64,000 nt of DNA from Desulfobacterales bacterium. Its GTDB lineage: Bacteria; Desulfobacterota; Desulfobacteria; Desulfobacterales; UBA5852. The stretch is from positions 1,024,001 to 1,088,000 of the forward strand of contig CAXXVS010000001.1 in the NCBI GenBank assembly GCA_963674755.2. The letters are read 5' to 3'. Position 1 is the first letter of the stretch. Each line of letters starts with the position of its first letter. Both the position numbers and the translations under genes were made by a program. This document shows, in pieces, positions 1-64,000 of this stretch. Below the pieces are notes generated by a model. It ran no database searches. It saw only the letters and a list, made by a program, of their open reading frames with translations, and was not told where the DNA came from.

Positions 1-33
1 GCAAACCGCCGCCGGCCAGACAGGAACGCCATC

Positions 34-705
34 ATGAAAGCCAAGGAAACCGTGCTGCAAGAGACAGGGCTGCAGTTTTTCGGGCAGCTTTCCGCTGCCG
101 TTTCCCACGATCTGAAAAACGTGTTGTCCATTATCAATGAGAAAGCAGGTCTCCTGGAGGATTTCTGCTATATGGCCCGGCAGGGTAGAGCCCTCGACAT
201 GGAGCGTATCGACGCCGTAACCGCCCAGGTAAAGGACCAGGTGGCGCGGGCCGATCAGATCATCCGCTGTTTCAACCGCTTTGCCCACAGTACCGACCAC
301 CCGGTCGCCGCGGTGGATCTGGGCGAGACGGTGACGACCCTGGTGCGATTGGCCCAGCGTCTGCTGGCCGGCATGGAAGCCACGCTGGAACTGCAGCCCA
401 TCGATCCGCCGGTGGTGATCACAACCCGTCCCTTGATGGTGCAGGAACTGATCTGGGCGGCCATCCAATGGACCGCCGCCCAACGGGATGGGAAAAAAGC
501 CATATCGCTTGCCGTGGAGCGAAGCGGCGATGGGGCCCGTGTTCTGATCGGACGGTTGGACCCGTTGCCCGGAGAAGGCCTGGAGGCCGTGTTTCGCAGC
601 GCGACGGATGCGGTGCGGGAGGCCCTGGGAGCCGAAATTCATCTGGACCCCGCATCCGGCATGCTGCGAATTGACTTGGCCGCCCTCGCGCCGCCTGCCG
701 GATAG
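34..705 (+). CDS. HisKA-domain protein with degenerate ATPase domain (pseudo-kinase/phosphotransferase)
   Basis: H-box SHDLKNVL present; no recognisable N/G1/G2 boxes; lies upstream of a receiver gene. Confidence 0.7.
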   Translation: MKAKETVLQETGLQFFGQLSAAVSHDLKNVLSIINEKAGLLEDFCYMARQGRALDMERIDAVTAQVKDQVARADQIIRCFNRFAHSTDHPVAAVDLGETVTTLVRLAQRLLAGMEATLELQPIDPPVVITTRPLMVQELIWAAIQWTAAQRDGKKAISLAVERSGDGARVLIGRLDPLPGEGLEAVFRSATDAVREALGAEIHLDPASGMLRIDLAALAPPAG

Positions 706-796
706 GGCCATACGATCATGGTGGCAACCTGGAGCGGGCTCGTTTGAAGCCGTCCGGGGAAGTTTGAATGATCTATTTATCTTAAGGAGAAGAGTC

Positions 797-1225
797 ATGG
801 ACGAAAAAGTGCTCCTGGTCGACGATGAAGGGGAATTTCTCGACACCCTTGCCGAACGCATGCGCAACCGGGGAATGAGCGTTACCACCAGCATGTCGGC
901 GGTCGAAGCCATTCATAAGACCGAAGCCAGTGATTTCGACGTCATCATCCTTGATTTGCTGATGCCCGGCATGGACGGCATTCAGGCCCTCAAAGCGCTT
1001 AAGGAAAAAAGGCCTGACTTGCAGGTCATCCTGCTGACCGGTCATGCGACCGTTCAGAAAGGTATCGAGGCCATGAAGCTCGGTGCGATGGACCTGCTTG
1101 AAAAACCAGCCGATATCAACGAACTGACCGAAAAGATCAAGAAGGCCAAAGCCCAGAAAATGATCCTGGTGGAGAAAAAGGCCGAGAAGAAGATCCGGGA
1201 CATCCTCAAAAGCAAATCTTGGTAG
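797..1225 (+). CDS. Single-domain response regulator (receiver)
   Basis: KVLLVDDE, IILDLLMPGMDG, LLTGH, EKP motifs; SD AAGGAG before ATG 797. Confidence 0.92.
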   Translation: MDEKVLLVDDEGEFLDTLAERMRNRGMSVTTSMSAVEAIHKTEASDFDVIILDLLMPGMDGIQALKALKEKRPDLQVILLTGHATVQKGIEAMKLGAMDLLEKPADINELTEKIKKAKAQKMILVEKKAEKKIRDILKSKSW

Positions 1226-1617
1226 CCCCTGCCACCTAACGTTTTTCTACGATGTGATGGCGGGATGCCGTTTACATCCGATGAGCATGATCGCTGAGGG
1301 GCGGATGGACGCCCCTCACTTGCGGCCGGCCGACGGGTGATTATCCTTTCCGTTGAGCCGGAGCGGGCCGATCCGGTGAGGCAGTCCGCGAAACAATGCT
1401 GTTTGTAAAAACGGTGAGGCCATGCGGTCCTCAAAGCGGCGGGCGGAAAAGGCGTGAAAGCTAAGGGATATCCGGAACAGGCCGTGTTTCGCAATGCCAT
1501 CCGACCGACTGAATGGGGGCCGGATGTCGGCGTATTTGCGAAGAGGACCGCTGAACACGATCGCCGGCGGTAATCGGACATGTGATTTTTTTTAACCCAA
1601 AACCACGGAGGTTTGAC

Positions 1618-2007
1618 ATGCAACGTTTGCACACGACCCAATGTGCGATCCTGACCGTACTGGCCGTATTCGGACTTGTCCTGGTGGTGGGCTGCAGCAG
1701 CAGCGGCAGCAGCAAGGATCTCACCAAAGACATCAGCGGCACCTGGCAGCGGGCCAAAGGGGATGGGACGGTGGACATCCATCTCGCGCAGGAGCCCTTG
1801 ACGGTGACCATGGACGGCAAAACCTTTCCTGCGACCATCACCAAGGTCGACGATGGTTCCTACAGCCTGCACATCAAGGTGGAAAACGACGGGAAACCGG
1901 ATGAATGGATTCTGCGCCAGGTTTGGAATGACAATGGCAGCAACTATACGGTGGCCTTCATCCACGACGGCACCAACGAGAAACTCGTATCGAAGCAACA
2001 CTCTTAG
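1618..2007 (+). CDS. Lipoprotein of unknown function
   Basis: SD GGAGG; hydrophobic signal with lipobox VVGC; Ser linker; beta-rich mature part. Confidence 0.75.
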   Translation: MQRLHTTQCAILTVLAVFGLVLVVGCSSSGSSKDLTKDISGTWQRAKGDGTVDIHLAQEPLTVTMDGKTFPATITKVDDGSYSLHIKVENDGKPDEWILRQVWNDNGSNYTVAFIHDGTNEKLVSKQHS

Positions 2008-2058
2008 CAACGACGGATCCGCGCTTTGTTCTCCGATATGATATAAGGACAATTCGTT

Positions 2059-2889
2059 TTGGAAAATTTGCTACACGTTTTTCGCAATACCCCCCTGGGC
2101 CGGGAAACCCTCATGCAGTCCCTCTATTTTTGCAGGACACTGGACATCGGCCTCGATATCTATATCCCGGACGCAATGAGTTTCATGATGTATTTCGACG
2201 ATGAAGCGGTCCAGGTCGACCTGGACCGCTCCTATCTCAACGAACCGGATACCGCGGTCGAGCACGCCCGCGCACTTGCGGGGGATGCCGGCGTGACCCC
2301 GCGTTTTATCAACCCCAAGTACCGCACCGCCCGCGATCTGCCGGACATCCCGACTTACTTCCAGTTTATGTGCTGCCCGCGCAGCATCAGCGATTTGTCG
2401 TCGAAGATCGGACTCGGCTATATCGGGCCCAAGGTGCGGCGTATCATGCACTCGGCCCCCTTCCCGGTGTTGATGACCGCGGAGGTCTTCAAAGCCTGGA
2501 AGAGCATCATGGTGTTGTTCGGAGGGTCGGAAAGTGCTTGCCATGCGCTTGAATTCGGGGTGCAGATCGCCGAGCGTACCGGACTGCCCTTGGATCTCTT
2601 CACCCAAATGGAACGGGAAGAATTTTACTACTACGAGCAGATCCATGATGCCGGTTTGGAGAAAGCCCTCAGTGAGCGGGTGCGCCATTGGCATCGGTTC
2701 GAAACGGGCACTTTCGCCGAAAATCTTTACCATGTGCCCCACGATGCGATGGTTTTAGCGGGTGCCTATGGCCATGGGATGGTCAGACAGATGCTTTTCG
2801 GAAGCAAGCTGGAAACCGTCCAAACGACACTGATCAATACGATGCTGGTGAGCGGACCCCGGTCCACGGCCAGTTTGACGCTCCATTAG
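2059..2889 (+). CDS. Universal stress protein (USP) family
   Basis: IGPKVRRIMHSAPFPVL and LAGAYGHG...LFGSKLE tandem USP motifs; TTG start after AAGGA. Confidence 0.8.
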   Translation: MENLLHVFRNTPLGRETLMQSLYFCRTLDIGLDIYIPDAMSFMMYFDDEAVQVDLDRSYLNEPDTAVEHARALAGDAGVTPRFINPKYRTARDLPDIPTYFQFMCCPRSISDLSSKIGLGYIGPKVRRIMHSAPFPVLMTAEVFKAWKSIMVLFGGSESACHALEFGVQIAERTGLPLDLFTQMEREEFYYYEQIHDAGLEKALSERVRHWHRFETGTFAENLYHVPHDAMVLAGAYGHGMVRQMLFGSKLETVQTTLINTMLVSGPRSTASLTLH

Positions 2890-3097
2890 GGCGCCGGGCC
2901 TCAATCCGAACCGCTGTGAGGGCCGACCGGCCACAGCGCATCCACGAAGGGGGGATCCCAAAAGGCGGGATCAAGATGGGTGCCGATGGATTTCGCCCGG
3001 GCGATCAGGATGAGGGGGCCCCGGTTCTATCCGCAAGCCGGCGGCTTTTCACCCTGCCGTTGCCCTGTCGATCTAACCTTGTTGGAGGATTCCGGCC

Positions 3098-3814
3098 ATG
3101 CCACCGTCTTTAAAGCACTTCGCGCTGCTGGTTTTGCTGATCGTTCTGGGGACGGCGAACGGCATGGCCGGCGAGACCCCGGAAGGTGACCGCATCGCGC
3201 TCGTTACCGATTTCACCTATCACCGCGGGGCGACGGATTCGATTGCCGAAGCCAAGGCCCTGGCGCTGTTCGGGGCGAAATTGAAAGCGGTCCGGCTGGC
3301 TGCCAAATATCTGACCCACAAGGGTCTGCTGGAGCATTACGAGAAAAAAGAAAACGAGATATTCTGTCTGGCGGCCGGCACCATCCCGGTAGACGTGCTT
3401 GATGAACGGGTCGATAAGCAACGCGGCACCTGCTACGTGAAGATTCGTTCGCAAATCAGCAATGTGGATTTCATTCGGGCCCACATCGAAGATTTGGAAG
3501 CGGAGAAACGGGAGGCACATTTCTCCTACAGCCGGGAAATGGAGCAACCGCTCATGCCGGGCATCGAACCCGGACGGGAACTGTCCCGGGCCTACCGCTA
3601 TATCCGGAAGCAGCAATGGCGCATCGCCATTATTTATCTGGATCACCTGCAAAAGAAATACCCCGCCTGGGGCGATCTCTATCTGGCCAAGGCCATTGCT
3701 TTCTACGGGATCAATGATCGCGAAGAAATGATGACCGCGCTGCAAAGGGCCTGCCGTTTGGATAACCAGGAAGCCTGCCAAGAGTTGCAGAGTTTCCCGT
3801 CGGATTTATCCTGA
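3098..3814 (+). CDS. Exported hypothetical protein with C-terminal TPR-like helices
   Basis: Signal peptide; C-terminal WGDLYLAKAIAFYG...ALQRACRLDNQEAC; SD GGAGG. Confidence 0.6.
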   Translation: MPPSLKHFALLVLLIVLGTANGMAGETPEGDRIALVTDFTYHRGATDSIAEAKALALFGAKLKAVRLAAKYLTHKGLLEHYEKKENEIFCLAAGTIPVDVLDERVDKQRGTCYVKIRSQISNVDFIRAHIEDLEAEKREAHFSYSREMEQPLMPGIEPGRELSRAYRYIRKQQWRIAIIYLDHLQKKYPAWGDLYLAKAIAFYGINDREEMMTALQRACRLDNQEACQELQSFPSDLS

Positions 3815-3911
3815 CATTTGCCAGCCGGGGCGGTTTTCACCCGGCCGGCCCATTGCCAGGCCGGGGGCTTGGCCAGGCAAACCGCAAACCGTTTCCCGGG
3901 GGTGAGGCCAT

Positions 3912-4571
3912 ATGACGCTCAGAAGCGTGCCGACCAGGGGGCGTACCCTGGACCACGCCGCCTTGGTGTATGACTTCTGCGAACCCATCCTGCTGCTGGG
4001 CCAACAGGCCGAATACGACCGCCATCTGTTGGCACTCCTGGATCTCAAGGGCTCGGACCGCGTATTGGATTTGGGCTGTGGTACCGGCGTGCTCACCCGC
4101 ATGATCGGCGACCGGCTGGACGGTACGGCAGGCGGCGAGAGTGTGGGCATCGACGCGGCCGCCAAAATGATCGGCGTGGCGCGCAAGAAGCGGGCTACCC
4201 CCACCTGCCGTTTCGAGGTGATGGCGGCCGAAGCCCTGGGATTCGACGATGGTATCTTCGATGGGGTGGTGTCGAGCCTGTTCTTCCACCATGTTCCCCT
4301 GGATCTCAAGCAAAAGGCCCTGGCCGAAGCCTTCCGGGTGCTCAAACCCGGCGGGCGCCTGGTGATCGCGGACATGCACATCCCCACCACCTGGATGGGT
4401 GCGCTGGTTTCCCACGTATCCCGCTGGTTTTTCATGCAGCCCCAGATCGGCGAGAATATCCGCGGGGTGCTGCCCGGTGTCATCAACGCCGCCGGTTTCA
4501 GATCCCCGGATATCGTGGCAACCTATTTCGGCTATATCGCCGTGTTCAACACCCGTAAACCGGAAGCCTGA
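3912..4571 (+). CDS. Class I SAM-dependent methyltransferase (UbiE-like)
   Basis: VLDLGCGTG, FDGVVSSLFFHH, RVLKPGG motifs. Confidence 0.9.
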   Translation: MTLRSVPTRGRTLDHAALVYDFCEPILLLGQQAEYDRHLLALLDLKGSDRVLDLGCGTGVLTRMIGDRLDGTAGGESVGIDAAAKMIGVARKKRATPTCRFEVMAAEALGFDDGIFDGVVSSLFFHHVPLDLKQKALAEAFRVLKPGGRLVIADMHIPTTWMGALVSHVSRWFFMQPQIGENIRGVLPGVINAAGFRSPDIVATYFGYIAVFNTRKPEA

Positions 4572-4573
4572 GC

Positions 4574-5601
4574 ATGCCCTGCGACGACGATCTTTCGGCC
4601 GGGCTGGACCCGATGGCGCAGATGCCGGCCTTCGCCAATTTGCTGGCGGAGCTGCAGGCGGGGCTGCGGCGCTATTGGGAAACGGCCGATCAAATCCTGC
4701 GGCCCTGCGGCGTCACCCTCCACCCATACACCGCAACGGCATTTTCCCTTGCGAAGAATTTTTTTCCATGCTTTTTCTCTACTCCTACCAGCGGGCGGGC
4801 ATCCCGCAGGATCGCCGCCTCGTCTATGCGGCGATTCTGCAATGTCTACGGGGGATGGTGACCGGCTGCGACAACCTGCTGGACGACGAATACAAACCCA
4901 CCCTGGAAACAGATCTTCCCGCCCGCGGACACCGTTTCCGGTCCGTGGTGGATATCATGGTGTCCGACCGGGTGCTCTTCCAGATCCTCCTGCAAGCCGC
5001 CCGCCGGGGCGAGATTGCCCTGGAACAGGTTCCCCTGGCAGCGGCGGCCTCCATGCAGACCATGACCCGCAGTGGTATCGAGGAGGCGGGCGAAGAGGGC
5101 GGCGTGACCGACATTCTTGCGCCGGATGCGATCCTGCGCACGGTCCACCACTTTAAAACCGGCCTCCTGTTTCAATGCCCCTGGGACATCCCCCGCACCA
5201 TCGAAACCACTGACGACGGGCACCTGTCACCCTTGCTGGAGGGGCTCTACCTGATCGGGATGGGCTGTCAGATCATGGACGACATGGTGGACATGGCCAT
5301 CGATGTGCGCGTCCGGAAGCACAACTATCTGGTTTCCCTGATTCACCATGGGGAAAGTGCGGATGAAAGCGCGCAGTTGGCGGATGCCATGGCTTCGGAG
5401 GCCGACGCGCTTGCGGGCGCCTTGCACATGGGCCGCTTCCCGACGGCGGCCCGACAGGCGCGGCAAACCGCCCACTGGTTGCTGACCCGGGGCTTCGATC
5501 TGCTCTTCGCCCGGGAGCACCAGGCGCTCACCCCCCATGCGATCCACTTTCTGGAACAGCGCATCGGCGTGGAACACAGCGGATGTGGAACACCCCCATG
5601 A
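4574..5601 (+). pseudogene. Class I isoprenoid synthase / trans-prenyltransferase-fold protein, frameshifted at T7 tract 4759-4765
   Basis: ATG 4574 frame reads ...LAKNFF; a different frame continues FFSMLFLYSY with GCDNLLDDE, HFKTG and CQIMDDMVD motifs; one extra T would join them. Confidence 0.7.
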
Positions 5602-6773
5602 CATCCGGCGGCGTTGGTTTCTGGGTACGGATCGCGCTGCTTTTCCTCCTGCGTTCCGGCCGTTCCACGGCCGCCCTGTCCGTCATGGTGGTCACGGCCG
5701 TGGCCGCCCTGATTTTCCTGGCGGCGCTGTCGGTGGGGGTCAAAGACGCCATGCTGCGCAACACGGTGGGGCTGTTTGCAGGGCATATCACGGTTTCCAA
5801 CCTGCCGGGAAACATAAGCCCGGCCAATCTGCGCATCGCGGGCGTCAAGGCTGTTTTGCAGCGCCGCTATCGGCCGGGCGTTCTATCCGGAGACGGGCTG
5901 GCCCTGCCGCTGACCCTGTGCGGGATCGATCCGGCCCGGGAATCCGCCGTGACGGCCCTCGAAAAGAAAATCACGGCGGGGCGCTATCCGCAGAACGGCC
6001 GGGCGGAGATTCTCATCAGCCGCGAGCTGGCGCGGTCGTTCGGGGTGCATATCGGTGATGACCTCCGCTTCCAGGACCGGCCGGGCGGTGCCGGGTCGTC
6101 CTTCAGGGTGGCCGGCATCTACCAGAGCGGTCTGGAAGCCCTGGACCGCGGTCTGGCATTTTGCCCCCTGGACCGCCTGCCGGATAAGGATACCGCCTGG
6201 ACGGCGGCCGTGTTTCTGAAAGACGGGGTCGTGCCGGCCGCCATCCTGAAAGCCTATCGACAGCAGCTGCCGGCAACCGTCCGCTTGACGTCCTGGGAAG
6301 ACCAGATGCCGGATCTGCGCCAGCTTATCGACCTGGAGGCGATTTCCATGGCGGTGGTCATCGTGCTGGTTTTCGGGGTCGTTGCCATCGGCCTGGCCTG
6401 CTCGTTTGTGATCTTCATCATCCGCAACATGCGCGAGTACGGTATCCTGAAGGCGATGGGGGTGACCACCGCCGAGATGACCCGGCTCATCGCCACCAAG
6501 GTGATGTTGATGAATCTGGCGGCCTGCGGGGCGGGGCTGCTGATCGGCGTGGCGGCTGTCCTGGCGGTGGCCCGGCTGGGGGGCATCGATATCAGTGCCT
6601 TTACGTCCCACAACCGCTATTTCGCCGTATCGGGTGTCATTTATCCGCGCTTGACCGCCTTCTCCCTGTGGGCGCCTCCGGCGGTTTCCCTGGTGTTCAG
6701 CCTGGCGGCGGCAGTCTGGCCGGCCCTGCTGGTGGCCCGCAAGCGGGCCGCCGATATTTTGAGGATGATCTAA
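5598..6773 (+). CDS. ABC transporter permease, FtsX/LolE/MacB family
   Basis: N-terminal TM, periplasmic domain, REYGILKAMG motif, C-terminal TMs; ATGA overlap with upstream stop. Confidence 0.88.
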   Translation: MTSGGVGFWVRIALLFLLRSGRSTAALSVMVVTAVAALIFLAALSVGVKDAMLRNTVGLFAGHITVSNLPGNISPANLRIAGVKAVLQRRYRPGVLSGDGLALPLTLCGIDPARESAVTALEKKITAGRYPQNGRAEILISRELARSFGVHIGDDLRFQDRPGGAGSSFRVAGIYQSGLEALDRGLAFCPLDRLPDKDTAWTAAVFLKDGVVPAAILKAYRQQLPATVRLTSWEDQMPDLRQLIDLEAISMAVVIVLVFGVVAIGLACSFVIFIIRNMREYGILKAMGVTTAEMTRLIATKVMLMNLAACGAGLLIGVAAVLAVARLGGIDISAFTSHNRYFAVSGVIYPRLTAFSLWAPPAVSLVFSLAAAVWPALLVARKRAADILRMI

Positions 6774-6777
6774 GCCC

Positions 6778-7452
6778 GTGATCGCACTGACCGACATTTC
6801 CAAATCCTTCCGCTCGGGACGCGGCCGGATCGACGCCCTGACAGACGTTTCCATGGATGTCCCGGCCGGGGACTTTGCCGCGATCATGGGAAAATCGGGG
6901 TCCGGCAAGTCCACCCTGCTTAATTGTATCGGCGGGTTGGAGAAGCCCGATCGGGGGGCGATCCGCTGCTTCGAAACCGTCGTCAACCGGCTGGCGGCCC
7001 GCCCGTTGAGTTTGTTTCAGCGCCGCCACCTGGGCTTTGTCTTCCAGCGGGGCAATCTGCTCGCCTACCTCACCGTGGCCGAGAATATCGGTTTGCCGCT
7101 GACCCTGAACAAGGTGACCGGCGCGGAGCGCACCTGCCGAATCGAAGCCCTGCTCGAGGGCATCGGCCTTTCCGAGGCCGCCCGGGCCCTGCCCCATGAG
7201 TTGTCCGGCGGCGAAACCCAGCGGGTGAGCGTGGCCCGGGCCCTTGCCCACCGGCCGCGTCTGCTGCTGGCGGACGAACCCACCGCCAATCTGGATACGG
7301 ACAGCGGCCGACAGGTGGTGGCCCTCATGCGCCGTTTGAGTACGGAATCCGGCAGCACCATCATCATGGCGACCCACGACCGTGATATCCTCAATGACGT
7401 AGACCGGATCATCCATTTGAAAGACGGTACCTTGGCAAAGGAGGCCTCATGA
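6778..7452 (+). CDS. ABC transporter ATP-binding protein (LolD-like)
   Basis: GKSGSGKST, LSGGE, LLADEPTANLD, ATHD. Confidence 0.93.
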   Translation: MIALTDISKSFRSGRGRIDALTDVSMDVPAGDFAAIMGKSGSGKSTLLNCIGGLEKPDRGAIRCFETVVNRLAARPLSLFQRRHLGFVFQRGNLLAYLTVAENIGLPLTLNKVTGAERTCRIEALLEGIGLSEAARALPHELSGGETQRVSVARALAHRPRLLLADEPTANLDTDSGRQVVALMRRLSTESGSTIIMATHDRDILNDVDRIIHLKDGTLAKEAS

Positions 7453-7694
7453 GGACAGTCAAGCACCTTTTGATCGGCGCCGCCATCACGCTCGTTTTGG
7501 GGAGCTGCGCCTACCGCTATTACCTGGGGATGCACGGCCCGTCCATCCGTCTTTCCCCCGATGTGCATGCCGGGGTGACGGAGGATGCCCAATGCTTGGC
7601 CTGCCACGACCCGGACGGTGATCCCGAGGGGCCGCCCACCTCGCATCCCCAGTTTGTGGGCTGTCTCAAATGTCACGACGATAGCCTGGACTAG
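7449..7694 (+). CDS. Small diheme c-type cytochrome lipoprotein
   Basis: Lipobox LGSC; CLACH and CLKCH; ATGA overlap with ABC gene. Confidence 0.8.
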   Translation: MRTVKHLLIGAAITLVLGSCAYRYYLGMHGPSIRLSPDVHAGVTEDAQCLACHDPDGDPEGPPTSHPQFVGCLKCHDDSLD

Positions 7695-7984
7695 CGTGAT
7701 GGGCGCTTTACCGAAAGAAATCGTGCAAATGGCGTAATCGTGCTTATTTTATATTATAATAGCTGGTAGCGTTCGACCGTCATACCGCCTGCCGATGCTC
7801 CACTAAAAGGGATCGGCTGGTTTTTGGTGCTGACAGCGAACGATGGCGACTGCCCCCTTTCCTACCAAATTCCGTCCCTGATCAAGACGAATCATTCGCC
7901 CTATCCGTCGTTGCGGTTGTTTTGGCCAACGCCGCGCATGGTCACACGGCATGACGGTAAATTACAACCCAAGCTGGAGGTGTC

Positions 7985-8878
7985 ATGGAACAGGCGACGA
8001 AAATTGAGTTCAACGTTGATGAAAAGTACGAAAACGAGAAGGGCGTCTTCAAGGTTGTTTCCATCCATAAGGATCAGATGGTGATACGATGGGAAAACGG
8101 TGAAGAAACCAAAACGGATATCGCGTTGCAGTCCCGTATTGCGGAGCGCCGGCAATGGGAAGAAATTAAACGCCTGGCGGACATCAACGCCGCCCACGAA
8201 GCGCAACGCAAGTCGACAGCGAAGACCACCAAAGCGGTGTTTGCCGGTTTGGCGCCGACGGATTTCAAAGCCAGCTGCTCCCGGACCACGTGGCGTTCCC
8301 GCAACCAACTGGGGCGTACGGTAACCACCAAAATCAAAAGCAACCAGTCCGAATTCAATTCCTGGGCTTTCGGCCGTCTACCGGAAATGCACGTGCAGGA
8401 CGTCCGTCATCATGATACGGCGGCCACAACTGGTCAGCCCCGTTTTTTCGTCCGTCTTGATGATCAGTTTCTTTACTACGGGCTTTGGGTGGCACGTCCC
8501 GATGGCGTGGGTGGCAAACCGACCGGCTGGTCTATGCTCCGCGAATGGTTGACCCGGCAGGAAAACGAGCAGGCGGTCCATACCCTCGCCGTCAAGAATC
8601 ATCTGACCCTATGCCATCGTGCGCACCCGGCGGCCTGTATCAAGGCTGTCCCCGAGGATGGCGGCTGGCATATCGAAGGCCGAGACCCGTCTCTGTCCGA
8701 AGCGTCGCTATCCGCCTGTTTTGATCATCTACCGCCATCAGACCCGTGCGAAACCGAACTTTTTGCGGTCCTTGCCAAGGACGATGCGGTGGCGCGCGGC
8801 CGTGACATCGGCGTCCCCATCGCCCAATTGTTCACGGACCTGTTGCCGCTCTACCAGGCCGCGACAAGCCATCTATAA
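7985..8878 (+). CDS. Hypothetical protein
   Basis: 297-aa ORF with SD GGAGG; small beta-rich N-terminal domain, charged linker, globular C-terminal domain. Confidence 0.65.
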   Translation: MEQATKIEFNVDEKYENEKGVFKVVSIHKDQMVIRWENGEETKTDIALQSRIAERRQWEEIKRLADINAAHEAQRKSTAKTTKAVFAGLAPTDFKASCSRTTWRSRNQLGRTVTTKIKSNQSEFNSWAFGRLPEMHVQDVRHHDTAATTGQPRFFVRLDDQFLYYGLWVARPDGVGGKPTGWSMLREWLTRQENEQAVHTLAVKNHLTLCHRAHPAACIKAVPEDGGWHIEGRDPSLSEASLSACFDHLPPSDPCETELFAVLAKDDAVARGRDIGVPIAQLFTDLLPLYQAATSHL

Positions 8879-8944
8879 AGGCCTCCCGTGTGACGCTGAA
8901 GCAGAAGGGGCTGTGCCGGCTGCGATACACACCTGTCGTATGCC

Positions 8945-9775
8945 ATGCCGCGAAGAAAGCAGAAAATGACCAAGACCCTTGAAACCCAAAACATGGCCGT
9001 ATTTTGTGATTTTGAAAATGTGGCGCTCGGTGTGCGGGATGCCCGCTGTGCCGAGTTCGATATCCACAAAGTGCTGGAAAAACTTCTTCTGAAGGGCAGC
9101 ATCGTCGTCAAAAAGGCCTATTGCGACTGGGAACGTTACAAAATATTCAAAGCCGCCATGCACGAGGCCGCCTTTGAACTGATCGAGATCCCGCATGTCC
9201 GCCAGTCCGGAAAGAATTCGGCCGACATCCGCATGGTCGTCGACGCCCTGGATCTTTGCTATACCAAATCGCATGTCGATACATTTGTGATCATATCCGG
9301 AGATTCGGATTTCTCCCCATTGGTGAGCAAGCTGCGCGAGAACGACAAAAAAGTGATCGGTGTCGGGGTGAAGCAATCCAGCTCAGATCTTTTGATCGCC
9401 AATTGTGACGAATTCATCTATTATGACAACCTCGTGACCCGTGAAAAAAAGTCCTTGAAAGCGACTCGCAAAGCGCCTGTGAAAGGGACCAAGGGCTCCA
9501 AGAAAGACAAGGAAACGGAAGAACGCACGAGTGAAGCTCTTGATCTTGTCATGGAGACGCTGGAGGCGCTGGCGGAAGAGAGGGGCGCGGAAGATAAAAT
9601 TTGGGGATCGATGGTTAAGCAGACCCTCAAACGCCGCCGCCCCGGATTTAACGAGTCCTATTACGGGTTCCGCTCTTTCAAGCGTCTTCTTGAAGAGGCT
9701 GCGGCGCGCGGCATGATTGAACTTGAACCCGACGAGAAATCCGGCGGCTATATCATTAGCTCCAGCCGAATTTAA
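8945..9775 (+). CDS. NYN-domain (LabA/DUF88, PIN fold) protein with C-terminal OST-HTH
   Basis: DFEN, GKNSADIRMVVDA, SGDSDF, CDEFIYYD; C-terminal FNESYYGFRSF; start may be 8966. Confidence 0.9.
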   Translation: MPRRKQKMTKTLETQNMAVFCDFENVALGVRDARCAEFDIHKVLEKLLLKGSIVVKKAYCDWERYKIFKAAMHEAAFELIEIPHVRQSGKNSADIRMVVDALDLCYTKSHVDTFVIISGDSDFSPLVSKLRENDKKVIGVGVKQSSSDLLIANCDEFIYYDNLVTREKKSLKATRKAPVKGTKGSKKDKETEERTSEALDLVMETLEALAEERGAEDKIWGSMVKQTLKRRRPGFNESYYGFRSFKRLLEEAAARGMIELEPDEKSGGYIISSSRI

Positions 9776-9784
9776 CCTCTAAGG

Positions 9785-9862
9785 GTCAATTCCCCGCCGC
9801 TGGCGGCGAATTAAGACAATATTCTTTAGAGATACCCCGTCCGCTTGCGGTGGGGTAGTTCA
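9785..9862. repeat. Short element with two hairpin ends (IS200/IS605-end-like or REP-like)
   Basis: GTCAATTCCCCGCCGC versus reverse-complemented right end TGAACTACCCCACCGC; each end forms a GC hairpin. Confidence 0.5.
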
Positions 9863-9929
9863 TTTTGTCTCCGGTAATTTTTTTTGAACAGGATCGAGCC
9901 GTTAACCCATCATCTGCGGACGTTCTATT

Positions 9930-10592
9930 ATGGAAGATAAAACGATATGTAAAACAATGCAGCACGAAATTGGCAAATTGGAGAGCGAAATTGTCGAACA
10001 TATGCGCAAGGAAAAAGCGCTTCAGGAGCAAAAAGAACAAGTTGAAAACGGGCACACAAGGCGGACGCTTAGCCTGATGAAAATTATCGAAGAGCTGCAG
10101 CATGAGATCCGTTCGTTAAGGAAAGCCGATCAAGATGAGCTAAAGCACGTTTCGCACGACCTTAGCGGGCGTATCAAGGAACTCAACACCCTCTACGACA
10201 TTTCCAGCCTCAGGAGCGGCACCAATTTTTCATTGGATCAGATTCTGCAAGCCGTTGTGGATTTTGTTCCCTCGGCAATCCCTTATTCCGAAAATGTCGG
10301 CGCACGCCTTCTCTTGGACCGTTATGTGTTCGCAACACGCAATTTTAAAGACACCAAATGGAAGCTCTCCCAAAACATCAGGATTAACAATGTGCCGCTT
10401 GGTGTTCTTGAAATCTGTTATCTGGAAGAGACGCCCAAACGCGATGGAGCGCTTTTTTTCATGGAGACCGAAAAATTAATGGCCGCCATTGCGGAAAGCG
10501 TCGCCCAGATTGTGGAGCGTGAATGGGCCGGAATCAAGATCAGGGATGGCTACACCAAAATCGATGCCTTGATCAAGTCGAAGCCGGCCTAA
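9930..10592 (+). CDS. Coiled-coil plus GAF-like signalling protein without output domain
   Basis: Coiled-coil N-terminus; RIKELNTLYDISSL and GVLEICY segments typical of sensor-protein GAF-like modules. Confidence 0.6.
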   Translation: MEDKTICKTMQHEIGKLESEIVEHMRKEKALQEQKEQVENGHTRRTLSLMKIIEELQHEIRSLRKADQDELKHVSHDLSGRIKELNTLYDISSLRSGTNFSLDQILQAVVDFVPSAIPYSENVGARLLLDRYVFATRNFKDTKWKLSQNIRINNVPLGVLEICYLEETPKRDGALFFMETEKLMAAIAESVAQIVEREWAGIKIRDGYTKIDALIKSKPA

Positions 10593-10751
10593 AAGTGGCC
10601 CGCACGCCACGTATGGGAAAACGAATTGACAAACCAAGGCGTTCCTGTATTTACTCACAAACCGCAGAGACGCAACCATCTCTTGCGGCTGTTGATGTCA
10701 CATTGTTGATGATAGCCGCTACCGGAATTCCATCCAGGGAGAACGACCGGG

Positions 10752-11675
10752 GTGAACAATCGCGTCTCTGCAGCGGGCGGCAAGGTCTGGTCCGGACTCA
10801 AGAGCACCATGCGTGCGGTTCTCGGCTATCCCAGGACCCCCTCGTCAAGCCCAAACGCCAAACGGCGATACGGCCTTCTGCCGTCTTCCCGATCACATTG
10901 CCATCCCCAAGATTCATCCTGCTGCCGATCCACCATTGCCGTTCTGCCCGATTTATGCCCGAGGCCTGTGGCGGTTTGCGACCGCGGCGGCGTCCATAAC
11001 CCGGATCCATCCGAACTGTTCCGCTATCTCAGTCGTCGGGGAAATTCCATCGACGATATCAGCCGGGCCAATGACATCTTGCGGATGCCGCGGGTTTTGC
11101 TGGAAGTCGGCTGCGGCAGCGGCGAGGCGGCCCGCCTGATTGCCGAGAAGAATCCCGACATGGGGATCATCGGCACCGACCTCTACGACTGCGACGGCGA
11201 TCCCGCCACGGGTTCCTTCTACGGCAAGATTGCCCGCTTGTGGTGCAGCCGCCAGCTGCCGGCCCAGCAGGATGCGCCCCCCAATCTGGTCTTCCTGCGG
11301 GCGGAGGCCGACCTGCTGCGCTGCCTGCCGGAGGCCGCTCTGGAGACCATCCTGCTGGTCAACCCTGAGCCCCTCATGGGGCAGGGCTTTATCCAGTTCC
11401 TTCAGGAGGAGGGAATCGCCGCGAAAACCAAACCGGGACCGAACCAGATCGTGATCCTGCCCTATTCCCGGGAACTGGGGGTAATGGCTTGCGGCGGGTT
11501 TTCCTTCGAACACGATCCGGACTGGTCCCGGGGCCTGGGCTACATTCTGGGCGGCGGCCTGTCCTTCCGGCGGGGGCTGCCGATCCAGTGGGGGGTGGAT
11601 TTGCGGCAGGTGTCGGCCTACACGGGGAATTCCACCCAGCGGGATATCTTCATCCACGGTGACATACCAAACTAA
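10752..11675 (+). CDS. Class I SAM methyltransferase, divergent TrmB-like (true start probably downstream)
   Basis: LLEVGCGSGE..AEKNPD.GIIGTD, NLVFLRAEA, ILLVNPEP parallel the TrmB motifs. Confidence 0.6.
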   Translation: MNNRVSAAGGKVWSGLKSTMRAVLGYPRTPSSSPNAKRRYGLLPSSRSHCHPQDSSCCRSTIAVLPDLCPRPVAVCDRGGVHNPDPSELFRYLSRRGNSIDDISRANDILRMPRVLLEVGCGSGEAARLIAEKNPDMGIIGTDLYDCDGDPATGSFYGKIARLWCSRQLPAQQDAPPNLVFLRAEADLLRCLPEAALETILLVNPEPLMGQGFIQFLQEEGIAAKTKPGPNQIVILPYSRELGVMACGGFSFEHDPDWSRGLGYILGGGLSFRRGLPIQWGVDLRQVSAYTGNSTQRDIFIHGDIPN

Positions 11676-12376
11676 GGCATGTCGCTATCACCCACCGGGC
11701 AGGCCAGTTCGCACAGGCGGCAGTAGGCGACTTTAAATTTGGTGGCCATGCCCACCACGGGCGAGTGCAGGGCGATGGGGTGGGCTTCGTTTGCTCTCAT
11801 CTGCCATTGGCAGCGTTCATGGATATAGGACCCGCCGGCAAAGGCGTCCTGGGGACAGGCGCCCAGGCAGGGGGCGGGGCATTCCTTGCAGGGCTCAAAC
11901 CCTCCCAGGGGCCCCGGCACCGGCAGGGAACGATTCAGCAGCAGTGCTCTTAACCGCACCCGAGGGCCGTATCGGGGCGTGATCAACAGGTTGTTGCGGC
12001 CCATGACCCCCAGGCCGGCCAGGATGGCCGCATCTTTGAGGAACACCCCGTTGCGGTCCACTTGATAAGGGAGCTCAAAGGCTTCGAGCGCAACTTTTTT
12101 CCGCATCCATTTCACCAGCCGGCGGTTGATATTGACCAGTCGGCGATTGCCGGGGGTCCCGCCTTGCCAGTTGTCCCACCAATCCATTTCAGGCTGCCCG
12201 GGGGGATGGACCAAGGCGAGCACCACCAGCGTGCCGTCGGAATGTTGCGGGAGGTGCCGTCGATGGTGTCGGTACGATGGGGAATTCAGCAGGGCGTCAA
12301 CAGGAACGAGCCCCACGCATGAGGCCCCCAATGCCATCGCCCGTCTGGTGATCGTTTGGCTGGTGACAGACGCCAT
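11672..12376 (-). CDS. Epoxyqueuosine reductase-like (QueG-like) Fe-S protein
   Basis: AILAGLGVMGRNNLLITPRYGPRVRL, CKECPAPCLGACP, CRLCELACP; start 12376 or 12403. Confidence 0.75.
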   Translation of the reverse strand: MASVTSQTITRRAMALGASCVGLVPVDALLNSPSYRHHRRHLPQHSDGTLVVLALVHPPGQPEMDWWDNWQGGTPGNRRLVNINRRLVKWMRKKVALEAFELPYQVDRNGVFLKDAAILAGLGVMGRNNLLITPRYGPRVRLRALLLNRSLPVPGPLGGFEPCKECPAPCLGACPQDAFAGGSYIHERCQWQMRANEAHPIALHSPVVGMATKFKVAYCRLCELACPVGDSDMP

Positions 12377-12701
12377 GAGCGATTTCCTCGTTTTCGAGCG
12401 CATGCCCGCCGGCACCCGCGTCAATGGAATCGCAAATGATAACCTAACCATTGGGTATCACAATCGGGCCACGGGTTCCATACCGTGCCTGCCGTTGACA
12501 GGCGATGGCCTGGTGCTAGGGCAGAGCTGATTTCTGCCGGCCGAGCCGGGTCGCGAAAAGGTCCCTTACGGAATGACGCTTGCCATGCATGGCGGCGCAC
12601 TGCTATGGGACGATTAGGAAGGCGGTTGCCTGACCGCTTCCGGCCATCAAGATCCGGGGATGAAAGCCTTTCCCCATCAAGTATAACCGAGGACGACACG
12701 C

Positions 12702-13172
12702 ATGAAGCTTACCGCCAAGGATTTGATGATCACCCAATTTCATACACTGTCCCCGGAAACGCCCGTCAGCGAGGCCGTTGACTTGTTCAAACGGGCCAGC
12801 GCCGAAGAAGGCCGCAAGATCTTCGGTTTGATGGTGATAGACGATCAAGGCCGCCTGGCGGGTATCCTGTCCATGTATGATATTCTGCTTTTCTTGCGTC
12901 CCAAACACATCCACATCTGGGGTGTTCTGGACGATATCGACATTTCGGGGCTCGTCGGCCGGGCCTGTGAAAAGACCAAAACCATCCGGGTGGGGGAGAT
13001 CATGACCCCGGAGGTTGTCACCATTACACCGGAAACCCACATCCTGATGATTCTCGATATCATGATCAAAAAGCATGTCCGCCGTCTGCCTGTGGTGGCG
13101 GACGGGAAGATCCAGGGCATCGTCTATATTTCGGATCTTTTCTACAATGTGCTCGATCGTTTCGTGGCCTAG
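12702..13172 (+). CDS. CBS domain protein (one CBS pair)
   Basis: AKDLMIT, VGEIMTPEVVTI, RRLPVV..GKIQGIV. Confidence 0.88.
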   Translation: MKLTAKDLMITQFHTLSPETPVSEAVDLFKRASAEEGRKIFGLMVIDDQGRLAGILSMYDILLFLRPKHIHIWGVLDDIDISGLVGRACEKTKTIRVGEIMTPEVVTITPETHILMILDIMIKKHVRRLPVVADGKIQGIVYISDLFYNVLDRFVA

Positions 13173-13183
13173 GGGACCCCGTC

Positions 13184-14068
13184 ATGCCCAAGTCCGATAA
13201 AACCACCCTCAGCGGCCTCGCGGTGGGCCAGGCCATGCGCCGCCAGACGATAAGCTTGGATCAGGCGACTTCCATCGGCAACAGCATCAACACCCTCATC
13301 AAGTACAAGGTCAATGCGCTTCTTACGACGGATCAGGACGGTGCCCCGGTGGGGGTGCTGTCCAAAACGGATATCATGGGCGCCTATTACGCCGGTCTTC
13401 CCATCGATTCGCCCCTGGAAGATATCATGAGCAGACCGCCCTTATTCTGCCGCCCGGACGATCCTTTGGAATCCGCTTTGGAAGCTATGCGTGCCAGCCA
13501 TGTTTATCGCCTGTTTGCCAGGGATGACCACCATCAGGTGGTGGGGGTTTTGGCCTATCCGGATATTGTGGGACTGCTTTACCAATACTGCCGGGATTGC
13601 GACTTCAGCCATGCTCGCCAAAAAAAGAAATCCGGTGCCGCCATCCGGCGTTTTACCGTGGGCGACATCATGACCAGGGACGTCCAGGCGGTGGCCGTGG
13701 AGGCGTCGCTCTTTCAGGTGATGGAAGCACTTTCGGCGTATCGTTTCGGGGCGATTCTCGTCAGGGACCGGGAAGCGACCCCCTGCGGCGTCATCTCCAA
13801 AACCGATCTGGCCCTCGCCTACAAACGGGAGATCGATAGCGGCGTCTCCGCCGGGTCCATCATGTCCTCCCCGGTGCAGACCTGTAGCGCCGACGATCTG
13901 CTGGAAGACGCCATCCGGAAGATGATTTTCTCCGATGTGCACCGCCTGTTTGTCCAGCAGTCCCACCCGGAGAATATTGTCGGTGTGTTCTCCCTCTCGG
14001 ATGCCGCCCGCATCCGCTCCGGTTCCTGCCAAGCCTGCATGAGCAGCCGTATTCAGCTGGACACATAG
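13184..14068 (+). CDS. CBS domain protein (two CBS pairs) with two CxxC motifs
   Basis: Four CBS repeats; CRDC and CQAC follow each pair. Confidence 0.85.
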   Translation: MPKSDKTTLSGLAVGQAMRRQTISLDQATSIGNSINTLIKYKVNALLTTDQDGAPVGVLSKTDIMGAYYAGLPIDSPLEDIMSRPPLFCRPDDPLESALEAMRASHVYRLFARDDHHQVVGVLAYPDIVGLLYQYCRDCDFSHARQKKKSGAAIRRFTVGDIMTRDVQAVAVEASLFQVMEALSAYRFGAILVRDREATPCGVISKTDLALAYKREIDSGVSAGSIMSSPVQTCSADDLLEDAIRKMIFSDVHRLFVQQSHPENIVGVFSLSDAARIRSGSCQACMSSRIQLDT

Positions 14069-14119
14069 CGTCCTGTCACGCATTGGGATATAGGTATAGA
14101 AACGCTTGACAGTAATGCT

Positions 14120-14650
14120 GCCGTAGAAGACGGCATCAGCGAGATAGCGGCGGGCGAGGCTGGCGAAGTCGTCATCAAAGGCCCTCAAATCATGCGGGGC
14201 TGCTACAATCGACCTGAGGATACTGCCGCTGTGCTGCGGGACGGCTGGTTGCATACCGGCGATATCGGCCGAATGGACAAGGAGGGCTTTCTGACGCTGG
14301 TGGATCGTAAAAAGGACATGATCATCGCCAGCGGCTACAACGTTTACCCCAACGAGATCGACGGCGTTCCCTGCGATCATCCGGATGTGCTTGAAGCCTG
14401 CACCATTGGCGTGCCCGATGCCTACCGCGGCGAAACGGTCAAGATCCTTGTCGTCCCCAAACAGGGCGCATTGTTGAGCAAGGAGGACCTTATCGCCTTT
14501 TGTCGCTCGCGCCTGGCCGCTTATAAGGTGCCCCGGCAGGTCACTTTCATCGACGAACTACCCAAAAGCGCTGTGGGGAAGATATTGCGGCGCAAGCTGA
14601 GAGAAAGGGAAGAAAGGACGGGTGAAAATAAAGGCGCCGCCACTGAATGA
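14120..14650 (+). pseudogene. C-terminal fragment of long-chain acyl-CoA ligase (FadD-like)
   Basis: GEVVIKGPQIMRG, GWLHTGDIG, DRKKDMII, LPKSAVGKILR present; the N-terminal AMP-binding portion is absent (frame closed by the CBS stop at 14066-14068). Confidence 0.8.
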
Positions 14651-14688
14651 AAAAGATAAAATAGCGTTCGTTTTGAAAAAGGCACTCC

Positions 14689-15045
14689 ATGAAAGAACAA
14701 ATCGTTTTTGGCGACCGGATGGTCCCCGTCACCCTGCCGGACAACGTCATCACGGCACTGCCGGGACTTTCCACAACCTTAGCGCCGCTGGACGATATTG
14801 CCGCTGAAATTCAACGGGCGCTGCAATCGCCCCTGGGGCGTCCGCCCCTGCCGGAGCTGGTCAAGCCGGGGGACAGGGTGACCATCGCTTTCGACGATCC
14901 CACGGTGCCCTGTTTCGCTCCGGTCTGGGAGCCGGCCATTAAACAGGTCATTGCCGAATTGGGCCGGGCCGGCGTCAAGCCGGCAGACATTCCCCAAAAT
15001 CCATATTGGACTTGCCATTGGGTCGGCCGCCGGATTAAAACGTGA
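14689..15045 (+). pseudogene. N-terminal fragment of LarA-like (nickel-pincer racemase, DUF2088) protein
   Basis: ALQSPLGRPPLPELVKPGDRVTIAFDDPT matches the LarA N-terminus; the ORF ends after 118 aa. Confidence 0.7.
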
Positions 15046-15080
15046 CCCGATAATGATGTCGACTGCAAATGAGGTGGATA

Positions 15081-16532
15081 ATGGAAGGACCGTTTAGCGC
15101 ATCGCTGTTTGTTGTTCTCCATGTGATGGTGCAACTGGGCCTGCTGGTGCGGGTCCTGCTGCGGCCCCACCGGGAGCCGGCCTCAAGGGTAGCCTGGGTG
15201 GTGGTGATTCTCTCTTTTCCGGTCGTGGGAATCGCCGCTTATATCCTCTTCGGCGAAACCAACCTCGGGCGGGCCCGTGTGGCGCGGATGCAGACTGTCC
15301 TGAAAGGCCTGCCGGATGTGGCGGCTTCTTCCGGCAGAGACGACACGGCCTTGCCCGGGGGCGTACCCCCGCAGTATGCCCATCTGTTCCAGCTCGGTAA
15401 AACCGTCAACGGCTTCGACCCGGTGGACGGCAACCGGGCCCGCCTGATGCCTGATTCCAATGCGGCCATCACCGCTATCGTGGCCGACATCGACGCCGCC
15501 CGGGAGCATGTCCACCTGTTGTTCTACATCTGGCTGCCGGACAACAACGGCTGCAAAGTTGTCGAGGCGTTAAAGCGGGCGGCCGCCCGCGGGGTAACCT
15601 GCCGGGCCATGGCGGACAGCCTGGGATCCCGCCTCATGATCCATTCAAAACACTGGCCGGAGATGCGCCAGGCCGGAGTGCGCCTGGCCAGCGCGCTGTC
15701 CATCGGCAATCCGCTGCTGCGGCCCCTCAAGCGCCGCATCGACCTGCGCAACCACCGTAAGATCGTCGTGATCGATCATGCCGTCACTTTCTGCGGCAGC
15801 CAGAACTGCGCCGATCCGGAATTTCGCATTAAAGCCAAATACGCCCCCTGGGTGGATGCCATGGTCCGTTTCGAGGGGCCCATCGCCCGGCAGAACCAGT
15901 ATTTGTTCGCCGCCGACTGGGGGGCCGAAACCGGCGAAGATCTGGGCCATCTGCTCAGCCGCCCCATCGATCCGCGGCCCCAGGGCTTTCCGGCCCAGGT
16001 GATCGGCACCGGGCCCACGGTGCGCTATTCGGCCATGCCCGAGATGTTCGAAACCCTGATGTACGCCGCCCGGCGCGAACTGGTGATTTCTACTCCCTAC
16101 TACGTGCCCGACGAGGCCATGCAGGCGGCCCTGTGCGCCAGCGCACGCCGCGGCGTGAAGACGACCATTATTTTCCCGGCCCGCAACGATTCCCGGATTG
16201 TGGGGGCGGCCAGCCGCAGCTACTACCAGGGGCTCCTGGCGGCCGGCGTTCACATCTTCGAATACGAAGGCGGGCTGCTGCACACCAAGTCGCTGACCAT
16301 CGACGGCGAGGTGACCCTGATCGGCTCCGCCAACCTGGACCGCCGCAGCTTCGAGCTCAATTACGAAAACAACATCCTGTTTTACGATCAGGCGTCGACG
16401 GCCGATGTGCGCCGGCGCCAGGCGAGCTATATTGCCCGATCCAGGCCGGTTACCCGCGAAACCGTGGCGGGCTGGACCTGGCGCCGCCGGCTCTGGAACA
16501 ACACCGTTGCCATGATGGGACCCGTGCTATGA
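15081..16532 (+). CDS. cls: Cardiolipin synthase
   Basis: Two N-terminal TMs; two HKD motifs (NHRKIVVID, LHTKSLTID); GSANLDRRSF. Confidence 0.93.
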   Translation: MEGPFSASLFVVLHVMVQLGLLVRVLLRPHREPASRVAWVVVILSFPVVGIAAYILFGETNLGRARVARMQTVLKGLPDVAASSGRDDTALPGGVPPQYAHLFQLGKTVNGFDPVDGNRARLMPDSNAAITAIVADIDAAREHVHLLFYIWLPDNNGCKVVEALKRAAARGVTCRAMADSLGSRLMIHSKHWPEMRQAGVRLASALSIGNPLLRPLKRRIDLRNHRKIVVIDHAVTFCGSQNCADPEFRIKAKYAPWVDAMVRFEGPIARQNQYLFAADWGAETGEDLGHLLSRPIDPRPQGFPAQVIGTGPTVRYSAMPEMFETLMYAARRELVISTPYYVPDEAMQAALCASARRGVKTTIIFPARNDSRIVGAASRSYYQGLLAAGVHIFEYEGGLLHTKSLTIDGEVTLIGSANLDRRSFELNYENNILFYDQASTADVRRRQASYIARSRPVTRETVAGWTWRRRLWNNTVAMMGPVL

Positions 16533-16773
16533 CGCGATGCGCTGTGGATGCATATGATTCCCTGCCTTTCCGATATGTGTGACACACCGACACGCCCGTA
16601 ACGGATATTTTTGTTTGCAAGAACGATTCGATATCCCGACAGACCATCTGAAGACAAAATTCTATTCGCCGTTCGAAGCGGCCGCGACTGCCGGCGGGCG
16701 CACCTTAAGGTCGATTCCGGCGTCAACCGGCTGATTTAATCGTAACGAAGGTATTTAATGAAAGGAAAATTCA

Positions 16774-18057
16774 ATGAAGCGGCTGACTTTGACGGTCCTG
16801 TGGTTGCTGCTCCTGCCGGCCGGGATGCTCTACGCGGCTGCCACCACCGGGGCCTACGACTACCCCTTCGTCGACCCCTATACGGCGACGGTCGTCGGGA
16901 CCCCTTCGTTTTATCGGGCCGACCTTCCCAAGGAAGTGCCGGTGAAGGACTACCGCCTGGAGGTCTTCGCGGACCGTCAAATCCCGGACCTCTTCTGGTA
17001 CAGCGAGGGTCTGCGGTTTTCCCTGGTACCCCGGAAGGAGCGAGCGCCTCTGATCTTCGTGATTGCCGGCACCGGGGCCAGTTACAAATCCCCCAAGGTG
17101 CAGGCGCTGCAGAAAGTATTTTACCAGGCCGGTTTCAGCGTCATCTCGATCTCTTCGCCCACCTACATGAACTTCATCATCAACGCCTCCGCCACCAAGG
17201 TGCCCGGCCACGTCATCCATGACGCGGAAGATATCTACCGGGTGATGGAAATGGCCTATCGGCAGGTGGCCGACCGGGTGGATGTCTCCGCGTTTTACCT
17301 GACCGGCTACAGCCTGGGAGGCACCCAGGCGGCTTTTCTGACGCGCCTGGACGATGCGCGGCAGGCCTTCAACTTCCAGAAGGTGCTGATGATCAACCCG
17401 GCCGTGAACCTGTTCAACTCGGTGGGCATCATCGATAAGATGCTGGCCGACACGGTGGGCAATGAGCCCGGGGCCTTCAACCGCTATTTGGGACGGGTCA
17501 TCCGGGCGTTTGTCACGGCCTTCGACCGCACGGAGCCCTTGGATTTCAACGAGGACTTCCTTTATCGGGTCTACAAAAAAAAGATTCCTACCAATGCGGC
17601 CCTGGAGAGTCTGATCGGATTCTCTTTTCGGATCTCCTCGAGCAACATGGTGTTCACCTCGGATGTCATGAGCGGCTACGGCCTGCTGGTGGCCCCGGGC
17701 ACCCGGCTCACCCAGACCACTTCGTTGACCGAATACCTGGGGGCCTCGTTGCACCTCACTTTCCAGGATTACTACGAACGCTATTTTTACCCGTTCTATC
17801 ACGCCGAAAATCCCATGCTGACCTCCGCGCAGCTCAAGCACGAGATGAGCCTGGAAAGCATTGCCCCCTATCTGCGCCGCACGGAGAAGATCGCCATGAT
17901 GACCAACAACGACGACATCATTCTGGCGCCGGGGGAGATTGACTTCCTGCAGGATACCTTCGGTGCGCGGGCGACCATCTGGCCCACGGGCGGGCACTGC
18001 GGCAACATGGAGCAGAAGGATGTCGTGGCCTTCATGGTGAGCTACTTCAAAAACTAA
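16774..18057 (+). CDS. Exported alpha/beta hydrolase (putative phospholipase, MlaY-like)
   Basis: Signal peptide; GYSLG nucleophile elbow; candidate Asp (NDDII) and His (GGHCG); adjacent to a VacJ-family gene. Confidence 0.75.
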   Translation: MKRLTLTVLWLLLLPAGMLYAAATTGAYDYPFVDPYTATVVGTPSFYRADLPKEVPVKDYRLEVFADRQIPDLFWYSEGLRFSLVPRKERAPLIFVIAGTGASYKSPKVQALQKVFYQAGFSVISISSPTYMNFIINASATKVPGHVIHDAEDIYRVMEMAYRQVADRVDVSAFYLTGYSLGGTQAAFLTRLDDARQAFNFQKVLMINPAVNLFNSVGIIDKMLADTVGNEPGAFNRYLGRVIRAFVTAFDRTEPLDFNEDFLYRVYKKKIPTNAALESLIGFSFRISSSNMVFTSDVMSGYGLLVAPGTRLTQTTSLTEYLGASLHLTFQDYYERYFYPFYHAENPMLTSAQLKHEMSLESIAPYLRRTEKIAMMTNNDDIILAPGEIDFLQDTFGARATIWPTGGHCGNMEQKDVVAFMVSYFKN

Positions 18058-18069
18058 AGGGAGACCCTC

Positions 18070-18849
18070 ATGCACTGTCCCTCGAAGGTACGGAACTGGA
18101 TTTCGCTTGTCGCCGCCGTCGTTCTGATGACGCTCGTTTCCGGCGGCGTGGCGCTGGCCCAGGAGGAGCCCGAGGCGCGCAAATTTACCGATTCCACGGA
18201 TCCGGAATACGAAAGACCTATGGCCAACTACGACCCCTGGGAGGGGTTCAACCGGGCCATGTACAAGTTCAACTATGGCTTCGACACCTACTTTTTCATA
18301 CCGGTGGTGAACACCTACCGCTTCATCCTGCCGCAGGTGGTGCGCACAGGTATCGCCAATTTTTTCGACAATCTGTATGAGCTTCGCAACGTGGTAAACA
18401 ACCTGCTCCAGGGCGATGCCGAGGGAACGCTCAATTCCACCGCCCGCATCGCCTTCAACACGACCATCGGCCTTGCCGGGGTGCTGGACCCGGCCACGCC
18501 CATGGGGTTTCCTGCAATCAAAGAGGATTTCGGCCAGACCCTGGGAAAATGGGGACTGGGGCCAGGGCCCTATCTCGTGCTGCCGTTCCTGGGGCCATCC
18601 AGCGTGCGCGACGGCATCGGCACCGGTGTTGACGCCGCTATCGGCACGGTCTGGGTGACGTGGGTTATCGACGAAGTGTACACCAACACCGGGGACCGCG
18701 ACACGCTCCGCTGGGGGCTTACCGGCCTCTACTACATCAGCGAGCGGTCCCGCATCCCGTTTCGCTATTACAGCACCGGCTCACCCTTCGAGTACGATTA
18801 CGTGCGCTTCATCTACCTGAAGTATCGCCAGATCGAAATCGAGAGATGA
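18070..18849 (+). CDS. VacJ/MlaA-family protein
   Basis: DPWEGFNRAMYKFN, EDFGQTLGKWG, GPYLVLPFLGPSSVRD. Confidence 0.92.
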   Translation: MHCPSKVRNWISLVAAVVLMTLVSGGVALAQEEPEARKFTDSTDPEYERPMANYDPWEGFNRAMYKFNYGFDTYFFIPVVNTYRFILPQVVRTGIANFFDNLYELRNVVNNLLQGDAEGTLNSTARIAFNTTIGLAGVLDPATPMGFPAIKEDFGQTLGKWGLGPGPYLVLPFLGPSSVRDGIGTGVDAAIGTVWVTWVIDEVYTNTGDRDTLRWGLTGLYYISERSRIPFRYYSTGSPFEYDYVRFIYLKYRQIEIER

Positions 18850-19032
18850 TCCTTCTGCCACAAGCCCTTCGGCTGGCAGGCGCCCTTTTTCAAAAAGACC
18901 CGTTTCTATTTCAAGACCGACGATTTAAACAGGTTGCCTTGACTCGCAGAGGCCGACGCCTCTATAAGTTGCCATTGAGCAAGGTATCTTTGGACACCTC
19001 GGACCGTCTATTGCGACCCTGGAGAACTTTCG

Positions 19033-20379
19033 TTGCTGTCACCGTTCCTGCGATCCATTTTTCCCGAGCCCCTGAGACCGCAAGCCGCGTCCCGGGGCCG
19101 GCGGTTTTTGCTGAAAAACCTGGCGCTGCATTTTCGGCCCACCACGGTGCCCCGGGAGACCCTGCGGTTTTCCCTCACCTGGGGGCTGGGGGGCATGGCC
19201 GCGACACTGGTTTTCCTTCAGCTGGCGAGTGGCATCCTCCTCAAGTTCGTCTATGAGCCCACACCGGTGGCGGCCTACGCCTCCATCCAGGCGCTCATGA
19301 CCGATCTTCCTTTCGGCGGGCTCGTGCGCAACCTGCATTACTGGTGCGCCCATCTCCTGGTGGCCGTGATCCTCCTGCACCTGCTGCGGGTCTTTTTCAC
19401 CGGGGCCTTTCATCCGCCCCGCCAATTCAACTGGGTTGTCGGACTGGGCCTGCTCGGTATCGTTCTGAGTGCCAACTTCACGGGCTATCTGCTGCCCTAT
19501 GACCAGCTCGCCTACTGGGCGGTGACGGTTTCCACCGGGATGCTGGAATACGTTCCGCTGATCGGGGATTATTTGCAGGCCTTGATCCGGGGAGGGCGGG
19601 AAATCGGTCCCCAGACGCTGCAGACGTTTTACGCCCTGCATACCGCGGTCCTTCCCATCCTGCTGTTCGGTCTGATGGCGTTTCATTTCTGGCGGGTCCG
19701 CAAAGCCCGGGGCCTTGTGGTGCCGCGGCCGCCGGAAGCGTCGGTGGATGCAAGACCCGATTCGGCGCCGACGGTGCCGGATCTCCTGGTGCGCGAAATC
19801 GCCGTAGCCCTCGCCCTGACGGCAGTCGTGCTGCTGCTGGCGGCCTTGATCGAGGCCCCCCTGGGCGATCCGGCCAACCCCGGTCTGAGTCCCAACCCCA
19901 CCCGGGCGCCCTGGTATTTTGCCGGACTGCAGGAGCTCTTGCTGCACCTCCATCCGGCCTTTGCGGTCTGGGTGGTGCCATCCCTGGTGGTGCTCGGGCT
20001 GATGGCGATTCCCTATCTCACCTATCCGGCCGACACGGGGGGTATCTGGTTTGTGTCCCGTCCCGGTCGGAAGACGGCGGTCATGGCCGCCCTGACGGGA
20101 ATGATCGTGACACCGCTGCTGATCCTGGCCGACGAGTGGCGCTCGGCGGTCAGGCCGTTGTGGGATATGCCGCCGGTCGTGAGCAATGGCGTGCTGCCGA
20201 CGGTAGCGCTGCTGGCCGTTCTGGGAGGGTTCTACGTGTTTCTGAAAAAGCGCTATGGCGCGACGGCGAACGAGGTCGTCCAGTCCATGGTTACACTGGT
20301 GATGACCGCCTACGGAGTGCTGACCATTACCGGTGTCTGGTTTCGGGGCGCCGGCATGACCCTGACGGTTCCCTGGTGA
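19033..20379 (+). CDS. Cytochrome b of a Rieske/cytochrome b complex (b6 and subunit IV regions fused)
   Basis: RNLHYWCAH..LHLLRVF, FTGYLLPYDQLAYWA, FYALH...AFH heme ligands; APWY at the PEWY position. Confidence 0.9.
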   Translation: MLSPFLRSIFPEPLRPQAASRGRRFLLKNLALHFRPTTVPRETLRFSLTWGLGGMAATLVFLQLASGILLKFVYEPTPVAAYASIQALMTDLPFGGLVRNLHYWCAHLLVAVILLHLLRVFFTGAFHPPRQFNWVVGLGLLGIVLSANFTGYLLPYDQLAYWAVTVSTGMLEYVPLIGDYLQALIRGGREIGPQTLQTFYALHTAVLPILLFGLMAFHFWRVRKARGLVVPRPPEASVDARPDSAPTVPDLLVREIAVALALTAVVLLLAALIEAPLGDPANPGLSPNPTRAPWYFAGLQELLLHLHPAFAVWVVPSLVVLGLMAIPYLTYPADTGGIWFVSRPGRKTAVMAALTGMIVTPLLILADEWRSAVRPLWDMPPVVSNGVLPTVALLAVLGGFYVFLKKRYGATANEVVQSMVTLVMTAYGVLTITGVWFRGAGMTLTVPW

Positions 20380-20396
20380 TGCGGCGGGAGGTGAGG

Positions 20397-20921
20397 ATGC
20401 ACGCGAAAAAAGAAAAGCCTGTGGCCGAGGAGATCGCCGCGCCGCGCCGGGATTTTCTGTCCTTGTTGTGGGCCGCCCTGGGGCTTGGCGCCCTCGCGGA
20501 GATGATCTGGGTGGCTGGCTCGTTCCTGCGCTCCGGAAAGGGCCAGCGGGCGGGCGGGACAGGGGATACCATCATCGCCGCCGGGGCGGTGACGGCTTTT
20601 CAGCCCGGGACGGTGACGGCCTTTCCCCGGGGACGGTTTTACCTGACCCGGCTGGCCGACGGCGGGTTTCTGGCCCTGTCGCGGCGCTGCCCGCACCTGG
20701 GATGCACGCTGCCCTGGGTCGCGGAAGAAAAGCAGTTCCTGTGCCCCTGCCATTCATCGGCCTTCGATATCCGGGGCGACCTGATCCGCTCACCGGCGCC
20801 CCGGGGCATGGACCTGTACCCGGTGGCCATTGAAAACGCCATTGTCAAAGTCGACACGGCGCGGGTTCTCCGGCGCGACCGGCTTTCGGAGATCCCGGTG
20901 GCCTATCCGCCCAAAGCTTGA
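20397..20921 (+). CDS. Rieske [2Fe-2S] subunit
   Basis: Tat motif RRDFL plus TM; CPHLGC and CPCH. Confidence 0.92.
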   Translation: MHAKKEKPVAEEIAAPRRDFLSLLWAALGLGALAEMIWVAGSFLRSGKGQRAGGTGDTIIAAGAVTAFQPGTVTAFPRGRFYLTRLADGGFLALSRRCPHLGCTLPWVAEEKQFLCPCHSSAFDIRGDLIRSPAPRGMDLYPVAIENAIVKVDTARVLRRDRLSEIPVAYPPKA

Positions 20922-20940
20922 GCGCAACGAATTACCGCCC

Positions 20941-23253
20941 ATGAGCTCTAATACCAACCACGCCTGGAAGATCGCCGCTTTTATCGCGACCCTGGTTATC
21001 GTGGCGACCATACCGCTCTACCATGCCTGGCATCAGGCCTTGCCTCCGGGCAGCCGGGTGGAGGGTGCTCCGTCGGCGGCCTTCGTCGGCAGCGAGGCCT
21101 GCCGGGACTGCCACCGGCCGGAATACGACAAGTGGGCCGACTCCCATCACCGCTGGGCCATGGAAACGGCCACCCCCAAGACGGTCCGGGGGAATTTCAA
21201 CGACGTGACCGTCGACTATTTCGGAAAACCGACCCGCTTCTATAGGCGGGACGGCAAATACTATGTGCATACCCAGGGCCCGGCCGGCCGGCCGGGCGAA
21301 TTTGAAGTCACCTACACCTTCGGCTGGTACCCGCTCCAGCAATACCTGGTGCCTTTCCCGGGCGGCCGTCTGCAATGCCTGCCCTTTGCCTGGGACGTGG
21401 ATGGGCAGCGCTGGTATCCTCTCTATCCCAAGGCGCCCCTGGACCCCAAGGACTGGCTCTACTGGACCAACAACGGCCAGAACTGGAACGGCATGTGCGC
21501 CGAATGCCACTCCACGGACCTGAAAAAAAATTACGACTATAAGACCGACACCTACGCCACCACCTGGTCGGAAATCAGCGTGGGCTGCGAGGCCTGCCAC
21601 GGGCCGGGCGCAGCCCATGTCCAATGGGCCCAACTGCCGGAAATGGGGCGCCCCGAGACGGCCAATGCCGCGTTGACCGTCACGACCCGGGATCTCACCT
21701 CCCGGCAGCAGATCGAATTGTGCGCGCCCTGCCACTCCCGCCGCATGTCGTTGGACGACAATATCCACCGGCATGCCGATTTTCTCGACTATGGCGTACC
21801 GCAACTCCTGAACGAGGGGCTCTATTTCCCGGACGGGCAGATCCTGGACGAAGTCTACGTGTACGGATCCTTCATGCAGAGCAAGATGTATGCGCGCGGG
21901 GTGCGCTGCAGCGACTGCCACGACGTCCACAGCATCCGCCGCATCAAGGACGGCAACGCGCTTTGCCTGCAATGCCACCGGGCGGCAGTCTACGACCAGC
22001 CCAAACACCATTTCCACAAAAAGTCGGGGGAAGCGGGCGATCCCATCCGGTCGCCGTCCGGGGAGGTGCTCTTCGAGGTGGGCAGCGGCGCCCAATGCGA
22101 AGCCTGCCACATGCCCGGACGCGTCTACATGGGCATCGACTATCGCCCGGACCACAGTTTCCGTATCCCGCGGCCGGATCTTACGCTGGCCATGGGCACC
22201 CCCAACGCCTGCGACCGCTGCCACGTGGACAAGCCCACCCAGTGGTCGGTGGACGCCATGGCCAAATGGTACGGGCGGACATGGCGCCCCCATTACGGCC
22301 AGATTCTCCAGGCCGGCCGGCAGCAGCAGCCGGAGGCGGCCGCCGAATTGGCATCCCTGGCCCAGGATCGACTCTACCCCACCATCGTGCGGGCCACGGC
22401 CCTGGCCGAGTTGGCCGCCTATGAGGGCGCAACCGTCCGCAAGGCGTTTACCGCGGCCCTGACCGATGAGGAATCCCTGATGCGTCAGACCGCGGTGCGC
22501 CATCTGCCTGTACGGGATCCTGCCGAGCGTCTCAAGCTGCTTACGCCCCTGCTCTACGATCCGGTGCGGGCGGTGCGCATCGAGGCGGCCGGCATCGTGG
22601 CCGAGCTTCATCCCGACACCCTGCCCGCCGATACGCGGCGCCAGTTTGACAAGGCGCTGGCCGAGTATCGGCATGCCATGGAGCGCACTGCCGATTTTGC
22701 CGCCTCACGCCACAATCTGGGCAATCTCGCGCGCAGCCGGGGGCACTTCCAGGAAGCGGAGGAGCAGTACCGCAAAGCGATTGCCATCGATGACCAGTTT
22801 TATCCGGCCAAGGTGAATCTGGCCATGCTCTACAACCAACTCGGGCGCAACGGAGAGGCTGAAAGGCTTTTGCAGGACGTGCTGCAGCAGCATCCCGACC
22901 TCTATGAACTCCAATACTCGCTGGGGCTGCTGCTGGCGGAGCAGCAGCGCTGGGCAGAAGCCGCCGTTCACCTTGAACAGGCTGCGGCGGGCCTCCCCCG
23001 GCGCGCACGCATTCACTACAACCTGGGCCTGCTCCTGCAAAAGCTCAACCGTGACGGCGAGGCGGAAAAGGCCCTGCAGGCGGCCCTGGCCCTGGAACCC
23101 CGGGATCCGGATTTCCTCTATGCCCTGGCGGTTTTCTACCTTGACCGCGGCAACCGGGAAAAGGCCCGGGCGATGGCCGAGCGGCTGACGACAGTGGACC
23201 CCGGTTCACCGGCCGGCCGGCAATTGCTCGAAATCATCGAGATGAATCAATAA
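20941..23253 (+). CDS. Octaheme c-type cytochrome with HEAT and TPR repeats
   Basis: N-terminal TM; eight CxxCH motifs; C-terminal HEAT-like and TPR repeats. Confidence 0.88.
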   Translation: MSSNTNHAWKIAAFIATLVIVATIPLYHAWHQALPPGSRVEGAPSAAFVGSEACRDCHRPEYDKWADSHHRWAMETATPKTVRGNFNDVTVDYFGKPTRFYRRDGKYYVHTQGPAGRPGEFEVTYTFGWYPLQQYLVPFPGGRLQCLPFAWDVDGQRWYPLYPKAPLDPKDWLYWTNNGQNWNGMCAECHSTDLKKNYDYKTDTYATTWSEISVGCEACHGPGAAHVQWAQLPEMGRPETANAALTVTTRDLTSRQQIELCAPCHSRRMSLDDNIHRHADFLDYGVPQLLNEGLYFPDGQILDEVYVYGSFMQSKMYARGVRCSDCHDVHSIRRIKDGNALCLQCHRAAVYDQPKHHFHKKSGEAGDPIRSPSGEVLFEVGSGAQCEACHMPGRVYMGIDYRPDHSFRIPRPDLTLAMGTPNACDRCHVDKPTQWSVDAMAKWYGRTWRPHYGQILQAGRQQQPEAAAELASLAQDRLYPTIVRATALAELAAYEGATVRKAFTAALTDEESLMRQTAVRHLPVRDPAERLKLLTPLLYDPVRAVRIEAAGIVAELHPDTLPADTRRQFDKALAEYRHAMERTADFAASRHNLGNLARSRGHFQEAEEQYRKAIAIDDQFYPAKVNLAMLYNQLGRNGEAERLLQDVLQQHPDLYELQYSLGLLLAEQQRWAEAAVHLEQAAAGLPRRARIHYNLGLLLQKLNRDGEAEKALQAALALEPRDPDFLYALAVFYLDRGNREKARAMAERLTTVDPGSPAGRQLLEIIEMNQ

Positions 23254-23291
23254 ATTTGGGACCGGTGTGACGGGACCCGGCTGCCTTTGCC

Positions 23292-24065
23292 ATGGCACTT
23301 CCCGATGAGACCCCGTCCAGGAATGGTTTTATGCCGCACATGTTTATCAACCGCCCCCGGATCCATGACCTTACCAAGGACCGCTCCGACATCCGGGCTC
23401 ATTTTCGCTGGGAAACCATCAACGCCGTCCTTTACAAAATTGGCGGGTTCGTGTTCATCCTCGGCAGTCTGCTTTTTTTCCCGCAATTCAAAGCTTACGC
23501 AGACGTGGGGGCCTGGACCTTCTTTTTCGGCTCCCTGCTCTACCTCGTGGTCACCGTGCATGATCTGGTGGAGGTCCGTCAAAACTGGCGCCATCACTGC
23601 CACCATAACCGGGACAAGGTTCTGGAATATCTGGCCGCCGCCAGCTATGTCGGGGGTACGATTCTCTTCACCGTGGGAAGTCTCTTTTTTCTATCCATGA
23701 TCGGGTGGTTTGCGGCGGGGGCCTGGTGTTTTATCGTCGGCAGCCTGCTGTTTGTTTTGGGAGCCTGCGTCAATGTGCTGCAAATCGTGCAGGCCAGCAC
23801 CCTGGTTACATTGCAGCTCATGAATCTAACGGCCGTAACCTTTGTGATCGGGGCGGTTCTGTTTACGGTGGCTTCGATCCCCTATCTCTGGAAGGTCACC
23901 AACCCATCCCTCAAAACGACTCTGTACGCCTTCCTGGCCTGGCAGTATCTGATCGGCAGTATGCTTTTCCTGCTAGGCGGGGTGTTCAACTACTGGCGGG
24001 CCTATATGGTCATGCGCGAAGCGATCCGCCGCCAAAAGGGAGTTTGGGGGTCGGGCGCTAACTAA
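23292..24065 (+). CDS. YrhK-like membrane protein
   Basis: About six TM helices with repeated FxxGSLLF motifs. Confidence 0.7.
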   Translation: MALPDETPSRNGFMPHMFINRPRIHDLTKDRSDIRAHFRWETINAVLYKIGGFVFILGSLLFFPQFKAYADVGAWTFFFGSLLYLVVTVHDLVEVRQNWRHHCHHNRDKVLEYLAAASYVGGTILFTVGSLFFLSMIGWFAAGAWCFIVGSLLFVLGACVNVLQIVQASTLVTLQLMNLTAVTFVIGAVLFTVASIPYLWKVTNPSLKTTLYAFLAWQYLIGSMLFLLGGVFNYWRAYMVMREAIRRQKGVWGSGAN

Positions 24066-24113
24066 ACGATAACGGGCGGTTGGCCAAACGACCCGCAATG
24101 AAAGGAATCCGCC

Positions 24114-24524
24114 TTGTCTGAAAGCAACAAAAAGCTCGTACGCAAGCTATACGAGGCGTTCTGGAACCGTGCCGACTGGTCCCTGGCCGACGACATCCTC
24201 CACGCGGATTACGTCGGGTATATCGCCCACGTGCCGGAACCGCTGCGGGGCCCGGAAGCCTTCAAGCATCTGGCGGCCCTGTTCCATGCCTTTTTCCCGG
24301 ATCTGCACTTTACGCTGGAGGACCAGATCGCCGAGGGCGACCGGGTGGCCTCCCGCTGGACCGCCCGTTCGCACCATTTCGGCCCCCAGCAGATGATTAA
24401 CGGCATCAGCATTCACCGCCTGGAGGGCGGCCGGGTGGCCGAGACCTGGGACAACTGGGATGCGATCGGCCTTTTGCAGGGTGCCGGGCCGGACCTGTTC
24501 GAACGTATCGGCCTGAGCCTGTGA
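24114..24524 (+). CDS. SnoaL-like ester cyclase / NTF2-like protein
   Basis: NKKLVRKLYE, FPDLHFTLEDQIAEGDRVASRW. Confidence 0.85.
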   Translation: MSESNKKLVRKLYEAFWNRADWSLADDILHADYVGYIAHVPEPLRGPEAFKHLAALFHAFFPDLHFTLEDQIAEGDRVASRWTARSHHFGPQQMINGISIHRLEGGRVAETWDNWDAIGLLQGAGPDLFERIGLSL

Positions 24525-24637
24525 GCTGACGTTACGCGCCCTGCGCGATCCGGAAGACCCTCCGTCGGATCACCCCAGGTCATTCTATTTTTAAAACGGC
24601 GACTTCGCCGCACCACCAGAACGCCAAAGAAAGCCCC

Positions 24638-26815
24638 ATGACGACGGACACCCCTTATATTACCGCAGATGTTGAAGACGGCATCGATCGCCTGATTCAA
24701 AAAGTCGGCCGGCGGATCGTTATGGCCCTGCCCATCGGGCTGGGGAAGCCCTGCCGGATCGTGAACGCCCTCTACCGCCGGGTGGCCGAAAACCCCGAGC
24801 TGCACCTGACCATCATGACCGGGCTTAACCTCGGGCGGCCCCGGCCTCACAACGACCTGGAAAGGCGTTTCATGGATCCCCTGATGGAACGCGTTTTCGG
24901 CGACTACCCGGAACTGGCCTACCTGGAACCCCTGGCCAAGGGCACGCTGCCGGATAATATCGAAATCCGGCAATTTTTTCTGACGCCCGGCAAGAGTCTG
25001 AACCATGCCGCCGAGCAACGCTCCTATATCAGCAGCAATTACACCCATGTGGTGCGGGACGTGATGGCCATGGGCGCCAATGCCTGCGCCCAGATGCTGT
25101 CCCGGGAGGAAATCGACGGCCAAACCGCCTACAGCCTGGGCTGCAACGCCGACCTTTCCCACGAACTGATCGCCCAATTGCGGGCCCGGGAGCGCCAGGG
25201 GCAGCCGGTGGCCATTTTAGCCGAAATCAACGCCAACCTGCCGTTCATGGTCAATGACGCGCTCCTGGCGCCCGCCGATCTGGACCTGGTGCTGGACCAT
25301 CCCTCCTGCACCTACACGCTGCCCGGTCCCCCCAACCTGGCCGTCGAGCGGGCGGACCACGTCATCGGCCTGCTGGCCAGCACCCTGATCCGGGATGGCG
25401 GCACCCTGCAGATCGGCATCGGCTCCCTGGGGGACGCCATTGCCTATGCCACACGGCTGCGGCATCGGGACAACGCCGCCTATCACGGGCTGTTGGCGGC
25501 TCTGGATATCGAAGAGAAGTTCGGGGAGGCCATCGCCGCCATGGGCGGGCTGGAGTCATTTGACAAAGGACTCTACGGCGCCAGCGAGATGTTCATCAAC
25601 GGATTCTGGGAGCTCTACCGCAGCGGTGTCCTGAAGCGGGCGGTCTATATGGATGCGACCCTCCAGCGGCTCCTGAACGAAGGGCGCCTTCAGCCCGCCT
25701 TCGGCCCGGATATTCTGGCGGTCCTCCTGGAGGCGGGAGCCATCTCTTCGCCGCTGAGCGAAGACAATGTGGCCTGGCTCAAGCAATTCGGTATCTTTCA
25801 CCCTGCGGTCGCTTACGACAACGGCATCCTGCGTGTGGCGCCCGACCTGCGGATGGATCCCGATGTCAGGACACCGGCCGCCCGGGACGCCATTGGCCGG
25901 CACTGTCTCGGGACCCGCCTGAAGGGGGGCATCGTCATGCACGGCGGGTTTTTCCTGGGACCCCACAGCTTCTACGACGCCCTGCGCCACATGGGGCGCG
26001 CCGAACGCGAGCAATTCTCCATGACCAGCGTCATGTTCGTCAATCAGCTCTACGCCCAGCCGACCCTGGCGGCCCTGCAGCGCATCGAGGCCCGCTTTTG
26101 CAACACCGGCATGATGGCCACCCTGGGTGGGGCGGTCTGCTCCGACGGGCTGGAGGACGGCCGTGTGGTCAGCGGGGTCGGCGGGCAGTATAACTTTGTG
26201 GCCATGGCCCACGAGCTGGCCGGAGCCCGTTCCATCCTGATGCTGCGCAGCACCCGCACCACCCGGGGCAAGGTCACATCGAACATTTTGCCCCGCTACG
26301 GCCACACCACCATCCCCCGCCATCTGCGGGACGTGGTGATCACCGAGTACGGGATTGCCGACCTGCGGGGGCGGACCGACCGGGAGGTTGTGGCCGCCAT
26401 GCTGAACATCGCTGACGCCCGTTTTCAGGAAGAGCTGCTGAAAAGCGCCACGGCCAGCGGCAAGCTGCCCAAAGATTACCGCATACCGGATGCCTTCCGG
26501 AGCAACCGGCCGGAACGCCTGGCCGACCAGCTGGCCGATGTCGAAAGGCAGGGGCTTCTGCCGGCCTTTCCCTTCGGGACCGACCTGACGGAGGTTGAGA
26601 TCGCCCTGGGCCGTGCGCTGCAGGGGCTCAAATCCAGGATGGGATCGGCGGGCGGTTTGGCCGGGGCCGCGATCCAGGCCCTGGAGGTGCGCACAGTGCC
26701 CGAGGCGGCCTCCCCCCACCTGGAGCGCATGGGACTGGCGGCCCCGGAAACCCTGGCGGAGAAAGTCGCCCAACGGATGATTGTTGCGCAGTTGATGGCC
26801 GAGGGGATTGTTTGA
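24638..26815 (+). CDS. Acetyl-CoA hydrolase/transferase family protein
   Basis: DGGTLQIGIG, VSGVGGQYNFV, RHLRDVVITEYGIADLRG. Confidence 0.88.
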   Translation: MTTDTPYITADVEDGIDRLIQKVGRRIVMALPIGLGKPCRIVNALYRRVAENPELHLTIMTGLNLGRPRPHNDLERRFMDPLMERVFGDYPELAYLEPLAKGTLPDNIEIRQFFLTPGKSLNHAAEQRSYISSNYTHVVRDVMAMGANACAQMLSREEIDGQTAYSLGCNADLSHELIAQLRARERQGQPVAILAEINANLPFMVNDALLAPADLDLVLDHPSCTYTLPGPPNLAVERADHVIGLLASTLIRDGGTLQIGIGSLGDAIAYATRLRHRDNAAYHGLLAALDIEEKFGEAIAAMGGLESFDKGLYGASEMFINGFWELYRSGVLKRAVYMDATLQRLLNEGRLQPAFGPDILAVLLEAGAISSPLSEDNVAWLKQFGIFHPAVAYDNGILRVAPDLRMDPDVRTPAARDAIGRHCLGTRLKGGIVMHGGFFLGPHSFYDALRHMGRAEREQFSMTSVMFVNQLYAQPTLAALQRIEARFCNTGMMATLGGAVCSDGLEDGRVVSGVGGQYNFVAMAHELAGARSILMLRSTRTTRGKVTSNILPRYGHTTIPRHLRDVVITEYGIADLRGRTDREVVAAMLNIADARFQEELLKSATASGKLPKDYRIPDAFRSNRPERLADQLADVERQGLLPAFPFGTDLTEVEIALGRALQGLKSRMGSAGGLAGAAIQALEVRTVPEAASPHLERMGLAAPETLAEKVAQRMIVAQLMAEGIV

Positions 26816-26905
26816 CCGCCGCCGATCGGCAACGACCGCACCTATTATGTCTCTTTTCACCTGGCAGTATGCGATATCCTTATTTAGGGCCTTACGGGGG
26901 GCGTC

Positions 26906-28114
26906 ATGTATGAGAATCTGGCGTTGATAGGGGCTTTTGTCTTTTTCTACAGTATCATGGGCGGTGGTATCGAACGCACGCCGGTCAATGGCGCGATCGT
27001 TTTTACGGGCTTCGGTCTCGTCTTCGGTCCATTAGGATTAAATGTGCTGACGCTGGAAGCGGATTTCCACGCGTTGAGCTTCCTGGCCGAAATGACCCTG
27101 GCCCTGGTGCTCTTTACGGATGCCGCCAATGCCAATCTGCGCGAATTGGAGCATTCCTTTCACATCCCCCAGCGGTTGTTGCTGATAGGCCTGCCGTTGA
27201 CCATCGTGCTGGGTGTCGGTGCCGGGGTTCTGCTTTTCGACGGATTGGGAATCCTGGAGATCGCCATCCTCGCAACCATGCTGGCGCCCACCGATGCGGC
27301 CCTGGGCAAAGCCGTGGTCACCGACGAATCGGTGCCCGCCAACATCCGCGAAGCCCTGAATGTGGAAAGCGGTCTCAATGACGGTATTTGTGTGCCGATC
27401 CTGTTTATCCTGCTGGCACTGGCCGAACGCACGGCAGGGGCGGGGGAGACGACCATGATGGCGCTGCGGCTGGTGACGGAGTCCATCGGCATCGGGGCGG
27501 CCATCGGTGTCGGGCTGACCGTTTGCGGGGTGGGTTTGCTCAAGATGTGTGCCGACCGCGGCTGGATCACCGAGACTTGGCGTCAGCTTCCGGTTCCCGC
27601 CCTGGCGGTGACGTGCTTTGCCGTGGCCCAATGGCTCGGCGGCAGTGGCTTCATTGCCTGTTTCGTAGGGGGCCTGCTCTTCGGCGGTCTTGAAAAGCAA
27701 CACAAACACAGACTGCTGCTGGCCGCCGAGGGCACCGGCGACACCCTGGCCCTGATTACCTGGGTGGTGTTCGGTGCGGTGGTGGTGGGCCAATCCATCG
27801 GTGCCTTCAATTGGAAGGTGGTGCTCTACGCGCTGCTCAGCCTTACAGCGGTACGCATGCTGCCGGTTTTCCTGGCGCTGGGCGGTATGGCGCTGCGGAC
27901 GGACGAAAAGCTCTTCATGGGCTGGTTCGGGCCCCGGGGGCTGGCCAGCATCGTATTCGCCGTGATCGTGATGAACGCCCATCTGCCCGGCGGTGCGACC
28001 ATGGCGATGACGGTGGTCTGCACCATTTTGTTGAGCATCATCGGTCACGGCCTCAGCGCTCATCCTCTGGTGGCCGTATTGGCAAGGAGGTTAAGGGGAC
28101 CCAAAACCGCTTGA
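26906..28114 (+). CDS. Cation:proton antiporter (CPA1/NhaP-like)
   Basis: LAPTDAALG, ESGLNDG, WFGPRGLAS; many TM helices. Confidence 0.9.
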   Translation: MYENLALIGAFVFFYSIMGGGIERTPVNGAIVFTGFGLVFGPLGLNVLTLEADFHALSFLAEMTLALVLFTDAANANLRELEHSFHIPQRLLLIGLPLTIVLGVGAGVLLFDGLGILEIAILATMLAPTDAALGKAVVTDESVPANIREALNVESGLNDGICVPILFILLALAERTAGAGETTMMALRLVTESIGIGAAIGVGLTVCGVGLLKMCADRGWITETWRQLPVPALAVTCFAVAQWLGGSGFIACFVGGLLFGGLEKQHKHRLLLAAEGTGDTLALITWVVFGAVVVGQSIGAFNWKVVLYALLSLTAVRMLPVFLALGGMALRTDEKLFMGWFGPRGLASIVFAVIVMNAHLPGGATMAMTVVCTILLSIIGHGLSAHPLVAVLARRLRGPKTA

Positions 28115-28326
28115 CAGCCTAAATGTTAATACGTCCTTGTATTCTCTTCGGGTAGAAAGGCTCAATATGCCGACCGAATCGGACACTCCCACGCATCCAG
28201 GAAGACTACCCATGACCGATACCATCGAGACCCACGAACCGAAGGAACTGATACGGTCCGTTTTTTCGCCGACCCCGCCCCACCGCTAACCGGCCGCCGA
28301 CGCGCGGCCTCCCTGCAGCAAATAAA

Positions 28327-28355
28327 GGCCAACCTCTTCATTGAAGCGGTTGGCC
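28327..28355. terminator. Hairpin between convergent genes
   Basis: GGCCAACC...GGTTGGCC with inner CTTCA/TGAAG. Confidence 0.5.
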
Positions 28356-28408
28356 CTTGGTGTCGTTGGCGGGAGATTGGCCGGACTTCCGCGGCGATCG
28401 CCGCTGCT

Positions 28409-29419
28409 TTACAAAGTGGGCTCGGTCACCGGCGTCCAGCTGTCGTCGGGATCGTAAGCCGTGATCCCTTCGGCCAGGGCGGGGGTCTTTTCCCCCAGAT
28501 CTTTCTGGTAGACGATGCCCCGCTGGTTGACCATGAAGGTCATGACGCCGGATTTGCCGTAGGCGGCCGGATAGGCCAGCAGCCCGAAACCGCGGGTCAG
28601 GCGGCCCTTGACGATGTAGGACAGGGCCCCTCCCGGGACGTGTGCGCCCTGGGCGGTCAGGATGCGATAGACGTATCCATGGTAGGGAATGGGTTTGTCC
28701 GATGAGGTTTTGAAATACCCTTCCTCCTCCGCCTTGGCCGCCAGAGGACCCAGAGGACTTTGCGGCTCGCCGGGCGCCACCGGCCAGTAAAGGCCGTCCC
28801 TTTGCCCCGCGCTGCTCTTGAAGTGCTGGGCGAACTGCCGACCCGATTGCCCGGTGGGGTTTTGGGCGGCGTATTCGAACTGGGCGTCTACGTAGGCCCG
28901 CATGGTGGCAATGGTGCGGAGTTCGTCGCGGCCGATGCGCAGATCCTCAACCACCTCCACGCCGGCGGGCGTGTCGAACCGCCAGCCGTCCCTCTCTTTG
29001 ACGATGGGGATGGGCAGGCGCCAATCTTTGGGACCGACGTCCATGTAGGCGACGTTGTCGTCGGCGTAAACGATGCGATGATGCGATCGCGCGGCCGCCA
29101 CGAAGTTTTTCCGATCAGCGGCATCGGCCACCGGGTCCCCCGATCCGAGCTGATCGGCGTCAGGCCCCAGCACGGCCTGGATGGCGTGCCGGTCCCCCGT
29201 CGCCAGGGCGTCGAGCAGGCCCTGGGCCGCCGCTTCGGGCGTGGCGTATGACTGCTGGAGAGTGTGCGCGGTTTCCGGTGCGACGGTTGGGCGGCCGGCA
29301 CTGCTGCAGGCCCACATGGCGGCCAATACCACCATCACCAGCCACCAATGCCATTTCTTAGTAAGGCTTGGGATCATCAGGAAGTCCTCCCACAGGGATA
29401 TTCGATAGGTCATTTTCAT
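28409..29419 (-). CDS. DUF2950 family exported protein
   Basis: WRFDT..G...RIGRDEL, DGLYW, PYHGYVYRILTAQG, YGKSGVMTFMVN. Confidence 0.85.
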   Translation of the reverse strand: MKMTYRISLWEDFLMIPSLTKKWHWWLVMVVLAAMWACSSAGRPTVAPETAHTLQQSYATPEAAAQGLLDALATGDRHAIQAVLGPDADQLGSGDPVADAADRKNFVAAARSHHRIVYADDNVAYMDVGPKDWRLPIPIVKERDGWRFDTPAGVEVVEDLRIGRDELRTIATMRAYVDAQFEYAAQNPTGQSGRQFAQHFKSSAGQRDGLYWPVAPGEPQSPLGPLAAKAEEEGYFKTSSDKPIPYHGYVYRILTAQGAHVPGGALSYIVKGRLTRGFGLLAYPAAYGKSGVMTFMVNQRGIVYQKDLGEKTPALAEGITAYDPDDSWTPVTEPTL

Positions 29420-29422
29420 GGC

Positions 29423-30574
29423 TCAACGCCTCCCGCCGCCGCCCCGAGAGAATCCACCGCGGCTCGCGGCCCCCCGATTGAGGGCCTGCCGGTCGAAGTT
29501 TTTATCGCCGATACTGAAGGCACTGGCGTTGCCGGAGGGCCGCTGCGACGGAAGTTGGAGGTCGCGGGTTGGCGACTTGGGGAGATCAAGGGTCTGGGGG
29601 CGTTGCACATTGCCGGTCGAAGGCCGCTGGATATTCCGCGAACCACTGCCGTCAAATCCCCGCTGGGTGTTCCGGTCGATGTACGTCTGAGGCTTGGCGC
29701 CCGTTCGGCGGCTGTCGTATTTTTGCTGGGTCGGTGCGTCCCGATAACGCACGCTGCCCCGGTTTTGGACATTGTGCTCCCACCTCTGAATGTTGGTATT
29801 GTTGATATTGACGCGATTGACGTTGATATTGACGTTCCCGGGGCGGTGGTAGATGTTATGACCATGCCAGTCGCAGCCGCCCCACAGGGCCGCGCCCACG
29901 GCCACGCCGACGCTGAACGAAATCACATTGGAGGCCACATAGCCGGGGGGGTACCAGTAGGCCGGGGGGCGGGTGTAGATGGGGTAGTACCAGATGGGCG
30001 GTGCCCAGTAGGTGCTGTAGACCACCGTGGGATTGTAGGCCGGCACATAGACCACCTGGGTGGCGGGTTCGATCTGGATGATCTTGTTCTCCACCACGAC
30101 TTTTTGTTGATCGTTGGTTTTCAGGTTGCCGGCCTCGTAGGCATAGTGGCGCAGGCGCTGCACCGCGTCCATGACCGCCTTCTGGTCGGCCAGGACCGCA
30201 TCGCCCAGATCTTGGGTCCATTCCAGGTTGCTGCTCATGCGGTCCAGGACGTCCGGGAAAAACACCAGGGACTGGACGCTGGGATCCCATTTCTCTTTTG
30301 CGACGGCCTGCTGGAGGGCATCCCCCTGCAAGCCCGGGTTTTTTTTCAGCCAGCGATCCGCCTCGACCACCTGGAGCGGATAGGTGGCGGCCATCATGAT
30401 CTGGGCCACCAAACCGTCCGTGTAAAGGGCAATGGGCGCCACCAGCTGTTCGAGCTTGTCTGCGGAGAAGGCCGGCGACGCATCTCCCGAAGCATCCTGG
30501 GCTGCGACCGGCGCTGCCAGCATGAGCAGGGCCGCCGTCAGCCCGCATAGCCATCGAATCGGTAAACCCTTCAT
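29423..30574 (-). CDS. DUF3300 domain exported protein
   Basis: LEQLVAPIALY, ATYPL, WDPSV, VYVPAYNP; low-complexity N/R/G tail; ORF extends to 30697, start 30574 gives a signal peptide. Confidence 0.85.
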   Translation of the reverse strand: MKGLPIRWLCGLTAALLMLAAPVAAQDASGDASPAFSADKLEQLVAPIALYTDGLVAQIMMAATYPLQVVEADRWLKKNPGLQGDALQQAVAKEKWDPSVQSLVFFPDVLDRMSSNLEWTQDLGDAVLADQKAVMDAVQRLRHYAYEAGNLKTNDQQKVVVENKIIQIEPATQVVYVPAYNPTVVYSTYWAPPIWYYPIYTRPPAYWYPPGYVASNVISFSVGVAVGAALWGGCDWHGHNIYHRPGNVNINVNRVNINNTNIQRWEHNVQNRGSVRYRDAPTQQKYDSRRTGAKPQTYIDRNTQRGFDGSGSRNIQRPSTGNVQRPQTLDLPKSPTRDLQLPSQRPSGNASAFSIGDKNFDRQALNRGAASRGGFSRGGGGRR

Positions 30575-30697
30575 TTTGGCCAGGGTTGGGCTGTTCGCTG
30601 CATCGTGGGCCCGTGTATTCCTAAGCATAGCGCCGGCGGGCGTGCTGGCGATTTCGTTTCCGGTGAAGGCGTTGACAATCCGTACGGCGATCTTCAT

Positions 30698-32344
30698 CTA
30701 AATACTCCAATCCATTAGGCTTGATTTATGTTCGCCAATTTTGACGACAACCAAGCTGATGTCGTCTTCCGGTTTGACGCCGTAGGTAAAACGCTGGAGG
30801 TCGTCATAGACGGCATCGACGATGGCGGACGCTTCCTTGGCAGCATGCTTCCGGATGACATTGCGCAAGCGCGGCATGCCGTAGCGGCTTCCGCGCCGAT
30901 CGAAGGCCTCCCAGATACCGTCCGTGCCGATGGCGATGATCTGCTCTCCGGTCGTTGCAGGTCCCCGATGGTAGGGGTACTGGTAGTCGGCTTCAACCCC
31001 CAGGGCCATGCCTGCGCCTTTGAGCTCCTCGAAGCGTTCCTGGCGCGGGGTGTAGAGAAGGGCCGGTGCGTGTCCGGCTCTGACCCATCCCAGTCGCGGG
31101 TCCCGGCGGTCCAGCTCCAGGCAGAAGAGGGTCATGAAGCGTCCCGTGTCGAGGACGTCCTGGGCCAGCTGCCGGTTCATGGCGTTGATGATGCCTGCGG
31201 CATCGTAGCCCCGGGAGGCTTCCAGTCGAAAGATGGCCCGCGCCGTCGTCATGAGAAGGGCGGCCTCGGCACCGTGTCCGGTTACATCACCCACCACGAT
31301 GCGGACATGCTCCTGGGGCCGGTGCGGGTCCACCCAGAAGTCGAAGTAGTCCCCCCCGATTTCATCGCAGCTGCGCGTCCGGCCAGCGATATCGAGTCCC
31401 TTGATCCTGGGATGGTGTTGCGGCTGAAGGCTTCGCTGAACCTCTCCGGCCAGCACCAGGGACCGTTTTTGCAGGGTCAAATCGCTGACAAAGTTCATGT
31501 AGCCGATGGGTGCCCCGTGGTCGTCTTCGAGGATATCTCCGTAAATGCGCACGGGGACTTTCCGGCCGGATTTCGATCGGAGGGTGCCCTCGATTTCTTT
31601 GTGGCGGGCGTAAAACAATTTGGACCGGTTGACGGACAAGAATTGCCCGAAGTCCTCGGCGGCAAAGTCCACGGAGGAGTGACCGATGACCTGGGACCGT
31701 TTATAGCCGATCATCCGGCAAAAGGCCTCGTTGGCATCGGTAATCGTCAGGTCCTTGTCCATCAACACGAAACCCTCACCGGTGGTGGCGATAATCCGTC
31801 GGTATTTCTCTTCGCTTTTGCGGACTTCCATCTCGGCGTGCAGCCGCTGCAGCTCCGCGGAGGCCCGGGCGGCGAAGATCTTGAACACTTCCAGCAGGTG
31901 GGGTTCCGGGGGCATGGGGCGCGTGTCGAACACCGCCAGATTGCCCATAACCTGCCCGGCCGCGTCCAGCAAGGGGACGCCCAGATAGCTGCGGGCCTGG
32001 AATTGCTCGAAGGCTGCGTTCTGGGGGTAGAGCCGCAAAACATTGTCGGGATGGTGGATGGTATCCGTTGTTGCAATGACTTGTTCGCAGGGCGTGCCGC
32101 AGATGTCGAGGTAGAGGTCTTCGGCGACCTGGCCGTTGGACCAGAAGGCCAGCGCATGGAGCTGGCGTGTCTCAGGGATGTACTCGGTGACCCAGGCGCT
32201 GTGGGTCTGCACGGCGCTGGACAGATGTTCCACCAGCGCCTTGAAAAATTGGCTGCCCGTAGCCGTGGCGGTGCCTTCCATAATATGACGCAGAATGGCA
32301 TTCTCGTCCGGGATGCGGGTCGGGAGGGGTTGGACGGTTCCCAT
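30698..32344 (-). CDS. GAF-PAS-PP2C (SpoIIE/RsbU-type) phosphatase
   Basis: IGGDYFD, VGDVTGHG, GTDGIWE, EDDISLVVVK; upstream GAF and PAS. Confidence 0.9.
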   Translation of the reverse strand: MGTVQPLPTRIPDENAILRHIMEGTATATGSQFFKALVEHLSSAVQTHSAWVTEYIPETRQLHALAFWSNGQVAEDLYLDICGTPCEQVIATTDTIHHPDNVLRLYPQNAAFEQFQARSYLGVPLLDAAGQVMGNLAVFDTRPMPPEPHLLEVFKIFAARASAELQRLHAEMEVRKSEEKYRRIIATTGEGFVLMDKDLTITDANEAFCRMIGYKRSQVIGHSSVDFAAEDFGQFLSVNRSKLFYARHKEIEGTLRSKSGRKVPVRIYGDILEDDHGAPIGYMNFVSDLTLQKRSLVLAGEVQRSLQPQHHPRIKGLDIAGRTRSCDEIGGDYFDFWVDPHRPQEHVRIVVGDVTGHGAEAALLMTTARAIFRLEASRGYDAAGIINAMNRQLAQDVLDTGRFMTLFCLELDRRDPRLGWVRAGHAPALLYTPRQERFEELKGAGMALGVEADYQYPYHRGPATTGEQIIAIGTDGIWEAFDRRGSRYGMPRLRNVIRKHAAKEASAIVDAVYDDLQRFTYGVKPEDDISLVVVKIGEHKSSLMDWSI

Positions 32345-32489
32345 GCGGATCACTCCAGTATAGGGCGGAAATCGACGGCACGATGCGAATTTTGTCGTCG
32401 AGAATGATCGGGTAACGGGGGCGGCGCTTGGGGGAGGGGATTTAAGGAAACGGGAATTTATCCATAGCCCCATCGCAACCCGGATACTG

Positions 32490-32777
32490 TCAAGATGGCG
32501 TTTCGTCCTGTTTTGTCAAGATCGGCATGATCACGGATAGATAATCCCTTGCGTAGAAGAGGTGGAGCGCGTCGAGGAAAACGAAGGGCAGACTGAGCAG
32601 GATGAGAACGATCGCGCGTTTGCGGTCCGCGGAAAGCGCGTAATAACTGGCCAGCGGAATCATGGCCACCAGCAAACTGGACGTCAGCCAACCGAGTCTC
32701 CCGGCATGCCGGATGAAGGGCATCACCAGGATGACCAGCATGATGACCAAAACAATATAGAGAAAGCGGCTTTTCAT
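32490..32777 (-). pseudogene. Short membrane protein, possibly the truncated N-terminus of an ion-channel-family protein
   Basis: SD GGAGG; 95 aa with three TM helices, ending abruptly with no pore motif. Confidence 0.4.
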
Positions 32778-32852
32778 ATCCCTCCCTCCCATCACGTGCG
32801 ATTCTGAAGTGTTCCCTGACATTATGCCCGCTAAATTATATGCGCAAATCAA

Positions 32853-32881
32853 TTGACCCCTTCTCCGGGTTTCAGTATAGT
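32853..32881 (+). promoter_or_regulatory. Sigma70-like promoter for the MFS gene
   Basis: TTGACC-N17-TATAGT. Confidence 0.55.
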
Positions 32882-32993
32882 CGCCCATTTTGATGCCGTT
32901 GCCCCCAAAGCAATTCGATGCAATCCCCGTGGCCCTGCGGCGGCACGATCCTTCAGGCAGCTGCCGGAGGGCGACGCCATATCGCTGAACACC

Positions 32994-34154
32994 ATGACTG
33001 AAACCGCCAAAACCAACCTGCGGGTGATTTTCGCCCTGACCCTGGTGCATTTCACGGGAGACTTCTACAGTTCCTTCACCACGCCTCTGTTTCCGCTGTT
33101 TGTGGAAAAATTGGGCCTGTCGCTGACCGAGGTGGGGTTGATTGCCGGGATCAACCGGTTCCTGGCCTTCATCGTGCAGCCCTCGGTCGGTTACCTGGCG
33201 GATCGCTACCCCACCCGGGCCTTTACCATGACGGGGCTTATCCTGGCGGTGATTTTCATCCCCCTGTCCGGCCTGGCGTCGGGGTTCTGGACGCTGCTGC
33301 TGGTGGTGGCCGTGGGATCCGTCGGCTCATCCATGTTTCATCCGGCCGTTACCGGCATGGTGCCGCTGTATGCCGGCCGCAATGCCGGCTTTGCCATGTC
33401 CATCTTCAACACGGGCGGCACCCTGGCCTTCGGGGTGGGACCCCTTTTTGTCACCTGGTATGCGGCGCGCTTCGGCCTGGCCGCGCTGCCGGCCACCATG
33501 GCCCTCGGCCTGCTGACGGCGGTGTATCTCTACCTCGTGCTGCCATCGCCCCCCAACGAGGGGTTACAGCGCAACGGCCTTTGGGGCGCCATCCGGGAAA
33601 GTCTGGGTGATGCCTGGAAAGCCGTGGCCCTGATCTGGCTGGTTATGGTGCTGCGGGCGGTGGTGGGGCAGTCTTTCATGACGTTCATGCCGGTGCTTTT
33701 CGTTCAGGAGGGGTTTTCGCTGGTGGAGGCCGGCACCCTGTTTTCCCTGTTCACCGTAGCCGGCACCATTAGCGGATTGATGGCCGGCGCCATTTCCGAT
33801 CGGATCGGCTTCAAACCGGTGTTCTTCCTTACCCACGGGCTGATGACGCCCGTCCTGCTGCTTTTCCTGCAACTCAAAGGGGGCTGGGTCTATGCCGGCG
33901 CCGCCCTGGCCGGCGCCATCGTGCTGGCCACGCTGCCCCTGGGGGTGGTCATGGCCCAATCCCTGGCACCCAAGGGGCGTTCCATGGTGGGCAGCCTGAT
34001 GATGGGGTTTGCCTTCGGACTGGGGGGGATCGTGGCGCCTCTTGTGGGACGGTTGGCGGATGTCTATTCGGTGCGCGCCGTCCTGACAGGTATTTCCCTG
34101 ATCCCGCTCATCACCCTTCTCTTGATTGCCCGCTTTCCCGTCGTTAAACACTGA
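32994..34154 (+). CDS. MFS transporter (Fsr-like)
   Basis: About 12 TM helices; QPSVGYLADR, GSSMFHP, GAISDRIG. Confidence 0.88.
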   Translation: MTETAKTNLRVIFALTLVHFTGDFYSSFTTPLFPLFVEKLGLSLTEVGLIAGINRFLAFIVQPSVGYLADRYPTRAFTMTGLILAVIFIPLSGLASGFWTLLLVVAVGSVGSSMFHPAVTGMVPLYAGRNAGFAMSIFNTGGTLAFGVGPLFVTWYAARFGLAALPATMALGLLTAVYLYLVLPSPPNEGLQRNGLWGAIRESLGDAWKAVALIWLVMVLRAVVGQSFMTFMPVLFVQEGFSLVEAGTLFSLFTVAGTISGLMAGAISDRIGFKPVFFLTHGLMTPVLLLFLQLKGGWVYAGAALAGAIVLATLPLGVVMAQSLAPKGRSMVGSLMMGFAFGLGGIVAPLVGRLADVYSVRAVLTGISLIPLITLLLIARFPVVKH

Positions 34155-34289
34155 ACCACTTGAAATCAAAGAAAATGGGTGTTTAATAGAAGGCGTGCCG
34201 CAGATTGGCGGGAATGGTCCCCATCCAGCGCCGTCTGCCGATATCCCTAAGCAGAAGCCCCGAGGCGTGGGGCTTGGAGGAGGTCTGCC

Positions 34290-35108
34290 GTGCCCGCATA
34301 CCCCTGGTATCGCATGTCCGTAGGACCGGTTATGGTGGTTTTACTATTGGCGTTTTTAGGCTGCGCCGGGAAGAAGCCGCCGCCGGCGCCGGTGGTGGTG
34401 ACGGGCCCTGATCCGGCCGTCCTGGACGCATTGGAAGCCGACAATCGGCGCTTGTCCGAAACGGTGATCGAGCAGGAACGGCAACTCAAAGAAAAGGACG
34501 CCCAGATCGGCCGGCTTCAACTGCAGCTCCTGGAGCGTGATGCCCGCTATCGCGCCCTGGCCGGTCAACTTTCATCCCAGCAGGGCCGTCTGGACGAAGC
34601 CGTGGTGGAGGTGGTGCGGACCAAAGCCAAACTGCGCAGCATCGAAAGCCGGGCCGAGGCGGCCTCTTCCATCACCGAGGCCGAGATTGCCCTCAAGGGA
34701 CTGAAAGACCGCCTTGACGCCACCGACACCCGTCCCCACGATGATTATCAGAAGGCCCAAGCCCTGGTGCGCATGAGCACCAGTGAGTTCAAGAAGGCAA
34801 ACTACGGAGGCGCCCTTTATCTGGCGGGCCAGGCCCAGGGCCAGATCAGGGCTGCCGAAGCGCATTTTGCCCGACCGGAAGGTCGTTCCCTGGCACCGGG
34901 CGAGGTGCTCTTTGCGCTGCCCCTGCCGCTCAAGGTATTGAAGCGCAGTAATTTGCGCCGGGGACCCTCCCTGCAAGCCAAGATCGAACGCACCCTGGAT
35001 ATCGGCGATCCGATCCTCGGCTATTCCTACAAGGAGGAGTGGATTCGGGTCCAAACCGAGGACGGAATAAATGGTTGGATTTTCCAGACCCTGGTGAGTG
35101 AGCGCTAG
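34290..35108 (+). CDS. Lipoprotein with coiled coil and C-terminal SH3b domain
   Basis: Lipobox FLGC; long coiled coil; SNLRRGPS...WIRVQTEDGINGWI; start may be 34314 or 34332. Confidence 0.75.
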   Translation: MPAYPWYRMSVGPVMVVLLLAFLGCAGKKPPPAPVVVTGPDPAVLDALEADNRRLSETVIEQERQLKEKDAQIGRLQLQLLERDARYRALAGQLSSQQGRLDEAVVEVVRTKAKLRSIESRAEAASSITEAEIALKGLKDRLDATDTRPHDDYQKAQALVRMSTSEFKKANYGGALYLAGQAQGQIRAAEAHFARPEGRSLAPGEVLFALPLPLKVLKRSNLRRGPSLQAKIERTLDIGDPILGYSYKEEWIRVQTEDGINGWIFQTLVSER

Positions 35109-35215
35109 GCGTCCGGCCGGATTCGATCCGCCAGAGGCGTCCGAGGACTAATTCCCGGCCGCGTGCGGCGTTGGATGGCGTTTACCGATGCCCGGCTGGT
35201 TCGCGGCGGGGCCAT

Positions 35216-36988
35216 TCATTTTGCGGTGTGACGCCTTTCGGGCGTAATGAGTCGGATGGGGCCCTGCTTGGGCCCCGCGGCTTTCTGATCGGCGGCCGTG
35301 GTCACCCGGTTGCGCCCGGCCGCTTTGGCCGCGTAGAGGGCTTGATCCGCCTGCTGGAACAGTTCTTCCGGACTGTCGCCGTGTTGGGGGAACATGGCCA
35401 TTCCGAGGCTGACGGTGATCCGATCCCCCTTGGGGTTGATGCGTTGCTGGGCCACCCGTTCCCGAATCCGTTCGGCCACTTCCAACCCACCGGTCGCCCC
35501 CACCTCCGGCAGCATCACAATGAATTCCTCACCCCCGTAGCGGGCCGCATAGTCACAGCTGCGGACCGTATCCCGGAACACGCCGCCCAGCAGGCGCAGG
35601 ACCTCGTCGCCTTTCTGATGGCCGAAGGTATCGTTGATGTGTTTGAAATGGTCGATATCGATTACCAGCAGCGCAAACGTGTGCCCATTGCGTTTGGAGC
35701 GGGTGACCTCGTGCCCCAAAGTTTCCATCAGGTGTTTACGGTTGTTGAGGCCGGTCAACTCATCGGTGATGGACAGCTGGTGCAGTTCGCGGTTTTTCTC
35801 CTGGAGCTCTTCATTGACGCTGTCCAGCTCTTTGCGGCTGCGCCGGAGGCGCGCCACCATATGGTTGAAAACCTGGGTCAGGTAGCCTACCTCGGACCGG
35901 GTATAGACCGGCAGGTCCACCGCCAGATCGCCGGCCGCCACCTGATCGGCACCCCGGGTCAGGCGACGCAGGGGGCGCACAATGGTCAACCCCAGCCAAT
36001 AGGCGCACAGTCCGATACCGATCAGCAGGCCCCCCACCAGAACCAGGGTCATGCGCTGAAGGGCTTCGATTTGGGAAAAGGCCTTGGTTTTGTCCATCTC
36101 GGCCACCACCCCCCACTTTAAAGAGGGGACGACTTTGAGCGTGCCGATCACGGTTGCGTCCTTGTAGCTGGCATAGGTGACGGGTTTTCCCAGATGATCG
36201 TAAAGCTTGGTAATGCTGGCGTGTTCCAGGTAGACCTCCCGGGAGGGGCCGGAGAAAAGATGCGGACTGGCCAGCACTTTGCCCTCTTGGTTGACGAGGT
36301 AGGTTTCCCGGATATCGGATTGGGAGTAAGCAGCCAGGACACGGTCCATGGCATCCAGCGACAGTTTGGCCCCCAGGATGCCGATAACGTCGCCGCCGGG
36401 GGTGCGTATGGCATCGGCAATCAAGATGACCCGGGCTTGGAGCGCCTGGTCGTAGGTGGCCTGGCCGACGACCGCCTGGCCCTCGTCGATGCGCTCGCGC
36501 CAGCCCACCGGAAGGGCAGGCTCTCCCTGAACCGCCGCACTGGAGGCGATGCGGCGTCCGTCGAGGTCGAGGATCATCAGCTCTGCATAATCGGCGAATT
36601 TGGCGCGCACGGACTGCAAATACTCCTGAATCAAACTCATGGCCACCAGATGTTCCACATGGGAGCCGTTGGCGCGGAGAATTTTCAGCAGGTTTTCCGA
36701 AACGATGTAGGAACTGGCGAAGACGCGGACGTCATAGAGCTTTCCCTTTATCAGGAGATCGAGTTCGCGCGATACTTGGGAGGTGGCATCACGCAACTCC
36801 TGGGAGATCTTTTCACTGAGGAAGCGGGTGTTCTGGAGGTAGGAGAGGCTGCCCAGGGTGATGGCCGGGATGATGGTGGCCGCCAAGGCGAACACCATGA
36901 TGCGGATTTTGATGCTTTGCAGCCAGGGCGGTTTGGAAGAAACCGCAGGGCCATTTGTTTTCGACGATGGGGGGGGTTCGGATGCCAT
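35216..36988 (-). CDS. Membrane diguanylate cyclase (Cache-HAMP-GGDEF)
   Basis: Two TMs; HAMP; TDELTGLNNR, DIDHFKHIND, RSCD I-site, RYGGEEF. Confidence 0.92.
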   Translation of the reverse strand: MASEPPPSSKTNGPAVSSKPPWLQSIKIRIMVFALAATIIPAITLGSLSYLQNTRFLSEKISQELRDATSQVSRELDLLIKGKLYDVRVFASSYIVSENLLKILRANGSHVEHLVAMSLIQEYLQSVRAKFADYAELMILDLDGRRIASSAAVQGEPALPVGWRERIDEGQAVVGQATYDQALQARVILIADAIRTPGGDVIGILGAKLSLDAMDRVLAAYSQSDIRETYLVNQEGKVLASPHLFSGPSREVYLEHASITKLYDHLGKPVTYASYKDATVIGTLKVVPSLKWGVVAEMDKTKAFSQIEALQRMTLVLVGGLLIGIGLCAYWLGLTIVRPLRRLTRGADQVAAGDLAVDLPVYTRSEVGYLTQVFNHMVARLRRSRKELDSVNEELQEKNRELHQLSITDELTGLNNRKHLMETLGHEVTRSKRNGHTFALLVIDIDHFKHINDTFGHQKGDEVLRLLGGVFRDTVRSCDYAARYGGEEFIVMLPEVGATGGLEVAERIRERVAQQRINPKGDRITVSLGMAMFPQHGDSPEELFQQADQALYAAKAAGRNRVTTAADQKAAGPKQGPIRLITPERRHTAK

Positions 36989-37063
36989 GCCGCGATATCC
37001 CTCTCGGGTAAGACTTCGGCCAGGAAATGCAATCGGATCCTATGGGCGCCTAATATGTCTTGC

Positions 37064-37093
37064 ATTATAACAACTATTTGAAACAATAGTCAA
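37064..37093 (-). promoter_or_regulatory. Sigma70-like promoter of the diguanylate cyclase
   Basis: Minus strand TTGACT-N18-TATAAT. Confidence 0.6.
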
Positions 37094-37221
37094 TATTTCT
37101 CGATTTGAGGCGGTTTGGCAGTGCCCGGACAGGTTGACAAGCGGCCAGGCCCATGGTTTGACCCAAGGCCAAAGGGCATCGGACTCCTCCATTCTTGAAT
37201 CTTTAAAAGAGGGCGCGTCAT

Positions 37222-38307
37222 ATGGAATTATTGGTTCTGTTTTTTCTGCTTTCCATCGGATTCTCGTTTCTTTGCTCGGTATGGGAGGCCGTCCTCTTGA
37301 GTATCCCGCCCTCCTTTGTGGCGGCCCTTGAAAAAGAGGGCTCCCAGTTGGGGCGGCGTTTGGGGCGTTTCAAGGCGGATATCGACCGCCCGCTGGCGGC
37401 CATCCTGACCTTGAACACGATCGCCCACACGGTGGGGGCCATCGGCGTCGGCGCCCAGGCGGCCCGGATTTACAGCGACGCCCATTTATGGGGGCTCAAC
37501 GTGGCCGCGGTCATCGTCCCCACCGCCATGACCCTGGCGATCCTCATTCTCTCGGAGATCATCCCCAAAACCCTAGGCGCCACCTATTGGCGATTCCTGG
37601 TGGGCTTTACGGTCCGCGCCGTGACGGCGATCATCTACGGCCTTTATCCGCTGGTTGGTCTCAGCCAGTTGATTACGCGCAAGCTGAAGGGCGACAACCC
37701 GCGGAGTGTCCTGAGCCGCTCCGAGTTTTCCGCTATGGCCGAGAGCATTACGGCCCAAGGGGTTTTGAAGAAGCACGAGTTCGGGATGATCAAAAACCTG
37801 CTGGATTTTGAAACCGTGCGTGCCCGGGACGTCATGACGCCCCGCACGGTGATGGTGGCTGCCGACGAAACCCAGACCATCGCCGCGTTCAACGCAGCGA
37901 ATCCCTCCTTACGGGTTTCGCGAATCCCGGTTTTCGACGGCAGCATCGACCGGATCAGCGGGTTCGTGATCCGGGCCGATATCCTGGCCCGGCTGGTGGC
38001 CGATCAGGACAGTCTGCTGCTCAAGGACCTCAAGCGCCCCATCGTCCTCGTGTCGGAAGATGACTTGCTGCCGGACATCTTCAACATCCTGATCGAAAAA
38101 CGGGCCCACATCGCGGTCGTTGTGAATGCGTTTGGCGGCACGGCCGGGGTGTTGACCATGGAGGATGTGGTGGAAACCCTGCTGGGGCTGGAAATCGTCG
38201 ATGAATTCGACCGCACGGCGGATTTGCAGCAGCTGGCCCGCAAAAACTGGGAAGCGCGCGCCAAGGCCCTGGGGCTGATCGCCGGCGATGCGCCCGATGA
38301 GGGATGA
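37222..38307 (+). CDS. CNNM (DUF21)-CBS hemolysin-family protein
   Basis: SFLCSVWEAVLLS, ILTLNTIAHTVGA, SEIIPKT, VMTPRTV, TMEDVVE. Confidence 0.9.
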   Translation: MELLVLFFLLSIGFSFLCSVWEAVLLSIPPSFVAALEKEGSQLGRRLGRFKADIDRPLAAILTLNTIAHTVGAIGVGAQAARIYSDAHLWGLNVAAVIVPTAMTLAILILSEIIPKTLGATYWRFLVGFTVRAVTAIIYGLYPLVGLSQLITRKLKGDNPRSVLSRSEFSAMAESITAQGVLKKHEFGMIKNLLDFETVRARDVMTPRTVMVAADETQTIAAFNAANPSLRVSRIPVFDGSIDRISGFVIRADILARLVADQDSLLLKDLKRPIVLVSEDDLLPDIFNILIEKRAHIAVVVNAFGGTAGVLTMEDVVETLLGLEIVDEFDRTADLQQLARKNWEARAKALGLIAGDAPDEG

Positions 38308-38564
38308 TCGAAACCATCCCCGCTGTGACCGGCCTTGTTGAGGTTCGACCATCGCGGGGCCTTATCCCCCAAGTGGTGTCTCGCTCGGGCAATAGGCGAG
38401 GGAGCGGATAAGACGGCCGGATGCGCTTGCAGCGGGCGAAGGTCCTTCTCTTGACCCGTCCTGTCCAATGATCACATTCAGGCATCAGGCAGCGGAGATG
38501 GCGATTTGCGACCATCGCGGGCGCGCTGCCAATCGATAGCGTCCTTTTTCAAAGGAGGTTCTCC

Positions 38565-38882
38565 ATGGCCGATAGCATCAAGGTGCAAGCGCTGGCCGAT
38601 CAGCTGGCCGCCAACTCCGATATCACGCTGCTCGATGTCAGGCGCAAAGCGGATTTCGATCAGGCGCCCAAGAAGATCAAGGGCGCCCGCTGGCACGATC
38701 CGGAAGTCTTGGCGGAATGGATGGATGCCGTGCCTAAAGATCGCAACGTAGTTGTCTACTGCGTCAAAGGCGGCTCGGTCAGCCAGTCCGTGACGGAAAC
38801 GCTGGCCGGGCAGGGCTGCCGGGTGCACTATCTGGAAGGCGGCCTCAAGGCCTGGCGGGAAGCGGGCGGATCGGTGGCATAG
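38565..38882 (+). CDS. Single-domain rhodanese-like protein
   Basis: LLDVR, VVYCVKGGSVS, YLEGGLKAW; SD AGGAGG. Confidence 0.88.
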   Translation: MADSIKVQALADQLAANSDITLLDVRRKADFDQAPKKIKGARWHDPEVLAEWMDAVPKDRNVVVYCVKGGSVSQSVTETLAGQGCRVHYLEGGLKAWREAGGSVA

Positions 38883-38887
38883 GCGAT

Positions 38888-38929
38888 AAAAAAAGCGCCC
38901 GAAGCCGTACAGAGCCGGCTCCGGGCGCT
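38888..38929 (-). terminator. Rho-independent terminator of proVWX
   Basis: AGCGCCCG..GCCG / CGGC..CGGGCGCT hairpin followed by a U-tract on the minus strand. Confidence 0.75.
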
Positions 38930-38952
38930 CATGTCTTACGAGAGGTATTGCG

Positions 38953-39987
38953 TTACATGGCGGCCTTGCGGGCTGCCTCCAGCCAACCGTTCCACTTGTC
39001 CGTGTGCTTGCCGATCCAATAGTCCACGTATTTTTCAATGTCCTTCTGGGATTTCTCGCCTTCGTTCATGCGGGCGTTCTGGGCGTTGATGTCGGACAGC
39101 GGCAGGGTGAACACCTCGAAGAACTTCTTGGCGGCCGGGTTGCTTTCGGCAAATTTCTTGTTGGCCACGATGCGGATGTCGGAAACCACGAACCCCAGCT
39201 TGATGGGATCGGTTACGGCACCCTCGATGCCGGAGACGGTCATGCGGTCCACAGCGGGTTTCTGGGAGTCCTTGGGAATGATCTTGGGCACGTTGATCCA
39301 CATGACGTCCTTGCCCGGCTTCAACTTGTACGTGGTCCAGTTGGGCGTCCAGGTATAGAAGAAGATGGGCAGACCGCTTTTGTAGTCCCCCAGGGCGGAA
39401 GCCATGCCGGCTTCGTAGGAGGCCTTGACCGGGTTGATGTAATCGCCGAGGTCGTAGACCTTCATGTGCCAGGCGATGACGTTTTCGCAGCCCCAGCCCG
39501 GCGGGCAGGCGGTCAGATCGGCCTTGCCGTCACCGTTTTTGTCGAAGGCTTCCATGACCTCGGGACGTTTGAAGTCGTCCAGAGACTTGATGTTGAATTC
39601 ATCCACAGCCTTTTTGGATACCAGGTAACCCTGGAGCCCGCCGGCTTTGACCACATAACCGATCTTCTCGGCTTTTTCAGCGAAATCTTTGGGGGTCTGG
39701 CTGTCGTGGTTGGGAAACCAGCCGTTGGTCCAGTAGTCGACATCGCCGAGGGTCACGGATTTATAGAAGATGGGGTTTTGCAGGTCCTTGGGTTTTTTGA
39801 CATCATAGCCCAGTTCCTCCAGGCCGCGGCGCACCAGCGCTTCCTGGAAAAAACCCGTGTTCCAGGTGGCCCGGGCCGGCTTGACCGTGACGCCCTTGCC
39901 CGGTTTCATGTCGTCGGCGGAGGCGGGAAGCACAGCCAGCGACAGGCAGACGGTGATCATGATCAACAATTGGGATAATCTTTTCAT
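38953..39987 (-). CDS. proX: Glycine betaine/proline ABC substrate-binding protein
   Basis: Signal peptide; CPPGWGC, FYTWTPNW; downstream of proW. Confidence 0.92.
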   Translation of the reverse strand: MKRLSQLLIMITVCLSLAVLPASADDMKPGKGVTVKPARATWNTGFFQEALVRRGLEELGYDVKKPKDLQNPIFYKSVTLGDVDYWTNGWFPNHDSQTPKDFAEKAEKIGYVVKAGGLQGYLVSKKAVDEFNIKSLDDFKRPEVMEAFDKNGDGKADLTACPPGWGCENVIAWHMKVYDLGDYINPVKASYEAGMASALGDYKSGLPIFFYTWTPNWTTYKLKPGKDVMWINVPKIIPKDSQKPAVDRMTVSGIEGAVTDPIKLGFVVSDIRIVANKKFAESNPAAKKFFEVFTLPLSDINAQNARMNEGEKSQKDIEKYVDYWIGKHTDKWNGWLEAARKAAM

Positions 39988-40050
39988 GGATCCTCCTTGA
40001 TTTGCTTCGTTGGTTGCATTGAAAGGTCGACGTTTGAAACGCCGCAAGCT

Positions 40051-40881
40051 CTATTTCTTCTGCGCCATGGACTGGGTAAGCCGGTCCAGAACGATGGCCA
40101 TCAGCACGATGCTCAGGCCGCCGATGACGGCCCGGCCGATATCCAGGGTGTTCAATCCCAGGATCACGGGGGATCCCAACCCTCCTGCGCCGATGAGGGC
40201 CGCAATCACCACCATGGACAGGGCCATCATGATGGTCTGATTCAGGCCGGCCAGGATGGTGGGCATGGCCAGGGGCACCTGCACTCGCACCAGGACCTGC
40301 CAGTTGGTGGCCCCGAAGGCCTGGGCGGCCTCCACCAGTTCGGGATGCACCTGGCGGATGCCCAGGGACGTCAGGCGGATGATGGGCGGCAGGGCGAAGA
40401 CGATGGTGGCCAGCACGCCGGCTACATTGCCCACCGAGAACAGCATGACGATGGGCACCAGGTAGACGAAGGCCGGCGTGGTCTGCATGGCATCCAGCAC
40501 GGGCCGGATGCCGGTCTCGAAGGCATCGCTGCGGCCGGCCCAGATGCCCAGCGGGATCCCGGCCAGGGCGCAGAAAATAACCGAGGACAGCACCATGGCC
40601 AGGGTGGTCATGGTGTCCCCCCAAAGCCCCAGAAAACCGATGAACGTCATGGTGATGATCGTGAAAATGGCCAGGCCCTTGCCTGAGAAGCGCCAGGCGG
40701 CGATGGCCAGCAGCGCGATCACGAGGAGGGGCGGCAGGGCGTTCAGGCCGGCATCGAGCCCGTTCAGGGTCTGCTCCACAGGCCACTTGATGGCCTGAAA
40801 GACATCGCGGTAGTTTTCTACCAGCCAGTCGACAAATTGGGAGACCCATATATCCAGTGGAATGACTTTGTCTTCAAACAT
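40051..40881 (-). CDS. proW: Glycine betaine/proline ABC permease
   Basis: LDAMQTTPAFVYLVP, EAAQAFGA, AGLNQTIMMALSMVV. Confidence 0.93.
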   Translation of the reverse strand: MFEDKVIPLDIWVSQFVDWLVENYRDVFQAIKWPVEQTLNGLDAGLNALPPLLVIALLAIAAWRFSGKGLAIFTIITMTFIGFLGLWGDTMTTLAMVLSSVIFCALAGIPLGIWAGRSDAFETGIRPVLDAMQTTPAFVYLVPIVMLFSVGNVAGVLATIVFALPPIIRLTSLGIRQVHPELVEAAQAFGATNWQVLVRVQVPLAMPTILAGLNQTIMMALSMVVIAALIGAGGLGSPVILGLNTLDIGRAVIGGLSIVLMAIVLDRLTQSMAQKK

Positions 40882-40947
40882 GCTATTTCTCCGTATTCAG
40901 ATGGAGCGCTCAGGCACACGCCGATGCACGCTCGCGAATCCACCTGT

Positions 40948-42174
40948 TTATTGGTTGGCGGCCGCTTGCTCCTCCAGTTGTTCTTCCGTGCGGTGCAGTG
41001 TTCGCAGGAAGCGGTTCTTGGACACGACGCCCTTGTAGACATTCTGATCGTCCACCACCGGCACCGGCCAACTGCTGGAGGCCACCTGGGGGAGAATATC
41101 CTGCATGGAATCGTTCAAGTTGACGGCTACGGTATTTTCCAGAAAGGCCTGGTTGACCGGGTTGTCGGGCTTACCGCTTTCCAGGGCCTCGCGCAGGGAG
41201 TCCGACGACACGATGCCGAGAAAACGGTGTTTGGGATCGAGCACATAGAGGTGGTCGCGTTCACTGCTGCTCAGCAGTTCATGGCAGGTGCGCAGACTGC
41301 CTTTCTTGGACACCACGACCGTGGGGCGGGTATCACGCACGATGTCGCCGGCCGAGATGACGTTGGTGGGATCCACCCCCCTGAAAAAAGCCCGCACATA
41401 GTCGTCGGCCGGATTCTGGAGAATCTCCTCGGGCGGCCCCACCTGGACCACTCGGCCCCCTTCCATGATGGCGATGCGATCCCCGATGCGCAGGGCCTCA
41501 TCCAGGTCGTGGGAGATGAACACGATGGTGCGCTGGTCTTCTTCCTGGAGCTTGAGCAATTCGTCCTGCATCTCGGTGCGGATCAAGGGGTCTAAAGCGG
41601 AAAAGGCCTCGTCCATGAGGAGAATATCAGGATCCACGGCCAGCCCGCGGGCCAGCCCCACGCGCTGCTGCATGCCGCCGCTGAGTTCCCGCGGGTAGGA
41701 ATCCTCCCAGCCGGCCAGCCCCACCTGCTCCAGGGCTTCCATGGCCCGTTTACGGCGCTTTTCTTTTTCAACTTTGGCGAGATCCAGTCCGAAGGCGGCA
41801 TTGTCGAGCACCGTCAGGTGCGGCATGAGGGCAAAGGACTGGAACACCATGCTCATATTGTGCAGACGGAACTTGACCAGTTCGTCCTGCCCCATCTTGG
41901 TGACATCCTTCCCGTCCACGATCACCTTGCCGGCGGTGGGTTCGATGAGACGGTTGAGCATGCGCACGATGGTGGATTTGCCCGAACCGGAAAGTCCCAT
42001 GATGACGAAGATTTCGCCGGCCTGGATGGAGAAGCTGGCGTTGTCGACCCCCACATTCATACCGGTTTTGTCATGGACCGATTCCTTGTTGTGGCCCTCC
42101 TTGAGCAGTTGCAGGGCCTTTTTCGGTTGGTCACCGAAAATTTTATACAAATTCTCTACGACGATTTTTTCCAC
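40948..42174 (-). CDS. proV: Glycine betaine/proline ABC ATPase with CBS domains
   Basis: GLSGSGKST, LSGGMQQRVGLAR, MDEAFSALDPLIR. Confidence 0.94.
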   Translation of the reverse strand: MEKIVVENLYKIFGDQPKKALQLLKEGHNKESVHDKTGMNVGVDNASFSIQAGEIFVIMGLSGSGKSTIVRMLNRLIEPTAGKVIVDGKDVTKMGQDELVKFRLHNMSMVFQSFALMPHLTVLDNAAFGLDLAKVEKEKRRKRAMEALEQVGLAGWEDSYPRELSGGMQQRVGLARGLAVDPDILLMDEAFSALDPLIRTEMQDELLKLQEEDQRTIVFISHDLDEALRIGDRIAIMEGGRVVQVGPPEEILQNPADDYVRAFFRGVDPTNVISAGDIVRDTRPTVVVSKKGSLRTCHELLSSSERDHLYVLDPKHRFLGIVSSDSLREALESGKPDNPVNQAFLENTVAVNLNDSMQDILPQVASSSWPVPVVDDQNVYKGVVSKNRFLRTLHRTEEQLEEQAAANQ

Positions 42175-42212
42175 GAATGCCCACCTCTTCTAAATGACGG
42201 TTACAGGAGCGC

Positions 42213-42767
42213 CTAAGGTTCCGTTTGAAACCCCGGCGGCGTGGTTTCGGTGATTTTGGTGCCCGAACTGTCCAGGGGGCTGGTGGCCAGGAAAGGGCCG
42301 GCCTGAATCGCCCGGGCGTCCATGATGGAGACCAGACGCTGCAAGGCACTCAGGATCATGGTCTGCTCCCAGTCCTGCAGGCTGGCAAAGCGTTCGATGA
42401 ACGCTTCCTGCATGAGGGGCGGGGCCTCTTGCAGAATATGTTTCCCTGAAGGGGTAATGCGGATCATGATGCGGCGTTTATCGCTGTCGCAGCGCTGGCG
42501 GGCCAGCAGACCGCGCTTTTCCATGCGTTCCAGAATGCCGGTTACGGTGGCCTGGCTGAGGCTGACGGCCCGGGCGATTTCTCCGGCGGTCACCTCTCCC
42601 AGGTTGTTGATTTCCTGAAGAATGACCAGTTGGGGGCCGGTCAGTCCGACGCGTTTGACCAGCTTTTTGGAATTCATGTCGATGGCCTGGATAATCTTTC
42701 GCAGGGCGATCATGACACTGTCGCTGACGGACCGCGGAGGAAGGGGCGTTGCTGAGGATTGGGCCAT
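42213..42767 (-). CDS. MarR-family regulator (CosR/EctR-like)
   Basis: ALRKIIQAID..SKKL...GLTGPQL, SLSQATVTGIL, DKRR; first gene of the proU operon. Confidence 0.88.
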   Translation of the reverse strand: MAQSSATPLPPRSVSDSVMIALRKIIQAIDMNSKKLVKRVGLTGPQLVILQEINNLGEVTAGEIARAVSLSQATVTGILERMEKRGLLARQRCDSDKRRIMIRITPSGKHILQEAPPLMQEAFIERFASLQDWEQTMILSALQRLVSIMDARAIQAGPFLATSPLDSSGTKITETTPPGFQTEP

Positions 42768-43188
42768 ATCTATTTTGAGTCCAAAAAATTATAAGGAAAA
42801 AAATACGCAGGCTGTCGTGAGAGAATACCGGATAAAATAGTTTGTTATCTAAAGAATACGGTCTCTGTCCGATGAGCCTGCGGCATACGAACGCATTGTA
42901 TAATATGGAATAATAAGTATTTCAAGTTCTTTTACAAGTAAAAATATATTTAGATCAGAAATGAATATGGGGCGAGTCTTTAGGGAGACAATCTGAAATC
43001 GATTTGAATTTCTTTATAAAAACAATTCGATGTCAATGGAATATATGCACAATAAATTGTGCTGTCCAAGGCTGGCGGGGGCCTTAAGGGGGGCTGATTC
43101 TGAGAAGGATGACGTCATGGAAGGGCTGGCTCACGGGGACCGCTACGGCGGGAGGGGCGGGCGAGATGGCAATGGGTGAGCCGGCCGA

Positions 43189-44064
43189 CTAGACCTGTTT
43201 TTTCACATCCACCGTGACGGAAAGGGTGTGGGCCCCGCCGCCCATGACAACCCCCTTGACCGGGGTCACATCGCCGTAGTCGCGTCCCCAGGCCACGGTA
43301 ATGTGAGCTTCACCCGGGATCAGGTTGTTGGTGGGGTCCAGGTCGATCCAACCATGGCCGGGCACGAACAGGGATACCCAGGCATGGGAAGCGTCGGCCC
43401 CGGTCAGCTTGGGTTTGCCCGGCGGTGGGGTCGTTTCCAGGTAGCCGCTGACATAGCGGGCCGCCAGCCCCAGGGATCGCAGACCGCCGATGGCCAGGTG
43501 GGCAAAATCCTGGCAAACCCCTTTGCGGTTGGTCAGCACCTGGTCCACCGATGTGTCCACCGTGGTGGCCCCCTTGTCATAGGTGAACTCGGTAAAAATG
43601 CGTGCCATCAGATCCAGGGCGCCCGCCAGAAGCGGCCGGCCGGGTGGAAAGGAGGTATGGGCGTAGTCTCTGGTGCCATCCGTCAGCTCGATCAAGGGGC
43701 TGGCAAAAACGAACTGACAGGGCTCCAGCGTTGCAGGGTCGGCATGGGCCGCCAACTGCTGAACGACGGATTCCCAAGAGGGGGTTTGCTCCGGCGCCGG
43801 TGTGGCGGGGCAAGTGGTTTCCACAAGGCTGGTGGCGGTCACCGCGAGCTCCCGGTGGGGGTGCTGGACCATGAAAATATGGACGTTGTTGCCGAAGTAG
43901 TCTGTCCGGCGGTGCAGGTATTGGGGTTGCGGCAGGATGGACAACCCGCTCTCAATCACTTTCTGGGTGCCGGTTTCCCGGGGCAGCAGATACAGCTCGT
44001 TCTGGGAAAGCGAGGCCGGTTCGGCATAACGATAAGTCGTCTTATGGCAGACACGGTATTTCAT
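43189..44064 (-). CDS. Transglutaminase-like protein
   Basis: GVCQDFAH, ARYVSGY, SHAW, DPTN, GRDYGDV; ATGA overlap with the upstream gene. Confidence 0.92.
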   Translation of the reverse strand: MKYRVCHKTTYRYAEPASLSQNELYLLPRETGTQKVIESGLSILPQPQYLHRRTDYFGNNVHIFMVQHPHRELAVTATSLVETTCPATPAPEQTPSWESVVQQLAAHADPATLEPCQFVFASPLIELTDGTRDYAHTSFPPGRPLLAGALDLMARIFTEFTYDKGATTVDTSVDQVLTNRKGVCQDFAHLAIGGLRSLGLAARYVSGYLETTPPPGKPKLTGADASHAWVSLFVPGHGWIDLDPTNNLIPGEAHITVAWGRDYGDVTPVKGVVMGGGAHTLSVTVDVKKQV

Positions 44065-46586
44065 GGTTGGCGACCGCCGGGGCCCATGGAAAAATGGGGC
44101 GTGGCCGGCACCCGGCTCAGGAAATGGGCGCTGATTTGCTGGGCGAATTGGATCAAGTGGGCCGCCATGCGTTCCAGGAATTCCGCCAGATCGTCGTGCG
44201 GGTCCCGATTGCCCGGGCAGGCCACGTCGGTCAGATCCAGCAGGCGCACGGCGGTCAGCATTTCCAGGGCCAGGCGTTCTTCCGGTGCGGCAAAGCGGCG
44301 GCTGCCGCGACCGGGCAGATTTTCCACGTGGGACGCCAGCTGGCTGAGCTGGAAGGCCAGAGACTTGGGATTGGTTTCGTCCGCCAGCAGCAGGTCCAGC
44401 ACCGGGGCCAGTTGAAAGGCTGTCCGGTAGCGGCTGCGATAGGTCATGATGCTGTCGGAGACTTCCAACAGGGCTTCCAGGGCGCTGCGGGATGCCGTGC
44501 AAGCCCGGGGGAGGCCGATCCGGATCAGGCGGGTCTGGTTCATGGCCCTTTCAACACGTCGCCCCATGTCCATGAAGCGCCACCCCAACCCGCGGGTCAT
44601 GCTCTCCATGGCCAGTCCGCTGAAGGCGCTGAGGGTGAAGAGGGTGTCGTCCAGCAGCTCCAGCGGATCGTCGGCCTGGGCATCGGCGAAGCTCTCCAGC
44701 CGATTGATGACGCGCCAGGAATCCAGGGAAAGCCGGTCGCGTACATTCCGGGCCGCTTCGCGCACCCGTGCCAGAACCGCCACCACGCTTTCGGGACGAT
44801 CCTGGTTGTATAAGGCTTCTTGCAACTGGGCGCTGAGTTCCCGATAGCGGGGCAAGATCTCACCTTCCCGCAGTGTTCCCGGAAGGGCGCCTTCCGCCAC
44901 AAGCAGATTCAGCAGAAAGGGCAGTTCGGGGATATCGCTCGCCCGGGTTTCGCCGGAAAGCCGGCGGAAGACGGCGCGCAGACGCCGCACCCGCCCTTCG
45001 GAACGTTCCAGATAGCGCCCCAGCCAGAGCAGATGGTCCGCCACCCGACTGGGCAGATCGCTGCCCCGGCTGAACTCGGCCACCTCATGAAGTCCGCCCA
45101 TGAGGCTGAAGGGGACGACAGGCTGGTCGGAAAGGACCCAGACATCTTTGCTCTGCTGCTGTTCCGGCAGATCCCCCGTCAGGGTTCCCACGTCCGTCGC
45201 CGTGATGGCGAGCCCGCCGGGCATTACCGCAAAGCCTTCCGCGGTTGCGCAGACAAAGACCCGCATAAGGGTAAACCGCGCTTCGGCACGGTTGGGGCCC
45301 CAGGCCGGTGCCGTGGCCGGCCGGAGCGGTTCCCGGGCTAAAAAGGCATGTGGGTTCGCCTGGATGGCGGCCCTTAGATCGGTTTCACGATCCGGAGCTC
45401 CGGAGGGGTCCATGGCCGGTTCCACCGTCAGTTGACTTATATTGGACAGGGCGTGATCCAGACCGTCCGGCGTTCCGCACCACCAGGACGGGTGGTTTTC
45501 CAGGAGCAGGTCCTCCCCGGCGAGTTGCCGGTAAAGGGCCGGCAAAAAAACGGCCAGGGCCGGTGTGTCTGCAAAGCCGCTGCCGATGGGGTTGATGACA
45601 TCGACGGATTGCTCCCGGGAAGCCTGGATGAGGCCCGCCACGCCGGCCGTGGTGCCCCGGCGCAGGGCAAAGGGATCGCTGAAGGCATCTGCGGTGTGGC
45701 GGAAAATGGCCTCCACCGGTTCCAAGCCGGCCAGTTTTTTGAGGAAAACCTTACCGTTGCGTACGGTCAGATCCTGGCCTTCCACCAGCGGGTAGCCCAG
45801 GTAGCGGGAGAGCAGGGCATGTTCGAAGTAGATCCGGCTTTCCGGTCCGGGCGTCAGCAGGACGATTCCGGGTTCCTCCCGCGGCAGGGCGGCCCGCTGG
45901 AGCGTGGCCTGGTGAAACGTCTGGAAAAAAGGGGCCAGCCGCCGGATCTGGGCTTTGTGATAGAGCTCCGGGAAGACGCGTGAAATGGCGATCCGGTTTT
46001 CGAGGGCGTAGCCCAGGCCGCAGGGGTTGGCGCCGTAGTCCCGGAGCACCCGGAACCGCCCCCGGGCATCCCGATAGAGATCGGCGGCATAGAAGGTCAG
46101 AAAGCGTTTGCCGACCGGTTGAATGCCGTGGCAGGGGCGCAAAAAGCGGGGATTGGCGAACAGTAGGGCCGGGGGGAGGTGGCCTTCCCTCAGCAAGCGC
46201 TGGGGGCCGTAGACGTCCGCCAGAATCTTCTCCATTACCCGGGCCCGCTGGAGCAGGCCGGCTTCCAGGGCCGCCCACTCCGCCGCCGTGACGAGCAGCG
46301 GCATCACATCCAGAGCCCAGGGGGTGGCGCGTCCGGCGGGATCGTCGAAGAGGTTGAAGGTGGCCCCGTCCTCGTGGCGTCGGCGCCGGACACGGTCCTG
46401 ACGGTTGGCCAGCACCTGGGGACTCATGGCTTCCAGCGCCGCGATGAGAGGTTGCCAGTGGGGCCGCGGCGTACCGGGCGACGCAAACGCTTCGCAATAG
46501 CCTTCCGGGGGACAGGCCAGCACTTCAAACAGCGAAGACGAGGACGGTTGAGAGGATGCCGGCCCGGTCGGTTCGGGAGTGATCAT
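44061..46586 (-). CDS. Circularly permuted type 2 ATP-grasp fused to alpha-E domain
   Basis: GLGYALENR, LLTPGP, MPGGLA, SKDVWV, then SRVADHLLWLGRYLERSE alpha-E motif. Confidence 0.88.
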   Translation of the reverse strand: MITPEPTGPASSQPSSSSLFEVLACPPEGYCEAFASPGTPRPHWQPLIAALEAMSPQVLANRQDRVRRRRHEDGATFNLFDDPAGRATPWALDVMPLLVTAAEWAALEAGLLQRARVMEKILADVYGPQRLLREGHLPPALLFANPRFLRPCHGIQPVGKRFLTFYAADLYRDARGRFRVLRDYGANPCGLGYALENRIAISRVFPELYHKAQIRRLAPFFQTFHQATLQRAALPREEPGIVLLTPGPESRIYFEHALLSRYLGYPLVEGQDLTVRNGKVFLKKLAGLEPVEAIFRHTADAFSDPFALRRGTTAGVAGLIQASREQSVDVINPIGSGFADTPALAVFLPALYRQLAGEDLLLENHPSWWCGTPDGLDHALSNISQLTVEPAMDPSGAPDRETDLRAAIQANPHAFLAREPLRPATAPAWGPNRAEARFTLMRVFVCATAEGFAVMPGGLAITATDVGTLTGDLPEQQQSKDVWVLSDQPVVPFSLMGGLHEVAEFSRGSDLPSRVADHLLWLGRYLERSEGRVRRLRAVFRRLSGETRASDIPELPFLLNLLVAEGALPGTLREGEILPRYRELSAQLQEALYNQDRPESVVAVLARVREAARNVRDRLSLDSWRVINRLESFADAQADDPLELLDDTLFTLSAFSGLAMESMTRGLGWRFMDMGRRVERAMNQTRLIRIGLPRACTASRSALEALLEVSDSIMTYRSRYRTAFQLAPVLDLLLADETNPKSLAFQLSQLASHVENLPGRGSRRFAAPEERLALEMLTAVRLLDLTDVACPGNRDPHDDLAEFLERMAAHLIQFAQQISAHFLSRVPATPHFSMGPGGRQP

Positions 46587-46716
46587 ACCTTGAATGCCTC
46601 AGTAATCAGCCCGGGGCGGACGAGGGTTCATTCCCTGCTGATAACGACGTTACCTTGCCCCAGCGGATACCCGGCTGCCGGACGGTGGGGCCGTTCATTC
46701 GGATACAGGCGCCGGT

Positions 46717-49700
46717 TTACTTGGTTTGCCGCCGCAAATCAAGCGTATAAGGAAAGTCGCGATTGATTTCCGGTGCCGGCGGAGCGAGACGCGCGTCGGG
46801 GGTGTGGCCGCCGGCGATGAAGCGGGCATGGCGCCGCCCCTCGGCTTCGTTGGCATTGACCGGGAATATGTCATAGTTGCGCCCGCCCGGGTGGCCGACA
46901 TGGTAGGTGCAGCCGCCCACCGCCCGTCCCGACCAGGTGTCGAACAGGTCGATCACCAGCGGCGTGTGCACGCCGATGGTGGGGTGCAGACAGGTCGGTG
47001 GTTGCCAAGCCCGGTAGCGGATGCCGGCCACGAAGACCCCCTCCACGGCGGTGGGTTGCAGGGGCACCCGCCGGCCGTTGCAGGTCACGATATAGCGTCC
47101 GCCGGTCATGCCGGAAACTTTCACCTGGAGACGTTCCACCGATGAGTCCACGAAGCGCACGGTGCTCCCGCCGCCGGGCTCCTCGCCCAACACATGCCAG
47201 GGTTCGAGAGCCTGGCGCAGTTCCATTTCCATGCCCTGAAAGGTGACTTGGCCGAAAATGGGAAAGCGGAACTCGAAATGGGGATGGAAAAACGCCATGG
47301 AGACCGGGTAGCCGGCCGCATGGAGGGTCGCCAGCACATCGTCAAAATCGTCTTGCACCGGCTGGGGCAGCATGAAGCGGTCGTGCAACCGGGTACCCCA
47401 ACGGATCAGGTCCTGTCGGTAAGGGGTGCGCCAGAACCAGGCCATGCAAATCCGCAGGAGCAGTTGCTGGGCCAGGCTCATGCGGGCGTGGGGGGGCATC
47501 TCAAAGGCCCGGAACTCCAGCAGGCCCAACCGGCCGGCGGCGCTGTCCGGCGAGTAGAGCTTGTCGATGCAAAACTCGGCCCGGTGGGTGTTGCCGGTGA
47601 CGTCCACCAGCAGGTTGCGGAAGAGCCGGTCCACCAGCCAGAGCGGGCAGGGCCGGTCCGGACCGGTTTGCCGCGCCATTTCGGCAAAGGCGATTTCCAG
47701 CTCGTAGAGGCTGTCATGCCGGGCTTCGTCGATGCGCGGTTGTTGGCTGGTAGGCCCGATGAAAAGCCCCGAGAACAGAAAGGAGAGAGACGGGTGGTTG
47801 TTCCAGAAAGTAACGATGCTGCGCAGGAGGTCCGGCCGGCGCAGAAAAGGGCTGTCGGCCGGTGTGGCCCCGCCTACCACGATATGGTTGCCGCCCCCCG
47901 TACCGGTGTGGCGGCCGTCGAGCATAAACTTTTCCGTTCCCAGGCGGGTCTGGCGGGCGGTTTCGTAAAGCGTGGTGGTGACGGCGACCATTTCCCGCCA
48001 GTTGTGCATGGGCTGGATGTTGACTTCGATCACACCGGGGTCGGGGGTGATTTTGAGGCTGTTCATTCGCGGGTCGTAGGGCGGCGTATAGCCTTCGATG
48101 ACCACGGGGCAGCCGGTCTGGCGGGCCGTGGCCTCGATGGCGGCCGTGAGTTCCAGATATCCTTCCAGGGTCGCCACCGGCGGCATGAAGACGTAAAGGC
48201 GCCCTTCCCGGGGCTGCACGCAAAGGGCGGTGCGGACCACCCAGGCGGCGGATTCGCCGGGCACCGGCTCCGGGGCCTCGTAGGGGCGGGGCTGGGTGCG
48301 AACGCCTTCCCCGGTTTCGGGGGACGGAGCGCCTGCCAGGGCGGTTTGCCCGGCGTGCAGGTCCGGCAGGGGACCTCGCTCGGCCATGGGGTCCAGGGGG
48401 TGATCGTAGGGGAAATCCTTTTTCGAGACCCAGGGCAGCGATTCCAGGGGCAGGCGCAGGCCTGCGGGGGAGTCGCCGGGCAGCAGGTACATGTGTTCCC
48501 CCCGGCAGGGCCAGGGGCCGCTCTTCCAGGAGCCGTGCTGCAGGGGCAGCACATAGCCGGTCACCGCCCCCAGGCCCTGCCGGAAGGTCTCGACCATGCG
48601 GGCCCGGGCCTCGGGGTCCGTCAGGCGCGGGTCGAGCGGATCCACATTCACCGGCAGGCGCTGCTCCTTGTGAAGGTAGTACAGGATGTCCTCGTAAGCC
48701 GGGCGGATGAAGTCCCGCCGCACCCCCAGGGTATCGGCCAGAGCCTCGATGAAGACCTTGGCTTCGGTGGCCCCGAAGCCATAGTCCCGGTCCACGTCGG
48801 CAATCCAGCGGTCGTCTTCCCACACCGGCTTACCGTCCTGGCGCCAGTAGCAGCCCAGGGCCCAGCGGGGCAGGGATTCGCCGGGATACCATTTACCCTG
48901 GCCGTAGTGGAGGAGGCCGCCGGGGGCCCATTGGGCGCGCAGTTGCTTGATCAGGTGTTCGGACAGCCGGCGTTTGTCCTCCCCCAGGGCGGCGGTGTTC
49001 CACTGGTCGCCGTCCATGTCGTCGATGGAGACGAAGGTGGGCTCGCCCCCCATGGTGAGACGCACGTCGGCCGCCGCCAGTTCCCGGTCCACCTGGTCCC
49101 CCAGGGAGACGATGGCGGACCACACGTCCTCCGGATAGGGCCGGGTGGCGCGGGGGGCTTCCCACAGGCGCTGCACCTCCATATGGTGGCTGAATTCCAC
49201 TTCGCATTCGTCCACCGCGCCGGAGACGGGGGCGGCGCTCTGGGGCTCCGGGGAGCAGGCCAGGGGAATGTGCCCCTCGCCGGCAAACAGGCCCGACGTG
49301 GGGTCCAGTCCCACCCAGCCGGCCCCGGGCAGATAGACTTCGGTCCAGGCATGCAAATCGGTGAAATCAGCCTCCGGCCCGGAAGGACCGTCCAGGGATT
49401 TCACGTCCGCCGCCAGTTGGATGAGGTAGCCGGAGGCAAAGCGGGCGGCCAGGCCCAGATGACGCAGGATGTTGACCAGCAGCCAGGCCGAGTCCCGGCA
49501 GGAGCCGCTTCCCAGGGTCAGGGTCTGCTCGCAGCTCTGCACGTTGGGCTCCATGCGGATCAGGTAGCGGATGTCGCTGGTCAGCTTCTGGTTCAGCTTC
49601 ACCAGAAAGTCGATGATCTGCTCGGGAGCGCGGTCGATTTCCGCCAGATAGGCCGCGAAAGCCTTGCCCGGCGCTTCAGCGGCCAGGTAAGGGGCCAGAT

Positions 49701-50037
49701 CCGATTTCAGCTTGGGGTCGTAGGTGAAGGGAAAGGTTTCCGTCTCCGGTTCCAGAAAGAAATCGAAGGGATTGATGACGATCATATCGGCCACCAGATC
49801 GATTTCCACACGGAATTCGCGTGTTTTTTCCGGGAACACCAGGCGGCCTAAATAGTTGCTGAAGGGATCCTGCTGCCAGTTGATGAAATGGTCCCGGGGG
49901 GTCACCGTCATGGAATAGCTCAGGATGGGGGTGCGGCAATGGGGTGCCGGCCGCAGGCGGACGATCTGCGGCGAGAGGGTTACACGCCGGTCGTAGCGGT
50001 AGCTGGTTTTGTGGTTCAGGGCAATATGGATTCCCAC
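46717..50037 (-). CDS. Transglutaminase fused to DUF2126 putative amidoligase
   Basis: GSCRDSAW, DLHAW, TMGGEPTF, TPDPGVIEVN, GTGGGNH, EFRAFEMPP. Confidence 0.9.
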   Translation of the reverse strand: MGIHIALNHKTSYRYDRRVTLSPQIVRLRPAPHCRTPILSYSMTVTPRDHFINWQQDPFSNYLGRLVFPEKTREFRVEIDLVADMIVINPFDFFLEPETETFPFTYDPKLKSDLAPYLAAEAPGKAFAAYLAEIDRAPEQIIDFLVKLNQKLTSDIRYLIRMEPNVQSCEQTLTLGSGSCRDSAWLLVNILRHLGLAARFASGYLIQLAADVKSLDGPSGPEADFTDLHAWTEVYLPGAGWVGLDPTSGLFAGEGHIPLACSPEPQSAAPVSGAVDECEVEFSHHMEVQRLWEAPRATRPYPEDVWSAIVSLGDQVDRELAAADVRLTMGGEPTFVSIDDMDGDQWNTAALGEDKRRLSEHLIKQLRAQWAPGGLLHYGQGKWYPGESLPRWALGCYWRQDGKPVWEDDRWIADVDRDYGFGATEAKVFIEALADTLGVRRDFIRPAYEDILYYLHKEQRLPVNVDPLDPRLTDPEARARMVETFRQGLGAVTGYVLPLQHGSWKSGPWPCRGEHMYLLPGDSPAGLRLPLESLPWVSKKDFPYDHPLDPMAERGPLPDLHAGQTALAGAPSPETGEGVRTQPRPYEAPEPVPGESAAWVVRTALCVQPREGRLYVFMPPVATLEGYLELTAAIEATARQTGCPVVIEGYTPPYDPRMNSLKITPDPGVIEVNIQPMHNWREMVAVTTTLYETARQTRLGTEKFMLDGRHTGTGGGNHIVVGGATPADSPFLRRPDLLRSIVTFWNNHPSLSFLFSGLFIGPTSQQPRIDEARHDSLYELEIAFAEMARQTGPDRPCPLWLVDRLFRNLLVDVTGNTHRAEFCIDKLYSPDSAAGRLGLLEFRAFEMPPHARMSLAQQLLLRICMAWFWRTPYRQDLIRWGTRLHDRFMLPQPVQDDFDDVLATLHAAGYPVSMAFFHPHFEFRFPIFGQVTFQGMEMELRQALEPWHVLGEEPGGGSTVRFVDSSVERLQVKVSGMTGGRYIVTCNGRRVPLQPTAVEGVFVAGIRYRAWQPPTCLHPTIGVHTPLVIDLFDTWSGRAVGGCTYHVGHPGGRNYDIFPVNANEAEGRRHARFIAGGHTPDARLAPPAPEINRDFPYTLDLRRQTK

Positions 50038-50076
50038 AGGCGGTCCTTTCTGAAAGCGGCAGCCGGCACCGTTCGG

Positions 50077-51051
50077 CTATTGTTCCTGCGTGGCGGCCTC
50101 GATCAGCGTTTGGAGGTTGAAAAAGGTGGTGCCGATGGCTTCGTCCACCTCGTTGAGACGGCTTTGCAACCCGTCCATATATTCGTGCATGCCGTGGGCG
50201 ACCACTTCATCGACATCCGTATAGGCCAGATCCGAAGCGAGCCGGCCCAGGCGTTTCTCGGCCGCGTTTTGGGCCGACCCGGGCGGTGAGCCGCTAATCC
50301 GGTGCAGGCAAATTTGCGCCTTGGCGACGCAATGGCGGATGGAGCGCGGGAACTGGCTGTCGAAAATGAGAAAATCCGCCACATTGCGGGGGGTGATGCG
50401 ATGATGGGTCTTGCGGAACATCTCAAAGGCACTGGCGGATTTCAACACGGCCATCCACTGGATATTGTCCACCGGGGTATTCACCAGATCCGCCTGGGGG
50501 AGCAGCATGAAGTACTTCACGTCCAGAATGCGGGAAGTTTTGTCCGCCCGCTCCATCATCATGCCGATGCGGGCGAAGTTCCAGGCCTCGCCATGGCTCA
50601 TGGTGGAGTCCAGTAGGCCGGTGAACAAGTGGCTGCGCATCTGGATGATTTTGAAAAAGCGGTGGGGCTCCTCCAGGGCCAGGGTAACGCTCCGGTTATC
50701 GGCCAGCTCGAGGTAGAAATTGTTCAGGTGCTCCCACATCTCCGAGGAGATGATCTCCCGGATCGAGCGGCCGTTCTCGCGGGCGGCGGCCAGGCAGGCC
50801 AGGATCGAGTTGGCGTAGGCTTTGTCGAAAGTCAGGAAGCGGATCACGGCTTCCTGGTCGTAGTCGGGATAATGCGCCTCGAACAACGCCTGGTCGCCGG
50901 TGGTCATCACCACCGGCTCCCAGTGCTTGCCCTTTTCCGAGGGCATGTCCAGCAGCAGGTTGAGGTTGACGCTGATGAAGCGGGCTACGTTTTCCGCCCG
51001 TTCGATATAGCGGCACATCCAGTAGATCGAGTTGGCCACACGGCTGAGCAT
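50077..51051 (-). CDS. Alpha-E domain protein
   Basis: MLSRVANSIYWMCRYIERAENVAR, ARENGRSIR, ERADKTSRILDVK, FPRSI. Confidence 0.92.
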   Translation of the reverse strand: MLSRVANSIYWMCRYIERAENVARFISVNLNLLLDMPSEKGKHWEPVVMTTGDQALFEAHYPDYDQEAVIRFLTFDKAYANSILACLAAARENGRSIREIISSEMWEHLNNFYLELADNRSVTLALEEPHRFFKIIQMRSHLFTGLLDSTMSHGEAWNFARIGMMMERADKTSRILDVKYFMLLPQADLVNTPVDNIQWMAVLKSASAFEMFRKTHHRITPRNVADFLIFDSQFPRSIRHCVAKAQICLHRISGSPPGSAQNAAEKRLGRLASDLAYTDVDEVVAHGMHEYMDGLQSRLNEVDEAIGTTFFNLQTLIEAATQEQ

Positions 51052-51067
51052 TTGGGTCCCTCCTTAT

Positions 51068-51210
51068 TTGACCTTTCAGAAACGGCATCTTTTGGCCCAT
51101 GCCTGCGTTCTCCCGATATTGAAATCCTCGACGTAGCCCTGCTACGCCTCCGGCTTCAATATCGCTGCGGCCTTGGCCTGAACCAAAATCTATCATTTCT
51201 GCCTGGTCAA
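51068..51210. repeat. ERIC-like long-hairpin repeat, copy 1
   Basis: Terminal IR TTGACC..CAGAAA / TTTCTG..GGTCAA; inner CGATATTGAA/TTCAATATCG and CGTAGC/GCTACG. Confidence 0.7.
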
Positions 51211-51232
51211 CACTTACAGTGATATGCCTACC

Positions 51233-51374
51233 AAGTCTGTTTGAAAATGTTTCACTTCGGTCAAGATCACGGCGATGGATCATTCCAACCGCAGGCATAC
51301 ATTTCGTAAGTCGAGGGTTGAAATGTGAGCTCAACGCTGAAATGGGTCGAAATGGGATGTTTTGCAATTGACTT
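51233..51374. repeat. ERIC-like long-hairpin repeat, copy 2 (inverted relative to copy 1)
   Basis: AAGTC...GACTT ends; collinear motifs shared with the reverse complement of copy 1. Confidence 0.6.
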
Positions 51375-52807
51375 TAAAGCACCCAGGTGTCCTTGCTGCC
51401 GCCCCCCTGGGAAGAGTTTACCACCAGGGATCCTTTGGTGAGGGCCACCCGGGTCAGGCCGCCGGGCTGGACGTAAATGTCCTCTCCGAAAATCACATAG
51501 GGCCGCAGGTCTACGTGGCGTCCCTCGATGCGGTCGCCCACGATGGTGGGCACCCGGGAGAGGGAAATGGTCGGTTGGGCCATGTAGTTGCGGGGTTCGG
51601 CCGCGATCTTGGCGGCGAAGGCCGCCCGCTCCGCTTCGGTGGCATGGGGACCCACCAGCATGCCGTAGCCGCCGGATTCGTTGGCCGCCTTGACCACCAA
51701 CTGGTCGAGATGCGCCAGCACATAGGCCCGGTCCTCATCGTTGCGGCAGATATAGGTGGGCACGTTGGGCAGAATGGCGTCTTCGCCGGTATAGTAGCGG
51801 ATGATCTTGGGCACGTAGGCGTAAATCACCTTGTCGTCGGCGATGCCGGTGCCCGGTGCGTTGGCCATGGCCAGGCGGCCGGTCTTGTAGACCCCGATGA
51901 GGCCCTTGACCCCCAAAAGGGAATCGGGGCGGAAGACTTCCGGATCGATGAAGTCGTCGTCGATGCGCCGGTAGAGGACATCCACCCGCTGAAGCCCCTT
52001 GGTGGTGAGCATGTGGACATAGCCGTCGGCGACCACCAGATCCTGGCCCTCCACCAGTTCCACCCCCATTTGCTGGGAAAGAAAGGAGTGTTCGAAATAG
52101 GCGCTGTTGTAAATGCCGGGGGTCAGGACCCCTATGGTGGGGGATTGGATCTGCTCCGGGGCCAGGTAGGCCAGCATTTCCAGCAGTTTGGCGGGGTAGT
52201 CGTCCACCGGTCGAACCTGGGAGGCCTGGAAGACCTGGGGGAAAGTGCGTTTGAGCACCTGACGGTTCTCCAGCACATAGGAAACGCCCGAGGGGCAGCG
52301 CAAGTTGTCCTCCAGCACATAGAAGCGCCCGTCCTGATCCCGCACCAGGTCGGTGCCGGTGACATGGCACCAGATGCCCCGCGGCGGGGTGAACCCCTCA
52401 CATTCCGGGCGGTAGGTGCGGCTGGTAAGGACCAGTTCCTCGGGGACCACCTTGTCTTTGAGGATTTTTTTGTCGTTGTAGACGTCCTGGAGGAATTCGT
52501 TGAGCGCGAAAATCCGCTGTTTCAGCCCGTTTTCGATCTGCTGCCAGTCGTTGCCGGAAACGATGCGGGGAATGATGTCGAAGGGAAAGATCTTCTCGGT
52601 GCCCTCGTCGCGTCCGTACACATTAAACGTAATGCCCATCTTGAGAAGCAGGGCTTCGGCCGCCTTCTGGCGCATGGCCAGGCCGCCGGCCGGCAGGGAT
52701 TCGATTTTGTCCACCAGCAGCCGGGCGCCGGGCCGGGGGGTGCCGTCGGCCTCGATTAGCTCGTCGTAGTAGTCCCCTGGTTCATAACTTCCAAATGTTG
52801 CCGTCAT
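51374..52807 (-). CDS. Circularly permuted type 2 ATP-grasp protein
   Basis: FPFDIIPR, LEDNLRCPSGVSYVLENR, LYRRIDDDF, ESGGYG, RHVDLRP, VVNSSQGGGSKDTWV. Confidence 0.93.
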   Translation of the reverse strand: MTATFGSYEPGDYYDELIEADGTPRPGARLLVDKIESLPAGGLAMRQKAAEALLLKMGITFNVYGRDEGTEKIFPFDIIPRIVSGNDWQQIENGLKQRIFALNEFLQDVYNDKKILKDKVVPEELVLTSRTYRPECEGFTPPRGIWCHVTGTDLVRDQDGRFYVLEDNLRCPSGVSYVLENRQVLKRTFPQVFQASQVRPVDDYPAKLLEMLAYLAPEQIQSPTIGVLTPGIYNSAYFEHSFLSQQMGVELVEGQDLVVADGYVHMLTTKGLQRVDVLYRRIDDDFIDPEVFRPDSLLGVKGLIGVYKTGRLAMANAPGTGIADDKVIYAYVPKIIRYYTGEDAILPNVPTYICRNDEDRAYVLAHLDQLVVKAANESGGYGMLVGPHATEAERAAFAAKIAAEPRNYMAQPTISLSRVPTIVGDRIEGRHVDLRPYVIFGEDIYVQPGGLTRVALTKGSLVVNSSQGGGSKDTWVL

Positions 52808-53168
52808 GCCGTTTGCTCCGATTTTTTGATGGAAAAGACCCCTATCGTTTCTTCTGGGCTTCATTTAGAACACTCCCACGCGCCGGGCACGTCGGCACGG
52901 CGGGTCGAGATCAGTGATGGGGAGTGCTGCCGTTTTCTTAAGGATGAAGCGGGGTGTGTTTCGTGCTGATCAACTATTTCAGGAAGGTGCCGGCGTGTCA
53001 ACTGATCCACCGTGGGAATTGGCTGGCACCGGAGGGGCATCCTGGTCTATCGGATCGACAGCGAAACCGGATCCAGGCATTGTCGGCAGGCATCGTGTTG
53101 CAAGGGGGGGAGCGGCCCCCGTCAAAACTAGCGAGGGCCGCGGTTCAATCGGGGATCACCGGGAGGCA

Positions 53169-54815
<1,647 letters not shown>

Positions 54816-55103
54816 TTAATTCAAAATGCCCAGAATATCGTCTTCACGCATGAAAATGTGCTCTTTACCGTCAATCTTGATCTCGGTGCCGGCATATTTG
54901 GAAAAAAGGATGCGGTCGCCCTTTTTGACCTCCAACGGGACCCGCTTGCCGCTGTCGTCCAGCTTGCCGGGCCCCACGGCCACCACCTTGCCCTCCTGGG
55001 GCTTTTCCTTGGCCGTATCGGGAATGATGATGCCGCCGGCGGTTTTCTGCTCTTCTTCCACGCGTGTGACAAGCACCCTGTCGTTCATGGGTTGGATTTT
55101 CAT
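54816..55103 (-). CDS. groS: Co-chaperonin GroES
   Basis: [39 protein letters not shown]. Confidence 0.97.
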
Positions 55104-55739
55104 TGTTTCGTCTCCTCGTCTGATAAAATAGATGAATTGGGGTTTTCCGTTGCGCAGAACGGTCGATGCGGGCCGGTTTCCATTCTCAGGGAGGGGCCGT
55201 GATCCCGCACAAAACATAGCGCCCGGAGGGAGGGTGGACATCCGGGAGGGCCTTTGTCATCTCCTGGACATTTGAGGCCTGATAAAACCGACTCGAAAGG
55301 GTTTCCACCGGGAAGCGGCGGCCGGTTTGATCATTGAACGGCATCCGATGGGCGGACCGGGCAGGTTGCGGACGCGATTCAGTCGTTTGACGAATTGGGG
55401 CATGAGGATGGCTGTCAATCAAAAGGGCGCTCCCCAGGGCCGGCCAACAACCTCCGGGGAATGGGCATGCATTTTCGAACGCATCAATATTAAGGCTGTT
55501 ACGAACCAATCCCAGAAAGTCGCGTTCCATCTCTCGAAACGTCCAGAATCAACAACAAGCCGCCATATCGACCGCTCCGGCGGGATAAGCCGCCCGAAGC
55601 CTGCTTTTTATTCGTCATCGCCAGGGCCCCCAGGCACGAGAGCCCTCGGTAGGTCTGCTGAAACTTAATGCACAATGACTCTTGCGCAAGGGGGCGTGCC
55701 TGCATTTATGATCCGTTTACACGGTTTCGATAAATAAAA

Positions 55740-55775
55740 TTGACTTTATTAGGGTAACGGTGTTACGCTAATAAA
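55740..55775 (+). promoter_or_regulatory. Promoter with overlapping palindromic operator upstream of tetR
   Basis: TTGACT -35 with TACGCT -10; inverted repeat TTTATTAG-G-GTAAC-GGT-GTTAC-G-CTAATAAA (55745-55775). Confidence 0.7.
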
Positions 55776-55802
55776 ATTAAATGCTCAGGGAGAGGACCGG
55801 CC

Positions 55803-56468
55803 GTGCCCAAACCCCAACGCAGCCTTCAAGAAATCGAAGCCGTCCGGGAAGATATTCTCCACCATGCCCTGGAACTGATCGTGCAGGACGGATTCCAGGG
55901 TTTCAGTATGCGCAAACTGGCAGTCCGCCTGGGCATTGCCGCCAAAACCATCTACAATTACTACCGCAACCAGGACGAGCTCTACCTCTGCATTCTGATC
56001 AAGGGGTTCGAACAGCTCCACGCCGCTTCCGAAGCGGCGGTCCGCGCGGCCGGGCAGCCCCAGGAACAATTGGAAGCCGCCATCCGGGCTTACGTGGATT
56101 TCGGTCTGGCCAATCCCCACCTCTACAACCTGATGTTCACCTGGCATGTGCCCAAATACAACGACTATGTGGGCACACCCATGGAAAAAGCGGCCTATCG
56201 CGAACTGACGGCGGCGTTGAAGTGTGCGGATCTTTTCCTGGCCATCATGGCGGCCTGCCGGGCGGAGGCGGCACCCATGAGCGAAGACGATTTGCGCTTC
56301 GAGATGATTCAGATCTGGTCCCAGATGCACGGCTATGTGGCCGGCATCAACAATTCGCTGCTGGACTACATGCACGCAAGCCCGCGTGCGCTCCAGCCGC
56401 GCATCATCGATCGTCTGATCCGCAATACCCGGCAGGCACTCCAAACCATGGACGAAAAGCGGAATTGA
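55803..56468 (+). CDS. TetR/AcrR-family regulator
   Basis: FSMRKLAVRLGIAAKTIYNYYRNQDEL HTH; WHG-like WSQMHG. Confidence 0.92.
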   Translation: MPKPQRSLQEIEAVREDILHHALELIVQDGFQGFSMRKLAVRLGIAAKTIYNYYRNQDELYLCILIKGFEQLHAASEAAVRAAGQPQEQLEAAIRAYVDFGLANPHLYNLMFTWHVPKYNDYVGTPMEKAAYRELTAALKCADLFLAIMAACRAEAAPMSEDDLRFEMIQIWSQMHGYVAGINNSLLDYMHASPRALQPRIIDRLIRNTRQALQTMDEKRN

Positions 56469-56505
56469 GAATATGAAAACACAGTTATCTACCCGGTAAA
56501 GACGA

Positions 56506-57471
56506 TTGCCCATGACCGCATCCCATACGCCCGATGAGATCCCCCCATCCGCCGAAGCGGCCCCTCTGATTCTGGACGTCAAAGGCAATGCCCTCGATGA
56601 CGGGCCGGGCATCCGATCGGTGGTCTTTTTCAAAGGATGCCCGTTGGCCTGCGTCTGGTGCCACAACCCCGAGAGCAAAAAGGCACTCCCGGAACTGGCC
56701 TTCGATGCCAAGGCCTGCACCGGTTGCGAGGCCTGCCTGGCGGTCTGCGACGCCGACGCCCTGGCACGGGGGAATCCCGGCTATGTCGACCGGCAGGTTT
56801 GCCGGCAATGCTTTGCCTGTGCGGCGGTCTGTCCCTCGGGCGCGCTGGCGCAGGTGGGGCAGGTGATGCCCGTTGAAGGGCTGGTCGAGAAACTTCTCAG
56901 GGACAAGCCGTTCTATGACACGTCCGGCGGCGGGGTCACCTTCTCAGGGGGCGAACCCACCCTGTTCATGCCCTACCTGTCGTCCCTGGCCGCTGCCCTG
57001 CAGGCTGCGGGGGTTTCGACCCTGCTCGAAACCTGCGGGCATTTCGATGCGGATCGGTTTGAGACGCGGGTGCTGCCCCACCTGGATGCCATCTACTTCG
57101 ATCTGAAACTCTTCGATGGGGAGCGGCACCGGCGTTACTGCGGCCTGCCCAACGACATCATCCTGACCAATTTTATCCGTTTATGGGCGCTTTCCCGCGG
57201 GAGCCACTTCTCCTTGTTGCCCCGGATTCCACTGGTTCCCGGCCTAACGGCCACCCAGGCCAACATTCGCGCCTGGGTGTCCTTTCTGAAAACCCACCGA
57301 GTCGGCCGGGTTAAACTGCTGGCCTATAACCCCTTGTGGCCGGCCAAGGCCGCCCGCATTGGAGAAGACAACCCCCATGCAGCCGCGGCAGCGCTGCAGG
57401 ACTGGATGCCGCCGGCCGATGTGGCCCGCCTGGAAGGCCTGTTCCATGAGGCCGGTATCGAAACGCTTTAA
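56506..57471 (+). CDS. Glycyl-radical enzyme activating enzyme (radical SAM with ferredoxin insert)
   Basis: DGPGIRSVVFFKGCPLACVWCHNPES; CTGCEACLAVC and CRQCFACAAVCP; GGVTFSGGEP. Confidence 0.95.
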   Translation: MPMTASHTPDEIPPSAEAAPLILDVKGNALDDGPGIRSVVFFKGCPLACVWCHNPESKKALPELAFDAKACTGCEACLAVCDADALARGNPGYVDRQVCRQCFACAAVCPSGALAQVGQVMPVEGLVEKLLRDKPFYDTSGGGVTFSGGEPTLFMPYLSSLAAALQAAGVSTLLETCGHFDADRFETRVLPHLDAIYFDLKLFDGERHRRYCGLPNDIILTNFIRLWALSRGSHFSLLPRIPLVPGLTATQANIRAWVSFLKTHRVGRVKLLAYNPLWPAKAARIGEDNPHAAAAALQDWMPPADVARLEGLFHEAGIETL

Positions 57472-57491
57472 GAATTCGGGGAGACATCACC

Positions 57492-58268
57492 ATGACATAC
57501 GACCTTAACGGAAAAGCCGTGGTTCTGACCGGGGGCAGCCGCGGCATCGGGCGATGCGTCGCCGTGCAGTTGGCCGGGGCCGGTGCCCGGCTGGTTGTGC
57601 TGGCCCGGGATGTGGCCGCCTTGCAGGACACCGTGGGCCAGGTGGCTGCCGCCGGGGGGCAGGCTGTTGCGATCCCCTGCGACGTGACCGACGAGGCCTC
57701 TGTCCGCAGCGCGGTCGAACAGGCCGCCCGGGCCCTGGACGGGATCGATGTCTTCATGAACATTGCCGGCGTCACGCTGCAGAAACCCCTGCTGGAGGCC
57801 ACGGATGACGACGTACGCCGCGTCATGGAGACCAACCTGCTGGGGGTGCTGCGCTGCTGCCGCCATGCCGTGCCTTTTCTGAAAGCGCGCCGCGGGGTGC
57901 TGGTCAATGTGGCCAGCATCATCGTCAGCAACCCCTTCCCCCATATGGGGGTTTACGCCTGCTCCAAGTGGGCCCTGGCCGCCCTCAGCCACACCCTGCG
58001 GCAGGAGCTCCACGGCGGCGGCGTACGGGTGCTCACCGTCTATCCCGCCGTGGTGCGCACCGGCATGCTGGCCCAGGAGCCGGTCCTGGCCCTCACCCCG
58101 ACCCAATCACCGGAGGTCTGCGCCCGGGCCATCGTCAGGGCCCTCCAAAAAGGCCGTCAAGAGGCCAGCACGGCTTGGCTGCCCAAGATCAGCGGGGCCC
58201 TGTTCAAGCTGCATGCGCCCTGGTGTGACCGCATCAATCGCCTCTTTTTACCCCGGGCCTTCAAATGA
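57492..58268 (+). CDS. Short-chain dehydrogenase/reductase
   Basis: TGGSRGIG, NIAG, NVAS, YACSK. Confidence 0.93.
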   Translation: MTYDLNGKAVVLTGGSRGIGRCVAVQLAGAGARLVVLARDVAALQDTVGQVAAAGGQAVAIPCDVTDEASVRSAVEQAARALDGIDVFMNIAGVTLQKPLLEATDDDVRRVMETNLLGVLRCCRHAVPFLKARRGVLVNVASIIVSNPFPHMGVYACSKWALAALSHTLRQELHGGGVRVLTVYPAVVRTGMLAQEPVLALTPTQSPEVCARAIVRALQKGRQEASTAWLPKISGALFKLHAPWCDRINRLFLPRAFK

Positions 58269-58305
58269 TCCTATGGGGACCTTTTTAAATGAAGGAGGTG
58301 TCGTC

Positions 58306-61300
58306 ATGGTCCTGTTGCAACCCGCAGCGTCGAACGATTTTTCCCCGCCGCACACCGGCCGGTCCGCCATGCACTGGGTAGTCAAATTGCTCCTGGGGCT
58401 CATGGCGGCCAGCTTTCGCTATCGCCCCGCCCTGCGGCGCTGTCTGCGAAGCGATCAGGGCTGGATCAATTTTACGGCCGGCATCCGGACGCGTTCCGGA
58501 TCGATCCAGGCGGCCATCCGCTTCAAGGACGGACGGGTGTCCGTGCGGAGCGGCCTGCCCGAGGACACGGATATTGCCCTGGTGTTCCGGTCGGATGCCG
58601 CCGTGCGCCGATTCCTTACGGCCACGCCCACCGAGCAGGTCACCATGATCCTCCAAAACGATTTCTACACGCTGGGCAACGTTTCCTACCTGAACCTCTT
58701 CGTCTATTGTCTCTCCCTGCTGCTCAGCAAGCAACAGATCCGGCAGATGGAAAAAGAGCGGCGGAAGGCCCGCCAAGACCTGCTCGAAACATCCCCCAGC
58801 GCCCAACCCCAACTGGTCGATGAATTCACGGCGCGACGGGCCAATCCCTTGAAGGGAACCCGGGTCGACCCCGGCGTCCGCTATCTCGAAGACCCTTACC
58901 TGGGCGCTTATCGCCTGGAGGATTTCCCCCGGGTGGCGGCCTTTCTGGACGCCCATTTCGAGACCCGGGCCGAGGTTTGCCCCGAACTGCCGAAGCTGGT
59001 GACCGACTGGCACAAGGCCAACGGCTATGAGACCGACATGGCGGGGCGCCCCTGGAATCCGATTTTGCGCAAGGCCCTCTGCTACAAGCACACCATGGCC
59101 AAGCGGCGTCCCATCATTCGGGAAAACGATCTGATTGCCGGGACCACTACCACCAAGGCGATCGGCGTGGTGGTCTACCCGGAGGGCCACGGCACCATGA
59201 TCTGGGGGGAGCTGCTGACCGTACCCCACCGGTCGCTCAATCCTTACGACGTGGCCCCGGAGACCCGGCGCCTGCTGCACCACGAGGTGTTTCCCTATTG
59301 GATCCAGCGCAACTTCAAGGAATGGGTGCGGCAAAAGTACGACCAGCCCCTCTGCCAGCAGATCGACGAGCGCTGGGCCGTGTATTTCAACTGGAAGTCA
59401 GTGACCATTTCCCACACCATCCCGGATTTTCCCAAGATCCTGCGGCTGGGGGCCCGGGGCATCATCGCGGAAATCGAGGCCGAACGGGCCGCCGAGCCCG
59501 ACGATCCCGGGAAGACCGCCACCCGGCAGGCCATGATCCTGTGCCTGGAGGGTCTCATGACCTATGCCGCCAACCTCTCCCGCCAGGCGGCGATCGAGGC
59601 CCGCCAAGCCGATGACCCCGCGCGTCGGGCTGAACTTGAAAACCTGGCCCGCATCTGCAGGCAGGTGGTGGCCCATCCGGCCCGCACCCTGGATGAAGCG
59701 GTCAACGCCGTCTGGATCACTTGGGTCGGCCTCCATATGGAGAGCACCAACGCGGGGCTGTCCCTGGGACGGCTCGACCAGTGGCTGCAGCCCTATTTCG
59801 AGGCGGACATGGTCCTGCGGGACCGGCCGGAGGATCGGGAGGCCTATCTGCGCTACGCCATCGAGCTGATCAGCTGTTTCATGTTGCGCTGCACAGACCA
59901 TCTTCCCCTGACGCCGGATTTCGCCAACTACTACTTTGGCGGCAGTTCCTCAGACCAGGCCATCACCCTGGGCGGGGTCACGCCGGAAGGCGAGGATGCC
60001 GTCAACGACATGACCTACATCTTCCTCAAGGTCACCGAAATGCTCAGCCTGCGGGACCCCAACGTCAATGCCCGCTACAATGGGGCGCAGAACAGCGACG
60101 TCTATCTCAAGCGTCTCTGCGACGTCAACCTGACCACCGCGGCGACCCCTTCCCTGCACAACGACGAGGCCATCTGGCAATCCCTGGCGGAGTTCGACTA
60201 CGCTCCGGAAGACTTGCGCAACTGGTCGGCCACGGGCTGTGTCGAGCCCACCCTTTCGGGCCGGCACATGGGCCATACCAATTTCCAGATGATCAGCCTG
60301 GTGGCAGCCCTGGAGATGGCCTTGAACAACGGGCGCCACCCCCTCATGGACTGGAAGCTCGGACCGGACACGGGGGAGGTGGAGGACGGGGACTTTGCCA
60401 CTTTCGACCAGTTTTTCGAGGCCTTCACCCGGCAGATGGGCTTTCTCGTCGCGCAATCCATCCAGTACAATGAAATGCTGGCCCGGGCCCACCAGGTGAT
60501 CCGCCCCACCCCGCTGCTCTCCACCCTGATCGAGGACTGCATTCGCACCGGCCGGGACGCTACCCGGGGCGGCGCCCGCTACAACAGCTCGGGGGCGGCC
60601 TGTATCGGCCTGGCCGACGTCACGGATTCCCTGCTGGTGATCAAACAACTGGTCTTCGACGAGGGGCGGGTATCCTTCGCGGACCTGAAGCGGGCCATCG
60701 ACACCAATTTCGAAGACGATCCGGCCCTGCATGCCCTGGTGACCCGCAAAGTACCCCTGTTCGGGTCGGGCAGCGCAGCCGCGGTGGCCATGGCCAACCG
60801 CGTTACCCGCTTCGTCCACGATACCTATGGAAGCTACCCCCACTACCGGGGCGGGCGCTACACGGCCGGCTTCTGGTCCATGTCCAACCACGTGGCCTAC
60901 GGCACCCTGGCCGGCGCCCTGCCTTCCGGGCGCCTGGCGGGCAAACCCTTCACCCCCGGGCTGACCCCCCAGCCGGCGGCCTCCACCAATCTGCTGGACA
61001 ACCTGCGGGACGTGGCCGCCTTGGAGCCGCGTAACATGAACAACAACATCGCCTTCAACGTGAAGGTGGTGCCCGGCGCCGGGGAGCCCCGCACCCGGAC
61101 CGTGGACACCATGTTCGCCTACGTGAAAACCTATTTTCAGCTCGGCGGCATGCAGATGCAGATGAACGTGGTCACCTCCGCGATGCTGCGCGACGCCATG
61201 GCCCACCCGGAAAACTACCGCAACCTGCTGGTGCGCATTTCCGGCTACAACGCCTATTTCGTGACCCTCAACCGGAACATGCAGCAGGAGCTGATCGAGC

Positions 61301-61320
61301 GGGCGGAATACGGATTATGA
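58306..61320 (+). CDS. Glycyl radical enzyme (non-PFL, eliminase-type Cys loop) with N-terminal SCP2-like extension
   Basis: 1004 aa from SD-supported ATG 58306; SLGRLDQ, TGCVEP, LLVRISGY. Confidence 0.9.
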   Translation: MVLLQPAASNDFSPPHTGRSAMHWVVKLLLGLMAASFRYRPALRRCLRSDQGWINFTAGIRTRSGSIQAAIRFKDGRVSVRSGLPEDTDIALVFRSDAAVRRFLTATPTEQVTMILQNDFYTLGNVSYLNLFVYCLSLLLSKQQIRQMEKERRKARQDLLETSPSAQPQLVDEFTARRANPLKGTRVDPGVRYLEDPYLGAYRLEDFPRVAAFLDAHFETRAEVCPELPKLVTDWHKANGYETDMAGRPWNPILRKALCYKHTMAKRRPIIRENDLIAGTTTTKAIGVVVYPEGHGTMIWGELLTVPHRSLNPYDVAPETRRLLHHEVFPYWIQRNFKEWVRQKYDQPLCQQIDERWAVYFNWKSVTISHTIPDFPKILRLGARGIIAEIEAERAAEPDDPGKTATRQAMILCLEGLMTYAANLSRQAAIEARQADDPARRAELENLARICRQVVAHPARTLDEAVNAVWITWVGLHMESTNAGLSLGRLDQWLQPYFEADMVLRDRPEDREAYLRYAIELISCFMLRCTDHLPLTPDFANYYFGGSSSDQAITLGGVTPEGEDAVNDMTYIFLKVTEMLSLRDPNVNARYNGAQNSDVYLKRLCDVNLTTAATPSLHNDEAIWQSLAEFDYAPEDLRNWSATGCVEPTLSGRHMGHTNFQMISLVAALEMALNNGRHPLMDWKLGPDTGEVEDGDFATFDQFFEAFTRQMGFLVAQSIQYNEMLARAHQVIRPTPLLSTLIEDCIRTGRDATRGGARYNSSGAACIGLADVTDSLLVIKQLVFDEGRVSFADLKRAIDTNFEDDPALHALVTRKVPLFGSGSAAAVAMANRVTRFVHDTYGSYPHYRGGRYTAGFWSMSNHVAYGTLAGALPSGRLAGKPFTPGLTPQPAASTNLLDNLRDVAALEPRNMNNNIAFNVKVVPGAGEPRTRTVDTMFAYVKTYFQLGGMQMQMNVVTSAMLRDAMAHPENYRNLLVRISGYNAYFVTLNRNMQQELIERAEYGL

Positions 61321-61324
61321 AAGG

Positions 61325-62851
61325 ATGAAGACACATATGATGACGCGGCGCAGTTATCAAAACGGCAGGCGACTCGTGCTTTGGCGCGCATGGGCGCGGG
61401 GGATGTTGGGCCTCTTCTGGATCGGGTCGATGGTGCTTCTTGGGGGGCATACGGCTGCCGCGGCGACCGGCAATACTGAACCGGCGCCGCGGCCCAACGT
61501 CATCATCGTTTACTGCGACGACTTGGGCTATGGCGATCTGGGGTGCTACGGCAGCCGGGCCATCGCCACACCCCACGTGGACCGGCTGGCCCGGGAAGGG
61601 GTGCGCATGACCGACTACTACGCCTGCAATGCCATCTGCGCCCCCTCCCGGGCCGGACTGCTGACAGGCCGCTACCCCTTCCGATCAGGGGTCATCGGCA
61701 ACATCTACCCCAAGGACGAACCCTTTACCCGCCGGGCTGCCCGGGAGTACGTGGGGGGATCCTTGCGGGGACTGGGGGTTCTCGATTTGCGGGAAGGGGA
61801 GGTGGTTTCCGGCATTCCATCCAAGGAGCTGCTCCTCGGCGAAGCCCTGCAGACCGCAGGCTACCACACCGCCATGGTGGGCAAGTGGCACCTGGGGGAC
61901 TACAGCATCGACCCGGCTTACAACCCCCGGCGCAACGGGTTCGATTTCTACCTCGGGCTGCCCCACAGCAACGATATGCGGCCCTGCCCCCTGTACCATA
62001 ACGAGGAGATGCTGCAAGCGGATATCGGCACCGACCAGGCCAAGTTGACCGGCCTTTATACCCGGGAAGCCGTACGGTTCATCAAAGAGGCCGGCCGGGA
62101 GCCCTTTTTTCTTTACGTGGCCCACACCTTTCCCCATCAGCCCCTGTACGCTTCGGCGCAATTTGAGGGTCAATCCAAGGCCAGCAAATTCGGGGATGCG
62201 GTGGAGGAAATCGACTGGAGTGTGGGCCAAATCATGACGACGCTGCAGGAGGCGGGGGTTGCGGATAATACCCTTGTTTTTTTCACCAGCGACAACGGCC
62301 CCTGGTTCGAGGGCAGCCCCGGCCCTTTCCGGGGGCGCAAGGGGCAAAGCTACGAGGGCGGTTTCCACGTGCCCATGATCGCCCACTGGCCCGCCGGGCT
62401 GCCGGCCGGACGGGTATGCCGGGTACCCTGGATGAATATCGATCTCTATCCCACCATCCTGGCCCTGGCCGGGGTGCCCCTGCCCGACGACCGCGTGATC
62501 GACGGACGGGACATCCTGGGGCTGCTCGCCGGCCGGGAGATCCGGGCCCCCCACGAAGCGCTCTTCTTCTACCACTACGATCAACTGGAAGGCCTCCGCT
62601 CCGGCCAATGGAAGTATTTCCGTCGGATCAACCGGTATGTATGGCCCATCCCCCTCGATGCGACTCCACTAGTGAACAAGTTGGGCGGCAGCCAATTGGG
62701 CAACCGCTGGCCGTTACTCTACAATCTCGACTTGGATCCGGGCGAAAGCTACAATGTCATCGCCACCCATCCGGAGGTGGCCGAGCGGCTGGCCACCCTG
62801 TTGGAGCGCTGGGAAGCGGACAACGCACAGAATCCGGGGGGCTGGCGGTAG
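61325..62851 (+). CDS. Exported Cys-type (formylglycine) sulfatase
   Basis: PNVIIVYCDDLGYGD, CAPSRAGLLTGRY, GKWHLG, FTSDNG; RR-containing signal peptide. Confidence 0.93.
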   Translation: MKTHMMTRRSYQNGRRLVLWRAWARGMLGLFWIGSMVLLGGHTAAAATGNTEPAPRPNVIIVYCDDLGYGDLGCYGSRAIATPHVDRLAREGVRMTDYYACNAICAPSRAGLLTGRYPFRSGVIGNIYPKDEPFTRRAAREYVGGSLRGLGVLDLREGEVVSGIPSKELLLGEALQTAGYHTAMVGKWHLGDYSIDPAYNPRRNGFDFYLGLPHSNDMRPCPLYHNEEMLQADIGTDQAKLTGLYTREAVRFIKEAGREPFFLYVAHTFPHQPLYASAQFEGQSKASKFGDAVEEIDWSVGQIMTTLQEAGVADNTLVFFTSDNGPWFEGSPGPFRGRKGQSYEGGFHVPMIAHWPAGLPAGRVCRVPWMNIDLYPTILALAGVPLPDDRVIDGRDILGLLAGREIRAPHEALFFYHYDQLEGLRSGQWKYFRRINRYVWPIPLDATPLVNKLGGSQLGNRWPLLYNLDLDPGESYNVIATHPEVAERLATLLERWEADNAQNPGGWR

Positions 62852-62905
62852 AAACGAGGTGCCTTGGGGCGTCCGACCCCGCTCCTCGTCCCGAACGGCT
62901 GCCCC

Positions 62906-64000
62906 TCAGGATACGGCCCCCAGCCCCAAGGCCTCCGCGTTGACGATGCTCGGCGCTGCCCGGGGCGGGTCATCCTCCAGGAAAGGCTGGATATCAGAGC
63001 CCTTCCAGACCGGATAGCCCATCAGGAGGCCGGCCACGTTGGCGGCCGCCAGGGTGGCCATACCCCGGCGGGTCCATCCGGTGGCCGAGGCGATGTGGGG
63101 GACCATGACCACATTGTCCAGCTCACCCAATCCTTCGGCCAGTTCCGGTTCGTTCTCAAAGACGTCCAGGCCGGCCCGGAATTCGGGGTGGGCGCGGCAG
63201 TGGGCCACCAGGTCGTCTTCCTTGACCACCGGCCCCCGGCTGGTGTTGACCAGGATGGCATTGGGTTTCATCAGGGCCAGACGCCGGGCGTCGATCAGGT
63301 GGCGGGTGGTCTCATCCAGCACGGTGTGGATGCTGACGCAATCCGCCTGTTGCAGGAGGGCTTCGAGGGTGTCGACCCGGCGGCAGGCGACGGCCGATTC
63401 ACCCCGGGTGGCCCGGAACCGGCCGAAGGCATCGATATCCTCCTCCAGGTCCTTGTTCGCGCTGCGGCTGTAGTAGAGGACGTCCATCCCGTAGGCCCGG
63501 GCCATCATGCGGGCATAGGCGGCCCCGATACGGCCGGCGCCGATGAGGCCCAGGGTTTTGCCCTTCAGCAGCTCCCCCAGGAACAAGGTCGGCAGCCAGC
63601 CCCGGTAAAGTCCGGCCCTGAGGAAACGTTCGGCTTCCCCCAAGCGGCGGGCGGCGGCCAGGGTCAGGGCCACCGCCATCTCGGCCGTGGTGTCGGTGAG
63701 CACCCCGGGGGTGTTGCCCACCGGTATGCCGCAGCGGGTGGCGGCCGCCAGGTCCACGTTGTTGTAGCCCACCGCGTAATTGCTGTAGACGATGCCGCCG
63801 GCGGCCTGCAGCGCGCGGAAGAGATCTTCGCCCCAGGCCTCGGTCAGCTGGCCGATGGCCCCCTGACAATGGTCGCCAATGGCGGCCGCGATCACTTCGG
63901 TGGGCAATACTTCGGGCGAGGTGCCGATCTCGACCCGACAGTCGGCGGCGGTGAGAACGTCGAGCCAGCGCCGGCCGGGCAGTTCCTTGGTCACGATCAC
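62906..64000 (-). CDS. D-glycerate dehydrogenase / hydroxypyruvate reductase (5' end probably outside the window)
   Basis: AVGYNNVD, NTPGVLT, GAGRIG, NTSRG, GLDVFE, PHIASA. Confidence 0.92.
   Translation of the reverse strand: MIVTKELPGRRWLDVLTAADCRVEIGTSPEVLPTEVIAAAIGDHCQGAIGQLTEAWGEDLFRALQAAGGIVYSNYAVGYNNVDLAAATRCGIPVGNTPGVLTDTTAEMAVALTLAAARRLGEAERFLRAGLYRGWLPTLFLGELLKGKTLGLIGAGRIGAAYARMMARAYGMDVLYYSRSANKDLEEDIDAFGRFRATRGESAVACRRVDTLEALLQQADCVSIHTVLDETTRHLIDARRLALMKPNAILVNTSRGPVVKEDDLVAHCRAHPEFRAGLDVFENEPELAEGLGELDNVVMVPHIASATGWTRRGMATLAAANVAGLLMGYPVWKGSDIQPFLEDDPPRAAPSIVNAEALGLGAVS

Follow-up and report, generated by a model that had tools for sequence, protein, structure and literature searches.

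A probably TetR-controlled operon encoding an SCP2-fused, eliminase-type glycyl radical enzyme of anaerobic bacteria that possibly acts on long-chain lipids

The window, that is, the whole 64,000-nucleotide stretch of Desulfobacterales DNA analysed here, contains a five-gene operon for a glycyl radical enzyme (GRE) that has the fold and residues of a 1,2-eliminase, belongs to a clade of its own and stands behind a conserved control box. We tentatively propose, as a plausible reading rather than one held with confidence, that this enzyme acts on the head of a long-chain lipid and eliminates a polar group there, the likeliest substrates being sphingoid bases, 2-amino-1,3-diols like sphinganine. 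No description of the SCP2-fused GRE family was found in the open-access literature, although supplements may hold the clade as an unnamed network cluster.

The operon consists of five co-oriented ORFs on the + strand and is flanked by groES/groEL and a 2-hydroxyacid dehydrogenase gene. The gene for a TetR-family regulator (221 aa; 55803..56468; Pfam TetR_N and TetR_C_33) is followed by that for the GRE activating enzyme (56512..57471, alternative TTG start at 56506), which has a radical SAM domain and two ferredoxin-type motifs, and by that for a classical SDR (258 aa; 57492..58268; Pfam adh_short). Then come the eliminase-type GRE (1004 aa; 58306..61320; Pfam PFL-like and Gly_radical, supported by reference alignment, tree and fold) and a Cys-type formylglycine sulfatase (Pfam Sulfatase), which starts at either 61325 or 61403 and ends at 62851. 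The intergenic gaps are 43 bp (37 bp with the TTG start of the activase), 20, 37 and 4 bp (82 bp with the later sulfatase start); thus, the earlier note was right about the five co-oriented genes, while its gaps of under 40 bp hold for the earlier starts (37, 20, 37 and 4 bp) and not for the later ones. As it also stated, no microcompartment genes were seen in the operon or its immediate flanks. The activase scored 249.9 bits on TIGR02494 (cut-off 174.35) and fell below every substrate-specific activase cut-off.

Membership of the GRE superfamily is supported by PF02901 and PF01228 scores over cut-off, the barrel found by Foldseek and the TIGR02494 score of the activase. The RISGY glycyl motif (Gly980) and the single-Cys GCVEP loop (Cys645/Glu647) noticed earlier are both present and invariant in 123/123 family rows. 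In GREs, Cys-x-Glu in the Cys loop defines the 1,2-eliminases, and the combination of Cys-x-Glu with a His164 equivalent is assigned to 1,2-elimination (PMC13450708, section 5.6). The reference alignment showed that the window GRE keeps this Cys/Glu/His set, its eliminase residues being His370, Cys645, Glu647 and Gly980, which bears out the proposed eliminase type. The rest of the pocket is specific to the family (Lys364, Asn482, Asp550, Asn659, Trp857 and Met859) and nearly invariant across locus groups, with Lys364 in 123/123 rows. Asp550, conserved in 113/123 rows, occupies the position of Tyr339 in glycerol dehydratase (GD) and of a Phe in CutC; such an acidic residue would suit an ammonium group.

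The earlier note had suggested placing the enzyme among characterised GREs, and by NCBIfam cut-offs, alignment and tree it falls outside every characterised class tested: it scores below all NCBIfam cut-offs, and its 123-sequence clade stands apart from the characterised GREs in the tree. Pyruvate formate-lyase was rejected on the single Cys in place of the Cys-Cys pair and on 116 versus 994 bits for TIGR01255. For HypD, the GRE reached 373 bits against the NF043068 cut-off of 1100, the host's real HypD scoring 1239, and the pocket does not agree. Alkylsuccinate-synthase-type addition was ruled out because of the Cys-x-Glu motif and the much weaker BSS/MasD matches.

The N-terminal part of the GRE (approximately residues 21-162, including a long linker helix; 58366..58791, +) is predicted to be an SCP2-fold lipid-carrier domain. 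PF02036 gave no match in the window GRE and weak matches in 17/47 homologous N-termini (best E 2.3e-4), and a PDB sequence-profile search with the domain returned spurious matches only. Residues 1-155 were modelled with AlphaFold (pLDDT 85.5), and a Foldseek query with this model found SCP2-fold proteins only among the matches listed to rank 46, with a best E of 3.6e-6 and identities of 9-18%. The modelled fold, together with the weak Pfam matches of homologues, supports the SCP2 fusion that had been suggested. This fusion is retained throughout the family, and linked clusters (L054 and L013) also carry separate, unfused SCP2-like genes. The domain may be a lipid carrier that holds a lipophilic substrate.

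Upstream of the tetR gene lies a palindromic candidate TetR operator (55745..55775), a feature not named by the earlier note. Its core, TAAC-N3-GTTA, spans 55755-55765, its 14-bp arms agree at 13/14 positions, and it sits directly after a TTGACT hexamer at 55740; a sigma-70 and terminator scan found nothing above shuffles, and the TTGACT site was not called. Of 59 regions upstream of TetR orthologue genes, 44 contain the exact core, against a mean of 0.3 and a maximum of 3 in shuffles. This TetR-type box argues for the previously claimed TetR control of the operon, and the regulator is likely an autorepressor. In a regulon search, the tandem operator match was detected in 3/5 genomes, where it was found only at GRE operons. 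The host has 15 other exact cores, no more than a rough chance estimate, and the five of these whose gene context was examined adjoin unrelated genes; hence, the regulon search gave no clue to the substrate.

The GRE family is conserved in Desulfobacterales, Smithellaceae, Spirochaetota, Actinomycetota and Chloroflexota MAGs, and a homologue is carried by Desulfatibacillum aliphaticivorans. Gene neighbourhoods were compared over 98 locus groups, many of them on short contigs; an activase is near the GRE in 77/98 and a TetR orthologue in 46/98. The commonest neighbour after these two is an SDR different from that of the window, automatically labelled 3-dehydrosphinganine reductase (KDSR): this name is borne by 17/29 JGI-named matches among the 120 listed, and by its ESM Atlas cluster. 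The label should be read with caution, because the solved KDSR (TSC10, 8JAT) ranks only 29th when the profile of this SDR is compared with PDB sequences, and KDSR-like sequence is a poor predictor of activity, with 3/12 candidates active (PMC11211663). The KDSR-labelled SDR is scattered over the GRE tree (16/123 rows, at least 10 changes), and none was found in the host genome at the threshold used. The window SDR belongs to a small, tight family of about 54 close homologues and, with a best identity of 30-35% to the KDSR-labelled set, is by sequence not its orthologue. Its type was found in 3/61 relatives and 1/401 phylum genomes (own genome counted) and beside the GRE in 4/98 locus groups (window counted); in 74/98 groups, no SDR of any of the three types was seen.

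Co-occurrence was examined in an unselected sample of 151 genomes of the host's order, with 22 GRE carriers and 129 others; the thresholds were set by us, and the counts treat related genomes as independent although they are not. The KDSR-labelled SDR was present in 12/22 carriers versus 6/129 others, and in 8 of the 22 carriers it is no more than about 3 kb from the GRE. The neutral ceramidase family was detected in 9/22 versus 1/129, while the control Lipase_3 was not enriched (3/22 versus 25/129). Half of the ten ceramidase matches are weak (E above 1e-60); one, compared with the PDB, matched the Pseudomonas and human neutral ceramidases at E 2e-164. Ceramidase also occurs in 13/50 other GRE-carrying genomes (MAGs, with no matched control). 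In the host genome no PF04734 ceramidase was detected, and the acid-ceramidase-type PF15508 search gave no match anywhere, controls included. A 2-hydroxyacyl-CoA-lyase (HACL)-like enzyme was found in 12/22 carriers versus 5/129 others, and sphingosine-1-phosphate (S1P)-lyase-like genes, not clearly enriched, in 9/22 versus 30/129 (p 0.11). An S1P-lyase-like gene and a kinase stand directly upstream at one locus (L040), a lyase-like TPP enzyme module adjoins the GRE at two loci, and the host encodes S1P-lyase-like and HACL-like enzymes elsewhere in its genome.

The sulfatase carries the CxPxR motif as CAPSR at Cys105, scores 207.6 bits on PF00884 and agrees in fold and motif with the S1 class; among solved structures, it is closest to steryl-sulfatase, GALNS and arylsulfatase A. 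This copy shows only a moderately hydrophobic stretch, and several orthologues have clear twin-arginine leaders; the enzyme is probably exported. No anaerobic sulfatase maturase exceeded the TIGR03942 cut-off in the host genome, which has two PF03781 matches, one of them a stand-alone 254-aa gene. A sulfatase lies beside the GRE in 4/98 locus groups (window counted); in another group the link crosses a contig break, and in yet another a maturase-like gene neighbours the GRE, so that a sulfatase or maturase-like radical-SAM gene flanks the GRE in 6/98 groups from four lineages. The sulfatase follows the GRE operon in the window genus, on a Leptospirales contig (L035) and, with a maturase-like gene, in G066, and in G015 a maturase-like gene follows the GRE. 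Because the link recurs in separate branches, it is probably not due to chance; because most GRE carriers lack the sulfatase, a sulfate ester can be at most one feed route. The sulfatase is thus an occasional partner of the GRE only. The SDR and sulfatase (each 4/98), put forward as a possibly conserved neighbourhood, are not the family's unit, and of the sulfated lipophilic substrate proposed with them, the lipophilic part is probable, whereas the sulfated part lacks support in most carriers (92/98 groups have neither a sulfatase nor a maturase-like gene).

The main rival to the sphingoid-base reading, which we consider rather unlikely, is that the GRE dehydrates 1-O-alkylglycerols, similar glycerol-headed lipids or long-chain 1,2-diols, acting like glycerol dehydratase on a head with an alkyl tail and yielding 3-alkoxypropanal or a fatty aldehyde. 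Its best structural matches are indeed propanediol dehydratase (5I2G) and Archaeoglobus fulgidus PFL2, and equivalents of His164, Cys433 and Glu435 are kept; however, His281, Ser282, Tyr339, Asp447 and Tyr640 of GD are all replaced. The ether-lipid-type FAD oxidase of a GlpD/oxidase/FGGY-kinase cluster, which we take to be alkyl-DHAP-synthase-like (Pfam: FAD-linked oxidase only), is present in 17/22 carriers versus 27/129 others, and genes for FGGY kinase and GlpD come after the GRE operon in L068 and are found close to it in L147. Yet 27 of the 44 genomes with this oxidase have no GRE, and a dehydratase of this kind would leave the ceramidase and KDSR-labelled associations unexplained. Since the oxidase is enriched too, part of the whole co-occurrence signal may reflect a shared lipid-scavenging lifestyle.

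A model along the lines of the earlier note, in which the whole operon is devoted to the sulfate of a steroid, a bile alcohol or an alkyl diol, with the sulfatase freeing an alcohol that the GRE and SDR then process, appears improbable. It would fit steryl-sulfatase as the nearest solved structure, the recurrence of sulfatase or maturase-like genes after the GRE, sulfatase orthologues in 4/22 carriers versus 3/129 others, and the extended SDRs with 3Beta_HSD matches, neighbours in 12/98 groups. But in 92/98 groups both genes were absent and the pocket is still nearly invariant, which means that the sulfatase cannot determine what the GRE acts on; moreover, no maturase passed the cut-off in the host, and no steroid-degradation genes were found in the GRE neighbourhoods scanned. 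Very improbable, in our estimate, is a small, soluble substrate (or an isomerase reaction), with the SCP2 domain serving only in membrane anchoring, effector binding or assembly. The characterised eliminases in a 2026 GRE review (PMC13450708) all act on small polar molecules; the SCP2 assignment comes from a distant, structural match, and the invariant Lys364 could bind an anion. Against this stand the SCP2 fusion kept across the family, the stand-alone SCP2-like genes in linked clusters, and the lipid-directed activities of the enriched partner genes.

In the sphingoid-base reading, the lipid or its product would bind TetR and free the operator, and the activase would generate the Gly980 radical, to be relayed to Cys645. 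With the alkyl tail held by the SCP2 domain, the thiyl radical would take hydrogen from a carbinol carbon whose hydroxyl Glu647 binds; loss of the vicinal amino group (or hydroxyl) would follow, aided by His370 and Asp550. The 3-hydroxy fatty aldehyde or 1-hydroxy-3-ketone so formed could be adjusted at its carbonyl by a co-encoded SDR or zinc alcohol dehydrogenase for beta-oxidation. In a minority of lineages, the host included, the probably exported sulfatase would first strip sulfate from a sulfated precursor, e.g. a sulfatide-type lipid. A narrower and more doubtful proposal is that the family is a glycyl-radical sphingoid-base ammonia-lyase, which would make it the first GRE on a membrane lipid and the second C-N 1,2-eliminase class, in a sphingolipid digestion independent of oxygen and S1P lyase and fed by ceramidase and sometimes sulfatase. 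No eliminase in the 2026 review has a lipid substrate, and sterol or sphingo- terms do not occur in its text. If true, the lipid reading would mean that lipids can be broken down without oxygen by a route not yet described; it would explain the oxygen-independent removal of the amino-diol head from sphingolipids by anaerobes and extend radical C-N or C-O chemistry to long-chain substrates. As an ammonia-lyase, the enzyme would enable anaerobes of sediment, sludge and the subsurface to digest the sphingolipids of dead cells. Direct tests of the function are made possible by the named substrate class, the conservation of the operator, which suits ligand screening, and culturable-looking carriers such as D. 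aliphaticivorans.

Among known systems, the Clostridium butyricum B12-independent glycerol dehydratase (1R8W/1R9D) and 1,2-propanediol dehydratase (5I2G, 9RCO) share with the GRE the barrel (TM-score 0.91-0.93 by target length), the Gly radical motif, Cys-x-Glu and the His164 equivalent, at 28-29% identity. The GRE differs in its extra SCP2 domain, its separate clade, the lack of microcompartment genes beside it and the replacement of the GD residues listed above by Ala, Gly, Asp, Asn and Trp, respectively; with only His164 of the pocket set kept and no grouping with these enzymes in the tree, it is neither of them. CutC (choline trimethylamine-lyase), the only C-N 1,2-eliminase listed in PMC13450708, resembles it in Cys-x-Glu, in a Thr after the Cys loop that aligns with Thr658 and in the proposed C-N elimination chemistry. 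CutC identity was rejected, as the GRE scored 379.9 bits against the TIGR04394 cut-off of 1050 and the Asp, Tyr and Phe of the trimethylammonium pocket are replaced by His370, a variable residue and Asp550. A. fulgidus PFL2 (2F3O, function unknown), the best PDB sequence match (E 2e-112, 29% identity), agrees with the GRE in two pocket residues, His and Met, and lacks the N-terminal extension. The isethionate and DHPS sulfite-lyases IslA, IseG and HpsG, together with HpfG, are likewise GRE 1,2-eliminases of sulfate/sulfite reducers with sulfur-bearing substrates. In the C-S lyases, two Arg and one Gln anchor the sulfonate (PMC13450708). Because this Arg/Gln/Arg set is absent from the GRE at the aligned positions, sulfonate C-S cleavage is unlikely (about 343 bits versus a cut-off of 1000), identity with IslA, IseG or HpsG was rejected and desulfonation of the sulfonolipid capnine was ruled out. 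We take the anchor positions to be Val/Ala366, His370 and Gly855 through His164/Gln193 equivalence, in an alignment without a bona fide IslA sequence. Eukaryote-type sphingolipid catabolism, which employs ceramidase, sphingosine kinase, S1P lyase and HACL2, has the same proposed substrate class, and homologues of several of its enzymes co-occur with or flank the GRE. Radical elimination on the free sphingoid base, of which no description was found in the open-access literature, would differ from this route by bypassing both phosphorylation and PLP-dependent C-C cleavage.

An open-reading-frame read-out of the window bore out the five-gene operon described in the earlier note, comprising a TetR regulator (55803-56468), an activase (56512-57471), an SDR (57492-58268), the SCP2-fused glycyl radical enzyme (GRE; 58306-61320, 1004 aa, its start picked via the ribosome-binding site and homologues) and a sulfatase (61325/61403-62851, two candidate starts), with successive gaps of 43/37, 20, 37 and 4 bp. 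The operon is flanked by divergent groES/groEL and a convergent 2-hydroxyacid dehydrogenase gene, in a 6.7-Mb genome that is 97% complete and whose closest relatives are Desulfobacteraceae MAGs. The identical layout was seen at the same groES locus in a genome of the same genus (L236, G541:C4), where most genes are frameshifted, reflecting either gene decay or long-read assembly error. Elsewhere in the window, a five-gene cluster on the minus strand (43189-52807) encodes two circularly permuted ATP-grasp proteins, alpha-E proteins and two transglutaminase-like proteins, one of them fused to DUF2126, and represents a known conserved peptide-ligase-type neighbourhood (Pfam); on the plus strand, 19033-23253 encodes cytochrome b, a small, possibly Rieske-like membrane protein, and a multiheme cytochrome c that contains TPR repeats.

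The SCP2-fused GREs are a real, conserved and uncharacterised GRE class. The window enzyme fell under all NCBIfam cut-offs, scoring at most 485 versus 678 bits for the broad family of PFL2 and B12-independent glycerol dehydratase (GD). Its closest solved sequence is A. fulgidus PFL2, and the folds closest to its model (pLDDT 85.2) are propanediol dehydratase, PFL2, CutC and GD, at 26-29% identity. Its N-terminal domain has the SCP2 fold, and 17 of 47 homologues give a weak Pfam match to SCP2. From 8000 scored candidates, a search for homologues yielded 816 matches, the best 119 of which (non-self) are about 1000 aa long and 64-83% identical. A fast IQ-TREE phylogeny covered 140 catalytic cores (142 minus one non-GRE row and one short row), of which 123 rows formed a single SCP2-GRE clade (SH-aLRT 100, stem 1.27); GD, the propanediol-dehydratase-type GrpM, CutC, HypD, PflD and YbiW were all separate from it in this tree, which carried long-branch warnings on outgroups and was built without IslA, HplG, HpyG/HpzG, decarboxylases and BSS.

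Some genomes (G018, G060, G123 and others) hold up to three diverged SCP2-GRE paralogues at 44-68% identity, and in some of these, pocket changes at residues 550 and 659 suggest that the wider family may have more than one substrate. The host encodes four further GREs, one HypD and three below every cut-off. A host GRE with a GCLEP loop, under all cut-offs, lies in an operon (L081:3864-14041, G000:C2) whose N-terminal sequences indicate an extended SDR, an SDR, two CoA-transferase subunits, a PrpD-like protein, an acyl-CoA dehydrogenase and a small SCP2-like protein; gene calling on the stretch fetched gave no activase. A second uncharacterised class, with a GCLEN loop, a long branch and a clade marked 100 (asterisked), was represented at L078:8394-10910 (G000:C3), L056:5912-8428 and L059:14000-16513; it stands in tandem with the SCP2-GRE at two Chloroflexota loci, and the host has a separate copy (67% identity). 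Plasmids of Acinetobacter towneri and Moraxella osloensis also carry a GRE together with an activase (L232:4887-7292 and L080:9164-11557), unexpectedly for aerobic genera, and the plasmid GRE together with a host GRE is sister to the SCP2-GRE clade, with long-branch attraction possible.

We examined 74 genome loci, 67 metagenome loci and 21 regions fetched on purpose, and 159 loci were collapsed into 98 groups at 90% identity, with neighbours counted within 5 kb. An activase was found in 77 groups and TetR in 46, while zinc alcohol dehydrogenase and class III aminotransferase each occurred in six. Any of three SDR types was present in 24 groups (KDSR-labelled 15, extended 3Beta_HSD-like 12, window-type 4), a sulfatase in four and a maturase-like radical SAM in one, the pooled SDR and sulfatase counts being biased upward because the 21 regions were chosen on purpose. 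When only the 58 groups extending 3 kb or more to both sides were considered, the counts were 50 for activase, 33 for TetR, 16 for any SDR and two for sulfatase. Among the 74 unselected genome loci, a sulfatase was seen at two and the window-type SDR at one; the pairing of SDR and sulfatase, whose conservation the earlier note had proposed checking, is not a conserved unit of the family.

The sulfatase linkage recurs in separate branches, at few loci. Within the host genus it occurs in the window, at L001/L083/L084 and in the frameshifted G541 copy, and outside it on a Leptospirales contig (L035). In G066, the overlap of two contig ends gives TetR-activase-GRE-sulfatase-radical SAM/SPASM, and in G015 the GRE precedes a similar radical SAM/SPASM gene, with the sulfatase elsewhere in the genome; by architecture and position, these radical SAM genes are candidate anaerobic sulfatase maturases. 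As such links lie at three places on the tree (full-length rows) but at few loci, the sulfatase is a recurrent but accessory module of the GRE operon. The G015 sulfatase orthologue and its neighbours, genes for a penicillin-amidase-family hydrolase and an amino-acid permease, are oriented divergently (L214:190-7628, G015:C58). Near the GRE, a pair of class III aminotransferase and DUF6206 genes was seen at several Actinomycetota loci and at L015 (L004, L015, L016, L020, L032); the host copy (L076:6077-9659, G000:C2) is followed by a presumably Ntn-hydrolase-like protein with an N-terminal Cys and no Pfam match at 1e-8. Another repeated module, of TetR, zinc alcohol dehydrogenase, a small SCP2-like protein and a 2-hydroxyacyl-CoA-lyase-like (HACL-like) TPP enzyme (L075:9769-14730, G000:C3; L013; L054), adjoins the GRE at two loci and lies apart from it in the host.

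Upstream of the TetR gene, a palindromic box with the core TAAC-N3-GTTA (55755-55765) was found. The exact box is present in 44 of 59 upstream regions of non-identical TetR orthologues (shuffles: mean 0.3, maximum 3); tandem boxes at a spacing of 14 bases were found in 37, and by eye (uncounted) a TTGAC hexamer stands shortly 5' of it in most rows. TetR presumably binds this box, which pointed to no wider regulon.

The commonest extra partner of the GRE is the KDSR-labelled SDR family, often fused to or paired with an extended SDR. The JGI name 3-dehydrosphinganine reductase is carried by 17 of its 29 named matches, and the ESM Atlas gives the same name; against this label, TSC10 ranked 29th in a PDB profile search and 12th in a single-sequence search, and PMC11211663 calls for caution with KDSR labels. 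Across 151 genomes of the host's order, 22 GRE carriers versus 129 non-carriers, we counted ceramidase PF04734 in 9 versus 1, the KDSR-labelled SDR in 12 (8 adjoining the GRE) versus 6, the HACL-like enzyme in 12 versus 5, the sulfatase orthologue in 4 versus 3, the FAD oxidase of a GlpD/FGGY cluster in 17 versus 27, an S1P-lyase-like gene in 9 versus 30 and Lipase_3 in 3 versus 25, with Fisher p-values that overstate the significance owing to non-independent kin, author-set thresholds and uncontrolled genome size. The nine genomes with both ceramidase and GRE span six families; in this sample only 5 of 10 ceramidase matches are strong, and no ceramidase gene is linked to the GRE. PF04734 also occurred in 13 of the 50 genomes searched among the 74 with GRE loci, and an S1P-lyase-like gene lies directly upstream of the GRE at one locus. 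The host lacks a KDSR-labelled SDR and a PF04734 gene at the thresholds used, and carries S1P-lyase-like, HACL-like and GlpD/oxidase/kinase modules elsewhere.

In general, the GRE is probably a lipid-directed catabolic eliminase, which would perform a radical 1,2-elimination at a long-chain lipid's head while its SCP2 domain binds the lipid. KDSR, ceramidase, HACL, S1P lyase and arylsulfatase A are enzymes of eukaryotic sphingolipid turnover, and the meeting of genes resembling all five on one lipid class tips the balance towards a sphingoid-type amino-diol, a substrate that we put forward tentatively; sphingoid bases are our most specific testable guess. Within this tentative reading, ammonia loss takes the larger share, though by itself it is rather doubtful, and the remaining likelihood of this substrate falls to dehydration, for example of phytosphingosine to 3-ketosphinganine, the natural KDSR substrate. 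Action on an alkylglycerol or diol seems unlikely; an FGGY kinase and GlpD lie near the GRE at two loci. A dedicated steroid or alkyl-sulfate route appears improbable, and a small substrate is the least probable of these readings.

No description of the SCP2-GRE family was found in the literature searched (subscription papers and supplements outside scope), and the part of PMC6453916 consulted holds nothing specific on it. The consulted text of a 2026 review (PMC13450708) lists six GRE eliminases for C-O bonds, one for C-N bonds and three for C-S bonds, none with a lipid substrate, and lacks the terms 'sphing' and 'sterol'. In an alignment with C. butyricum GD, His164, Cys433 and Glu435 (numbered as in the same text of PMC13450708) and Gly763 match GRE His370, Cys645, Glu647 and Gly980. 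All 123 GRE rows keep Lys364, Asn482, Cys645, Glu647, Trp857 and Gly980, and His370 (122/123), Asp550 (113/123) and Asn659 (113/123) are near-invariant. In contrast, the GD residues that we take to line its pocket are replaced: His281 by Ala483, Ser282 by Gly484, Tyr339 by Asp550, Asp447 by Asn659, Tyr640 by Trp857 and Ser642 by Met859. With the GD-type His, Cys, Glu and Gly kept and these other positions exchanged, the GRE is of the eliminase type, with a pocket of its own.
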